64,000 nt of DNA from Haliotis rufescens. Taxonomy: Eukaryota. The position numbers and the translations under genes were made by a program. Each line of letters opens with the position of its first letter. Positions within the stretch are counted from its first letter, which is position 1. Where the stretch lies: positions 17,546,001-17,610,000 of the forward strand of contig NW_025964383.1 of assembly GCF_023055435.1 (NCBI RefSeq). The letters run 5' to 3'. The notes under the pieces are model-generated. The model had not been told where the DNA came from, did not search any database, and was given only the letters and a program-made list of their open reading frames with translations. Of this stretch, positions 1-64,000 are shown piece after piece.

Positions 1-419
1 AGAGACTTCCTCCAGCAGAAAGGCAGCAGAACCATGAAGTGGCCCTCCCTCAGTCCCGATTTAAATCCCATTGAGCACCTGTGGGACGAGATTCAAAGAC
101 GGCTGAATGACGTCCGACCAAGGCCGACAACTGGCTCAAGTGCCTATGGCCTTCATCAACCGCCTCATCAATTCCATGTATCGACGTTGCACGGCAGTCA
201 TCAATGCACATGGCGGACACACGAGATACTGACTTGTGATGCCATTTTCTCAGAGACTAGTGTTGTGTTTCACTTTGAGAACATTTGACACTTTAATTTC
301 AACCTTGATGATCAGTTTTGCCAAGTTTCATCTTTTAATATGTCTCAAAGTATGTTTACAGTGTTTGGACAAATAATGTTTCTCATATATCTATCCATGT
401 TGACGTTTCATTTGCGGTT
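1..419 (+). mobile_element. Tc1/mariner DNA transposon, 3' remnant with right terminal inverted repeat
   Basis: ORF 34..288 begins WPSLSPDLNPIEHLWDEIQRRL (Tc1 DDE C-terminal motif). The sequence is closely similar to 28026..28429 and ends in GACGTTTCATTTGCGGTT running into a (TA)n tract. Confidence 0.88.
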
Positions 420-525
420 ATATATATATATATATATATACAAAAATGAGGTAAATGTTCACTCGGTGTACATGTAATATATAATAAAATAATAAAGTCC
501 ACGTTAGTCCATCATCTTCTTTATA

Positions 526-580
526 TCAGTTTCATACATAGTACTTTCGCTGTCTCATGACAGCTCTTCAGTGTAACTGA
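526..580 (-). ncRNA. Minimal type I hammerhead ribozyme (PLE pLTR)
   Basis: Exact reverse complement of the motif at 3132..3186. Confidence 0.8.
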
Positions 581-763
581 CAATGACATATAATGACGTC
601 ATACTTATGATGACGTCATAAATTACAACTGTGACGTCACAATGTATTTACACACTCCAGCGACGACACCAAGTAATTTAACAATTGTAGGGAGACTTTT
701 GAATTAAATATACAGTATTTGTAAAGTAACAGTGCAACATTTACGATTGAAATGACAAATCTA

Positions 764-2023
764 TTAATACATTCTAGAGTTCAACTTTGGTTTCATCAAT
801 TGGATAAACATTTGTTCTTTTTCCAGTCTCAGCTGCTTGTTACTTGTATACAATTTATAAAACGGAAAAATAGTAAATTTCCCGTTTCCGCAATCATCAA
901 TGTGTTTGCTGACACCTAAGCATCGAACATTAGGGTCTCTTATCTGCTGTTTGTGTACAGTGACTCTATCTTTTAATTCCATGCCGGTTTCACCGATGTA
1001 GTTTTCGCCGCATCCCGAACATCTCATAACATACACCACATCTTTGCTGCGGCAGTTCATGTCGGCTTTCACATTGAAACCCTTGCCATTTGCAAAAAGG
1101 AAAGTAGTACCTTCACTTATGATGTTACACGTGCCGCATCTTGGTGTGTTACATCTACTTACACATGGTACACTCTCTGTACAAGAATATTTGGATGGAC
1201 AAAGAATCTGCTTGAGATTTTTTGGTTGCCTGGTACTTTTTATAATTTTAAATTTATTCAGTCCTTGTTTCATTTTATCGCTTTGCTGTAAAATTGGGAG
1301 GTTGTCCCTTATGACTGGCATGATATCACAATTATTAGGATTGAAGGTGGACACAAACGGTATAATTTGATCGCCCACAGATTTTTCATTAGGTTTCAGG
1401 AGAGTATGTCTTGGAATTTTTAAAGACTTTTCTATTGCGTCATTTATGACGCGAAGCGGATATCCTAGCTTCCTGAGATACCCCATTAATTCTTTCAATC
1501 TTAAATCTCTTTTATCCGTTTCCGACACGATGGTACATACTCTCCGCGCAAGTGAATAAGGAATGTTAGTTCGTGTATGCCTGGGGTGACATGAACCGAA
1601 TTGTAGGTATTGATGGGTGTCCGTTGGTTTGTAGTAGATATCAGTTTTCAATTTAGTATCTTCCTTAACTACAAGGACGTCCAGAAATGGAATTTTGCTC
1701 TCGCTAGACTCCATAGTAAAACTGATGGAAGGATGGAGCTTATTAATAATATCCAGAAAAATGTCTAAATTTTCACGGGTTGAGAGCCAAACTAAAAAGC
1801 AGTCGTCCAAGAATCGCTTCCAAGTTTCGCGCACATGTTTGGCAATGGATTCTGACATGGAATCGTGTACCTTCCTGTAAAGAATATCCTCTATGTAACC
1901 CATCACAAGTGTAGCGTATGTTGGGGCGACTTTCGTTCCCATGGCCGTTCCCTTTCTTTGATGATAGAATTTTCCGTTGAAACAGAAGGTATTATTTTCT
2001 AAGACTAATCTTAAAGATTCCAT
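764..2023 (-). CDS. PLE reverse transcriptase (partial) + GIY-YIG endonuclease, 5'-truncated
   Basis: RT motifs KGTAMGTKVAP, RFLDD, IPFLDV, YYKPTD; Cys linker CNTPRCGTC; endonuclease VVYVMRCSGCGENYIGETG ... RVTVH ... LN. N-terminal RT motifs are missing. Confidence 0.9.
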   Translation of the reverse strand: MESLRLVLENNTFCFNGKFYHQRKGTAMGTKVAPTYATLVMGYIEDILYRKVHDSMSESIAKHVRETWKRFLDDCFLVWLSTRENLDIFLDIINKLHPSISFTMESSESKIPFLDVLVVKEDTKLKTDIYYKPTDTHQYLQFGSCHPRHTRTNIPYSLARRVCTIVSETDKRDLRLKELMGYLRKLGYPLRVINDAIEKSLKIPRHTLLKPNEKSVGDQIIPFVSTFNPNNCDIMPVIRDNLPILQQSDKMKQGLNKFKIIKSTRQPKNLKQILCPSKYSCTESVPCVSRCNTPRCGTCNIISEGTTFLFANGKGFNVKADMNCRSKDVVYVMRCSGCGENYIGETGMELKDRVTVHKQQIRDPNVRCLGVSKHIDDCGNGKFTIFPFYKLYTSNKQLRLEKEQMFIQLMKPKLNSRMY

Positions 2024-2033
2024 AATGAAACTT

Positions 2034-2948
2034 GTCCTTGTAGTTAAGGAAGATACTAAATTGAAAACTGATATCTACTACAAACCAACGGACACCCATC
2101 AATACCTACAATTCGGTTCATGTCACCCCAGGCATACACGAACTAACATTCCTTATTCACTTGCGCGGAGAGTATGTACCATCGTGTCGGAAACGGATAA
2201 AAGAGATTTAAGATTGAAAGAATTAATGGGGTATCTCAGGAAGCTAGGATATCCGCTTCGCGTCATAAATGACGCAATAGAAAAGTCTTTAAAAATTCCA
2301 AGACATACTCTCCTGAAACCTAATGAAAAATCTGTGGGCGATCAAATTATACCGTTTGTGTCCACCTTCAATCCTAATAATTGTGATATCATGCCAGTCA
2401 TAAGGGACAACCTCCCAATTTTACAGCAAAGCGATAAAATGAAACAAGGACTGAATAAATTTAAAATTATAAAAAGTACCAGGCAACCAAAAAATCTCAA
2501 GCAGATTCTTTGTCCATCCAAATATTCTTGTACAGAGAGTGTACCATGTGTAAGTAGATGTAACACACCAAGATGCGGCACGTGTAACATCATAAGTGAA
2601 GGTACTACTTTCCTTTTTGCAAATGGCAAGGGTTTCAATGTGAAAGCCGACATGAACTGCCGCAGCAAAGATGTGGTGTATGTTATGAGATGTTCGGGAT
2701 GCGGCGAAAACTACATCGGTGAAACCGGCATGGAATTAAAAGATAGAGTCACTGTACACAAACAGCAGATTAGAGACCCTAATGTTCGATGCTTAGGTGT
2801 CAGCAAACACATTGATGATTGCGGAAACGGGAAATTTACTATTTTTCCGTTTTATAAATTGTATACAAGTAACAAGCAGCTGAGACTGGAAAAAGAACAA
2901 ATGTTTATCCAATTGATGAAACCAAAGTTGAACTCTAGAATGTATTAA
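2034..2948 (+). CDS. Second, shorter PLE copy: RT thumb + GIY-YIG endonuclease
   Basis: The protein is identical to the C-terminal ~300 aa of the minus-strand ORF. The N-terminus of the listed ORF (1977..2033) is only the antisense of the other copy. Confidence 0.85.
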   Translation, partial: VLVVKEDTKLKTDIYYKPTDTHQYLQFGSCHPRHTRTNIPYSLARRVCTIVSETDKRDLRLKELMGYLRKLGYPLRVINDAIEKSLKIPRHTLLKPNEKSVGDQIIPFVSTFNPNNCDIMPVIRDNLPILQQSDKMKQGLNKFKIIKSTRQPKNLKQILCPSKYSCTESVPCVSRCNTPRCGTCNIISEGTTFLFANGKGFNVKADMNCRSKDVVYVMRCSGCGENYIGETGMELKDRVTVHKQQIRDPNVRCLGVSKHIDDCGNGKFTIFPFYKLYTSNKQLRLEKEQMFIQLMKPKLNSRMY

Positions 2949-3131
2949 TAGATTTGTCATTTCAATCGTAAATGTTGCACTGTTACTTTACAAATACTGT
3001 ATATTTAATTTAAAAGTCTCCCTACAATTGTTAAATTACTTGGTGTCGTCGCTGGAGTGTGTAAATACATTGTGACGTCACAGTTGTAATTTATGACGTC
3101 ATCATAAGTATGACGTCATTATATGTCATTG

Positions 3132-3186
3132 TCAGTTACACTGAAGAGCTGTCATGAGACAGCGAAAGTACTATGTATGAAACTGA
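3132..3186 (+). ncRNA. Minimal type I hammerhead ribozyme (PLE pLTR)
   Basis: TCAGTTACA-CTGAAGA-GCTGTC(ATGA)GACAGC-GAAA-GTAC-TA-TGTA-TGA-AACTGA: canonical CUGANGA and GAAA cores, 6-bp stem II, palindromic AGTACT stem III and a bulged stem I. Confidence 0.82.
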
Positions 3187-3225
3187 TATAAAGAAGATGA
3201 TGGACTAACGTGGACTTTATTATTT

Positions 3226-3227
<2 letters not shown>

Positions 3228-3277
<50 letters not shown>
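3228..3277. repeat. (TA)n microsatellite
   Basis: About 25 uninterrupted TA units. Confidence 0.95.
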
Positions 3278-3279
<2 letters not shown>

Positions 3280-3586
3280 ATGCATTTATATGCATTTATA
3301 TGCATGATCCGACATTTATATGCATGATCCGACTAATATATGTCAAGAAATATGAACACTTTTCTGTACGATATGTTATATGCATTCACATACTGGTCCT
3401 GACGATGTACGTGAAAACAAACATGCCTGAACATGTGGAAATGTAACAGCCTGCTGGAATAAATCTAAAAAATAAGGAAAACCAAAACAGACAAAAACAC
3501 CCAGTTCTTTCATATGGCCAGTAAATTATTGTGAATGGTCTTTTTTTGAATGGTGTATTTAACATTTGAAAACACTGCATCCACAG

Positions 3587-5090
3587 GTTCGCTGCATCTC
3601 CCACAGACCATACCTGGATGCATATTCTACGCAAGCTGGTGGTTGTTTTGCATCACCATTGTCGCAGTTTACGCGGGCAATCTCTTTGCAACTGTCTCAG
3701 TGGTAAAAGAACAAATACCCTTCAATACGATGGAAGAGCTTGCAGAAAATGATGACTTCAAGATTATCATTTCTAAAGGGTCCTCTACTCAAGATATCTA
3801 CAAGGTCATTGCAATGGAAACTGCAATTTTATTGTCTTTATACTTACTCCGAACCCCTGTTCTCATATTGTAGAGAAAGGCACACATCGAAATAGATCAT
3901 GGATTGGAACGTTTGTCGGTTGCAGATGGCTTACTACTTAAATCCCATTTTGTAAATTAAATTTGATGCCAAGAATGAAATACTAAGCAACGTACGCTCC
4001 ATATCCTCAACCTACTTCTATCAGCTGACTTCCAATAAATGTGCTTTCTGAACGCTTTTCAGTATTCTGATGATAGTGTGAGCAAGAAAATCTGGACAAA
4101 AGTGTTGGACACCCGATCTTCAAATATCCAAAACTCTCTGGATGAGGATCGTCACATTAGGATGCTCCTACGGTCTAGCTACTACGCATACATCACCGGT
4201 TCCTTCACGGCTGATGGTATAGAAAAGACAGTTCATAACCTCCGAAGGATGAAATGTAGTACTGGTCCGAAATATCTAAGCCTGCCCTTTCCCGTCAATT
4301 CACCTCTCGCGGAGTTATTTTCAGACAAGTAAGAACTAAACACTCACATGTTTCATCTCTAAAAGACGATCTTAGATAAAAGAAATGTATCCTATCTAGT
4401 GATATATGCGGTGGTATAGTTTGTTGAAATTTGTGCAATATATGTTAATGAACTGGAGTCAATACAATAACTTCTGAAATGAGTGAGTGAGTTTGGTTTT
4501 ACGCCGCTTTTAGCAATATTCCAGCAATATCACGGCGGGGGCACCAGAAATGGGCTTCACACATTGTACCCATGTCGGGAATCGAACCCGGGTCTTCGGC
4601 GTGACGAGCGAACGCTTTAACCACTAGGCTACCCGACCGCCCCACTTCTGAAAAGAAAGGATGACCTAATTCCCTTGGTATTTTAAGTGAAGAGACAGTT
4701 ATTGTTATTGAGTGAGTGGGTGAGTATGGTTAAACGCCGCTCCACCATATTACGGCGGGGAATACCATAAATGGGGTCGGGCCCTCGGTGTAACGGGCGA
4801 ACGCGTTAACCACAAGGGTACTCACCGCCCCTATTGTTATTGATTTGCAGTTGTATTAAAAATATACGTCCTTCTGTTCCAGACTTATTCGCCTGTATGA
4901 TAACGGCATGCTGGAAGCCTGGGAAAGAAAATGGTCCAGCACAAAACGGGAGGAAGATGTACACGCAATGACGAAGGTTGACATGAGTAACTTGCGGAGT
5001 GCCTGGACAATGTGTGTATCAGGAATTACAGTAGCCATCACTATACTAGGAATTGAACGTTTCCTAAACTACCGTGTCAACAAACATTGA
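3587..5090 (+). CDS. Divergent ionotropic receptor A (3' part: M3, S2, M4); upstream exons lie outside the window
   Basis: AG/GT-bounded exons 3587..3804, 4063..4328, 4883..5090 splice in frame. M3 motif VYAGNLFAT (SYTANLAAF-like), then FNTMEELAE, YAYI, and LIRLYDNGMLEAWERKW followed by hydrophobic M4. Confidence 0.88.
4480..4643 (-). mobile_element. tRNA-derived SINE family A
   Basis: A-box TAGCCTAGTGG, B-box GGTTCGATTCC, (ACTC)n tail, target duplication ACTTCTGAAA. Confidence 0.9.
4711..4831 (-). mobile_element. Degenerate SINE family A
   Basis: Diverged copy flanked by a TATTGTTATTGA duplication. Confidence 0.7.
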
Positions 5091-5172
5091 TCGTTTATTC
5101 ATTGTACGTTCTTGTTAGCCACAGTTACAATTGATGCCCTGTTCGATGCATAGGCAAATCCTTTTGGACGAT

Positions 5173-5643
5173 ACTACTCAAACGAAGTTAAAGTGTACCC
5201 AATTCTTTCATTTTACCATCTGTCATAGAACGCCATAGCATACCTTACTGTTCTCTTTTGTAGGAGGGGGCACGGGTGGCCCAGTCGTCTAAGGCGCCGC
5301 GATTCGCTGTGCAGAGTTGCGTCCCTTGGGCACGCCAGAAACCTATGATTGTGGGTTCGAATCCCGGTTCGCCCAGATTATGTTCCTAGGTTTGTCAGCA
5401 CCATACCTGTGCTCGTGGGTTTCACCGAAGTGATAAATGTTTGGGACCTGCATCACTTCGGGCTTTCCTCCTACATTAAGCTGACACGCCGTGATATAAC
5501 TGGAATACTGTTAAAAGCGGCGTTAAACCCAACTCACTCACTCACTCACTCACTCTTTTGTAGGAACTCAGTTGTAATGACATGACAGATTAACAAAAGT
5601 AATAAGAAAGAATTGGGTTTTCTTTAAGTTCGTTTGAGGAATA
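5173..5643. mobile_element. TA-flanked MITE just downstream of IR-A, interrupted by a SINE
   Basis: TACTACTCAAACGAAGTTAAAG...CCCAATTCTTTC and its inverted copy GAAAGAATTGGG...CTTTAAGTTCGTTTGAGGAATA. Homologues lie behind genes B, C and D. Confidence 0.7.
5266..5552 (+). mobile_element. tRNA-derived SINE family B (V-SINE-like body)
   Basis: A-box TGGCCCAGTCG, B-box GGTTCGAATCCC, (ACTC)n tail, TSD CTCTTTTGTAGGA. Confidence 0.9.
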
Positions 5644-6019
5644 CATCTGTCACACTATTAGTAATCGAGAGTATCCTGAACTAGAGTATAAACAATAAAC
5701 TCGTTTCACAAAAGGGTCTTAATCGTGTTATAATAAAGGTTTATGTGTCACTTTATATGTGATACAATTAATGCAATTATATATTTAAGCATCCACATAG
5801 CTATCTCGTGAAGATATCTCGTTGCTACGAGAAAAGTACGAAAAGACTGGTATAATTGTCTAAACCTATGTTAGACACAGTACTGTGGCCGGAGGAAGAC
5901 AGTCTGAGTGAAATACAGATATATTCTATAACTTAACTTGTGACAATGCGAAAGAATGTTGGCATCAGATCCTTAAAAGTATAGATTTAACGACAACAAA
6001 CAATGAACACCAGAAGTGT

Positions 6020-6235
6020 GTTTGTTTCTTGTTTAACGCCGCACTCAGCAATATTCCATCTTTATGAGGGCGTTCTGTAAATTATCGAATCTGGACCGGA
6101 CAATCGAGAGACTGACATCAGAAGCATCGATCGACGCAACCGGGACACGATTACATACATCAACCGAAGCCTGACCACCAAATACCGTTAGTCGCCTCTT
6201 GCTGAAGATCAATTCTTACCCAGATCTTCACTGGA
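6020..6235 (-). mobile_element. SINE-like family D, degenerate
   Basis: Similar to 36200..36466: (TTTG) tail, TTTAACGCCGCACTCAGCAATATTCC, GTTAGTCGCCTCTT. Confidence 0.75.
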
Positions 6236-7879
6236 AGAGCGTGGGTTGCGTATTTGGTAACTCTGACTTACCAAACAGTCGACTCGACATGAGTACTATT
6301 GTATATCCAGTTAAACCTACTGTCTGTGTGATATCGCGATGGCCGTGATCTTTTATTTAAGGCTAGGTCAATTCATTATTAGTCATGACTTATGGAAATA
6401 GTTTTGTTGCTTTTTTTAAACAAGGGAGTTAATGTTCATATCTTGCTAAAACTGATTATTCACTCATTCGACTGCATCACAGACAGTAAAAGGTATCAAC
6501 ATACGGTAAACATTGTCAGTAGTTAATGGTCCAACACCGAACATACTATGTGAAATGTTTCCACAACAAAGCCATAGTTTTCTATGTGATTGCTGTGTAC
6601 AGAAATCATGTACGGGGATCTGATCAGGAACCGAATTTTCTCATAACCTAGGTCAATATTTGCGTGTGGTTGGTGTCCATCACACTATAATAGATAATAT
6701 AGAAGCAATTGGCGACTGTCTGTGTAGTAGATTGGCGATTCAGCGATGGACATCGTGATACACATAGAGCATGAATCGAGGTCGCGAAGTATGATTTCTA
6801 GACGCCCGTTGATAATTTAAGCAGCGACCATGCACACAACTGTAGCAGATGCATAGATGATAGTAAATACAACAGCAGCACTAAGTATACAGTCAATGAC
6901 TGGGAATTAATCAAGTACCAGCCGTGAATGATTAAATGACGCAAGCGAGATGATTTATTTCCCTTTTATACATCGATTGAACTTTATGTGGGAAATCAGG
7001 CAAAATATTGGTAGAGCAACTGAAACCTACAATATTGAACAAAAACGAGTTAATGCACTGACAAAACGTCAAGTCAATGGTAATGTACACATTATTATGA
7101 AGTCGGAATTCAACAATCGACTCAGCTTTTAGATGAGAATTCTCATGAACATGGAAAAAGTTTTGATGAATTTATTAGCAATGTTTACATGTTTTAGCGA
7201 ACTTGGCATGACATTTGGAGATGTTGAATTTGTATGACAACATGTTTTGTATGTAACTCAATGGCATGATTCTATATTTGTCAAGGGAGTAGTAATTGCG
7301 GATGTATTTACAGATGTATTAGATGTTCAATCTAGGAATCAATGGAAAATCTCAAACACCTTACTTTTGTAAATTGTCATATGTTGTGGGAAATATGATA
7401 TATTCATTCATACGCTGAAACAATATTCACGTGCTGTGATTATTAAGACTTAGAAATGTTGAACAATATTGTTTTATGGTACAAAAGTTTACATGGCTTT
7501 CATGTTGGACAAAAAACGGTCTCATAACCGTGAAATTTCAGTGGTTCATACGCCAAGGAACTCAGACGAAGTGAAAGTTCTTAAATGCACTATCCAGAAA
7601 TTTGTTTGCTTTGTTTTTTTACGCCGCACTCAGCAATATCCAGCTTCATGACGGTGGTCTGTGAATATTCGAGCCTGGACCAGACAACCATGTGATAGAC
7701 ATCATGAGCATGAATCAGTCATTTGTCATTTATCATAAGAAATTCACTGACAAAACTCTTCCTTGTAACAGAAGACAGAAGGACAGGTCCTAAAAGAGGG
7801 ATTGTGTGACAACTTAATTATCAGTGTCAATATCGCCTGTGATACAGGCGAGGCAGTGGCGACGTATTGAAGACACCAG

Positions 7880-7986
7880 GGCCCACTTGCACAAAGCGAT
7901 CTTAACGATAAGATGATCGTAACTCCCATACTTTAACATAGGCTTACGATAGTCGTAGCGCTAAGATCGCTTTGTGCAAGTGGGCC
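7880..7986. mobile_element. Palindromic MITE (PIF/Harbinger-like)
   Basis: 25-bp TIR GGCCCACTTGCACAAAGCGATCTTA, flanked by CAG on both sides. Confidence 0.8.
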
Positions 7987-8545
7987 CAGGTGGTTGAAAA
8001 CGGCACATGTAAACCAAAGATGTTAACCGTTATTTACAGTAAAACAAAAGTTGATTTCCATCGGCTGACCAAATATTCGTGAATGCTATCACCAATAACA
8101 TCATAGATATTTTACTATATAAAGCCACAAAAAACATTTCCACTATTAGACATCTCTTCCAAAATCATAACTTTCAGGAAGATGTGGCATTGCATAAGCG
8201 TTATTTACAGTTAAACAAAAATGTTTTTATGAACACCTTATACTTAAACAATCATTGTGTTCTGTTCACATTCAAAAGCCACATTCGTGAATATCATACT
8301 CCCAACAAACATGCAAACATCCAAATTGTGCGCCGTGCATTAACATGCATGTTGGTTTGGTTGGTTTGTTGTTTAACGCTGCAGTCAGTAATATTCCAGT
8401 TATATGACGGCGGTCCTAGTGTTCCTATTCTTGAGAGCCAGAAATACATACTTTACAAATCTTCTTTGAACGCAGAGGTTGCAGCTATATCATTGTTTTA
8501 GTTTATCAACTTTGTTTGTTTGTGGCGACGTATTGAAGACACCAG

Positions 8546-8652
8546 GGCCCACTTGCACAAAGCGATCTTAGCGATAAGATGATCGTAACTCCCATACTTT
8601 AACATAGGCTTACGATAGTCGTAGCGCTAAGATCGCTTTGTGCAAGTGGGCC
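8546..8652. mobile_element. Second copy of the same MITE (within a local duplication)
   Basis: Nearly identical to 7880..7986 including the flanks. Confidence 0.8.
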
Positions 8653-8689
8653 CAGATGGTTGAAAACGGCACATGTCAACCAAAGATGG

Positions 8690-9350
8690 TTCTCATCCTG
8701 ATGTAGGCGTCGTTCCATCTCATCCAAGACACGTTGTATGGTGCACACGTCTGAAGAAACAGCCGGCCATAGCAGTATAGCGTTGCCTGTGGGCGGGCAT
8801 TATCCTGCTGCAATGTGACGCTACGTCCCGGCATTTGCACAAAGGGTATATTATTACACGTTCACCACCAAACTGATGACGTTAAGTAACGCAAGCGTTG
8901 CTAAAACGTTATTCCGGACGCCCGCAGACCATTTGACTATCATCAGATCTGTCCAGATGAAAACTCGACTGATCTGTGAACAGTATACTGTAGCAGCCTC
9001 AAATGCTGTCAATATTGACGGTTACATTGTAGGAAAATTGCGCGTATCGCTAGACGTCGAGCCAGGAGTTGTGCTCCTTCAACCGGATGCGTACGGTTCT
9101 GCCACGAATTGGTCTCAACCCAGGAATTGTCCGAGCTGTTAATGTGGTAGTTTGATATTGATTTCGTAGATGCACCAACCGAATATGGTTGGCTTGTTGG
9201 CGTGACGTCACACGTCCTGAGAGTTGCCCTGCTGTAGAGATGATATGGTGTTTAGACGAACATGGAAATGTCTGGCAACTTCGTTTTGCACCATCACTGT
9301 TTGGGGCATACCCACGGCGCGTTGACGTTCATTTTCAGAAGCCCTGGCAT
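8690..9350 (-). pseudogene. Degraded Tc1-like transposase
   Basis: The minus strand gives fragments MP..SENERQRAVGM, FTDQSSFHL and QQDNARP, broken by frameshifts and deletions. Confidence 0.7.
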
Positions 9351-9356
9351 TGCGTA

Positions 9357-9712
9357 GACCGCCTCCGTGGTCAAGTGGTAGAGCGTCCGTCCGGAGAGCG
9401 GAAGGTCCGGGGTTCGATCCCCGGCCGCGTCATACCAAAAGACGTTAAAAGATGGTACTTGTTGTTACCCTGTCTGGCGCTCGGCATTAAGGGGTTAAAT
9501 CAAGGACTGGTCGGCTCGGAGTCAGTATACTGTGTCTGAGTGGGGTATTCATGTTAAACTGCGGCATGGTATCTCAGTGAGCTAGCACTATAAATCGGCA
9601 TCAGTCCGGTCTAGTACAAGCAGCCACACACACAAACACACGTGCATGCACGTCGCTATATAAGTGCAATAATCTTGGACGCGACGTTAAACCCAATTTC
9701 ACCTCACCTCAC
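9357..9712 (+). mobile_element. tRNA-derived SINE family C (Meta/MESC-like body)
   Basis: A-box GTGGTCAAGTGG, B-box GGTTCGATCCCC, (CACCT)n tail, TSD CCTGGCATTGYGTA. Close copy at 49545..49898 (-). Confidence 0.88.
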
Positions 9713-10306
9713 CTGGCATTGTGTAACCGTTATTTACAGTAAAACAAAAGTTGATTTCCATCGGCTGATCAAATATTCTTGAATGCTATCATCAATAACA
9801 TCATAGATATTTTACTATATAAAGCCACAAAAAACATTTCCACTATAAGACATCTCTTCCAAAAGCATAACTTTCAGGAAGATGTGGCATTGCATAAGCG
9901 TTATTTACAGTTAAACAAAAATGTTTGTATGAACACCTCATACTTAAACAATCATTGTGTTCTGTTCAAATTCAAAAGCCACATGTGTGAATATCATTAT
10001 CCCATCAAAAATGCAAACATCCAAATTGTGCGCCGTGCATTAACATGCATATTGTTTTGGTTGGTTTGTTGTTTAACGCCGCAGTCAGCAATATTGCAGT
10101 TATATGACGGCGGTCTGTAAATAATCGAATCTGGACTTAATGGACTTCATATGAAACACAGTTACTGGTTTCCGTTATCAATTGCTCATTGACGTATTAA
10201 GAGAAACAATTTATGAAGAGTCGACTCTGCTGAGAAACTTCACTGAAGTTATCCTATTGTTCGGAAGACGTAATGTAATCACGTTGGGACGTCATGACTT
10301 ATGGAT

Positions 10307-10380
10307 GTGTGTGTGTGTGTGTGGGGTGGGGTGGGGTGGGGGGTGGGGGGGTGGGGGGGGGGGGTGGGGGGTGGGGGGTG
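10307..10380 (+). repeat. (TG)n followed by a (GGGGT)n/poly-G tract, running into a partial SINE A head
   Basis: Direct reading; multiple runs of 4 or more G. Confidence 0.85.
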
Positions 10381-11799
10381 TAGTCTAGTGGTTAAAGCAT
10401 TCGCTCGTCACGCCGAAGACCCTGGTTCCATTCCCCACATGGGTGAAGCTCGTATGTTCCCTAACAGTGAAGTACTGTGCCGTCATATTTACAGATCATC
10501 ATTGTGAAACGATAAAATTCACATGATACATAGCTATTACACACGACACTCTCCTCTGATTGGTAATATATGTAAAGTGTATTGAATACATAGCAGTTCG
10601 CCACCGTCACAACACCATGAACCAGTTAGTTCAGACCTATAACATTGCTGCTGTTCATGAATGATTTTTCGACGGCGCAATTCGTTGTTATGATATGATG
10701 ATTGTGTCTTTCTACAGCGACTTACGTCAATTTTCGCTTCCCGCGTGAGTCATGAATGTTCTCCTTATTTGAATGTTAAATCTTATTATGATGGATTAAT
10801 GATACAATGGTAGATTCGCTTCATTTGTAATTTGAGGACATGGTTCGCGGACACCTGGTATCATTACTATTTGATAGTGATTCATAAACACATGCTGATG
10901 ATATAGTCGGAATCGTACAATCGACTCTGCTTTAGTCAGAGATTTCTATTGGATATGGAAAGGATTTCGTCGTTTGATTTACTTATTTATTTATCCAACC
11001 TACTTGTTTCACTATGTTTCCAAAGTGCACCGAAAATCTATCTTCTCTATCTAATGACCATTCGGGCAATACGTTTGATCCCAACTGCTACCCTTAAATA
11101 TCATTTCGCCGCATCTTACATAAATTATGTATATGGACGCGGGTCACTGAATTTACACCACATTTTGTAAAAAGATCCCAATTCAAAACTCAACCGATAT
11201 AGTCAGAGACATTGTATCGCTAGTCTCGGTGTCGGCTACGGCCGCCACATCACCAACAACTACGTTGACAACGAAGAAACACCTTCGGCTGGTGTGTAAG
11301 ATACAAAGTTTTGTCACTTTTATTCCATCCAATCGAGGGCCAACTGATATCTCATGGACATCTCCCATGCCATTTATATAGCAATGGTCAGGATAACCCT
11401 TCATCGTTTGCCAAACCCCGTGTCATTTTTTTCTCTCCATTGCTCCACACTTCTTAGCAATATGTAATCATAATATGCATCCAATACTCCGATGTGTTTG
11501 TTCCCACTATTCTTATTGACATAATTCACATCGTGCATCTGTTTTCCATATTTCCAAACTGGTAAGATATTGTCTTTCAATGTAATCATAGAAATGTGAG
11601 GTCTTGCAAACACACTGCTATTGATTACCTATATAGGTAGAGAAAGCTATGTTGATCTCGTGCCTGATTTCGTGCATTTATCCCCCATCTCTAGGGAACT
11701 GAGATGAATGAGTAGGTAAGGTGAAATAATATCACGTTCAAGATGAACATGTTTGTGTGTGGCTGCTGGTACTAATCCGGAGTCGGGATAGACATGTGC

Positions 11800-12087
11800 C
11801 CGAGAGGAGAAGGTCGGTGGTTCGATCCCCGGCCCTATCATACCAAAATGCGTTAAAATGTGGTACTTGTTGTTACCCTGCCTTGTGCTCGGCATTATGG
11901 GGCTAAAGCTCGGAGTCAGTATACTGTGTCTGAGTGGAGTATTCATGTTAAACTGCAGCATGGTATCTCAGTGCCCTTACACTATAAAATCATCATAAGT
12001 CCGAACCAGAATAAACACAGACAAACAAACACATTCACAGACACAGACACAGACACAGACACAGACACACACACAGACACACACACA
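11800..12087 (+). mobile_element. Partial SINE family C ending in an (ACACAG)n microsatellite
   Basis: GGTTCGATCCCCGGCC...GGAGTCAGTATACTGTGTCTGAGTGG matches 9410..9600. Confidence 0.75.
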
Positions 12088-12128
12088 GTCTTGGAAGGAA
12101 CACTTTTGTCTTCATACAAACTATCTGT

Positions 12129-12275
12129 GAGTGAGTGAGTGAGTCTGGTTTTACGCCGCTTTTAGCGATATTCCAGCAATATCACGACGGGGGGCACCAG
12201 AAATGGGCTTCACACATTGTACCCATGTCGGGAATCGAACCCGGGTCTTTGGCGTCACGAGGCTACCCGACCGCA
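12129..12275 (-). mobile_element. SINE family A
   Basis: Near-identical to 4480..4643 apart from an internal deletion. Confidence 0.85.
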
Positions 12276-13304
12276 ACCAAACTATCTGTGTCACGGTATT
12301 TCATGTTAAGTCAGTGTATCAGGTGCCTTGAGGTAAGCTGGGGCAACCGTACCACTGTGCCGCTCCCAATAAACAATTATAAGCTTCACAGAAATACGGG
12401 CTGTTCTACAGTGTTTTCCTGATAGATTCCCGATTCAGAACATACATGACTTCCAAGAATGCTTGATTCTGATTGGTTAAAACAGGTATCCTTTTTCCTA
12501 TTGACACCTCTTTTTAATTAGTCCTTTTCATTCATCAATGCATATGACATTGGCGGCCGAGAACCAATTAGAATCGTATATGTTCGTTATCAGAACCACA
12601 GCTTATCGATTATAATGAAATATATTTCAGAACACAGACAAGTAAGTACAAAATATACGGTCAACCACTTAATCTTCAGTCACAAAAATGACCAGTCTCT
12701 CTCGTGTTGTCGTCTGCAGCTAAAAACGGTGGGATTCGGCCACACTTCATCCATACCTCTTATTTACACATTTCAAACCTAGCTCAAAGCTCTCGGTTTC
12801 AAATTAAATCTAATCTACAGCGGGTTAACATCAAATTTCAGGTTTATCTCCTTATTAACAATTAAATTTGCTTATTAGAACAATCTTCTTCAAATATGTG
12901 TACTTTTATTTTCGATCACGCGATCAGTGCTATGGTGAATAAAAAATATTTACAAGCTTGGTTTACAACTCGATAATTAAATATATTGTTGCATGATCTA
13001 AAATATAAGTACTCGTATTTGGAGGCAAGCGTCTCAGGAAGGGAATCATGTTGCATTGTTGTCAGATCAAGACGCATGCAGTTTACTGAAGCATATACAT
13101 GTAAAGTGCGATGCAGATTCGGATCAGAGTCTATCAGGAAAACATTATTGGACAGCACGTGGCTCTGTGTTGGGACAAATCAATATTAAATCGTTTTCAG
13201 GATGCAGCACAGAGATACAGTTACAGGAACACAAAATTCCGGGTTGAAGTTTAAGACGACGGCAGACATGTTTATTGTTGGTGTGTGAATTACAGTCGAA
13301 AAAG

Positions 13305-13380
13305 TAGGGGCGTCCAATAAGTTTTGCAATTTCAATATAAGACCAAATATAAGTGCAAAACTTATTGAACGCCCCTCGTA
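13305..13380. mobile_element. Very small mariner-type MITE
   Basis: AGGGGCGTCCAATAAGTTTTGCA ... TGCAAAACTTATTGAACGCCCCTCGTA; absent from the homologous sequence near 49490..49520. Confidence 0.65.
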
Positions 13381-14234
13381 TAAGGTAAGCGCGTGACAGA
13401 ATGCACCCCATGACGAGAGAACAATGTTCTCTGTCCCTGCAGACAGTAGGGCTGCGATTCTTCATCCTCGACGTAGTTGATGTGGCGGCTGTAGCTGACG
13501 CCACGACTAGCCTAGCCATTGAATCCGTCTGCTCTGGTTGATAATCTGGGCCGATCTCTGTCTGACAACGTGTGTTAGGTTTTGAATGTGGATCTTTTAC
13601 ATTCCGTGGTGTAAGGTCCGAGTGTGGGTAATACTCGGAGGGGCTTAGGATTAGAGGGGTTACGAGGAATGTTTGCTGAACATACTGAACAAAGGATAAA
13701 AGAGTTTCGGTGCATTTTGGAAACAAAGTGAAACAATTAGTTTATTTGGATAATGAAGTTTTCACAGATATGCTCAGTAGTATCCATTATCACATACACA
13801 TATATCTGGGTTCAGTGCCCATTATGTCTGAAGTGTATACCACACACTACATACAAAATGAAATGTAACTGATTTAAAGAAAACAATGGAAGAGATTATT
13901 TAAACCGATCTTTAAATTACAAATTAACCACATCCACCACTAAATCATCAATCCACCATAATAAAAGATTAAAAATACAAATGATGAAAAGAGGAATATT
14001 CATGACTCGTGTGGATAGTAAAAACTAACATAAATCGCTGTATAAATCGTATCATCGTGACGACTTGCGCAATAGAAAAATCATTACTGAACATCTTCAA
14101 TATAATATTTCCGAACCACACTGTTCCATGACAGCTTCGATAGTGTACTAGTATGTTTTAGGCCTATGCAATACTTTATAGACATTATCACCTCCAACCA
14201 GTCCAACATAGTTTTATTATACACTATTCTGGAA

Positions 14235-14452
14235 CACCGTGAAGATCCGGGTTAGAAATGGTCTTCAGCAACCCATCCTCATCATCGACTAGCGGGATCG
14301 GGCGGTCAGACTCGGTTGATGCATGTCATCGCATTTCATTTGCGTATTTAGATGTTCATCACTGCATTGTCTGGTCCCGACTTGATTATTTACACACCGC
14401 CGTCATTTAGATGGAATATTGCTGAGTGCTGCATTAAAGAACAAAACAAACA
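14235..14452 (+). mobile_element. SINE-like family D
   Basis: CCGTGAAGATCCGGGTTAGAA head and GGAATATTGCTGAGTG...AAACAAAC tail. Confidence 0.78.
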
Positions 14453-14959
14453 GACGAATACTTTTCTGAATAGTGCATTAAAGAACTTTCACTTTGTCTT
14501 GTTCCTTGTAGGACGGGCCTTCACGAATTGAGGACCAAATTGCGGTTTCAAGGTTATGTTACCGTTTTTTTGTCAAGCGCGAGAGCCAAATATTGTGTAA
14601 ACAAATGTACTGTATAACAAAATTGTTTAACGTTTTCAAATCTGTATTATCACAGCACATCAATATTGGTTCAGGGTATGAATGATTATATATTATATTT
14701 CCCGCATTATAACCCGTTTTACAAAAATAAAGTGTTCGGGATTTACCGAATAAAACGAACGCTATATGGATCAGATCCCAACACATTTTATACAAACTGG
14801 CAACAATCAGTCTCACAATGTTACAATGGCATATTACTACAAAACTGGCACATCTTTAAGAGAAGTGTTCCTATTCTTGTGAGCAAGAAATACATACTTT
14901 ACAAATCTTCTTTGAACACAGAGGTTGCAGCTATATCATTGTTTTAGTTTATCAACTTT

Positions 14960-15215
14960 GTTTGTTTGTTGTTTAACGCCGCACTCAGCAATATTTCAAT
15001 ATGACGTCGGTTTGTAAATAATCGAGTCTGGGCCAGACAATCCAGTGATTAATAACATGAGCATCGATCCACGCAATTGGGATCGATGACATGCATCATC
15101 CAAGTCAGCCAGCCTGACCATCCGATCCCGTTAGTCGCCTCTTACGACAAGCACAGTCGCTTTGTACGGCAAGCATGGGTTGATGAAGACCTATCTACGA
15201 CGCATCTGCACGGGT
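14960..15215 (-). mobile_element. SINE-like family D
   Basis: Full-length match to 36200..36466. Confidence 0.82.
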
Positions 15216-17179
15216 CGAATAAAACATGTAACACATCTGCAATTACTGCTCCTTTGACACATCTAGAACCAGCGACTGAATTGCAGTTCACCAAAACAGG
15301 CAGACATTGCCAAGCACGTGTGTACAATACCATTAACTTAAGGCTTTTGAAGTTCGTTATAATCTCAAACTGTTCATCTTCCACGATAGTGTCACTGTAG
15401 GCTGTTAAGGGTTCTGGAACATATTTTCTTCTGATGTTACTGTATCTTCAACTCCTTACTCTGCTTGTCAATATCATCACTTCCACAGGCCGTCTCCCCA
15501 TCCCGGACGAGTACCAAATGTAACCCCGATTTACGGGGTGGGACGGGTGTGGCCTGATAAAGAAGGACAGAGATGTGCTGGTAACATTTGCAACAGCAGC
15601 AGTGCTGGAAAGCCAGAATCATGACCAGTGGGATGACGGGGACTTGGCACCTGTTCTAGAATGTGCTGAACGCGTTGTTTTAGGAGAAACTGGATTAAGT
15701 TTCTTTCCTTTAATGAAAGCACATAGGAAAAACTGTACTTGAGTTAAATGAAATATTTTGCTATTTATGTTGTCACCTTCCCCATCATGAGTTCGCTATC
15801 AGACTTAGAGCACAGCTAAACACTTGAGACCACGAATAGCATATCCGCGTACATAGTGAACAGTTCGTGAAGGACCAGAAACCCACCTCCATGTGTCTGT
15901 GTAATTCGATGAGGTGAAATAGGGTTTAACGTCGCGTTTACGATTATGGAGCGACGTACATGCATGTGTATGTGTGCAGGGTCGGGATGTCAAGAAAGCA
16001 ACACGCGTCATCTTTTAATGTCTTTTGGTATGACACGGACGCTCTGTCCACGTGACAGCGGAGGCGGTCATTTCTCAAACTACATGCAGCACGAGCGGCA
16101 CTGTTGTATAAAGTGAGTTGATGGGAGAACATTTTTGGGATATAAATACACGAGACGTGACCCAAATGGCGAACGCCAAATGGATCATAGCCTTTTGTTG
16201 TGTTCTAAGACCAAAGTGTTTTTCTTCAAGCGGAGAGGTGAATATTTAGTTGCATACGAGTGTATATTTATGTTGCACACTTCTTGCGGCAAGCTACCGT
16301 CACTTTTATTCTGTTGTGCATCCACTTTGTGGTGTCAGTGTCAAGCATCAATAAAACGTCACTGAAGAATCCTGATTAATGTATTTAAATGCAGTAGCGA
16401 AATCAAAACTATGATTAAAACCAAGTTACGTGACCTCTAATGACAGTTGGATAGATGCAATCATTTTGCTAATATTCCAATAGTGTGAGTATGGGTACTA
16501 AATCGTCTCATAGTTTTCCTTGAAAGGTTCCCCTCGCATAGTTAAACCAATAGTGGTTACCCTCCCATAGTATAGCATAATATAGTGAATATCACTTGAA
16601 GATTAGTTTGAGGCATTAACTTAATGCGTCTCCAAGGAAGGTCATAGTTGAAGATGTGCATTTCAAAGTCAAAGTCAAAATGTTACTCGAAGCCGTTTTC
16701 ACAACACGTCTGCATCTGTATCCCAACCTCCACCTTCAGTGGAATGCGCAGTCTGCTTTTGTAGCGGTCATTGAATGCCCTAGTCTCGTGATTGGATTCG
16801 ACCCTTCAGAGATTGGACGCCTTGCTCACATGACCACAGACGTTAATCCCTCCATCAAGCTGACAAGGTAAGGATGTCATCTGTTGGATGAGTCCACGGC
16901 AGACTACGTACTCCGCTCTAAACAGAAGGCACTTCCCGGATCGCACAGTAGGGTACTGAGACGTTTAGCATTCGAACCACAAACCAAGCTTGATCACACG
17001 TACAAACACCCAACTGCACCATTACCGTAAAGCACACGGGAAGAGACACTGCCAAGTAATTGTATAACATGGGGACAAATTCCATAAAGAACTATTGTGA
17101 ACGTATAGCTTTCCGAGTGAGTGCATTTGAAGTAACACCGAGTTGATTTGAACAGTGTTTTTAATATTTCAGTCTCAGT

Positions 17180-17480
17180 GGGGGCACGGGTGGCCCAGTC
17201 GTCTAAGGCCGCGATTCGCTGTGCAGAGTCGCGTCCCTTGGGCACGCCAGAAACCTATGATTGTGGGTTCGAATCCCGGTTCGCCCAGATTATGTTTCTA
17301 GGTTTGTCAGCACCATACCCGTGCTCGTGGGATTCACTGAAGTGGTAAACGTCTGAGACCTGCATCACTTCGAGCTTTCCTCCCACATTAAGCTGACACG
17401 CCGTGATATAACTGGAATATTGTTAAAAGCGGCGTTAAACCCAACTCACTCACTCACTCACTCACTCACTCACTCATTCA
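17180..17480 (+). mobile_element. SINE family B
   Basis: Near-identical to 5266..5552, with a long (ACTC)n tail. Confidence 0.9.
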
Positions 17481-18034
17481 TTCAGTGTACATGTCAGCAT
17501 GATATTGGAGAAACCTAAAACGTTCTTGAGATTGGGGCAAGGGAATTTATTTCATTTAGGTTACGTCCTGATTACATTAACGCATTATTGTTCAAACGTG
17601 TAAGCACGCAGCTGTACTGTTACGGTAAAGTAGACGGAAAGAGAAACTGCCAAGTAATTAAGCAATTTAGCAATGACAGCCTCTACACCAGGAACAAACA
17701 CTATCGATATAACCTGCGAAAGATTGTTGCTTATGCTTAAACGCTTATCGCAGCTGCCTGTATACAATCGACAAGGGTTTAATAGACACACAAACAGCCA
17801 GGTCACACTTTTGGGCCAAGATGTTCTTATTCCAGTCATCTGATGCGAGAAGCATCAGGAGAGACGCCAGCCTCAGAATCCGCACAGACGCTTACACATT
17901 TCAAATCCAATTTTAATTAAACACAAAAATGACGTGTGTTACTTGTTAGTGAACACAAGACATCACATGTGAAATATGTAAACAAAAACACAATATCTTA
18001 TTTTGGAAATATTGTCCAGTGAGTATTGAGTATT

Positions 18035-18290
18035 AGCCCAGTCGTCGATGGCGTCTAGTTACTGAGTTGCGTCCCTTGGCCTCGCCAGAAACCTGTGATT
18101 GTGCATTCGAAAACCGGTCCGCCTCCATTATGTGTCTAAGTTTGTCAGCACCATTCCCTGTGTTTCACCGCAGTGGTAAACGTTTAAGACAAGCATCACT
18201 TTGGGTTTTCCTCCCACATTAAGCTGACATGCCGTGCCATCACTGGAATACTGTACAAAACGGCGGTAGGGCCAACTCACTCACTCACTA
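18035..18290 (+). mobile_element. Older SINE family B copy
   Basis: Diverged match to 5266..5552. Confidence 0.75.
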
Positions 18291-18323
18291 TATATGCCAC
18301 TAAATAAGCCATGAAGATGTTGA

Positions 18324-18599
18324 GGGGACACGGGTGGCCCAGTAAGGCGCCGCGATTCGCTGTGCAGAGTTGCGTCCCTTGGGCACGCCAGAAACCTATG
18401 ATTGTGGGTTCGTATCCCGGTTCGCCCAGATTATGTTTCTAGGTTTGTCAGCACCATACCCGTGCTCGTGGGTTTCACCGAAGTGGTAAACGTCTGAGAC
18501 CTGCATCACTTCGAGCTTTCCTCCCACATTAAGCTGACACACCGTGATATAACTGGAATACTGTTAAAAGCGGCGTTAAACCCAACTCACTCACTCACT
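18324..18599 (+). mobile_element. SINE family B
   Basis: TSD CATGAAGATGTTGA on both sides. Confidence 0.9.
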
Positions 18600-19813
18600 C
18601 ATGAAGATGTTGATGCACAGAAAAAGAAGAAGAAGAAGAAGAAAGTAATTTTCTTATTATGTCAACACCCGGCCTTTGAGACACACAGTAAAATAGCATA
18701 GTGTAATATAATACTTGATACAATGGTATACAAATATACATATTGCTAAAAAAAACATAAAGCTCGTCTGATTCCAGAACTATTCACTCCTTTCATAAAT
18801 TGGTATGACAGGGGAGCGAGTTAAGCATTATATGTATTATTTGCCGTTCATAATTCTTCATAAAATATCATTTTCGTATGTGAATAGGCAGACATCAACG
18901 CGATCCACTGTTTACTCCAATTAACTTTAGACAGAATAATACTTTAAAAACACGTCAAAGGTTTATACTTACGAATTTAATACCATACAAAGGCCCACCT
19001 TTAGAATTTAGTCATCCGTTCCACAAAGCTATCGTAGCGCGCTCATTACAAGCATATTTTAACATAGACTTACGACTGTCGTTGGCCTACAATCACTTTG
19101 TGGGAGGGACCCTGCACCACAAGTTTACAATCACGTCACAATGCCCTATGACATTAATTTGGGGAAGTTTGTTGCAAGATCCACCGGTGAAACAATTCCA
19201 TGTGACGTCAGCCTAGCAACCGGGTAGCTGGGGTCATCGAGTGTGCATAAGCTCATCTCAGTGATCTATCATCTCTACACACACTGTCATTTTGCAATAC
19301 AGCTGTTTATTAAACGGTTGATCCCTTCACGGGCGAGTAATAAATATGAAATAAAGTAAGCATACTCTGTCACTGCCATTGCTATGATAGTTTAATTGAA
19401 CGGATCATCCTGTGTATTCCTTTGTGTTTGTGGCTGTGTCAATATTTGTAAACGGTTCTGCTGAAAACAGTTCCTCCATTAGCGTGTTTTCATCACATAT
19501 TTGCTTTCTATATCAAGCAACATAGTCAACATATTATACAAGTCATTAGCGGGTGATTTTGCGTTGTTAAAAAGCATACACCATGATAAAGTATTCAACG
19601 CACGCGCCAGGTAGCCACGAATGTATAATGTTTGCTGAATTCTACCTCAGGTCGATTAGTTGAAGGTTACGGATGCATATATAAATAGCCACGCATGTAC
19701 ATAAAATGACAACAGCCACGTGCACTAGTTAACCGAACTATTCGTTCATTTCTTTGGGAAATGGGAAGATAGTATTTGGATTACTGTTAAATGGTATATA
19801 AACGCCTAGAGCT

Positions 19814-22800
19814 ATGGACGTTGTACGCATATACATATATGTAGTTAGTCATTTGGTGCTTTTCGTCGGTCCGTCCTGCTCTCATTTCATGAACTTGACA
19901 GGTTTGTATATTGTCACTTTTATAGTTTGTATATTGTCCCTAATGTTACACTGCATTGGTTTGGTGAACCTTACCTAGAGCAGATACATAATGTACCTCT
20001 CTTATACTGCTTGTGACATACGCAGAACTTCACTAAATGGTTCCTCATGAGTAGTTTTTATGATAATCAAAAATAATTATAATTTTTTTATATGGCAACG
20101 TAGTCAATACTTTAGTCGTTATACTCAAAGCACAGTACTTTTTGATATGTGACAGAGCAACTTATCCCCAACAATATCATGCATTACTATGATTCTTAAA
20201 TGTACATTTGTTGGTTCCTAAATTTGGCACTTCCAATGTTGTTAATACGAATATAAAACATCCTAAAGGCATTCAAACTAAATACATCCGCTGTGTTATT
20301 GCTGGAATATTTGCTAAAAGAGCGTAAATTCCATCTCACTCACTTGATCATACTAAATACATATACATGAATTGTGATTTCCTTTTGCAAGGTTCCAATG
20401 TACATTATAGTTTTTATCTTAACATTTATCAAACAGCACCTTCCAGCATAATACTTGGAAAATATGAACTCCATCACCTTTTAAGCAAGATGTGTCTCCA
20501 TCCGGGCTCATCTTTGATTCTTGTTGGTCATTCATCTATGGGTAAGTGTATCTTCCTTTAATTCGTCAAATTCACACAAACCACATTTGAATCATTAGTC
20601 TGTGAAGACATTAGTTTGCGTTCAAGGTCATCGGCAAACATGCCTATTGTTCATGTTCATAGTATTCCTGTTATTAAGTAAGGATAAGAATTTATGGATG
20701 AACAACTTCTTTATTACAATTAAGAGCGACGTTTCGGTGGTGTAGGTTCTAACACCGTTATCAAGCAAGTGAGAATTTATGGATGAACAACTTCTTTATT
20801 ACAATTAAGAGCGACGTTTCGGTGAAGGTTCTAACACCGTTATCAATCAAGTGAGAATTTATGGATAAAAAACTTCTTTATTACAGTTAATAGCGACGTT
20901 TCGGTGTAGGTTCTAACACCGTTATCAAGCAAGTATATAATCACTTGCTTGATAACGGTGTTAGAACCTACACCGAAACGTCGCTCTTTAATTGTAATAA
21001 AGAAGTTGTTCATCCATAAATTCTTATCCTTACTTAGTCCTCCAACTTCTATATGCCTATCAAAGAAGTAATTCCCGTTATTATTTAAAATTCCTATTAC
21101 TAAACAGGAAGAGACGTACATAACGCTGTTGAAGACTGGACTACACGGCACAGCGTGACTGAAATGTTTTTCCATGTGCATGCCTTTGAACAGGGTCTGA
21201 CCGGCTTAATTGAGAAATCTCTCCAGAAGAACCAGCTCAACATTTATCGCAAATTGCTCAACTTTGTCGTCTTCTGTGACGGTATCAACAACTGCTTCCC
21301 ACGCATCATAAATATCGTACGTTAACTAAATATAATACACGAATCTAAGATTTTCGCTTGTTAGAAATACTGTTTTCAATTGTAAGTTCAATTGACCGTT
21401 TCTAAAGAAAGCGTATCCTTTCTTCACAACATACAAACGTTATAATTACGTAAATTTATCATTTATTCGATCTCCAAAAGTCTTCCAGAAAAGACAAGGA
21501 AAGCGGACAAGGAACACTGCTGCGTCATTTTTCGAAATGGTTCTTCCTGAATGTGGACCCCCCATTATTATCAGAAGTACATGCTGATCTGGACAACATA
21601 GCAATAGCTGTCAAGGTAACTGGCAACAATATATATCCGTTTAGGGGTTGAGAGAAACTGACACTAAACTAAATGATTGAAGCCATAATGAAATAGTCAG
21701 TATTGACAAAGAATTATTATTTCATATTGCATTAAAGCTTATTCCCTAAAGTTGTTTGTTACTTTCGTTATTAGGAAAAGAACACATCTAGTCGCTCAAA
21801 TGTGAAAATCAGCACTCTCTTGTGGAAGTCCAACACCCGGAAATGGTCGCAAATTGGTGACTTGGCAAATAACGGGGACAATTACTCCGCCTTCATTGCT
21901 CCTCTCTTCCCCAATACGGCATACATGTTGAATGGAAGAAAACTGAAAATTGGCGTCTTGGAGGTGAAATACTAGAATTATATGTTGACATTTTAAATGC
22001 TTTTTAATAATTCATACCACATAAACTCATATTTCATTGCAAGTTGAGATGATATTATAAAAACGTTTTAAAGCAATCGTTCTAAGGAAACCAATTCTGT
22101 CTAAATTATTGTATGGTAAAAATGTTAATGTCAAGTATTAGGAGAATGATCAATATTGACGACAAACTTAACACCAAAGCACATCGTATTGTTTGCACGT
22201 GCCTTACACACGTGTGTGCACAACATCCATTGAATGCCATGGCCAGCAATGAGCCCCGACCTTTCGCCTTGGGCATGATATTGAAACGTGTGCATTAACG
22301 TCATGGGCCGAGACCACCTTGGCTGAACAGACTCCCTCAAATAACCATTGGGATACTTATACCCAGGATATCCCGTTGCGTGAATGAATGTTTGACAAAT
22401 CGTGGCGGTTTCGTGAAAAGCGTGAAAATTCACATTTTACTCCTATCTTCCTTCAAGATCGTTGGCGGTCATAACATCTACTATCATACATCAATCACAA
22501 CTGGTTGTAACGTGTTCCCAATGCGTCCATTTGGCTGATACGAGAAACCAATATCTCTTTCAATTTTTAGCCAAGTACGGCGTAGAGGGTATATACAATG
22601 TCAACGACAGATAATAGGCAGTCTCGGAAACAGGTTTCAGTGCAAAAGGCAAAATAGCAGTGAAAATTATACGAGTGAAAAACTGATTCACAAGAAAAAT
22701 AATCTCTTCAAGTAAAGGGAAATGTTAACTGGAGCCATAAACAACATCATTTATGCTTTTGGTTAAACGTAAAGTTTACGAATCTATATTAGGAGATAAC

Positions 22801-25800
22801 TATTCTCTTCATATAAACTTATTTTCTGCAGTGGCAAAACTTTTGCAAGAAATCAGATTGTTCAACAAATGGCTCCATTGTGTACACTCATGTCTGCAAG
22901 GATTTATTCGACAGCCTTGGCGAATATCTCAATTTTACGTACGTATAACAATATATACCCATCCCCACTATTTTTATCAGCCTTATTGTTATAATTGTTA
23001 CTGTTCATGGTCTTTTTACCATACAACCATAACAACACAACTGCTTTACTACGCTAATAAATTACGGTAATGACAGGAAACGAGTATTACATAAAATGAT
23101 GGGGCGGTCGGGTAGCCTAGTGGTTAAAGCGTTCGCTCGTCGCACTGAAGACCTGGGTTCGATTCCCGACATGGGTAAAATGTGTGAAGCCCATTTCTGG
23201 TGTCCACCTCCGCGAAAGTGCTGGAATATCGCTAAAATTGGCGTAAAACCATACTTGCTCACTCACATATAATGATATCAATATGAAATCCCGTTTAATT
23301 GTCATGCCAACTCACATTCATTATGATGTTTCACTGTTATTATCAGTATTATATTTACTATTGTTACTGCTGGTGCCCATTTTACCATAGGACAACAATT
23401 GCTTAACTACGCTATCGAAACGAAAGTAGTTTACATGTAATGATATTAACTTATAGGTCCCTCCCATTCCACGGCCATGTCCACTCACATTCACGATGCA
23501 TGTTGTAAACACATGATGTATCTAATATTTTCCACGGCCATGATATTTCACTTTCACTTCAGATATGAACTGATCGAACCACCGGACAAGTCCTGGGGTG
23601 AATTGTCAGAAACATGGAGCGGTCTTCTTGGCATGGTAGCACGAAATGTAAGGAGAGAACATATTGAGTCGAACTGTTTGCAAATGTAGGTCCATTTAAA
23701 CATCACATATTAAGCCATTCCCCTTTGCCTTTCTAGGATGTCGACCTTGCTGGCATACCATACGGGATCACTCTGACAAGATCCAAGTCCGTTGCATTTT
23801 CTTGTATCATGTACCAAACGGAATGCGAGGTACTGTATAAGAAACTGTCAAATAATAACGAACATTGGATGTTCTTGGTGTCTGTCTTCAAATGGGAAGT
23901 GTATGCATCCGGACTACTAACAATGGCATGGTGCATAGGACTCTATACATTGCTGGAACGATACAGTGTTGGAGAGCATAACGAGGCCGGGGAGGTTTCT
24001 GCATGCCCACCATCAACATCAGACAGTGTCATGACGGCCGTTCTTGTGCCGCTGCATCAAGGTACCTATCATTCAGATTCAGGTCAATATTGGCTGTCAA
24101 AGCTGGTCCAACGAGTTTATATTATCGTCGGCCTAACGTTGAAAATATAGAGTTCTTCAATACTTCTCAAGTATTCTTGAATGTGGTCCACAATTCATCG
24201 ATTAAGATGGAATTGGGAAAACAATAACTGGTGTCTACCCTGTACTGATGCATTGTTCAGTTGTGAGTTGTTATATACGTGAACCTAAATCTATCCTCCA
24301 AATCTGTCGATGTAGGGCCAATAAATAAAATCATGATATTCTTTAAAAAAGGTTTTGACCTCAAGCAGGTTTTCATTTCTTATTTTTGAAAATAATTATA
24401 AAAGCACTTTGTAATTTTAATAATATTTTAAACTTTTGTTTTATTCTTTCAACTTGTCATAAAAGGTTATTTGTTTATCCGATATATTGAGGACAGATGC
24501 AACCAACACAGGAGCCAATGGGTGCAGCGTGTTTCAGTACCTCCATTTGTAAAATGAAGGGAAATATTACAAAATATAAATAGACAAGATTCTAGGCGAA
24601 CGTTATTCTTCAAATGATACAGAAGTACTGATCTTGGGTTGAACATCAGTTTTGTCCATTTCTGACTATCCGCCGCTGAAGTGAAACTAGCACATGTAAA
24701 ATACAAGGTGGGGACACCATGTAACACTCTGTGGTAATTACATTAAGCAACAACAGGAATGATGTTTTCCAAAGTGGAAACACAATGCTTCATCATAAAT
24801 CATGTGCCATGATTCCATAGTCGTGTACTTGGGCAAAGAGGAGGATATTAAAGACAAAATAAGTGTGATATTCTATTCAGTAGCTTTATTCTGAAAGGTG
24901 GAAATGTTAATGGTATCATGCATATTGTTTTCTCCTTAAATTGTACTTGTCAGGTATCTACTTGAACTGCAGTTGTGGTTTTCACACGAACACTATAATG
25001 CCAGGTTACATATAGGCATCTAAAAAAGCAAACGTTAAATAAAGTAGGTTTATTAAAATATATCTGCCAAGTTCAACCAAAATATCCATATTTTATTAAA
25101 CAGTAAAACAATGTTTGGTTTATGCTAACATATATAAAGTTCTCAGTTCTCTCGCACTTTCGTGTTACTCAGTATATCTGTAAATGCCGCATCTTGAACA
25201 CAATCGCAATGTAACAGTACACGGTGTAGTAGTATTCTGTGCTGATTTAGCCCTTTTAGAACACGACACACACCCTTCATCTTGAAAACTTTCCTATGTC
25301 GTCGGTGCATATGTAAAATATGCCAGTTCAGGTGGAAAAAAGACGGCTTATCAGTGTTACCCTGTATTACAAGTTCATCTAACTAAGCTTCAGAGCAAAA
25401 TGTATCTCACTAATATTACCTTACATATCTTAATATTTGCTGAAATTCTTTTGTGATTTTAATTTTGTACACTATCTATGATGTTATTGGTGATGGCATA
25501 TACGAATATGTGATCAGCTAATGAAAATCAACCAGTAAATGTACTTCACTGTACCAGTGACTCTTTGGGACGTAGCATAATTGACTATGTTTCTCAAGAT
25601 ATACTTCTCTAAAGAAGACTCTTTCATATGACCAATGAATGACATTACCTATAGTAAATTACTGTTATATGAATGAATGGCATTTTCTTCAACTTCATGT
25701 GAGCAGTACATTTAACATTTGGAAACACTGCATCCACAGGTTCGCTGCATCCCCCACAGACCATACCTGGCTGCATATTCTTCGCAAGCTGGTGGTTGTT

Positions 25801-27090
25801 TTGCATCACCATTGTCGCAGTTTACGCGGGTAATCTCCTTGCAATTATATCAGTGGTAAAAGAAAAAATCCCCTTCAATACGATGGAAGAGCTTGTAGAA
25901 AATGATGACTTCAAGATTATCATTACAAAAGGGACAGCTCCTGAAGAAATCTTCAAGGTAAGAATCATAGTTCTTAAGGAAACTGTGTAATTGTGTTGTC
26001 TTTGACCTTACTCCAGTTCCCCTTTGTTGTATTACAGGAAAGCCACACATCGAAGGTGGTCATGGATGAGAACTTTTATGTCCCGAACGTGATTAACCAT
26101 CCAAATATATAAACTTTTGTATACAAGATTTGATGTATAAAAGAGACATATCCGCAACGTACGTCTATCAGCGGACTTCCAATAATTCTGTTTTCCGAAC
26201 GATTTTCAGTATTCTAATGATAGTGTGAGTAAGAAAATCTGGACAAAAGTGTTGGACTCCCGATCTGCAGATATCCGAAACTCTCTGGACGAAGATCTTT
26301 ACTATAAGATGCTCCTACAGTCCGGCCACTACGCATACATTACCGGTTCAGACAGTATTTATGATATGGAGTCAGTTAATAACCTCAGAAGGATGACTTG
26401 TGGTACTGGTCCGAAATATCTGAGCCTGCCATTTCCATTAAATTCACCACTTGTGGAGTTATTCTCAGAGAAGTAAGTACTAAAAGCGCACGTTTCATTT
26501 TTAAAAAATGACACGCTGGAAATATATCCTATGCAGTTACAGATGCGTTGGTGCAGTTTGTGTCAATTTGTGGAATATATGTTTATGTACTAAAGTGAAC
26601 ACAATCACTTCTAAAACCGAAAAATGATATAATATAATTGTTTTTAATTGTTAAAGTTTTTGTTTTTAAATGAGTAAATGAGTACCGTTTTACGTCCTCT
26701 TAGCAATAGTTCAGCAATATCACGTCAGGAAACACCAGAAATGGGCTTCACACATTGTACCTATTCGGAGAATCCAACCAGGTCTATTGCAAACACTTTT
26801 ACTTCTAAGCTTTCCCACCGCCCCCGTTGTAATTGATTTGTGCACAGTAGTAACGCAAATATACGTCTCACTGTTTCAGACTCATTCGTCTGTATGATAA
26901 CGGCATGCTGGAAGCCTGGGAAAGAAAATGGTCCAGCGACAAAACGGAGGAACATGGCCATGCAATGACGAAGCTTCTAATGAGCCATTTGCAGAGTGCG
27001 TGGATAATGTGTGTATCGGGAATTACAGTAGCCATCATTGTATTGGGAATTGAACATTTCCTAAACTATCGTAAAAAAAAGATTGATTGA
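19814..27090 (+). CDS. Divergent ionotropic receptor B, 11 exons, 644 aa
   Basis: Exons 19814..19901, 20437..20541, 21108..21316, 21481..21615, 21775..21963, 22832..22938, 23563..23647, 23737..24061, 25740..25957, 26210..26472, 26880..27090. All introns are GT-AG and the exons total 1935 nt in one open frame. Signal peptide; LFPN...LNGRKLKIGVLEW; PPDKSWG...WSGLLGMV; DLAGIPYGITLTRSKSVAFS (S1 Arg); VFKWEVY (pre-M1); LHQG; VYAGNLLAI (M3); M4. Confidence 0.9.
20675..21066. mobile_element. PLE-derived array: three tandem ~82-bp units plus one inverted unit, each carrying a hammerhead-like motif, in intron 2 of IR-B
   Basis: Units ~20686..20771, 20772..20853, 20854..20934, then inverted 20941..21036. 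Flanked by AGTATTCCTGTTATTA / AGTAATTCCCGTTATTA; absent from paralog C. A related unit at 32433..32525 is attached to a GIY-YIG C-terminus. Confidence 0.82.
20946..20985 (+). ncRNA. Minimal hammerhead ribozyme variant (U3-A8 core)
   Basis: GC-TTGATAA-C-GGTGT(TAGAACCT)ACACC-GAAA-CG-TC-GC. Stem I is very short, so activity is uncertain. Confidence 0.6.
23101..23266 (+). mobile_element. SINE family A in intron 6 of IR-B
   Basis: Full-length match to the reverse complement of 4480..4643. Confidence 0.88.
26672..26825 (-). mobile_element. Degenerate SINE family A in intron 10 of IR-B
   Basis: CACCAGAAATGGGCTTCACACATTGTACC core is retained. Confidence 0.7.
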
Positions 27091-27151
27091 CTATTCTATA
27101 AAAAAACCTCTTGATGCTATCTTTGTTGCATCGGTAAATCCGGTTAAAATA

Positions 27152-28429
27152 TACTGAACCGCAAAAAAACGTCACCCCAAGTAACATTGCATGAAAAGTT
27201 GTCATTTAAATATCTGGGTAATGTTTGACAAAGTTTCTAAAATTTAACATTACATTGTCTGGAAAAATTAAAATTGATGATAAAAAAACACAAAGCAGAT
27301 GACAATAAAACCGATGGCCCAAACGCATCATGGCAACGACCATGGGAAGCCGATGCACGTGAGTTCCGTACAAATTGAAATGCACACGCGTTCCCCCATT
27401 TCTTGCCCTATAAACATCCACCCAGATCGGATAACATTCATTCGTTATTGAATTGCTGTCACATGCCAAGATAGACAAGAAATCAGCGACACCAAGCCCT
27501 TGGACGATTGCAAGCTGGACAAACCGCCCGGCAATGTAGCCAATGCCTTTCCAGTCCACGTAAGGACCATATACAGGCTTCAGCAAACGGTAACAGACAA
27601 CCAACACTTCAGATGATCGACCACGTATTGGAAGACCAAGGGTCACCACCCGACGTCAGGATCGTTAGATTGTGCTACAGCATCTCCAAGATCGCTTTGT
27701 TACTGCTGCGGAAACTACTCGACAGACCATGGGGACACACCAGCGACACATCAGTGCGGACACCGTGCGTCTGGCGACGCCGTGGGGAACGTGATTCGGA
27801 TGCTTGTGTTGTTGAGAGAGACTCGTGGGGTAGTCCAAGCATCATGGTGTGGAGTGGAATTGGTCTTGCACGGAGGGTTGGCCTTGTGACCTTCCATATC
27901 ATCGGTCCAGGGAGAGGCAATAGTGTCACAGCAGCTCGGTACATTGATCAAGTCTTGAGACCACACGCCATACCTCATTTGGCACGTCGGCGCAACTTCG
28001 AGATTCAGCATGATACCGCCCGTGCCCACACTGCGAGAGCAACAAGAGACTTCCTCCAGCAGACTGGCATCAGAACCATGCATCGGCCTGCCTTCAGTCC
28101 CGATATAAATCCCACTGAGCACCTGTGGCACGAGATTCAAAGACGGCTGAATGACGTCCGACCAAGGCCAACAACTGCAGCCGAACTGCGTCAGGCGTTC
28201 CTCAGAGTGTGGGCTCAAGGACAAACGAGATACTGACTTGTGATGCCATTTTCTCAGAGACTAGTGTTGTGTTTCACTTTAAGAACATTTGACACTTTAA
28301 TTTCAACCTTGATAATCAGTTTTGCCAAGTTTCATCATTTTAATATGTCTCAAAGTATGTTTACAGTGTTTGGACAAATAAGGTTTTTCATGTATCTATC
28401 CATGATGACGTTTCTCTTGCGGTTCAGTA
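27152..28429 (+). mobile_element. Internally deleted Tc1 (DD34E) transposon with both TIRs
   Basis: TIRs TACTGAACCGCAAAAAAACGTCA / TGACGTTTCTCTTGCGGTTCAGTA with TA flanks. ORF 27508..28236 has IMVWSGI, QHDTARAH and SPDINPTEHLW with 34 residues between D and E; in-frame stop near the original ATG (27463). Confidence 0.9.
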
Positions 28430-29779
28430 TATACTACTCAACAGAAGAAAAAAGAATACCCGATTCTATCATATTACTTTAGTTAATGTGTCATGTCAGG
28501 CCATCACATACATCACTGTTCTTTTGTGTAGACACAGAGTAATACTGGCATTACAGGTTAAGGATAATAATACAAAAGAATTGGGTGTTCTTTAACTTCT
28601 TTTAAGTTGTACATCTGGCACAACACAATCGAGCATATCGTTAACTATAGACATTCTGGACTGTCTGGTTCAATTAAAGATGTATACTACAGATTAATTT
28701 GTTACATTTAAAAAATGTAATGGCATCAAAGCCTCCAGAAAATACATTTAATGACAACAAACAATGAACATCAGAAGCTTGTTTCTTTTTTTCCTTTTTG
28801 GAAAGAGGTTTGTTGCTTTTTAACGTGGGAGTGATTGTTCATGCCTTCCTAAAATTGATTATTCGCTCATTCGATTTCACCATAGACTTTGAAACATATA
28901 AACATACGGTAAACATTGTCAGTCGTGTTTTTTCTCACACCTTTCAAGTCTTCCGTGCTCTTTTCGTAAAGTAACGTGACACATCAGTGAACAAAAAGAA
29001 TCTCTATTTTGACTTGTATCACATATTCCCGTATTTTTTAGATGTGGAATGTCCTTGCCTTTTATGTGTTTGTGAGATTGTGTGAGCTGTTGGTGCTACC
29101 GGTAGGGCAGCCGCAGGGCATGCTTACCCTCATCGCAAACCTTTTTTGCCTTTTACGCCCAATGGAATATGTTTCGACGGCTTTGGTGTGGACGTTTTGT
29201 AATTATTATAAATATGGAAGGGTTTTGTCCTTTTATTCTCTACAAGAAATGTACTCAAGCTCCAACTGTGAATGTTTTAATGATGCTAGAGTAATGTACA
29301 CACATGCTTATTGCAAAGTCGGAATCGTGGAATCGACTCTGCTTTAAGCAGAGATTTCTTATGAATATGGAGAGAGTTTTATGTGCCACGTTTGCATGTT
29401 TTAGTGACTTTGACATCATGTTTGGAGATGTTTACATATGTATGACATCCTGTTTCGTTTGCAATTCAGTCGCATGTTTCTTTATTTTTCAAGGGGTATT
29501 AATTGCAAATGTATTAAAACATGAATTACATGTTCTATGGGGTACAAATCATAGAAAATCCCCAACACCTTACCTTTGTAAAACGGGGTATCATGCGGAA
29601 TAATCATTCATACCCTGACACAATATTTATGTTTAAAGATTTGAAAATATTGAACAATATTGTTTTACAGTTCAAAAGTTTACAGGCCTTTTACGTTGGA
29701 CGTAAAATCGACCGCATGACAGTGGAACTACAATGTGGTCCTCACTTCATGAAGGTTCGTATTCCAACAGAAAAGACGA

Positions 29780-30000
29780 ATGTGTGTTTGTTTTGTTGCT
29801 CAACGCCGCGCTCAGCAATACTCAAGCATCAAGGCGGCAGTTTGCTAATAAGCGACTTTGAACAAGACAGTCCAGTGGTGTACATGATGAATATTGATCT
29901 ACGCAATGTGGATATGATGACATACATCATCCAAGTCGCCGATCCTCTTACGACAAGCATTGGCTACTGATGACCAATTCGAATCCAGATCTTCACGGGA
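29780..30000 (-). mobile_element. Degenerate SINE-like family D
   Basis: CTCTTACGACAAGCAT...GATCTTCACGGG. Confidence 0.7.
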
Positions 30001-30326
30001 GTCCAAAATAGTGTACAAACAAGATGATCTCAAATATAGAATCAGTATACATGATTGAAGGCACCTCGTTTTAACACAAATAAACACAAATATTCTGTCC
30101 GTGTGAAAGTTAGGTTTTATAAGACCAATAAACCACAGAAACCCAACGAGTTATCGAAGATAGAGCCTCAGACAGACATGTTCTATGTTATAGTCTCACC
30201 CCGATGTATACCAATATAAATAAAGTATAAAATCATACCTTTGGATTAAAATGCACGAGCGATTCATTGAATTATGAGAGACTGTAGAACAAGGTATTAT
30301 ACAACCTATATACAAAAACAATTAAC

Positions 30327-30495
30327 TACAGTTGTAACGAACTCAAAGAGACCACTATTTTTAGTTCGTGATAACCGCCGTTCGTTATGAGCATACATAC
30401 AGCATATATACAACAAATGGCCTGGACTAGAAAATAAGTTCGTTAAATCGGTCAGTTCTTTCTAAGCGTGTTCGTTATAAACGTAGTTTACTGTA
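30327..30495. mobile_element. Tc1/pogo-type MITE remnant
   Basis: TACAGT...TAACGAAC at left and GTTCGTTATAAACGTAGTTTACTGTA at right; internal GTTCGTTA repeats. Confidence 0.55.
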
Positions 30496-30864
30496 CTGTT
30501 ATAACATCACTGATAAAATATGTTTCTCCGTCGCTTTGTTTGTAAATTTTGATCTCAGAATCTAAATATTTGAGCTCAGTTGCCACTGGTGCTGTCAAAA
30601 CAACAATGACTTAACTGTCAGTTAAAGATTTCCTAGCAACTGCTACTTTTGTACTTTCTTCGCTTTTACAAATTGATCTGAACAGTCTCTCAGATCTATA
30701 TGTATATCTTCTGGGTAAATGTTATTTTTGTTGGTGCAACGAATTTATCATAGTTTAATTTTATACCTAAATCTAAGCCGACGCAAGCATTCCAATACTT
30801 CTTTATAGGGGTCTTTATTCCCGGTAATAATAGCAAAGTAATCCAGATAAAGATATAAAGATAT

Positions 30865-31283
30865 TGTCATATCGTATCCCTTACGTTTCATTATAGGGGT
30901 AATATTAGACGCTATGGGTTGGAAGATCTCGGGCTACGAGCAGAGCCGAACGGAAGCTTAGTGCCAAACATATAACTCACGTGATTATCCACAGATCTCA
31001 AAGAATTGCCACTGAAGACCTAGCGCAGGATACCAATCAGGATGGACGGGTTCGCCTCTGTACGCATTCTTTAAATCCAGTTTCGCAATGTACCCCCTGG
31101 TGGTAACATGGCTGTCGCGCTACCTATAGTGTCGTACACACAGCGTTCTCAGGGACCTAATCGTTCACACATGGCCCGCCCAGTCTACTACAGTCTTATA
31201 TGCCGTTGTGGTGCTTGCCGAGTTGAACCTAAATAAAGCTTTACTCCTTATTTACCACAGAATTGTATAGTTTCAATATGACA
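30865..31283 (+). mobile_element. Possible solo LTR
   Basis: TGTCATAT ... ATATGACA inverted termini, higher GC than the flanks, AATAAA about 50 bp from the right end; no matching TSD. Confidence 0.5.
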
Positions 31284-32480
31284 GCAACAGCTTATCAAAC
31301 ATGATGAAATATTTTTTTTAAATCTTGTTATTTAATAAAGTTTGTTGGAGAAATACATTTGAAAAATAAATGACTTGAAAATATGAAATAGGATGCGATG
31401 AAATTAAACATACTTCTATGAAGGGTTATTTCATTTATTCTTTTTAAAACACTGTGCCCTGGGGTAACCATTATTTTGAACTATTCAAGAATAAAAGTAA
31501 TAATCTTGAACAGGTGTAATATTTGTTAAATGTATTACTACCTGTGACCCCGTTTCGGAACATTCTAAGATAGCTGACCTATGCACTTATGTGTAATTAC
31601 GCGTTCCAGAAGACTATCGTCTTGGAACCGTTCTTGTCCTCATATTAGAATGGAGATATGCCTACTGTGTTTTGAAATTTGATGTAGTCCGACGGTACAA
31701 TGTACATAAGATACCTCTTACTTATACAATAAGCGTTAAAGCGCTAGGATCCAAATGAAAATGTGAGGTATCGAATCTAATGTGTGGCTGCATCAAATTT
31801 TAATACACAGTAGGTTTATCTCCTAAATAACAACCCGACCACAGAGCACATAAATCGTAATCCCATGAAAACTGCAACGCGATTCGCTTCCTGCGTGTGT
31901 ACTTCTGTTTTCGATCATGCAACTTCCTATGTGCTTATTGGATTGGAAACATGGAGAGAGTTCGGGTTTTTGACCGGCATCACTGAGGGCAATGTCGGCT
32001 AAAAATATTTTACCAGTCCAGTTTCGAACTCGATAATTATATAACGTGTTGCACGATGTAAAATATAAGTACTCGTATTTGAAGGAAAGTGTCTTAGGAA
32101 TTGAACCATTTTGCATGTGTCCCGACCACAGCTTCCTGCACTGAAAAAGTAACAGTTAATGATTGGAATAATTAAAATCTACCTCTCAAAAGCAGACTCA
32201 AATGCGATCAAAAGCTTGTGCTAACAATCGCTATGAAGCGTTGATGGTACCAGGTGTTTGCAAATATCCTGACCCACCGGTGGCGGCCATCACAAAAACA
32301 TACAAAGGCAAGTCAATTCTTTCCCTGATAACGGAGAACATTTGATACAAATCTAAATAGGGATTTGTATCGAATATTAAAATACATCCGCAGACAAAGG
32401 GTTAAAGTTTAAGACATGATCAGCAGACGTGTTAAGGAAAGACAAGTTCTATGGGTGAACAACTTCTTTATTACAATTAG

Positions 32481-32520
32481 TGCGACGTTTCGGTGTAGAT
32501 CCTAACACCTTTATCAAGCA
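32481..32520 (-). ncRNA. Minimal hammerhead ribozyme variant (U3-A8 core)
   Basis: TGC-TTGATAA-A-GGTGT(TAGGATCT)ACACC-GAAA-CG-TC-GCA. Confidence 0.65.
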
Positions 32521-32525
32521 AGTGA

Positions 32526-32654
32526 NNNNNNNNNNNNNNNNNNNNNNNNNNNNNNNNNNNNNNNNNNNNNNNNNNNNNNNNNNNNNNNNNNNNNNNNNNN
32601 NNNNNNNNNNNNNNNNNNNNNNNNNNNNNNNNNNNNNNNNNNNNNNNNNNNNNN
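32526..32654. other. Assembly gap (129 N)
   Basis: Run of N. Confidence 1.
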
Positions 32655-33499
32655 ACCACGGAAGCTGATAGTGATGATTGGAAGCCAGTGAATTAGAAGC
32701 CAGTGAATTGTCTAATGGAGACAGAGTCAGCAAGCAGACTGATAGAGATGATTGGATGGACATAGGGATTTAGCAGTTAGGTGATCGTAAGCAGGCGGGA
32801 TGTAGTAGCCTTGATCTCTGTTCATTGCTGGCTGGATCCTTTTGATGTAGACGGCTTCTAGGAGTTTTCTGATTTTGTAGTCTGACATGTTTATTATTAT
32901 TGCTGATGTTTGTTATTATTGCTGATGTGTTTATAATGGTAGAAACGGTATATGATGATAAGTGTGTGACAGAACGTACACCGGGACCGAGTGGCCAATG
33001 TTCACGGTGCGGAGACCCTCTCTGTCACTTTCTCACATGCAGAATGTAGGACGGCGGTTCTTCATCGTCGACGAAGTTGTTGGTGATGTGGCGGCCGTAC
33101 AATCCGTCTCCTCCTGTTGATAATCTGTGCCGATCTCTCTGTCTGACTACCCTGGTAAAGCTTTGAATGGGTATCTTCTACATAGCGTGGTGTAAGGTCA
33201 GTCACCCACGTGCATATAAATACCTAAAATGCGGCGAGGTATTGGGACGGTAACCCCAGGATACCGAGTTACTTTTCTGACGCACATTTTTAAAATATCT
33301 GAAAAATGAACGTTGGGGGAAAATTGCGATAAATATCGATATTGAAACTGTATGCGTTTCGGTGTTATCACAAATCATGAGAAATTATTAAATCGTTCTC
33401 CATCAAAAAAGGAAGTAATAGGGAAATGGATTTTCCCCCCATGTGTAACACCTTTGTTTCAAGTAAGAGGCAACAGGCCCATAGAACATAACATTACAG

Positions 33500-34820
33500 A
33501 AATACAATTACTGATCAAGTGACTTATACAATTTCATTGCATTCAGTATGAATTTTGATAGCTGTACAATAGTAGGTTTATGATTAGATGACATCGGCCG
33601 AACAAAGGATCAATGTATCCATATCTTAAATCATTAAAAGCATACAATGATAGGCATACAAGTGCAAAATGATATAATTCATTTTCCACTAGACTAATAT
33701 TTAATCGAAGACAATATCTACACAAGCGACATTCTGGATCGATGCCTTTGCGTCTGCCCATTTCGATCATAAACTGATGACAGCCACATCTTAATCTTGA
33801 CAGCGCTTGTTTCAAAAGTGTAGAGTCGACTTGTGTAAGATATACTTCGGTACTATCCCCAAAGTTCGGAGCCGTATGTTAGAATGGGCAGAACCATGCT
33901 ATCAAAAATCTTTTGTGCAGTCGTAATTGGTAAGCCACCACACATAGAGTGCAATCTGTATATGAGTAAGCATACTTTCTCCGCCTGCTTTGCCGACCTG
34001 TTTCGATCTCGTCCAAACAAGTTTAGGTGTAAAATTAAGACCAAGATATTTATAAAAGGAGACGGTTTCGATCTGAGAGCCCCCGTAATACCATTTTTCA
34101 TACTGCCGTAGATATCCACCATTTCGATTTTTGTATATTTAGGTTCATACCCCATTTTTCACAAAAGCTGCTAAATTTGTCTCAGGCCCGATACTTTTCA
34201 CGCTTGGCTGTCTCACACTGCATGTTCCACCACGCGGGCTGTCGAGCGGGTATAGAGTCACGTGACCCATGCCGTCTGCTCATTGAAGCTGCTGCCCGAT
34301 CGAAAAGATGGGATATCTAATTGGGCGTTATCAATATCCTTATAAATTTCAGCATTAATATCCTTAATCAGTGATTTTTTTATTTTTTTTTTTTTTTTTG
34401 GGGGGGGGAGCTATCTCTCCAAACGTACTTTGTATAGGGTGTCAGTAACATGTCACCGGCTATGTCCATAAGCTTAGCGTTAATATTCAATTCACAAATA
34501 ATAGCGAAGTGATCAGATTCGTCCAGACTCAGCACCCTGAAGTCTATGACTTGCTCGAACAGAGCTGAGGTAGCAAGCATATAATCCACTCTGCCACATC
34601 CATTGTTTGCTCTACATGTGTAATTACCAACCTCATCTCCAGAAAACCTTCCATTAAGAAAATGAACACAATATATACAGCAAATGTCAAGCAGCCTTCT
34701 ACCAAAGTCGTTACCTCTTTATCCCTGTTTTACGGGGTAGTGAAAATCCATCGCTGTCATACCAATCACTAGCAGGTAGATATTCTGCATTGTCATCGAT
34801 AATGTAGTCTTCCTTTATTA
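33500..34820 (-). pseudogene. Fragmented non-LTR retrotransposon ORF2 (RTEX-like)
   Basis: APE endonuclease end DYMLAT...ESDHFAI; post-RT KIFDSMVLPILTYGSELWG; C-terminal ALSRLRCGCHQFMIEMGR..RLCRYC..ENELYHFALVC; large internal deletions. Confidence 0.8.
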
Positions 34821-35034
34821 TAAAAGCAGTTCGTTTCAAAATTTTAACACATGAAAGTCATATTTTCCAAAATGAGGTGTTCACACTTTCCATTGTATTA
34901 TTATAAATCTTATCCGCATATTATTTAAATTCCGATGTTTGAGCCATAAGTTGGGTATTCAACACTTTCGTTACAATGACAAAGTCAATACTGATTTTTT
35001 TAAGTGAAAGAAATGTAATCATAATGTAATTTAA

Positions 35035-35339
35035 GATGAATACCATTTCCTTTTAGTTTGTCCATTTTATATGGAAAACAGATAGCTCTACATCCCAAGC
35101 TACTATTACCAGTATCCACCACGAGCAAAATTTAATCAACTAGTAGCAACAAAAAATGTTAAGCTAATTAAAAATATTGCTATATATTTGAAAAGAAATC
35201 TGCCTGTATAATGTATCATAAATATTGTATTGAGATAGTATAACAGTTGTCCCACCTGTCCATGTGCAAAGATTTATCTCATGTATTGTACTCTTGGCCA
35301 TGCAGTCTTTGATACCGAATAAACTCCTTCTTCTTCTTT
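35035..35339 (+). pseudogene. 3' end of another RTEX-like LINE
   Basis: DEYHFLLVCPFY..R*LYIPSYYYQYP..AKFNQL, followed by AATAAA and a (CTT)n tail. Confidence 0.65.
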
Positions 35340-35349
35340 GAAACCTTAA

Positions 35350-35999
35350 AGGGCAAGTTCACACGGAAATGAACCTATTTTTCTTGTACTTTTTCCACAT
35401 TGAAAGTGTTAACCGAGTAGTGTCATAGACAAAAATATAAAAATATCACAATTAATTAACATATGTTTTGCGTTAAAACGATTTATATTTCACATTTACC
35501 AAGTGTTCTATTTCCATAACCAAAACACCATGGCTTATGCCCCTTGCAATATGACGTCATTGGTGCCAATTGATAAACATTATGACGTCAACAGGCTTTG
35601 TTAGAGCCGCTTCACGTGGTGTAGGTACAGGAATGTGACTCTAGCGTCTCAGATGCCAGCCAGCATAGTGTTATGCTGAGTCACCACTGCGCCGGAGTGT
35701 GTCGTAGGCCATGTTGTTTTACCGCAAACTGGTACTTGAAATCTTTTGCGTTGAGAATAGACAGAGACCCAGTTGAATTGGCACCAATTACGTCATAATC
35801 TAAGGGGGATAACTCAGGCCTGTTTAGCTCGAAAAACGAAGGCCTCATAACGGCATATCATTTTCACAGTATTGTGAGCTTCCTACTTTCACTGTGGAAA
35901 AAGTGAGTGTATATTTTCAAACACAAATACTAACTAATTCTTAAATTGCGTTTTGTTTAGAAAAAGAAAGAAAGTGATTTTTGCGTGTACACTTCCCCT
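35350..35999. mobile_element. Non-autonomous TTAA-targeting DNA transposon (Kolobok-like)
   Basis: TTAA|AGGGCAAGTTCACACG ... CGTGTACACTTCCCCT|TTAA. Confidence 0.75.
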
Positions 36000-36199
36000 T
36001 TAACGCCAGGGAATAACCAGTCTCGATTATCCGCCGAAACAGATTCCCTTGGGCGTAATAGCAGTGAAAATGAATATGAATGGATCACTGAAAATCAGTG
36101 ATGACACCAGGTGAAAAGGGTAAGCATGTCCTGCTGTTCCGGTAGCACCCGCCAATCAGTTGACTGGACGATCCGACAATATCCTAAACATGTGTTTAT

Positions 36200-36466
36200 G
36201 ATTTGGTTGGTTTGTTGTTTTACGCCGCACTCAGCAATGTTACAGCTATATGATTGCGGTCTGTAAATAATCGAGTATGGACCAGACAATCCAGTGATTG
36301 ATATCATGAGCATCGATCCACGCAACTGGGATCGATGTCATGCCTCAACCAAGTCAGCGAGCCTGACCACCCGATCCCGTTAGTCGCCTCTTACGACAAG
36401 CATATTCGCCTTTTACAGCAAGCATGGGTTGCTGAAGACCTATTCTACCCTGGATCTTCACGGGTC
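36200..36466 (-). mobile_element. SINE-like family D, full length
   Basis: Head ACCCGTGAAGATCC...GTCGTAAGAGGCGACTAACGGG, tail GCGGCGTAAAACAACAAACC; no tRNA boxes seen. Confidence 0.85.
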
Positions 36467-37285
36467 ATGTGTTGATGAATCACTAACCATTAGTGGTGAT
36501 ACCAAGTGTTCGCGAAAATGTGAGCGTACCCTGCCCATCTGTTGCATTCGTCACAAACACACGCAAATGCAAGTCAATTGTACATCTGAAAAATATGGGG
36601 ACATAGGGTTCAGTTTAAAATATGGAATTGGATCGGACATAATTCTTGTCACTGATGCGTCACATTTGGAAATGTCCTCTACCTGTCTACCATAAACCTT
36701 TATGAACATTTTACTGAGGCTTTGAATGGTATGAGAAAATTTTATTCATATTCAGATACATGACTTTTGTACACTGAAATCACATAGAGGGCTACGGGAT
36801 TTTGCTGTGGAAACATATATGGTGTTTAGGGTTAAACCATTAACAACTGACACTGTTTAAGGTGTGGTTATACTTTTCACTATCTGTGATGCAGTGGAAT
36901 GAGCGAATAATCAGCGTCAGCAAGGTATGAACAATAACTACCATGTCAATAAAAGCAACACAACTATTTCCATAAGTCATGTCTAATGTCTAAAAAGGCG
37001 CGGCCATCGCGAGAGCATGAGACAATTCGACGAAGGAAGTGGAATCTTTCAACTTAAAATCTGATATTTTGGCTGATATACTAATCAAAAGAAGTCAAAG
37101 AACACCCGATAGGTTTAAATTACTATGGTTGACGGATTACTTGTAATAATATGAAAGAATCTGGTGTTCTTTAACCTTTTTAGTAGTATATTTACATTGT
37201 ATTTACCGAACCAATGAAGGGGGCCACCAGTTATATATGTAAACGGTAACTTACTTAGATGTGCCCAGTTTCATAGAATAGTCAA

Positions 37286-40200
37286 TCAATGTTTGTTGAC
37301 ACGGTAGTTTAGGAAACGTTCAATTCCTAAAATAGTGATGGCTACTGTAATTCCTGATACACACATTGTCCAGGCACTCCGCATGTTACTCATGTCAACC
37401 TTCGTCATTGCAGGTACATATTCCTCCGTTGTTTTGCTGGACCATTTTCTTGCCCAGGCTTCCAGCATGCCGGTATCATACAGGCGAATGAGTCTGGAAC
37501 AGTAAGGTGTAGATTTATAGTACTACTGCTTAAGGGGTATAAACCTAAATACTGTCGTGCACAATGAAATTCCTTGTAGCGGGGGTCGGTCGGGTAGCCT
37601 AGTGGTTAAAGCGTTCGCTCCTCACGCCGAAGACCCGGGTTCGATTCCCGACATGGGTACAATGTGTGAAGCCCATATCTGGTGTCCCCCACCGTGATAT
37701 TGCTGGATTATTGCTAATAGCGGCGTAAAACCATACTCACTCACTCACTCACTCATACCTTGTAGCGGATTAACGCACACCAGTTTTTTCTTTTATATCT
37801 CCATGAACATTATAAAATATAAAGTAAATTCTTATAAATATATACGTCAGCAATAATAACTTCAAAGCCTTCTTATCTAATCATAAACACACAAACAAAT
37901 GAGGATAACAGTTACGAAATCAGTGACATCGTTAAACGGAGTAGCACAACAAGCCCTGCTCATTTAGTTATCAGCCAAATTCAAGGAAACAGTAGTCGGT
38001 TGGTGGGCTTGGTCTAATTTCTTTTCCGTTGATGGAAACATAACGCATAAACTTTGCTTGGTTATCCGATCAAATGCCACGGAATCACTTGTAATGTATT
38101 TATTAACGAATAACAATAACCGTCTATTCACTATTATCTTAATAACAATATGGCATCATTTCTTTAAGAAGAGATTATGTTCACATTATTGTGTTTGTTT
38201 GATTGTTGTTTAACGCCGCATTCAGCAATATTCCAGCTATATGACGGCGGTATGTCAATATATCGAGTTTGGACCAGACAATCCAATGATTGACATCATA
38301 AGCATCGATCCACGCAGTTGGGATACGATGGCATGCATCATCCAAGTCAGCGAGCCTGACCACCCGATCCCGTTAGTCGCCTCTTTATGACAAGCCTAGT
38401 CGCCTCTTATGGCAAGCACATGTTCACATTAATACATATTGTACAAAGTGGACCAACGCATATATCACTGGAAAAGTTAAATGTATTCTTTGAAGAGTGT
38501 CATTTAAATATGAAGCATGTGCGTGTTTAGTACTTACGTGTCTGAAAATAACCCCACAAGAGGTGAATTGACAGGAAAGGGCAGGCTTAGATATTTTGGA
38601 CCAGTACCACATCTAATCCTACGGAGGTTATTAAACGTCTCCTCCATGCCATCAACCGTATAGGAACCGGTTATGTATGCGTAGTAGCTAGACTGTACGA
38701 GCATCTTAATGTGAATATCCTCGTCCAGAGAGTTTTGGATGTTTGTAGATCGGGTGTCCAACACTTTTGTCCAGATTTTCTTACTCACGCTATCATTAGA
38801 ATACTGAAAAGCGTTCAGAAAATTATTGGAAATTAGCTGACAGAAGTATGTTGGGGATATGAGGCAAGAGTATGTTAGTATTTCATTCCTGGCATCAAAT
38901 TTAGTTTACAAAAAGGGATTTAAGTAGTAACTATTCGGATGGTTAATCACCTTCAGCAGACAAAAGTTACCATCCATGACCTACTACCATATGTGCCTTT
39001 CTCTACAATGCGACAAGAGGGACCTAGAGGAAGCATAAAGACAATACAATTACACAGTTCACAAAGCAAGTGTGCTTCTCACCTTGTAGGTATCTTCAGC
39101 ATATGACCCTCTAGTCATGATAATCTTGAAGTCGTCACTTTCTGCAAGCTCTTCTATCGTATTGAAGGGTATTTTCTCTTTTACCACTGATAAAATTGCA
39201 ACCAGATTACCCGTGTAAACTGCGACAATGATGATGCAAAACCACACCCAGCTTGTGTAGAATATGCGTCCTGAACTGGCCCGTGGGAGATGCAGCGAAC
39301 CTATGGATGCAATGTTTTCAAATGTTTAATTCACTGCTCAAAACAGGTTAAAGAACCCCTGATATTTTCGTCTTACTGTTGATGAACTATAATCTATAAA
39401 CTATAAACTATAATTGTTTTGGTAGTATATTTTTCCGTGTTTTGAGAAATTCAACCGATGTAGGCAAACTTTCTGTCACAAAGACTCACTGATGTAGTGG
39501 AGAAGTAAATATACTGCTTTAGAACATTTACAGTTGATTTCCGTAGGCTGATTATTGCGAATGCTATCACAAATATCATCACAGACATTGTACAAAATTG
39601 AGGCGAAAAAATGCTTTCGATAATCATATATCTCTACCAAATAGTGATGACACCAGGTGTTCGCGAGAAGTTGAGCATATTCAGCCCCTCCTATTGCTTC
39701 CGTCAGAAACACATACAAAGGCAAGACATATGGTACAAGTTGAAATACGGAATTCCATCGCACATCATTTTTGTTACTGATGAGTCACATTTGAAAATGT
39801 CCTCCACCTGTCTATCATTGACCTTCATCATCAAACATGTAAGTGTATTCTCCCCCATCGGTGGCACCCATCATAAGTACGTATTACTTAGTTGATTACT
39901 CTGTACCTTGGTTAGATGGAATTGGCTTACATGATTACACTGATGAGCTGTATTTTCATATCTGTGGGATGACTTAGGGAGCATAAATCAGCAAATATTA
40001 AACAACCCGGTCTCGAACAGTGATATGTAATATTAAAATTTTGTTCAAGAAGCAGTGTTTACAGAAGTTTTGAGTGATACGATGGTGCGAGAGAACCAAT
40101 ATCCTATTACGTGTTGGCTTAAACCAAACGGTGTTCTACTGTTTAATAACTATTAGGTATTGTGGTTGAACTTGGCAGAAAACATTTATTAAACCAAATT

Positions 40201-43200
40201 TCTATGTTAAAAAAACTTATGCATGATAAAATAAATAAAACTAAACCCTTTCAGAATAAAGATATTGAAAAGAATATAACATACTTTATTTTCTCTTGTA
40301 AAAGACATTATATACATTCATCAGTATGGTGTATTTAGTTTTCATTTGAGTGTTTAATTATCACGATCGCATAATCAGTCAAAGGGTTCTGTTATTGATC
40401 CACATGCTCGTTAACAACCTTTCATCATATGTGTTAAACAAATTTATACTTGTCATCTTATTAAGTAAACAATATTCTTGAAGACGATTGGGGCATATAT
40501 GGCATCAAAATGAGGTTGACACTTTGGAAATCATCATTCCATTTGTGGCTTAACGTAATTACCATGAAATGGTCAATGGCGTCCTCTCATCATATTTACA
40601 TTTGCAAGTTTTCACTTCTGCAGCGGATAGTCAGAGACGGATAAAATTGAACATCATCCCATGATCAATCCTTATGAATCATGTTTGAAGAAGAATGTTC
40701 CCTTGGGAACTAACCTATCTGTATTTTGCTGTAATATTCAGTTTACAAATGGAGTTAATGAGACACGCTGCATCCGATGAATACATAGGCTCCTTTGTGT
40801 GGCCAAATCTGGCCTCAATCCTGTATGTTTGGGGATAAATCACTGGAATTTAAATTATTTGGGGACTTGTTACATGACCTGTTGTCTGTAGCTTTTTTCA
40901 TTTTGCAAATTGTGGTGATAATCATATATATAGAATTTGAAATATTAAAACAAAACTAATGTTTTAAAATAAAACAACAAACTAACCTGCTTGGGGTTTA
41001 AACCTTATTCTCAATAAGAATATTATGATTTTACCTATTGACCTAACATCGTAATGTGGTAAATAGAATTTTAACTTACAGTAGTAGTAGACGTCCATGG
41101 ACAGCTTTGGGTGAAAGAAATATACATAAGCTTAATGTTTGACCAATATCTTCTTAATCGATAATTGTGGACCACATTCCAAGCTCCTCAATAATAAGTA
41201 TTAACGAAATAATTATTTCCCAACGATAAACTAGACTCACTCGCTCAACGCTGACACAAAATGTTGTCCCAAACTTTAAATGATAGTGGGTACCTTGACG
41301 TAGCGGCACAAGAACGGCCGTCATGACACTGTCTGATGTTGATGGTGGACATGCAGGAATCTCCCCGGCCTTGATATGTTCTCCAACACTGTATCGTTCC
41401 AGCAATGTATAGAGTCCTATGCACCATGCCATCGTCAGCAGTCCGCATACATACACTTCCCATTTAAAAACAGACACCAACAACATCCAGTGGTTATCAT
41501 TATTTGACAATTTCTTATGGACTACCTCACAGTCGGATTGGTACATGATATAAGAAAATGCAACGGCCTTGGATCTTTTAAGGGTGATTCCATAAGGTAT
41601 GCCAGAAAGATCGATTTCCTGAGAAAAAAAACAGACAAGGTGGAAATGGCTTTATGTGCAATTTTCCAATGGATCTACGTTTGCAAACAGTTCGACTCAA
41701 TATATTCTCTCCTTACATTTCGTGCTACCATGCCAAGAAGACCGCTCCATGTTTCGGCCAATTCACCCCAGGACTTGTCAGGTGGTTCGATCAGTTCATA
41801 TCTGAAGTGAAAGTGAAACATCATGGCCATGTTAAACATTAGATACATCATGTGATTACAACATACATCTTGAATGCGAGTGGACATGGCCGTGGAATGG
41901 GAGGGACCTATAGGTTAATATCATTACATGTAATACTACTTTCGTTTCTATCAGCGTAGATAAGCAATTGTTGTTCTATGGTAAAATGGGCACCAGCAGT
42001 AACAATAGTAAGCACAATACTGATAATAATAGTGAGGATGGGTATATTGTAATACGTACGTAAAATTTATATCTGAAGTGAAAGTGAAACAATTTGGTAA
42101 TGGAAACATTGGACGGTCATATCATTACATGTAATGCCAGTTTTCATTTTCAATAAAACATTTCATTAGCGTATTAAAGGAATTGCTGTTATGGTTGTAT
42201 GGTAAAATGACGATGACAGTATAGTACTGATAAAAGTAGTGGAGATGGGTATATGATAATACGTACGTAAAATTGAGATATTCGGCAAGGCTGTCGAATA
42301 AATCCTTGCAGACATGAGTGTACACAATGGAGCCATTTGTTGAACAATCTGATTTCCTGCAAAACTGATTCCACTGCAAGAGAGAAAAATTGTCTTCTAA
42401 TATCAATTCGGTATATTAATGTTTAAGCCAAATGCATGAGGGATGTTATTAATGGCTACAATAAACGTTTCCCTTTTTCCTGAAGAGATGTTTCTCATGT
42501 GAATCAGTTTTACCGAAACCTAAGCCCTTAATTTAAAATGTAAAATATAAAAAATTAGTTTATCAGTTATGTATGCTATTCAGACTGAATTGGTTGCCTT
42601 AGAAAGGTGGCTTTAAGTCCTTTTTGGAATGTCATCCTATCTTGCTAACAAATATAGCTTTGTCATAACTCTATTATGTGACATAAATTATATATCTGCT
42701 TGTGGTGGTAGTTATTCACCTCCAAGACGCCAATTTTTAGTTTTCTTCTGTTTAACAGGTATGCTGTATTCGGGAAGAGAGGAGCAATGAAGGCGGAGTA
42801 AATGTCCCCGTTAATTGCCAAGTCACCAATTTGCGACCATTTCCGGTTGTTGGACTTCCACAAGAGAGTGCTGATTTTAACATTTGAGCGACCAGATGTG
42901 TTCTTTTCCTAATAACGAAAGTAACACACCCCTTTAAGGAAAAAGCTAATTGTTCACATCAATGAAATATAATACTCAGTAAAAACTGACGATTGCTTCA
43001 CGTCTTCAATTATTTTGTGTACGTTTAGTGTCAGTCTATGTAAAAGTGTTAACGAATATATATTGTTGCTAATTACCTTGACTGCTATTGCTATATTGTC
43101 CAGATCAGCATATACTTCTGTTAATAATGACGGATCCACATTCAGGAATAACCATTTCGAGAAATGACGCAGCAGTGTTCCTTGTCCGCATTCCTTGTCT

Positions 43201-44424
43201 TTTTGGGAGGACTTTGGAAGATAGAACAAATCATTAATAAACATTATGATTACGTTTGCACGTTGAGATGGAAAGACAAGCTTTACTTAGAAACGGTCAA
43301 ACTTATATAAAATGAGTATCTCAGATACGTGTATTTTATTTGGCAAACGTACGATATGTGTGATGCGTGGCAAGCAGTTGTTGATACCGTCACAGAAGAC
43401 GACAAAGTTGAACAATTTGCGATAAATGTGGAGTTGGTTCTTCTGGAGAGTATTCTCTACTAAGCTGATCAGACTCTGTTCAAAGGCATGCACTTGGAAG
43501 AACATTGCAGTCACGCCATGCTGTGTAGTCCAGTTCTCAATAGCGTCATGTATGTCTCTTCCTGTTCAGAAATGGGAACTAATATCAGTACAGGAATACT
43601 ATTAACAGGAACAATAGGAACAAAAGTTTGCTCGTTGATAATGAACACTTAAAACTTATATATACAGACCAAAGATTCAACGATGGTTTGAATGCCTTGG
43701 AAATATCGGCCTTGTATTTGAAGACGTACAGGATTCGCTTACCCATAGATGAATGACCAACAAAAATCAAAGATGAACCCGGATGAAGAGACATCTTGCT
43801 TAATAGGTGATGTAGTTCATATTTTCCAAGGGTTAATCTGGAAGGATCTGGAATAGATATTAATATTAAAACCACTACGGACATTAGTACCTTGAAAAAA
43901 GGAAATCACTATTAATTAATTTAGTGTGAACGTCTTGAGAGTATTCACATTCGAATAAGCAAAACTGGAAACACCAACTTTACGAACCAATAAATATGAA
44001 CTCAAGAATCCTATAAATGCAATATATTTTAATGATACACATCACATACTTTCTCTGGCACACATCTGAAAGGACATAGTATAACATCTACAGATCAAGA
44101 ACGAGTAAAGCGAACACTACATTGTCATTTAAATCAAATAAAGTAATCATGAGCATCATAAAAAAACACCTTATGAGGGACCATTTGATGAAGCATCTAA
44201 AGGTACTGAATATAGAGGTACATTATATATCTGTTCCAGGTAAAGGTAATTTTAGCAGACACAGTGCACAAAACTAATACAGTGTAATTTGAGTCACAAT
44301 ATAAAAACAACAGTATAAAATTGATTTTCTACATACCTGTCAAATTCACGAAACGACTACAGGACGGACCGACGAAAAGAACCAACTGACCAATTAGATA
44401 TATGTACATGCGTGCAACATCCAT
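37286..44424 (-). CDS. Divergent ionotropic receptor C, 11 exons, 644 aa
   Basis: Exons 44424..44337, 43847..43743, 43561..43353, 43211..43077, 42908..42720, 42373..42267, 41801..41717, 41618..41294, 39300..39083, 38803..38538, 37493..37286. GT-AG introns with the same phases as B, 1935 nt; ITLKRSKAVAFS, LRQG, VYTGNLVAI. Confidence 0.9.
37581..37757 (+). mobile_element. SINE family A in the last intron of IR-C
   Basis: TSD CCTTGTAGCGG; A/B boxes; (ACTC)n tail. Confidence 0.9.
38190..38417 (-). mobile_element. SINE-like family D in the last intron of IR-C
   Basis: Match to 36200..36425. Confidence 0.82.
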
Positions 44425-45977
44425 GGCTCTAGGCGTTTGAAAATCATTCAAGAGGAATCCTGATACTACCTTTTTGGGTTTCAATAGATGTATGGCAAGG
44501 ACAATATGCATCAAAAACCTACACCAAACTGAGACAGACGTCAGCGAACATTGTACGCTCTTGGCGTTCTGGTGCGTCCGTTCAATACTTCATCATTCTT
44601 CATAGAATCGTTTACAAATATTGACACAGCCATGAAGGCGATAGTCAGAAGCATGTGTCCAATTAAACTGGTATCGAAATGACAATGACGGGGTATGTAT
44701 ACTGTGTAAACATGTCTTAATAGACGTACTACAGGACTATTGGTGATATGCATAAAAGAAGTTGGAGTCTCCATATAGCGTTGCCCATGGGTGTTTCAGT
44801 ATTCTTTCGGTAGATGTAAGTAGTGTTTGGAATCTCTTGGCATTCTTTGTTTCCTCGTAATTGGGTGAGTGATGAATAAATCAGAAACATACGCCTTCTT
44901 TCGATTTGCAGTTTTAATCGCATGTGTACATATCGCCAAAATCCACACATAATGCAGACTAATCGATAAATAACAGATATTTTTGTTTGCAGCTATTCTT
45001 TAAATATTTGAAATGTATTATATCGCATCGGACGACACCAGTAATGAGGTTTAAATATTTCATCATAAAAATTATGCTTGTCATAGGTGTATGTTTTATG
45101 GAGATCTAGTTTATCAGCTCCCAAGGACTTATATTTTATCATTAAGAATCATCTAACGATCAAATAGATAATTAAAATCCAGTTCATCTTCTTATGCAGA
45201 ACGTTTTTATTTCATTTACATTTTCATTACAAATGCCACATACATTCCAATACCATATGGTTAGAATGGTAGCATACAGTATGAAACCTTTCAAAGGCAT
45301 ATCCTATGTTTTAGATTCAAAAGAACAGCATACATATTCTAATATACCAGCGTTCGAAGCTTTAGCATCCTTTAAATTCGCAGGTTTAAATATTTCAAAA
45401 ACGAAATAAAATGTGTTTTCTTAAAACAGGAAGAAGCAGGGTAAATGAAGATAAATGCTCTTGTGTTTTCGTTTGTGAAGCTTATGTTATAAACATTAAC
45501 CTTTGGAGAGGATTATTTCGTGAAATGGCTGGAAATGTAATCGTCGTGACCGGGCACTGATAAAAGATACATTGGCATGATATGTAATAAACGTAATATC
45601 ACCCGTTAGTCGAAAATGTTAAAATTCACCTGGTTGTGGTTTGCCCTTTCATGTGGGCCACCTCGTATCATTACTATTTGATTGTGATTCAACACAATAG
45701 ACTCTCTTCGTACAAATTTCCTATGATTATGGAAATAGCTTGAGTTGCTTTTTTATATCAGTCGTAAGAAACAAGAACAAACAACTGCTATCGTAGACGA
45801 AGAACACGCTATTTGATTCGTCAGGTGTGAACGTCGTGTCCCTTCCAGTTCTATCCAAGAACTCTTATAAAAAAAAGCATATATATATGCTTGAAATATG
45901 TTATCCTATGGCAACCTATGCTGATGAAGAGTATTTCAAAGGTAAGGTAAATATTTTGTCCTGTTCAACTACACACG

Positions 45978-46139
45978 ACCCGTGAAGATCCGGGTTAGAA
46001 TAGATCTTCAGCAACCCATGCTTGCCGTAATCACTGGATTGTCTGGTCCAGACTCGATTATTTATTTACAGACCGTCGTCATATAGTTGGAATATTGCTG
46101 AGTGCGGCGTTAAACAACAAACAAACAAACCAAACCAAC
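45978..46139 (+). mobile_element. Internally deleted SINE-like family D
   Basis: Intact head fused to the 3' half and (AAAC)n tail. Confidence 0.78.
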
Positions 46140-46249
46140 ATGTGTACACTGGGACCTGTATGTGTTCAAGGAAATTGGCGTCCCAGTCTTCTCAGTGTTG
46201 TGTTGTCATGTCTTGCCAGTTGCATTCCACTTATATCATTGCGTGGCCG

Positions 46250-46662
46250 CTGCATGTGGGAGGAAAGCCCAAAGTGAAGCTGATCTTAAACGCTTACCAC
46301 TTTGGTGAAACCAACGAGCATTTGTGTGGTGATTACAAACCTAGAAACATAATCGAGGCGAACTCGGATTCGAACCCACAATCATAGGTTTCCGGCGTAT
46401 CCAAGGGACGCAACTCTACACAGCGAATTGCGACGCCTTAGACGACTGGGCCACCCGTGACCCCAACTGTATATGTGAACATCTGCTGAAAGTACACGAA
46501 CGTCTCAGACGTTACCACTTCGGTGAAACCCACGAGCACGGGTATGGTGTTGACAAACCTAGAAACATAATCGGGTCGAACTGGGATTCGAACCCACAAT
46601 CATAGGTTTCATGCGTGCCCAAGGGATGCAACTCTGCATAGCGAATCGCGGCGCCTTAGACG
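46250..46662 (-). mobile_element. Two adjacent partial SINE family B copies
   Basis: 46250..46465 and 46495..46662 match the reverse complement of 5266..5490. Confidence 0.8.
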
Positions 46663-48809
46663 TTCGTATCAATACCAAGAACCAGTGCAATTCAGATCTA
46701 TAAAATTCATGTTGGTCATTATTGTTTCAGTTACGCAATTCGTCATGATTATGTGATCCTGAGATCTGTCTATATCAACTTCTGTTAAGTTTTGCTGCAT
46801 ATATGAGTCATGAATATTCATATTATTTGAATAATATTTTATGATGGATTTAGGATATGGTGGTTGATTTGGTTAATTTGTGAGATATGGATATTTTTAA
46901 ATAATTCTAAAAGTGATGTCCATAAGTGTGTCATTTTGTTTGTGTCCTCCGTATGGTATACACATGCAGGTCAGAGACAAAGGGTACTGAACCAAAATTA
47001 TGCTTATGTCATAGTGGAAACCAATTAAATTTTCTTGAAAACTTCATTATCCAAAATAACTAATAGTTTCACTATGTTTCCAAAGTGCACCGAAATTCTT
47101 GGTCCTTTGTCTGTTTAATATATTCAACAAACATTCGGCGTATCCCTTCTAATCACGATTCCCCTCCAGGCAGTACGTCCAATGCCGAGTGCTATCTATA
47201 AATGTCAATTTTTATCCCCCACGTCGCCACATCTAATGCTACACATGTACGTGATCCACCGCGTTATGTAAAAGATCCCCATTCAAAACTTGACCTGCGT
47301 TGTCACACGGCCCAGATTATCAACAGGAGCAGACAGCTAGTCGCCACATCACCAACAACTATGTTGACGATGAAACATCGCCGTCCGACTTTCTGCATCT
47401 CTGTAAGTGACAGATCTGGTCTGCGCACCATCACAATCTGTTTCGACCATTATTCACATACACTGTACCAACAAAACACTTCTACTGTCGTCTTAAACTT
47501 CACCCGTGAGTTTTGTCTTCTTTTGATTCTATTCCAGATATGAGTTGTAACACGTTCTCGTGTTTTATCAGGTGAACAGTTGACTTCCCTTTGCATGTAT
47601 TTGTGACAGAATCAACAGATGGTGCAGGATACGCTCAGCTGGTATAATCCCTTTTGATTGTTCTTCATAAACACATGCTTAGGATAAAGTCGGAATCCTG
47701 CAATCTACTCTGTTTTAGCATATTTTCTTATGACTAGGGAAATGGTTTTATCGGTTTAATTCCATCGGACGATTGAGGTTCCAACTGGCGGCCTACCGAT
47801 GCCTCAACAAACTTAGAGATTGTATAACTCCCATGTCATCGATATGGCAATGGTCAGGAAAAGCCTTCATCGTTTGCCAAACCCTGTGTCGTCGTTTTTC
47901 CATTTACTTCATACTTCTTAGTTATATTAGTTATTTAGTTTGGGTTGTGTGCATCACTCGCGCAGACCAAATTGAGAACCACGAGATTCCTATCACGTAC
48001 GTCAAAACATCGATGATGCTTTCAATACTCCGGTATGTTTATCCCCCCTGCTCTGATTGACATAATGCTCATCGTGCATCTGTTGTTCATATTTCCTTGA
48101 TGTAAAGAGATGTTTTTCAATGTAGCCATAGAAATGGGAGGTTTTGCAAACACACTGGTATTGATTAATAGCTCGTGCCCTATAGTATAACGGCATTTGT
48201 TGCCGTGCTTTTTCAAGAAGCCAAGAGGGAAGTGAGGTGAGTAAGTGAGTGAGTGAGTGGGTGAGGTGAAATGGAGAATAACAACAAGACCATTGCACTT
48301 AGTTTAAGATGCACGCGCGCAAGTGTGTGTGGCTGCTCGTACTGGTGGAGACGGTTTTATAGTGCTAGCACACAATCACACACACACGCACGTACGTACG
48401 CACGCACACACACATAAAAGATTACAAGCTAGAGCTGAGTACAATGGCGGCTACAAAATCTTTACCAGTTCGGTGTTTAACTCGAGCAAGTAAATACATT
48501 GTTGCATGATCTAAACTATATGTACTCCTATTTGGAGGCAAGTGTCTTTGGAAGTGAATCATGGTGGGTTTGTTGTCACGGTGCATGCTTTTTGTTGAAG
48601 CATTGTAAGTGCATTGAAGATTTAGATCAGAGTCTATTACGAAATCACTGTGGGACAAACTATCAAAATCGTTTATTCAGACAGCACAGAGATACGGTTA
48701 CCGCAGCAGCGTCCTTGAAGTGCACTTAACTGAACGCTAAAATGAAAAATATTGACAAATAGTGTCAGCTATGATTACAGTATCTAATGTCCATGTTTAG
48801 ATTTCATTG

Positions 48810-49056
48810 TTGTTTGTTTGTTTGTTGTTTAACGCAATGTGACGGCGGTCTGTAAATAATCAAGTCTGGATCAGACAATCCAGTTATTGATATCATGAGC
48901 ATCGATCCACGCAACTGGGATCGATGACATGCATCAACCAAGTCAGCGAGCCTGACCACCCTATCCCGTTAGTCGCCTCTTACAACAAGCAAACTCGCCT
49001 TTTAAGGCAAGCATGGGTTGCTGAAGACCTGTCCTACCCCGGATTTTCACGGGTCT
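48810..49056 (-). mobile_element. SINE-like family D
   Basis: Match to 36200..36466. Confidence 0.82.
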
Positions 49057-49544
49057 GGTTTCATTGTTCTAGTTTGAATGAAGGACACACATCTGTATTT
49101 ATTACTGGCTAAAAACTTCAGCGGAAAGAAAAAGCCTTTCGGAAACAGAACAATCATTACGACCACTCAATAGATAAAGAAACATCAACCTTTTCATTAT
49201 CAAAAGCAGATTCTGTTGTACAATTCAGACTATTAAATATGCGCGTGTTTATGAACCACTATCAAATATTGATGGTACCAGGTGTTCGCGAATAGGTGAG
49301 CGTATCCTGCACCACCGGTGGCACCTGTCACAAATACATGCATGGACTGTCAATTGTTCATTTGAGAAAAAAACGGGAGCATATATTACAGGTGAAAATA
49401 GGGATTTGCATCGAAAACTAAATGACATCGGAGGACAAAACACCGAGGTGAAGTTCAAGACGATAGCAGACATGTTTATTGTTGGTGTGTGAATAATGGT
49501 CCAAACGGTATGATGGTAAGCGAGTGACAGTACGCACTCCAGGT

Positions 49545-49898
49545 TTGTTTCAATAGGTGAGGTGAGGTGAAATGGGGTTTAACGTCGCGTCCAAGATTAT
49601 TGAACTTATATAGCGACGTCAGTGTGTGTGGCTGCTTGTACTAGTCCAGGCTGATGCCGATTTATAGTGCCAGCTTACTGAGATACCATGCCGCAGTGTA
49701 ACATGAATACCCAACTCAGACACAGTATACTGACTCCGAGCCGACCAGTCCTTGTTTTAGCCCCTTAATGCCGAGCGCCAGACAGGGTAACAACAAGTAC
49801 CATCTTTTAACGTCTTTTGATATGACGCGGCCGGGGATCGAACCCCGGACCTTCCGCTCTTCGGGCAGACGCTCTACCACTAGACCACGTAGGCGGTC
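49545..49898 (-). mobile_element. SINE family C
   Basis: Reverse complement of 9357..9712; CACTCCAGG flanks. Confidence 0.88.
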
Positions 49899-50114
49899 CA
49901 CTCCAGGACGATGGGCCAATGTCCATAGTGCGGAGACCCGCTCTGTCTCTTTCACACATGCAGAAAGTCGGTTGACGATTCTTCAACCATCGATGTAGTT
50001 GTTGGTGATGTGGCGGCCGTAGCAGACGCCGCGACTAGCCGTGGAATCTGTCTGTTCCTGTTGAAAATCTGGACGGATCTCTGTCTGACAACGTGGGTCA
50101 AGTTTTTACTGTAG

Positions 50115-50269
50115 CGTGTGTCATCGATCCCAATTGCGTGGATCGATGCTCATGATATCAATCACTGGATTGTCTGGTCCAGACTCGATTATTTACAGAC
50201 TGCCATCATATAGCTGGAATATTGCTGACTGTGGCGTTAAACAACAAACCAACCAACCAACCAACCAAC
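50115..50269 (+). mobile_element. 5'-truncated SINE-like family D
   Basis: 3' half with an (AACC)n tail. Confidence 0.78.
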
Positions 50270-51179
50270 ATAGCGTGGTGTGAGGTCGGTGTAAGGGTAA
50301 TGTCCAGAGGGGGCTAAGAATTTGAAGGAAACGCCGGTTGATTACTGGACATATTGAAACAAAGGACAAAGATTTTCGGTGCACTTTGGAAACAAAGTGA
50401 AACAATTAGATATTTTGGATAATGAACTTTTAAAGAAAACTATTAAGTGGTTTCCATTATCACATAAACATAAATCCCATGTGTATACCATACAGATGAT
50501 AGTGAGTGAGTGAGCGAACGCTTTAACCACTAGGCTACCCGACCGCCCCGCATAGAGAAGGTACACACATAACAATATAAATTATAACTGTGTGCATAGG
50601 TTATCGAATTGTGTGTACAGATTAAATTTCAAATTAACCACATCTAGAACTATATCATCATTCCATCACATAAGGTTAAACATTCAAATAAGGATAAATA
50701 TTCATGACTGGGCAGCAAATAATAACAAAAGTTAAAATCTAACGTCGCATCGGCATTATTTCAGCGAGTAAAGACAAATATATATCATGACGCAATCAAA
50801 AAGTCAATAATGAACAACATCAATATTATGGACCCGAACCACACTGGTTCATGGTCTTGCTGCAGCAGTGAACTGCCATGTTTTAGTCCTGTGTAAAAAT
50901 ACTTTACAGACATTATTACATCAAGCCCACACATTAACATCCGGTTTCAGCAGCCCCGTGCTCGTCCTAAGAGGCAATGAACCCCGTGATGATCAGGCCA
51001 GCTCGGCTGACACATGCCATCGTATCCCATGTTCGTAGATCGATGCGCATGATGTCAGTCACTAGATCGCCTGGTTCAGACTTGATATAATATCCGTGTT
51101 TATTTATATTAAAACGAGGTGCATTCTTCATATCTACTAATTCCATATTTCAGATATTATTATTATACACTATTCTGGA

Positions 51180-51398
51180 ACCCCGTGAAGATCCAGGTTG
51201 GAAATGGTCTTAGCTACCCATGCTTGTCATAAGGGTCAACTCAACTAACGGGATCGGGCGACTTGGTTGATGCATATCACCGAATCCCAATTACGTAGAT
51301 CGATGTTAATGATGTCCATATTCCAGGTTGTCGATTATGTACGGTCCGACGTCACATAGCTGGAATACTGCTGAGTTTGGCGATAACCCACAAAGAAA
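51180..51398 (+). mobile_element. Old SINE-like family D copy, positionally equivalent to 14235..14452
   Basis: Same left flank TTATTATACACTATTCTGGAA in both places. Confidence 0.72.
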
Positions 51399-51469
51399 GA
51401 CTATTCCTGATAGTGAATTGTAGAACTATCACTTTCTCTTCTTCCTTACAGAACTAACTTTCATGAACT

Positions 51470-51688
51470 GAGTTGCGTCCCTTGGGCACGCCAGAAACCT
51501 ATGATCGTGGGTTCGAATCCCGGTTCGCCCCGGTTATGTTTCTAGGTTTGTCAGCACCATACCCGTGCTCGTGGTAAACGTCTGAGACCTACATCACTTC
51601 GGGCTTTCCTCCCACAAGAAGCTGACACGCCGCGATATAACTGGAATACTGTTCAAACCGGCGTTAAACCCAATTCACTCACTCACTC
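51470..51688 (+). mobile_element. 5'-truncated SINE family B
   Basis: TCATGAACTGAG / TCATGAGCTGAG flanks; (ACTC)n tail. Confidence 0.85.
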
Positions 51689-52440
51689 ATGAGCTGAGGA
51701 CCAAACTGTTGTTAAACGATTTTGTGACCGTATTTTGTCCAACGTGAAAGCCACATATTGTGTAAACTAACGTACTGTATAACAAATTTGCTTGACCTTT
51801 TCCAATCTTTATTATCACAACACATAAATTCAATTCACATTTCAGGACACGAATGATTATATTATATTTCCCGCATTAAATACCGTTTTACAATAGTAAG
51901 GTGTTCGGAATTTGCCCTGATAGAGCATGTAATACCAGTGTAAATACATCTGCAATTATTACCCCCTTGACAAATATAGAACCAGGCGACTGAATTGCAA
52001 ATAAAACAGGATGTCATACAAATGTCAACAACATTTCCAAATATCATGTCAAGTTGACTAAAACATGCAAACTTTGCAAATCATGTGTGTACATTACCAT
52101 TGACTTGAGGTCTGTCAGCTCCTTAACTCGTTAACGAGTTTGTTCAATGTTTTAGATTCCAGTCCTGTGCCATTATTTGGACTCACGTGAATTTCCGACA
52201 TACAGTAATGTTTCATCGATTTATCCCTGTAGTCATGCATCATTTAATAATTTACGCGTGGAGCTTGAGAACATTCCTTGCAGTGAATAAAAGCAACAAA
52301 ATTCTTTCCATATTCGTAATTATTATGAAACGCCTACGCCAAAGAATATCTCCATTATCCCCCGAAACAGATTTTATGGGAGTAAAAGGCAACGTAGCGG
52401 GAATATTATAGGAACGGATCACCGAATATCAGTCATCGCG

Positions 52441-55400
52441 AAAAGGGAACATATGTCCTATCCTAGCGGTAGCACCCGTCACTCACACAATCTTACAAGC
52501 ACATACAAGGAAAGTCACTTCTACATCTGGAAAATAAGGGAACATATATCCTGTCCTAGCGGTAGCACCCGTCACTCACACAATCTTACAAGCACATACA
52601 AGGAAAGTCACTTCTACATCTGGAAAAAAAGGAACATATGTCCTGTCCTAGCGGTAGCACCCGTCACTCACACAATGCAATCTTACAAACACATACAAGG
52701 AAAGTCACTTCTACATCTGGAAAATAAGGGAACATATATCCTGTCCTAGCGGTAGCACCCGTCACTCACACAATCTTACAAACACATACAAGGAAAGTCA
52801 CTTCTACATCTGGAAAATAAGGGAACATATATCCTGTCCTAGCGGTAGCACCCGTCACTCACACAATCTTACAAGCACATACAAGGAAAGTCACTTCTAC
52901 ATCTGGAAAAAAAAGGAACATATGTCCTGTCCTAGCGGTAGGATCCGTCACTCACACAATCTTACAAGCACATACAAGGAAAGTCACTTCTACATCTGGA
53001 AAAAAAAGGAACATATGTCCTGTCCTAGCGGTAGCACCCGTCACTCACACAATCTTACAAGCACATACAAGGAAAGTCACTTCTACATCTGGAAAAAAAA
53101 GGAACATATATCCTGTCCTAGCGGTAGCACCCGTCACTCACACAATCTTACAAGCACATACAAGGAAAGTCACTTCTACATCTGGAAAATAAGGGAACAT
53201 ATATCCTGTCCTAGCGGAAGCACCCGTCACTCACACAATCTTACAAGCACATACAAGGAAAGTCACTTCTACATCTGGAAAAAAAGGAACATATGTCCTG
53301 TCCTAGCGGTAGCACCCGTCACTCACACAATCTTACAAGCACATACAAGGAAAGTCACTTCTAAATCTGGAAAAAAAAGGAACATATGTCCTGTCCTACC
53401 GGTAGCACCCGTCACTCACACAATCTTACAAACACATAAAAGGAAAGTCACTTCTACATCTGGAAAATAAGGGAACATATATCCTGTCCTAGCGGTAGCA
53501 CCCGTCACTCACACAATCTTACAAGCACATACAAGGAAAGTCACTTCTACATCTGGAAAAAAAGGAAACATATGTCCTGTCCTAGCGGTAACACCCGTCA
53601 CTCACACAATCTTACAAGCACATACAAGGAAAGTCACTTCTACATCTGGAAAATAAGGGAACATATATCCTGTCCTAGCGGTAGCACCCGTCACTCACAC
53701 AATCTTACAAGCACATACAAGGAAAGTCACTTCTACATCTGGAAAAAAAGGAAACATATGTCCTGTCCTAGCGGTAGCACCCGTCACTCACACAATCTTA
53801 CAAGCACATACAAGGAAAGTCACTTCTACATCTGGAAAATAAGGGAACATATATCCTGTCCTAGCGGTAGCACCCGTCACTCACACAATCTTACAAGCAC
53901 ATACAAGGAAAGTCACTTCTACATCTGGAAAATAAGGGAACATATATCCTGTCCTAGCGGTAGCACCCGTCACTCACACAATCTTACAAACACATACAAG
54001 GAAAGTCACTTCTACATCTGGAAAATAAGGGAACATATATCCTGTCCTAGCGGTAGCACCCGTCACTCACACAATCTTACAAGCACATACAAGGAAAGTC
54101 ACTTCTACATCTGGAAAAAAAAGGAACATATATCCTGTCCTAGCGGTAGCACCCGTCACTCACACAATCTTACAAGCACAAACAAGGAAAGTCACTTCTA
54201 CATCTGGAAAAAAAAGGAACATATATCCTGTCCTAGCGGTAGCACCCGTCACTCACACAATCTTACAAGCACATACAAGGAAAGTCACTTCTACATCTGG
54301 AAAAAAAGGAACATATGTCCTGTCCTAGCGGTAGCACCCGTCACTCACACAATCTTACAAGCACATACAAGGAAAGTCACTTCTACATGTGGAAAAAAAG
54401 GAACATATATCCTGTCCTAGCGGTAGCACCCGTCACTCACACAATCTTACAAACACATACAAGGAAAGTCACTTCTACATCTGGAAAATAAGGGAACATA
54501 TATCCTGTCCTAGCGGTAGCACCCGTCACTCACACAATCTTACAAGCACATACAAGGAAAGTCACTTCTACATCTGGAAAATAAGGGAACATATATCCTG
54601 TCCTAGCGGTAGCACCCGTCACTCACACAATCTTACAAGCACATACAAGGAAAGTCACTTCTACATCTGGAAAAAAAAGAACATATGTCCTGTCCTAGCG
54701 GTAGCACCCGTCACTCACACAATCTTACAAGCACATACAAGGAAAGTCACTTCTACATCTGGAAAAAAAAGGAACATATATCCTGTCCTAGCGGTAGCAC
54801 CCGTCACTCACACAATCTTACAAGCACATACAAGGAAAGTCACTTCTACATCTGGAAAATAAGGGAACATATATCCTGTCCTAGCGGTAGCACCCGTCAC
54901 TCACACAATCTTACAAGCACATACAAATAAAGTCACTTCTACATCTGGAAAAAAAGGAACATATGTCCTGTCCTAGCGGTAGCACCCGTCACTCACACAA
55001 TCTTACAAGCACATACAAGGAAAGTCACTTCTACATCTGGAAAAAAAAGGAACATATATCCTGTCCTAGCGGTAGCACCCGTCACTCACACAATCTTACA
55101 AGCACATACAAGGAAAGTCACTTCTACATCTGGAAAATAAGGGAACATATATCCTGTCCTAGCGGTAGCACCCGTCACTCACACAATCTTACAAGCACAT
55201 ACAAATAAAGTCACTTCTACATCTGGAAAAAAAGGAACATATGTCCTGTCCTAGCGGTAGCACCCGTCACTCACACAATCTTACAAGCACATACAAGGAA
55301 AGTCACTTCTAAATCTGGAAAAAAAGGAACATATATCCTGTCCTAGCGGTAGCACCCGTCACTCACACAATCTTACAAACACATAAAAGGAAAGTCACTT

Positions 55401-57939
55401 CTACATCTGGAAAAAAAAGGAACATATGTCCTGTCCTAGCGGTAGCATCCGTCACTCACGCAATCTTACAAGCACATAAAAGGAAAGTCACTTCTACATC
55501 TGGAAAATAAGGGAACATATATCCTGTCCTAGCGGTAGCATCCGTCACTCACACAATCTTACAAGCACATACAAGGAAAGTCACTTCTACATCTGGAAAA
55601 TAAGGGAACATATATCCTGTCCTAGCGGTAGCACCCGTCACTCACAGAATCTTACAAACACATAAAAGGAAAGTCACTTCTACATCTGGAAAAAAAAGGA
55701 ACATATGTCCTGTCCTAGCGGTAGCATCCGTCACTCACGCAATCTTACAAGCACATAAAAGGAAAGTCACTTCTACATCTGGAAAATAAGGGAACATATA
55801 TCCTGTCCTAGCGGTAGCATCCGTCACTCACACAATCTTACAAGCACATACAAGGAAAGTCACGTCTACATCTGGAAAATAAGGGAACATATATCCTGTC
55901 CTAGCGGTAGCACCCGTCACTCACACAATCTTACAAGCACATACAAGGAAAGTCACTTCTACATCTGGAAAAAAAGGGAACATATATCCTGTCCTAGCGG
56001 TAGCACCCGTCACTCACACAATCTTACAAGCACATACAAGGAAAGTCACTTCTACATCTGGAAAATAAGGGAACATATATCCTGTCCTACCGGTAGCACC
56101 CGTCACTCACACAATCTTACAAGCACATACAAGGAAAGTCACTTCTACATCTGGAAAATAAGGGAACATATATCCTGTCCTAGCGGTAGCACCCGTCACT
56201 CACACAATCTTACAAACACATAAAAGGAAAGTCACTTCTACATCTGGAAAATAAGGGAACATATATCCTGTCCTAGCGGAAGCATCCGTCACTCACACAA
56301 TCTTACAAACACATAAAAGGAAAGTGATTTCTACATCTGGAAAATAAGGGAACATATATCCTGTCCTAGCGGTAGCACCCGTCACTCACACAATCTTACA
56401 AACACATAAAAGGAAAGTCACTTCTACATCTGGAAAAAAAGGAAACATATGTCCTGTCCTAGCGGTAGCACCCGTCACTCACACAATCTTACAAGCACAT
56501 ACAAGGAAAGTCACTTCTACATCTGGAAAATTAGGGAACATATATCCTGTCCTACCGGTAGCACCCGTCACTCACACAATCTTACAAACACATAAAAGGA
56601 AAGTCACTTCTACATCTGGAAAATAAGGGAACATATATCCTGTCCTAGCGGTAGCATCCGTCACTCACACAATCTTACAAACACATAAAAGGAAAGTCAT
56701 TTCTACATCTGGAAAATAAGGGAACATATATCCTGTCCTAGCGGTAGCACCCGTCACTCACACAATCTTACAAACACATAAAAGGAAAGTCACTTCTACA
56801 TCTGGAAAATAAGGGAACATATATCCTGTCCTATCGGTAGCATCCGTCACTCACAGAATCTTACAAACACATAAAAGGAAAGTCACTTCTACATCTGGGA
56901 AAAAAGGGAACATATATCCTGTCCTAGCGGTAGCACCCGTCACTCACACAATCTTACAAACACATAAAAGGAAAGTCACTTCTACATCTGGGAAAAAAGG
57001 GAACATATATCCTGTCCTAGCGGTAGCACCCGTCACTCACACAATCTTACAAACACATAAAAGGAAAGTCACTTCTACATCTGGAAAATAAGGGAACATA
57101 TATCCTGTCCTAGCGGTAGCACCCGTCACTCACACAATCTTACAAACACATAAAAGGAAAGTCACTTCTACATCTGGGAAAAAAGGGAACATATATCCTG
57201 TCCTAGCGGTAGCACCCGTCACTCACACAATCTTACAAACACATAAAAGGAAAGTCACTTCTACATCTGGAAATTAAGGGAACATATATCCTGTCCTAGC
57301 GGTAGCACCCGTCACTCACACAATCTTACAAACACATAAAAGGAAAGTCACTTCTACATCTGGAAAATAAGGGAACATATATCCTGTCCTAGCGGTAGCA
57401 CCCGTCACTCACAGAATCTTACAAGCACATACAAGGAAAGTCACTTCTACATCTGGAAAATAAGGGAACATATATCCTGTCCTAGCGGTAGCACCCGTCA
57501 CTCACACAATCTTACAAACACATAAAAGGAAAGTCACTTCTACATCTGGAAAATAAGGGAACATATGTCCTGTCCTAGCGGTAGCATTCGTCACTCACAC
57601 GATCTTACAAACACATACAAGGAAAGTCACTTCTACATCTGGAAAATAAGGGAACATATGTCCTGTCCTAGCGGTAGCACCCGTCACTCACACAATCTTA
57701 CAAACACATAAAAGGAAAGTCACTTCTACATCTGGAAAATAAGGGAACATATGTCCTGTCCTAGCGGTAGCATCCGTCACTCACACGATCTTACAAACAC
57801 ATAAAAGGAAAGTCACTTCTACATCTGGAAAATAAGGGAACATATGTCCTGTCCTAGCGGTAGCATCCGTCACTCACACGATCTTACAAACACATAAAAG
57901 GAAAGTCACTTCTACATCTGGAACAATAAGGGGACATAT
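52441..57939. repeat. Tandem array (minisatellite) of a ~93-bp unit, about 59 copies
   Basis: Unit AAGGGAACATATATCCTGTCCTAGCGGTAGCACCCGTCACTCACACAATCTTACAAGCACATACAAGGAAAGTCACTTCTACATCTGGAAAAT; period 93 (e.g. 53841 to 53934). Confidence 0.97.
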
Positions 57940-58708
57940 CACTCAAGCCAAAATCGGGAATTGCACCGGACATCATTTTGGCCACTGATACCACATATTG
58001 AGAAATGTTCTCCACATGTCTACAATAAACCTTTATGAACACCGAGGCCTTAAACTTGTACCAATGTGTAATTTATTCAAGCTCAGATACATGCTTTTTG
58101 TACACTGAAATCATACAGAAACTTTGCTGGGATTTTGCTGTTGAAAAATGTACGTTTTTTCCATGTTCTGTGTTGAACCATGAACATACACTGTTTAAGG
58201 TATATTATACTTTTAACTGTCTGTGATGCAGTCGAATGAGCGAATAATCAATGGACAATAACTCCCATGTAAATAAAAGTAAACAATTATTCAAATATAA
58301 AGTCACAGCTATCGCAGACACGGAGTGCCACATGTGAATCTTTCGATTAAAATCGAAAGAATAATACGGTTCGATTCCCTACATAAGTACTGCATGTGAA
58401 GCCCATTTTTAATGTGGATATTGCTGGATTATTGCTATCAGCGGTGTAAAATCATACTCACACATTCCCTCCCTATATTTCAAAAGATATGATCAAGCAT
58501 TTATTATGCTTTTTGGCATAGAATATGAAAAGTATTAAGAAGGATATGTCTTGAGGAGTAGAATGTCTGGTATGGTGCAACACCAGTTACTGATACGTTT
58601 TAACTGAAGAAGCATAGCAAACTAGGGAACACTGGACGATAAGACCCTTTTTAAAAACAAGTTCAATCATTGTTTAAGCGATATTTCAGGATACGCTCGA
58701 TTACTAGT

Positions 58709-59021
58709 ATACTACTCAAAAGAACTTTAGGATCAGCAGATTCTTTCAAATTACTATTGTTAATCTGTAATGGTATGAAAGATAAACTATAGTAATAGTA
58801 AATAATTGGGTGATCCTTAACTTCTTTTGAGTAGTATATTATGGCTTATCTGCTACTCCAAAGAAGTTAAAGAACACCCGATTCTTTCATATTACCTTTG
58901 TTAATCTGTCATGGGACTTTCTTATACCAGAGAAGAGTAATGTATACTATGGCATGACATGACAGATTAACTATAGCGATATCAAAGAATCGGGTGTTCT
59001 TTTACTGTTTTTGAATAGTAT
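58709..59021. mobile_element. Two adjacent TA-flanked MITEs downstream of IR-D
   Basis: TATACTCAAAAGAAC...CTTCTTTTGAGTAGTA (58709..58836) and CTACTCCAAAGAAGTTAAAGAACACCCGATTC...GAATCGGGTGTTC...TAGTA (58853..59021). Confidence 0.7.
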
Positions 59022-59115
59022 AGTTTAACCTGATTTACCGAAGCCATGAAGATGTCATGAAATGTGACTGTAACTAACAGTAACATTCATGTGTTCATTT
59101 TCATAGAATAGTCAA

Positions 59116-62100
59116 TCAATCTTGGTTTATTTGGTAGTTTAGGAAACGTTCAATTCCTAAAATCGTGATGGCTACTGTAATTCCTGATACACACATTGTC
59201 CAGGCACTCCGCATGTTACTCATGTCAACCTTCGTCATTGCAGGTACATCTTCCTCCCGTTTTGTGCTGGACCATTTTCTTGCCCAGGCTTCCAGCATGC
59301 CGTTATCATATAGACGCATAAGTCTGGAACAGTAAGGTGTAGTATTTATAGTACTACTGCTTAAGACTTGTCTTTTGAGACTGTTTGCGGTTATGGGGGT
59401 ATAAACGTAAATAACAGTAATTTATTTGATCATAAACACAAACAAATATCGACAACAATAATTACAATCAGTGACATCGTTCAGCGCAATCAATCAATCA
59501 ATCAATCAATCAGGAAACACTTGTGCGTTAGTTGACGCGGTCTAATTTCTTTTCAGGTTATGGAAACATAAACGTCAAATAAATTGTAGGTTAGCCGATC
59601 AAATGCTGCAGAATCACTTGCAATTTATTTATGAATTGATACCAATAACCTCTTTAATAAAAAAATAATTACATGTTAATCTTTCTTTCAGAAGGGATTG
59701 TGTTCACTCGAGTACATTAACATATATTGTACAATTTGAAACAAATATTGAATCAAAGCATATATTCCTTAATGGGATAAATTTCTTTCGCCTTAGACTG
59801 TCATTTAAACATGAAACATGCGTTTTTAGTACTTACTTGTCTGAAAATAACTCCGCAAGGGGTGAATTGGCAGGAAAGGGTAGGCTTAGAAAATATGGAC
59901 CAATACTACATTTCATCTTTCGGAGGTTAAAAACCATCTTTTCTATACCATTAGTCTCGGTTGAACCGGTAATGTATGCGTAGTAGCTAGACTGTAGGAG
60001 CATCTTAATGTGAAGATCCTCGTCCAGAGAGTTTCGGATATCTGCAGATCGGGCGTCCAACACTTTCGTCCAGATTTTCTTGCTCACACTATCATTAGAA
60101 TACTGAAAAGCAATACAAAACACATCTTTTTAGAAATCAGTTGATAGAAGTACGTTGGGAATATGGGTAGTAGCTTATTAGCTCATTCCTGACATCAAAT
60201 ATGATTTACAAACGTCATTTAAGTAGTAAATGTTTGGGGTATTGCTAATCACTTACATCAGACAAAAGTTTCAGTCCATGACCTATTTCGATGTTTACCC
60301 TTCTCTACAATACAAGGGGACCTGGGGGAAGCAAAAGGACATTACAATTCAACAGTTTACATTGCAATCATGCAACCTACCTTGTAGATATCTACATAAG
60401 ATGTGCCTTTAGCAATGATAATCTTGAAGTCGTCATTTTCTGCAAGCTCTTTTATCGTATTGAAGGGTATGTTTTCTTTTACCACTGATATAATTGCAAC
60501 CAGATTACCCGTGTAAACTGCGACAATGATGATGCAAAACCACACCCAGCTTGTGTAGAATATGCGTCCTGAACTGGCCCGTGGGAGATGCAGCGAACCT
60601 GTGGATATTAAGCGCACTACACAAGGGAAGTTAACGAAATCCCAATGCTTTCATTTTACAGTAATTTGCAATAGTTCATCATTCGAACAAGAGTTACCTC
60701 CCTCTGAACAAAATGCCCTGTAGTTTACGTTACAATGCCGTAATACAATATGGCCAGTCCCAGCAGTAGTAGTAAGATTAAAACAAAATGTATTATTGTG
60801 TTTAAAAATATCAAACTAATAACATCCTTGAGGTCAAAACCTTATTATCATCAAGGATATTATGATTTGACTTATTGGCCGAACAACGTAATGTGGTGAT
60901 TGGAGTTATAGCACTCAGTTGTAGTAGATGTGGGTTAATGAAATTTATACCAGTTATTTTGTCCCCCAAAACATCTTAATCGATTAATTGTGGACCACAT
61001 TCCCGACTACTGGAGAGGCATTAAGGAATGATAAATACTACAACGTTAGACCAACGATAATATAAACTCCCTGGACCAAAGTTGACAGCCAATGTTGTCC
61101 TGAATCTGAATGACAGCTGAGTACCTTGACGTAGCGGCACAAGAACGGCCGTCATGACACTGTCTGATGTTGATGGTGGACATGCAGGAATCTCCCCGGC
61201 CTCGAAATGCTCTCCAACACTGTATCGTTCCAGCAATGTATAGAGTCCTATGCACCATGCCATCGTCAGCAGTCCGCATACATACACTTCCCATTTAAAA
61301 ACAGACACCAACAACATCCAGTGGTTATCATTATTTGACAGTTTCTTATGGACTACCTCACATTCGTATTGGTACATGATATAAGAAAATGCAAAGGCCT
61401 TGGATCTTTTAAGGGTGATTCCATAAGGTATGCCCGAAAGATCGATACCCTGAAAAAAGACAGACAAGGTGGAAATGGCTTTATGTGTAATTTTCCAATG
61501 GATCTACGTTTGCAAACAGTTCGACACAATATATTCTCTCCTTACATTTCGTGCTACCATGCCAAGAAGACCGTTCCATGTTTCGGACAATTCACCCCAA
61601 GACTTGTCCGGTGGTTCGATCAGTTCATATCTGAAGTGAAAGTGAAACATGTTGGTCATAGAACATATCAGGCTCTTCATTTCTTCACAACACGCATCAT
61701 GAATGTGAGTTGTAGGGGACAGACATTACATATGATACTATTATCTTTGAAATATGACACTAGATTGGCGTAGTTAAGAAATTGTTCTTAAGAATGTATG
61801 GACAAATTATCAATAGTAAACTTTATACTTATATAAATAAGGGGGAGTTTATTGTTATACGTACGTAAAATTGAGATATTCGGCAAGGCTGTCGAATAAA
61901 TCCTTGCAAACATGAGTGTACACAATGGAGCCATTTGTTGAACAATCTGATTTCTTGCAAAAGTTTTGCCACTGCAGAAACAAGTTTTATCACGAGAATA
62001 ATTATCTTTTAACATTCATTAGTTATGTTTATGTTTAAGCCAAATGCATAAGAGATATTATGTATGGCTTCAGTGAGCAATATTGAAATTATTCATGTGA

Positions 62101-63562
62101 ATCAGTTTTACTGAAACCTAAGTCTTTAATTGAAATACGTACGTGTTGATTTCTTTAGAAAGATAGTTTCAAATTCTTTTTAAATATCATCACGACTGTC
62201 AAATATAGGTTTGTCATTACTCTATTATGTGATATAAATTATCAAAAAGCGTTTCAAATATCTGCATGTTGCTGTAGTTATTTACCTCCAAGATGCCAAT
62301 TTTTAGTTTTCTTCCGTTCAACATGTATGCCGTATTGGGGAAAAGAGGAGAAATGAAGGCGGGGTATGTGCCCCCATTATTTGTTAAGTCACCGATTTGC
62401 GACCATTTCCGGCTGTTGGACTTCCACAAGAGAGTGCTGATTTTCACATCTGAGCGACCAGATATGTTCTTTTCCTAAAAACGATTGAAACAAACCACTT
62501 TAGGAGCTACACTTATATTCAGTGTAATAATCATATTGAGTCAATACTGACAATGGTTTCAAACATTTTGGACACGTTGGGTGTCAGTTGATTTTAACGT
62601 CTCAACGGATATATGCTGTTGCTGATTACCTTGACTGCTACCGCTATGTTGTCCAGATCAGCATATACTTCTGTTAATGGCGGGTCCACATTCAGGAAGA
62701 ACCATTTCGAAAAATGACGTAGCAGTGTTCCTTGTCCGCTTTCCTTGTCTTTTTTGGAGGACTTTTGAAGATAGAACAAATCATTAATAAACATTATGAT
62801 AACGTTGGTACGTTGGGATGGAAAGACAAGCTTTACTTAGAAACGGTCAAACCTATATGAAATGAATATCTCAGATATGTGTTCCTTGTCCGCATTCCTT
62901 GTCTTTTCTCGAAGACTTTCGCAGATACAACAAATCATTAATACACATGATGATAGCGTTTTGTATGTTGTGATAAAAAAACAAGCTTTCCTTAGAAATA
63001 GCCTGTTGAACTCACAGGTGAAACCAGTATTTCTACCAAACGAATATCTGAAATACGTGTATTAGGTTTGTAAAACGTACGATATGTGTGATGCGTGGCA
63101 AGCAGTTGTTGATACCATCACAAAAGACGACAAAGTTGAATAATTTGCGATAAATGTTGATTTTGTTCTTCGGGAGAGTTTCCTCAATCACGTCGGTCAG
63201 ACTCTGTTCAAAGGCATGCACATGGATGAACAGTGCAGTCACACCATGCTGTGTAGTCCAGTCTTCAATAGTGTCATATATGTTTCTTCCTGTTTAGAAA
63301 TGAAAACGTGAAATAATATCAGGAACACTATAAGATGTCGAGTAGGCAAATTTGTCTTGATTGTGAACGCAAAAAAACATAATCACAGACCACAGATTCA
63401 ACGATGTCTGGCAAATACATTCCTTGAATTTGAAGAAGTAAAGGAAGATTTACTTACCTATTGATGAATGACTAACAAAAATCAAAGATGAACCCGGATG
63501 GAGAGACATCTTGCTTAATAGGTGATGTAGTTCATTTTTTCCAAGTATTATTCTGGAAGGTG
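59116..63562 (-). CDS. Divergent ionotropic receptor D (exons 2-11; exon 1 beyond the window end)
   Basis: Exons 63562..63458, 63289..63081, 62761..62630, 62474..62286, 61971..61865, 61630..61546, 61449..61125, 60598..60381, 60102..59837, 59323..59116; GT-AG, in frame, same phases as B and C. Confidence 0.88.
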
Positions 63563-64000
63563 CTGTTTAATAAATTTTAAGATGAAATCCATTACGCACA
63601 TTTGTACCTTGAAATATGTAATCACAATGTATACATCTAGTGAAAATGAGTGAGTGAATTGGATTTTACACCGCTTTTAGCTTTCTCCCAGCAAAAGCAG
63701 AGTGGATGTATTTAGCGTGAATATCATAAGGGTAGTCATATCCGTATTAACAAACTTGAAAGTGCCAAATGTAGGAACCAACGAATGTACACTCAAGAAT
63801 CGTATCTATGTTTTCTATTATTAATGATACATATCACATAGTTTCTCTGTCTACCATGTTCCCAGACACATCCCTCGCGGCATGTTGTACATTGCAGATA
63901 ATGGTTTGATTTACACGATTACTCATATAGAAAACATGCACTTACTAAGATTATAACTACATGTATATTTCAAATGTGCGGGAAGCGTCACGACGAAGGC

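What the first reader, a model, noticed from the sequence alone, without database searches (positions are those of the whole stretch)
20675..21066. Intronic array of tiny hammerhead units (3 tandem + 1 inverted) with a non-canonical U3-A8 core
Seen: ~82-bp units, each reading on one strand TTGATAA-N-GGTGT(loop)ACACC-GAAA-CG-TC (small indels or substitutions in some units). The insertion has a ~16-bp degenerate target duplication and is absent from paralog C. Known: hammerhead C3-G8 is a Watson-Crick pair for which U3-A8 is a compensatory variant; minimal hammerheads with palindromic stem III (ACGU) work as dimers; tandem copies characterise PLE terminal repeats and non-LTR retrozymes. Inferred: a very small non-autonomous, retrozyme-like element that could release ~82-nt monomers or circles from the antisense strand, while the sense copy in the IR-B pre-mRNA is locked in a long hairpin. 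With IR-A, two paralogs independently carry a ribozyme-plus-antisense cassette in an intron.
Basis: partly seen in the sequence, partly recalled or inferred. Interest (0 to 1): 0.78.

Follow-up and report, generated by a model that had tools for sequence, protein, structure and literature searches.

The report
Truncated Penelope retroelement stub with hammerheads
The repeat in this intron is an ordinary, heavily shortened insertion of a Penelope-like retrotransposon, made only of copies of the element's last ~90 bases, each carrying the small hammerhead-ribozyme motif that such elements are already known to have.

Summary
Window 20675-21070 holds three tandem ~82-bp units, one inverted unit and a 34-nt one-sided extension, flanked by an 11-bp target duplication. 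Both paralogous introns in the window lack it.

It is not a separate tiny retrozyme-like element. The unit is the last ~94 nt of an abundant autonomous Penelope-like element (PLE). Longer copies continue upstream through a ~170-nt 3'UTR into a GIY-YIG endonuclease and reverse-transcriptase frame. The family shows the PLE insertion signature:
- variable 5' truncation;
- an optional inverted, independently truncated partner;
- a ~35-nt tail at one end only;
- 7-14-bp target duplications.

The motif UUGAUAA-N-helix II-GAAA-CG-UC fits the published PLE minimal hammerhead, including the U3-A8 core already described in Schistosoma PLEs. Related PLE families here keep the core and vary at N7, the bulge and loop 2. 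One helix II pair changes on both sides.

Cleavage is unproven: helix I is 2-3 bp and I found no RNA evidence. Tandem units are rare in the family, and two of the four motif copies here are weakened.

The scan has noted many such hammerhead/Penelope stubs elsewhere in this genome, and two follow-ups reached the same kind of verdict. New member of a known kind; low interest.

The parts
20664..20674 (.). Left target-site duplication, ATTCCTGTTAT
   Evidence: The sequence is present once at the empty site in both paralogous introns.
20675..20686 (-). Outer 12 nt of the inverted arm (TAAGTAAGGATA). This is the 'short' 3' end of the PLE, read on the minus strand.
   Evidence: Identical to the reverse complement of 21025-21036. 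The same end is seen in other copies.
20687..20771 (-). Tandem unit 1 (85 nt) of the inverted arm. The motif at 20764->20728 has a 3-nt ACC insertion.
20772..20853 (-). Tandem unit 2 (82 nt). The motif at 20846->20813 has a 4-bp helix II, and the base before U3 is changed.
20854..20934 (-). Tandem unit 3. The motif at 20928->20895 is intact.
20935..20942 (.). Head-to-head junction between the inverted and direct arms (ATATAATC). Most of it resembles the native bases upstream of ACTTGC.
   Evidence: Junctions vary between copies.
20943..21036 (+). Direct (sense) 5'-truncated PLE arm, from ACTTGC to the short 3' end CCTTACTTA.
   Evidence: It aligns with the 3' ends of longer PLE copies.
20949..20982 (+). 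Intact min-HHR motif on the host gene's sense strand: UUGAUAA-C-GGUGU-UAGAACCU-ACACC-GAAA-CG-UC. The predicted cut lies between 20982 and 20983.
   Evidence: descriptor features taken from PMC4209133.
21037..21070 (+). One-sided 34-nt PLE 'tail' (GTCCTCCAACTTCTATATGCCTATCAAAGAAGTA). It holds an ATG and a 7-bp internal stem. Its last ~12 nt are largely complementary to ACTTGCTTGATA at the arm's 5' end.
   Evidence: Read depth of family contigs ends in the bin 21046-21079.
21071..21081 (.). Right target-site duplication, ATTCCCGTTAT
20544..21108 (+). Host intron holding the insert, between plus-strand exons 20437-20543 and 21109-21314. Without the insert and one duplication copy it would be ~158 bp.
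   Evidence: Open frames and GT/AG borders read; exon paralogs; intron alignment. Pfam does not name the gene.

Best explanation
Window 20675-21070 is one insertion of a Penelope-like retroelement (PLE) so strongly 5'-truncated that only its last ~94 nt were copied. One copy lies in sense orientation and carries the 34-nt PLE 'tail'. A second lies head-to-head in inverted orientation and has three tandem units. An 11-bp target duplication flanks the whole.

Shown:
- The unit is the 3' end of an RT plus GIY-YIG element.
- The family has the PLE insertion signature.
- The insertion came after the host gene duplicated.

Inferred from published in-vitro PLE work: the element's endonuclease nicked both target strands ~11 bp apart. 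Reverse transcription started on each strand at one of two internal sites of the PLE RNA, the short end or the end 34-35 nt further on. Both cDNAs stopped near the RNA's 5' end and were joined head to head. The extra 82-nt units came either from template jumps during that event or from later slippage.

Each unit carries the PLE minimal hammerhead in its U3-A8 form. The motif is conserved in related PLE families of this genome, so it is a real homologue of PLE hammerheads. Whether it cleaves, which would require two sense copies pairing through the palindromic ACGU, is unproven. In the host pre-mRNA the element would fold into a long hairpin instead, and no host function is indicated.
For: Link to an autonomous PLE:
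- In L124, L126, L127 and L128 the unit is preceded by a ~170-nt untranslated stretch and a frame ending ...GVYHIPCNCGQAYIGETSRPLKTRIKEH...*. L123 has the same frame and stretch but breaks off before the unit.
- Pfam GIY-YIG scores E = 5.7e-4.
- Another copy (L130) has a 601-aa open frame with Pfam RVT_1 at 30.4 bits against a cut-off of 29.6.
- That frame is collinear, at 30% identity, with the RT-C and GIY-YIG parts of the window's other PLE (E = 2e-24 and 3e-07).

Insertion signature:
- Target duplications of 7-14 bp were found in 28 of 42 orientated tail matches tested. Most of the 14 misses came from my end pattern not fitting a subfamily.
- The tail lies on one side only in 25 of 28 simple copies, on both sides in 1, and was not found in 2.
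- In a tail-anchored sample of 20, by eye: about 11 solo copies truncated anywhere from 20 nt to over 200 nt, about 7 with an independently truncated inverted partner, and 2 uninterpretable.
- These are the features described for PLEs: inverted 5'-truncated copy, 30-40-bp tail at one end, 8-10-bp duplications (PMC8557442 and PMC3846280, passages). The purified PLE protein cuts and extends both strands and starts at two internal sites, with the tail lying between them (PMC11167929, passages).

Empty sites: both paralogous introns lack the insert.

Hammerhead:
- Every feature of the published PLE min-HHR except helix I length is present: an unpaired nucleotide between 9 and 10.1, G10.1-C11.1, no helix III loop, palindromic 15.2-16.2, and the U3-A8 variant.
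- 0 descriptor hits in 100 shuffles.
- Six 3' ends from more distant EN matches (53-76% aa identity), plus this family and its subfamily, were aligned as 9 rows. All keep U3-A8, G12A13A14 and ACGU. They differ at N7, the bulge, loop 2 and H17. One helix II pair is G-C in 5 rows and A-U in 3.

Abundance: 1502 exact motif matches and 630 exact tail 14-mers.
Against: - I saw no copy with an intact 5' region. So the claim that the tail is the start of the next tandem unit or of the ORF is inferred, not shown.
- GIY-YIG in L128 scores 20.6 bits, below Pfam's cut-off of 22.6.
- Helix I is only 2 bp (3 in one subfamily). The published range is 4-5 bp, with 2 bp in the D. virilis variant.
- Covariation rests on a single event. 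12 of 500 shuffles reach the observed score.
- One of the nine rows (L140) breaks helix II.
- 5 of the 11 related 3' ends fetched had no motif. They are cut short, or replaced by other inserts or unrelated sequence.
- Rfam finds no hammerhead at E <= 10. It also misses the canonical PLE hammerhead at 3141, so this says little.
- No RNA evidence. Two raw small-RNA runs of a related organism gave 0 and 1 reads. The other two runs are contigs of unknown kind.
- The 5' half of the motif can instead pair with the tail, so part of its conservation may serve that pairing.
Confidence: 0.88

Rival explanations
1. One reading: an independent, very small non-autonomous retrozyme-like element. Its ~82-nt tandem units are transcribed, self-cleave as dimers and circularise, and PLE enzymes copy them.
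For: - The window copy has three tandem units.
- A few other loci have 2-4 tandem units of about this length (L002, L003).
- Arrays of shorter modules exist.
- Animal non-LTR retrozymes are reported to be related to PLE pLTRs (bioRxiv 10.64898/2026.07.22.740005, abstract and section 14 read).
Against: - The unit is contiguous with PLE 3'UTR and coding sequence in longer copies.
- About 65 of the first 100 listed arms that reach ACTTGC continue into that native upstream sequence (my count by eye).
- None of 20 tail-anchored copies had a tandem unit, and none of those 100 arms had the 82-nt junction.
- Truncation points are spread over the unit.
- There is no RNA evidence.
Confidence: 0.06
2. 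A foldback MITE: a DNA transposon with long inverted arms, moved by a Mutator-like transposase that makes 9-11-bp duplications.
For: - Many copies are near-perfect ~180-190-bp palindromes.
- Several target duplications are 9-11 bp.
- The association of Mutator/foldback elements with 9-bp duplications is recalled, not taken from a call.
Against: - The ends are not inverted repeats. A ~35-nt tail sits on one side only.
- Duplications range from 7 to 14 bp.
- Solo arms and tail-only stubs of 20 nt with duplications exist.
- The two arms are truncated independently (L105, L115, L119).
- The arms continue into RT/EN coding sequence.
Confidence: 0.02
3. The hammerhead-like motif is not a ribozyme. 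Its conservation would reflect other roles of the PLE 5' leader or pLTR: promoter-proximal sequence just after TATATATA...TCACT, recognition by the RT, or a long-range stem between ACUUGCUUGAUA and the tail's UAUCAAAGAAGU.
For: - The minimum-free-energy fold of arm plus tail pairs the motif's 5' half with the tail.
- That complementarity changes in parallel in the 53% family: AGTCTTGCTTGA against TCAAACAAGACT.
- The block AAAGAAGTTGTT(C)ATCCATAAA downstream is as conserved as the motif.
- Helix I is 2-3 bp.
- Published PLE min-HHRs cleave poorly in vitro (PMC4209133).
- HHR cleavage was not needed for PLE insertion in vitro, and no reads ended at the site (PMC11167929).
Against: - GAAA-CG-UC and helix II are not explained by the tail pairing.
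- Variation between families falls on exactly the positions that a hammerhead leaves free, plus one compensatory pair.
- The motif sits where PLE hammerheads sit.
- Chance matches are negligible.
Confidence: 0.15

Closest known systems
Minimal hammerhead ribozymes of Penelope-like elements (min-HHR), including the U3-A8 variant of the Schistosoma mansoni Cercyon PLE (Cervera & de la Pena 2014, PMC4209133)
   Same: - Core boxes.
- An unpaired nucleotide between A9 and G10.1.
- G10.1-C11.1.
- No helix III loop, with palindromic 15.2-16.2 (ACGU), implying dimers.
- U3-A8 instead of C3-G8.
- Position in the PLE terminal repeat.
- Many solitary copies, and pairs on opposite strands ~100 bp apart.
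   Different: - Helix I is 2-3 bp. The published range is 4-5 bp, and 2 bp in the D. virilis variant.
- Helix II is 5-6 bp rather than 7-8.
- It is found in another host genome and other PLE families.
- Activity is untested here.
Canonical EN+ Penelope-like element insertions (Arkhipova and co-workers: PMC3846280, PMC8557442; in-vitro work PMC11167929)
   Same: - RT followed by a C-terminal GIY-YIG domain.
- Strong 5' truncation.
- An inverted 5'-truncated partner.
- A 30-40-bp tail at one end only.
- Short variable target duplications.
- TATATATA followed ~22 nt later by TCACT in the terminal repeat, as described for the A. vaga Pen2a pLTR.
   Different: The window copy is an extreme stub with no coding sequence, and one arm is triplicated. 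I saw no full-length parent with its 5' end.
Animal non-LTR retrozymes (tandem hammerhead repeats expressed as small circular RNAs; PMC7229834, search listing only; bioRxiv 10.64898/2026.07.22.740005)
   Same: Tandem repeats that each hold a type I hammerhead working as a dimer, and a relationship to PLE terminal repeats.
   Different: - Tandem copies are the exception in this family.
- The unit is continuous with PLE coding sequence.
- No circular or unit-length RNA was seen.
- The published unit sizes (about 170-400 nt) are recalled from memory, not read here.
The window's own young PLE palindrome at 441-3233, with canonical C3-G8 min-HHRs at 3141 (+) and 571 (-)
   Same: The same architecture (two inverted 5'-truncated copies, hammerhead ~60 nt from the element's end) and a similar block ATAAAGAAG after the ribozyme.
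   Different: - A different PLE family: ~30% aa identity.
- C3-G8 core, no bulge, GUAC palindrome, longer helix I.
- Its copies are nearly identical to each other. EN matches to the U3-A8 family span about 47-94% identity, and the higher-identity ones often hold stop codons.

Membership tests
PLE-type minimal hammerhead (min-HHR) | Conserved core: (C/U)3-U4-G5-A6-N7-(G/A)8-A9 and G12-A13-A14-A15.1 | tested here: met
   UUGAUAA ... GAAA in the + strand copy and in all three - strand copies. These columns are invariant in all 9 aligned rows from several PLE families, except N7.
PLE-type minimal hammerhead (min-HHR) | Positions 3 and 8 form a Watson-Crick pair (C-G, or the published U-A covariant) | tested here: met
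   U-A in 9 of 9 rows. The U3-A8 variant is described in PMC4209133. There is no switch between C-G and U-A within this lineage, so this gives no covariation evidence of its own.
PLE-type minimal hammerhead (min-HHR) | Helix II with a G10.1-C11.1 closing pair, preceded by one unpaired nucleotide after A9 | tested here: met
   - G-C in 9 of 9 rows.
- The bulge is C or A.
- Helix II is 5-6 bp.
- Pair 4 is G-C in 5 rows, A-U in 3 and unpaired in 1.
PLE-type minimal hammerhead (min-HHR) | No helix III loop; palindromic 15.2-16.2, then U16.1 and H17 | tested here: met
   A-CG-U-C in 8 of 9 rows and A-CG-U-U in 1.
PLE-type minimal hammerhead (min-HHR) | Helix I of about 4-5 bp | tested here: not met
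   Only 2 pairs are kept (C-G in 8 of 9 rows, G-C in 7 of 9). A third pair forms in 2 of 9 rows. The D. virilis PLE variant with a 2-bp helix I is a published precedent.
PLE-type minimal hammerhead (min-HHR) | Self-cleavage after H17, as a dimer | not testable with these tools
   No RNA ends were obtained. Array junctions at GTC| are only suggestive, and an unbiased listing contradicts them.
Penelope-like element insertion | The element encodes an RT with a GIY-YIG endonuclease | tested here: met
   Seen in longer copies of the same family, not in the window copy. RVT_1 is above its cut-off. GIY-YIG is below its cut-off in one fragment but is supported by BLASTP against the window's other PLE.
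Penelope-like element insertion | Variable 5' truncation, with an optional inverted 5'-truncated partner | tested here: met
   Tail-anchored sample of 20 and the first 100 listed arms.
Penelope-like element insertion | A 30-40-bp 'tail' at one end only | tested here: met
   34-35 nt. One-sided in 25 of 28 simple copies and in the window. Also present in a 53%-identity family (L131).
Penelope-like element insertion | Short target-site duplication and an empty site | tested here: met
   7-14 bp in 28 of 42 tests. 11 bp in the window, with two paralogous empty sites.
Non-LTR retrozyme | Family members are tandem arrays of unit-length hammerhead repeats without coding sequence | tested here: not met
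   No tandem units in 20 tail-anchored copies, and no 82-nt junction in the first 100 listed arms. The unit continues into PLE coding sequence.
Non-LTR retrozyme | Unit-length linear and circular RNAs | tested here: inconclusive
   0 and 1 reads in two raw small-RNA runs of a related organism. Those libraries would not capture hammerhead products anyway. No other raw RNA runs were offered.
Foldback / MITE DNA transposon | Terminal inverted repeats at both ends and a duplication of fixed length | tested here: not met
   One-sided tail, solo arms, and duplications of 7-14 bp.

The most novel reading that the evidence does not exclude
The genome may hold DNA 'fossils' of what the PLE hammerhead and promoter do in vivo.

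(a) About a third of the arms that reach ACTTGC stop within 3 nt of a TCA(C/G)T initiator that lies ~30 nt after a conserved TATATATA. This is as expected if many stubs are run-off cDNAs. Such cDNAs would run from an internal reverse-transcription start back to the transcription start of the terminal repeat.

(b) At five loci, tandem arrays of 40-43 nt run exactly from that 5' end to the predicted scissile bond GUC|. This is as expected if the RT jumped end-to-end over released 5' cleavage fragments.

(c) The ribozyme's 5' half and the tail's 3' end stay complementary across PLE families. That suggests a switch between a hammerhead fold and a 5'-3' stem ending at the reverse-transcription start site.

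If these hold, PLE hammerheads, whose role is an open question, would be shown to cut in vivo and to be coupled to template choice.
Probability: 0.18. Interest if true: 0.55.

Novelty: new member of a known kind. Interest (0 to 1): 0.24.

Why it matters
For annotation, this feature and many look-alikes in this genome should be masked as Penelope-like element stubs, not treated as host ribozyme cassettes or as a new mobile-element class.

Of modest interest to specialists:
- The U3-A8 minimal hammerhead, so far described from a flatworm PLE, is kept across several PLE families of another animal genome. The variation follows a hammerhead-like pattern.
- The thousands of truncated copies form a natural data set: 5' ends, tails, junctions and short-module arrays. 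It could be mined to test where PLE transcripts start, where reverse transcription starts, and whether the ribozyme cuts in vivo.

No effect on the host gene is indicated beyond a ~400-bp hairpin-forming insert in a short intron.

Tried and rejected
1. Rfam. No hammerhead family matched at E <= 10 on 20300-21400; only generic hairpin and miRNA matches appeared. I reject this as evidence, because the same kind of scan on 1-4000 also missed the canonical PLE hammerhead at 3141.

2. Foldback MITE idea. Dropped after finding the one-sided tail and the solo stubs.

3. A ~390-nt monomer (unit - tail - 240 nt - unit), suggested by L020. Rejected: only the last 113 of those 246 nt recur in the genome.

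4. Looking for the parent through sequence downstream of the tail. In the first 100 tails listed, the downstream sequence is unrelated flank. The one recurring continuation was a nested insertion inside another repeat.

5. Looking for the U3-A8 motif downstream of 11 PLE copies that are 42-63% identical to the window's young PLE. Only C3-G8 motifs were found.

6. Full-length parent. The stretch upstream of L128 has no frame. In L130 the PLE-like part of the frame starts only at residue ~43 (no other copy matches further 5'), and another retroelement interrupts its 3' end. The 5' region was never seen.

7. Cleavage footprints.
- Junctions exactly at GTC| occur at five loci: C8, C13, C575, C79 and C1. 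That search was built to find them.
- The unbiased listings of tandem periods cover only the first 100 places each, all on contigs C1 and C2. They show 37-nt arrays (two arrays of about 2 and 3 kb, junction GAAAC|ACTTGC) and periods of 47, 69 and 77 nt. None has its boundary at the scissile bond.
- Among the roughly 35 of 100 arms that end at ACTTGC, only one partner arm starts at the scissile bond.
- I count this as inconclusive.

8. RNA evidence. See: nothing usable. The contig runs show only that the family, with the same boundaries, is abundant in two organism labels.

9. Host gene name. Pfam on the two flanking exons, searched separately, gave nothing. No informative longer exon was found.

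10. Supplementary files of PMC4209133 (consensus families, activity gels) are closed. They may show how active U3-A8 variants are.
Full report
WHAT IS THERE. Tandem Repeats Finder reports one array at 20687-20934: period 82, 3.0 copies, 93% matches. The repeat finder shows an inverted copy directly after it. Arms 20889-20934 / 20943-20988 are 98% complementary with 8 nt between them. The outermost 49 nt (20675-20723 / 20988-21036) are 100% complementary. On the strand that reads TTGATAA-C-GGTGT-TAGAACCT-ACACC-GAAA-CG-TC, the motif is intact at 20949-20982 (+) and at 20928->20895 (-). It has a 4-bp helix II and a changed flanking base at 20846->20813. It carries a 3-nt insertion at 20764->20728.

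BOUNDARIES AND AGE.
- Comparison with other copies shows that the element does not end at 21036. It runs on through a conserved one-sided stretch to 21070.
- It is flanked by an 11-bp duplication: ATTCCTGTTAT at 20664-20674 and ATTCCCGTTAT at 21071-21081.
- It lies in a plus-strand intron (20544-21108) between exons 20437-20543 and 21109-21314.
- The two other copies of these exons in the window have introns of 180 and 167 bp. Both lack the insert and hold the target sequence once.
- The insertion is therefore younger than the gene duplications.
- Pfam does not name the host gene from the two exons searched separately.

A LARGE FAMILY.
- The genome has 1.33 Gb in 615 contigs.
- A search with the element gave 1669 first-look candidates, of which 40 were scored. 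Most scored matches are ~180-190-bp palindromes of one unit plus its inverse.
- A 33-nt pattern of the motif has 736 + 766 exact matches and 0 in the reversed control.
- A 14-mer of the one-sided stretch has 309 + 321 matches against 3 + 3 in the control.
- Contigs of two public runs cover only 20672-21079 at very high summed depth. One run is from a different organism label. The other also covers the flanks. This gives the same boundaries independently.

WHAT KIND OF ELEMENT.
- Among 28 simple copies, the conserved ~35-nt stretch lies on one side only in 25, on both sides in 1, and was not found in 2.
- Target duplications of 7-14 bp were found in 28 of 42 orientated tail matches tested.
- For an unbiased view I took the first 20 places of the tail 14-mer. 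By eye, about 11 are solo sense copies truncated at any point, from 20 nt of tail only to more than 200 nt. About 7 have an inverted partner whose length is independent of the sense arm. Two are uninterpretable. None has tandem units.
- Walking upstream settled the identity. In L124, L126, L127 and L128 the unit is preceded by ~170 nt of conserved non-coding sequence. Before that lies a frame with ...GVYHIPCNCGQAYIGETSRPLKTRIKEH..., ending ...DPNQP*.
- Pfam gives GIY-YIG at E = 5.7e-4, 20.6 bits, just under the cut-off of 22.6.
- Another copy (L130) has a 601-aa open frame with RVT_1 at 30.4 bits against a cut-off of 29.6.
- That frame aligns collinearly, at 30% identity, with the RT-C and GIY-YIG parts of the window's other Penelope element.
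- The '82-bp unit' is therefore the 3'-terminal part of an endonuclease-containing Penelope-like element.

AGREEMENT WITH PUBLISHED PLE BIOLOGY (passages read with paper reading 'find').
- PMC3846280: target duplications of 8-10 bp, a 31-bp tail, and a pLTR with TATATATA followed 20 bp later by TCACT.
- PMC11167929: the purified anole PLE protein cuts and extends both target strands. It starts reverse transcription at two internal sites of the RNA, and the tail is the sequence between them.
- The family here fits point by point. In all eight aligned copies that reach that far, from several PLE families, a TATA run (TATATATA in seven) lies ~22 nt before TCACT or TCAGT, and ACTTGC starts within that initiator-like motif.
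- My mechanism is an inference from these papers, not something shown here. It proposes two staggered nicks, two cDNAs started at the short end and at the long end, and a head-to-head join.

THE HAMMERHEAD.
- Cervera & de la Pena (PMC4209133; passages) define the PLE minimal hammerhead. It has no helix III or loop 3 and palindromic 15.2-16.2. [quoted passage not shown] Helix I is short: 4-5 bp, or 2 bp in D. virilis.
- They report a natural U3-A8 covariant in the S. mansoni Cercyon PLE with ~1300 hits. Many motifs are solitary or lie in pairs on opposite strands 100-700 bp apart. Cleavage in vitro is low and occurs only in dimers or trimers.
- The motif here meets every item except helix I length.
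- A search of the paper library for 'hammerhead ribozyme' plus 'U3-A8' returned only that paper.
- My descriptor finds 6 motifs in the window: two canonical C3-G8 ones in the Penelope palindrome at 441-3233, three in this insert, and one in another copy of the same family at ~32517. It finds none in 100 dinucleotide shuffles.
- Comparative evidence: I fetched the 3' ends of 11 PLE copies whose endonuclease is 52-77% identical to the parent. Six still have the region and five do not. Those five are cut short, or replaced by other inserts or unrelated sequence.
- In the 9-row alignment, U3, U4, G5, A6, A8, A9, G12-A14 and ACGU never vary. N7 is U or C, the bulge is C or A, loop 2 varies, and H17 is C or U.
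- Helix II pair 4 is G-C in 5 rows and A-U in 3. One decayed row breaks two pairs.
- That is one compensatory event, and 12 of 500 shuffles reach the observed score. The evidence is modest, but the pattern of free against fixed positions is what a hammerhead predicts.
- Helix I keeps only two pairs.

AGAINST A WORKING RIBOZYME HERE.
- There is no RNA evidence. The only raw-read RNA runs offered were size-selected small-RNA libraries of a related organism, with 0 and 1 reads. Such libraries would not capture 5'-OH or cyclic-phosphate ends anyway.
- The whole insert folds into a hairpin of about -188 kcal/mol on the gene's strand.
- On the opposite strand, only one of the three motifs is unaltered.
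- In vitro, hammerhead cleavage was not needed for PLE insertion (PMC11167929).

SIDE OBSERVATIONS THAT FEED THE BOLDER READING.
- (i) Of the first 100 listed arms that reach ACTTGC, about 35 stop within 3 nt upstream of it and about 65 continue into the native 3'UTR (counted by eye). This is a strong stop at the initiator-like site.
- (ii) Arrays of 40-43-nt modules run from that 5' end exactly to GTC| at five loci: C8, C13, C575, C79 and C1. However, the unbiased period listings show two 37-nt arrays of about 2 and 3 kb with the junction at GAAAC|ACTTGC, and arrays of 47, 69 and 77 nt. Those listings cover the first 100 places each, on contigs C1-C2 only. The boundary at the scissile bond is therefore not exclusive.
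- (iii) ACTTGCTTGATA at the arm's 5' end is complementary to the tail's end TATCAAAGAAGT at 10 of 12 positions. The 53% family shows parallel changes: AGTCTTGCTTGA against TCAAACAAGACT.

EARLIER NOTES OF THE SCAN.
- The notes on this window pointed me to the Penelope palindrome at 441-3233 and its hammerheads. I confirmed both and used them as a control.
- A genome-wide look-up lists 74 notes with 'hammerhead' in this genome.
- Two follow-ups at other loci conclude 'back-to-back Penelope retroelement stubs with hammerheads' and 'decayed hammerhead-derived minisatellite'. My result agrees, but I did not re-examine their loci.

VERDICT. The feature is an ordinary, extremely 5'-truncated Penelope-like element insertion. 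Its unit carries the already described U3-A8 minimal hammerhead. It is a new member of a known kind, of low interest. The family may still be useful as a data set for the open question of what PLE hammerheads do.

Noticed in passing
window 32437-32526 (minus-strand sense), next to the N run 32527-32655: Another arm of the same PLE family (the subfamily with loop AGATCCTA), with an intact U3-A8 motif. It ends exactly at an N run, so a gap or mask sits where the palindrome centre would be. The N run was left as it is.
   Followed up: partly
window 441-3233: A palindrome of two inverted 5'-truncated copies of a different, young PLE family, with canonical C3-G8 min-HHRs at 3141 (+) and 571 (-). 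Many copies elsewhere match the window's 419-aa fragment at 96-100% identity, with open frames up to 789 aa. Rfam does not detect its hammerhead.
   Followed up: partly
G000:C2:42449066-42452296 and C2:44937872-44939844 or beyond: Two satellite-like arrays, about 3 and 2 kb over the listed coordinates, on opposite strands. The 37-nt unit is the PLE module ACTTGC-TTGATAAC-helix II-GAAAC, which lacks the last 3 nt of the hammerhead.
   Followed up: no
L051 (G000:C8:322300-323900), L142, L143, L144, L145: Tandem arrays of 40-43-nt modules that run from the arm's 5' end exactly to the predicted scissile bond GTC|. The arrays in L051, L142 and L145 end in a normal 3' part; L143 is deleted at its 3' end and L144 runs off the fetched stretch. 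This may be a footprint of cleavage plus template jumping, or chance boundaries.
   Followed up: partly
L124, L126, L131, L132, L134, L137, L139, L140 (alignment): A conserved TATATATA lies ~22 nt before TCACT or TCAGT, directly upstream of the hammerhead, in several PLE families. About 35 of the first 100 listed arms that reach ACTTGC end within 3 nt of this initiator-like site.
   Followed up: partly
window 20943-20954 against 21056-21069; L131: The 5' end of the arm (ACTTGCTTGATA) and the 3' end of the tail (TATCAAAGAAGT) are complementary at 10 of 12 positions. They change in parallel in a PLE family of 53% aa identity. AGAAGTT also occurs twice, and its complement AACTTCT once, within arm plus tail.
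   Followed up: partly
L055-L059 (for example G000:C2:5141400-5142800): One old insertion of this PLE stub, with the duplication TAACTTAAACAT, lies inside another repeat of over 700 bp. That repeat was then amplified, so the stub is carried along in at least five copies.
   Followed up: no
window 27508-28236 (+): A 242-aa ORF ending ...FSPDINPTEHLWHEIQRRL... It looks like a Tc1/mariner-type transposase fragment. This is a recalled resemblance and was not searched.
   Followed up: no
window 4567-4638 (-) and 37588-37659 (+): Two tRNA matches barely above Rfam's gathering score (30.1 and 29.1 bits against 29). They may be tRNA-derived repeats.
   Followed up: no
window 52001-58000: Strong strand asymmetry (GC skew about -0.24, AT skew about +0.25 over 6 kb).
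   Followed up: no
L130 3050-3301: The longest open PLE copy seen is cut just before ACTTGC by a sequence encoding a non-LTR-type RT motif (...ADDGAIW...).
   Followed up: no
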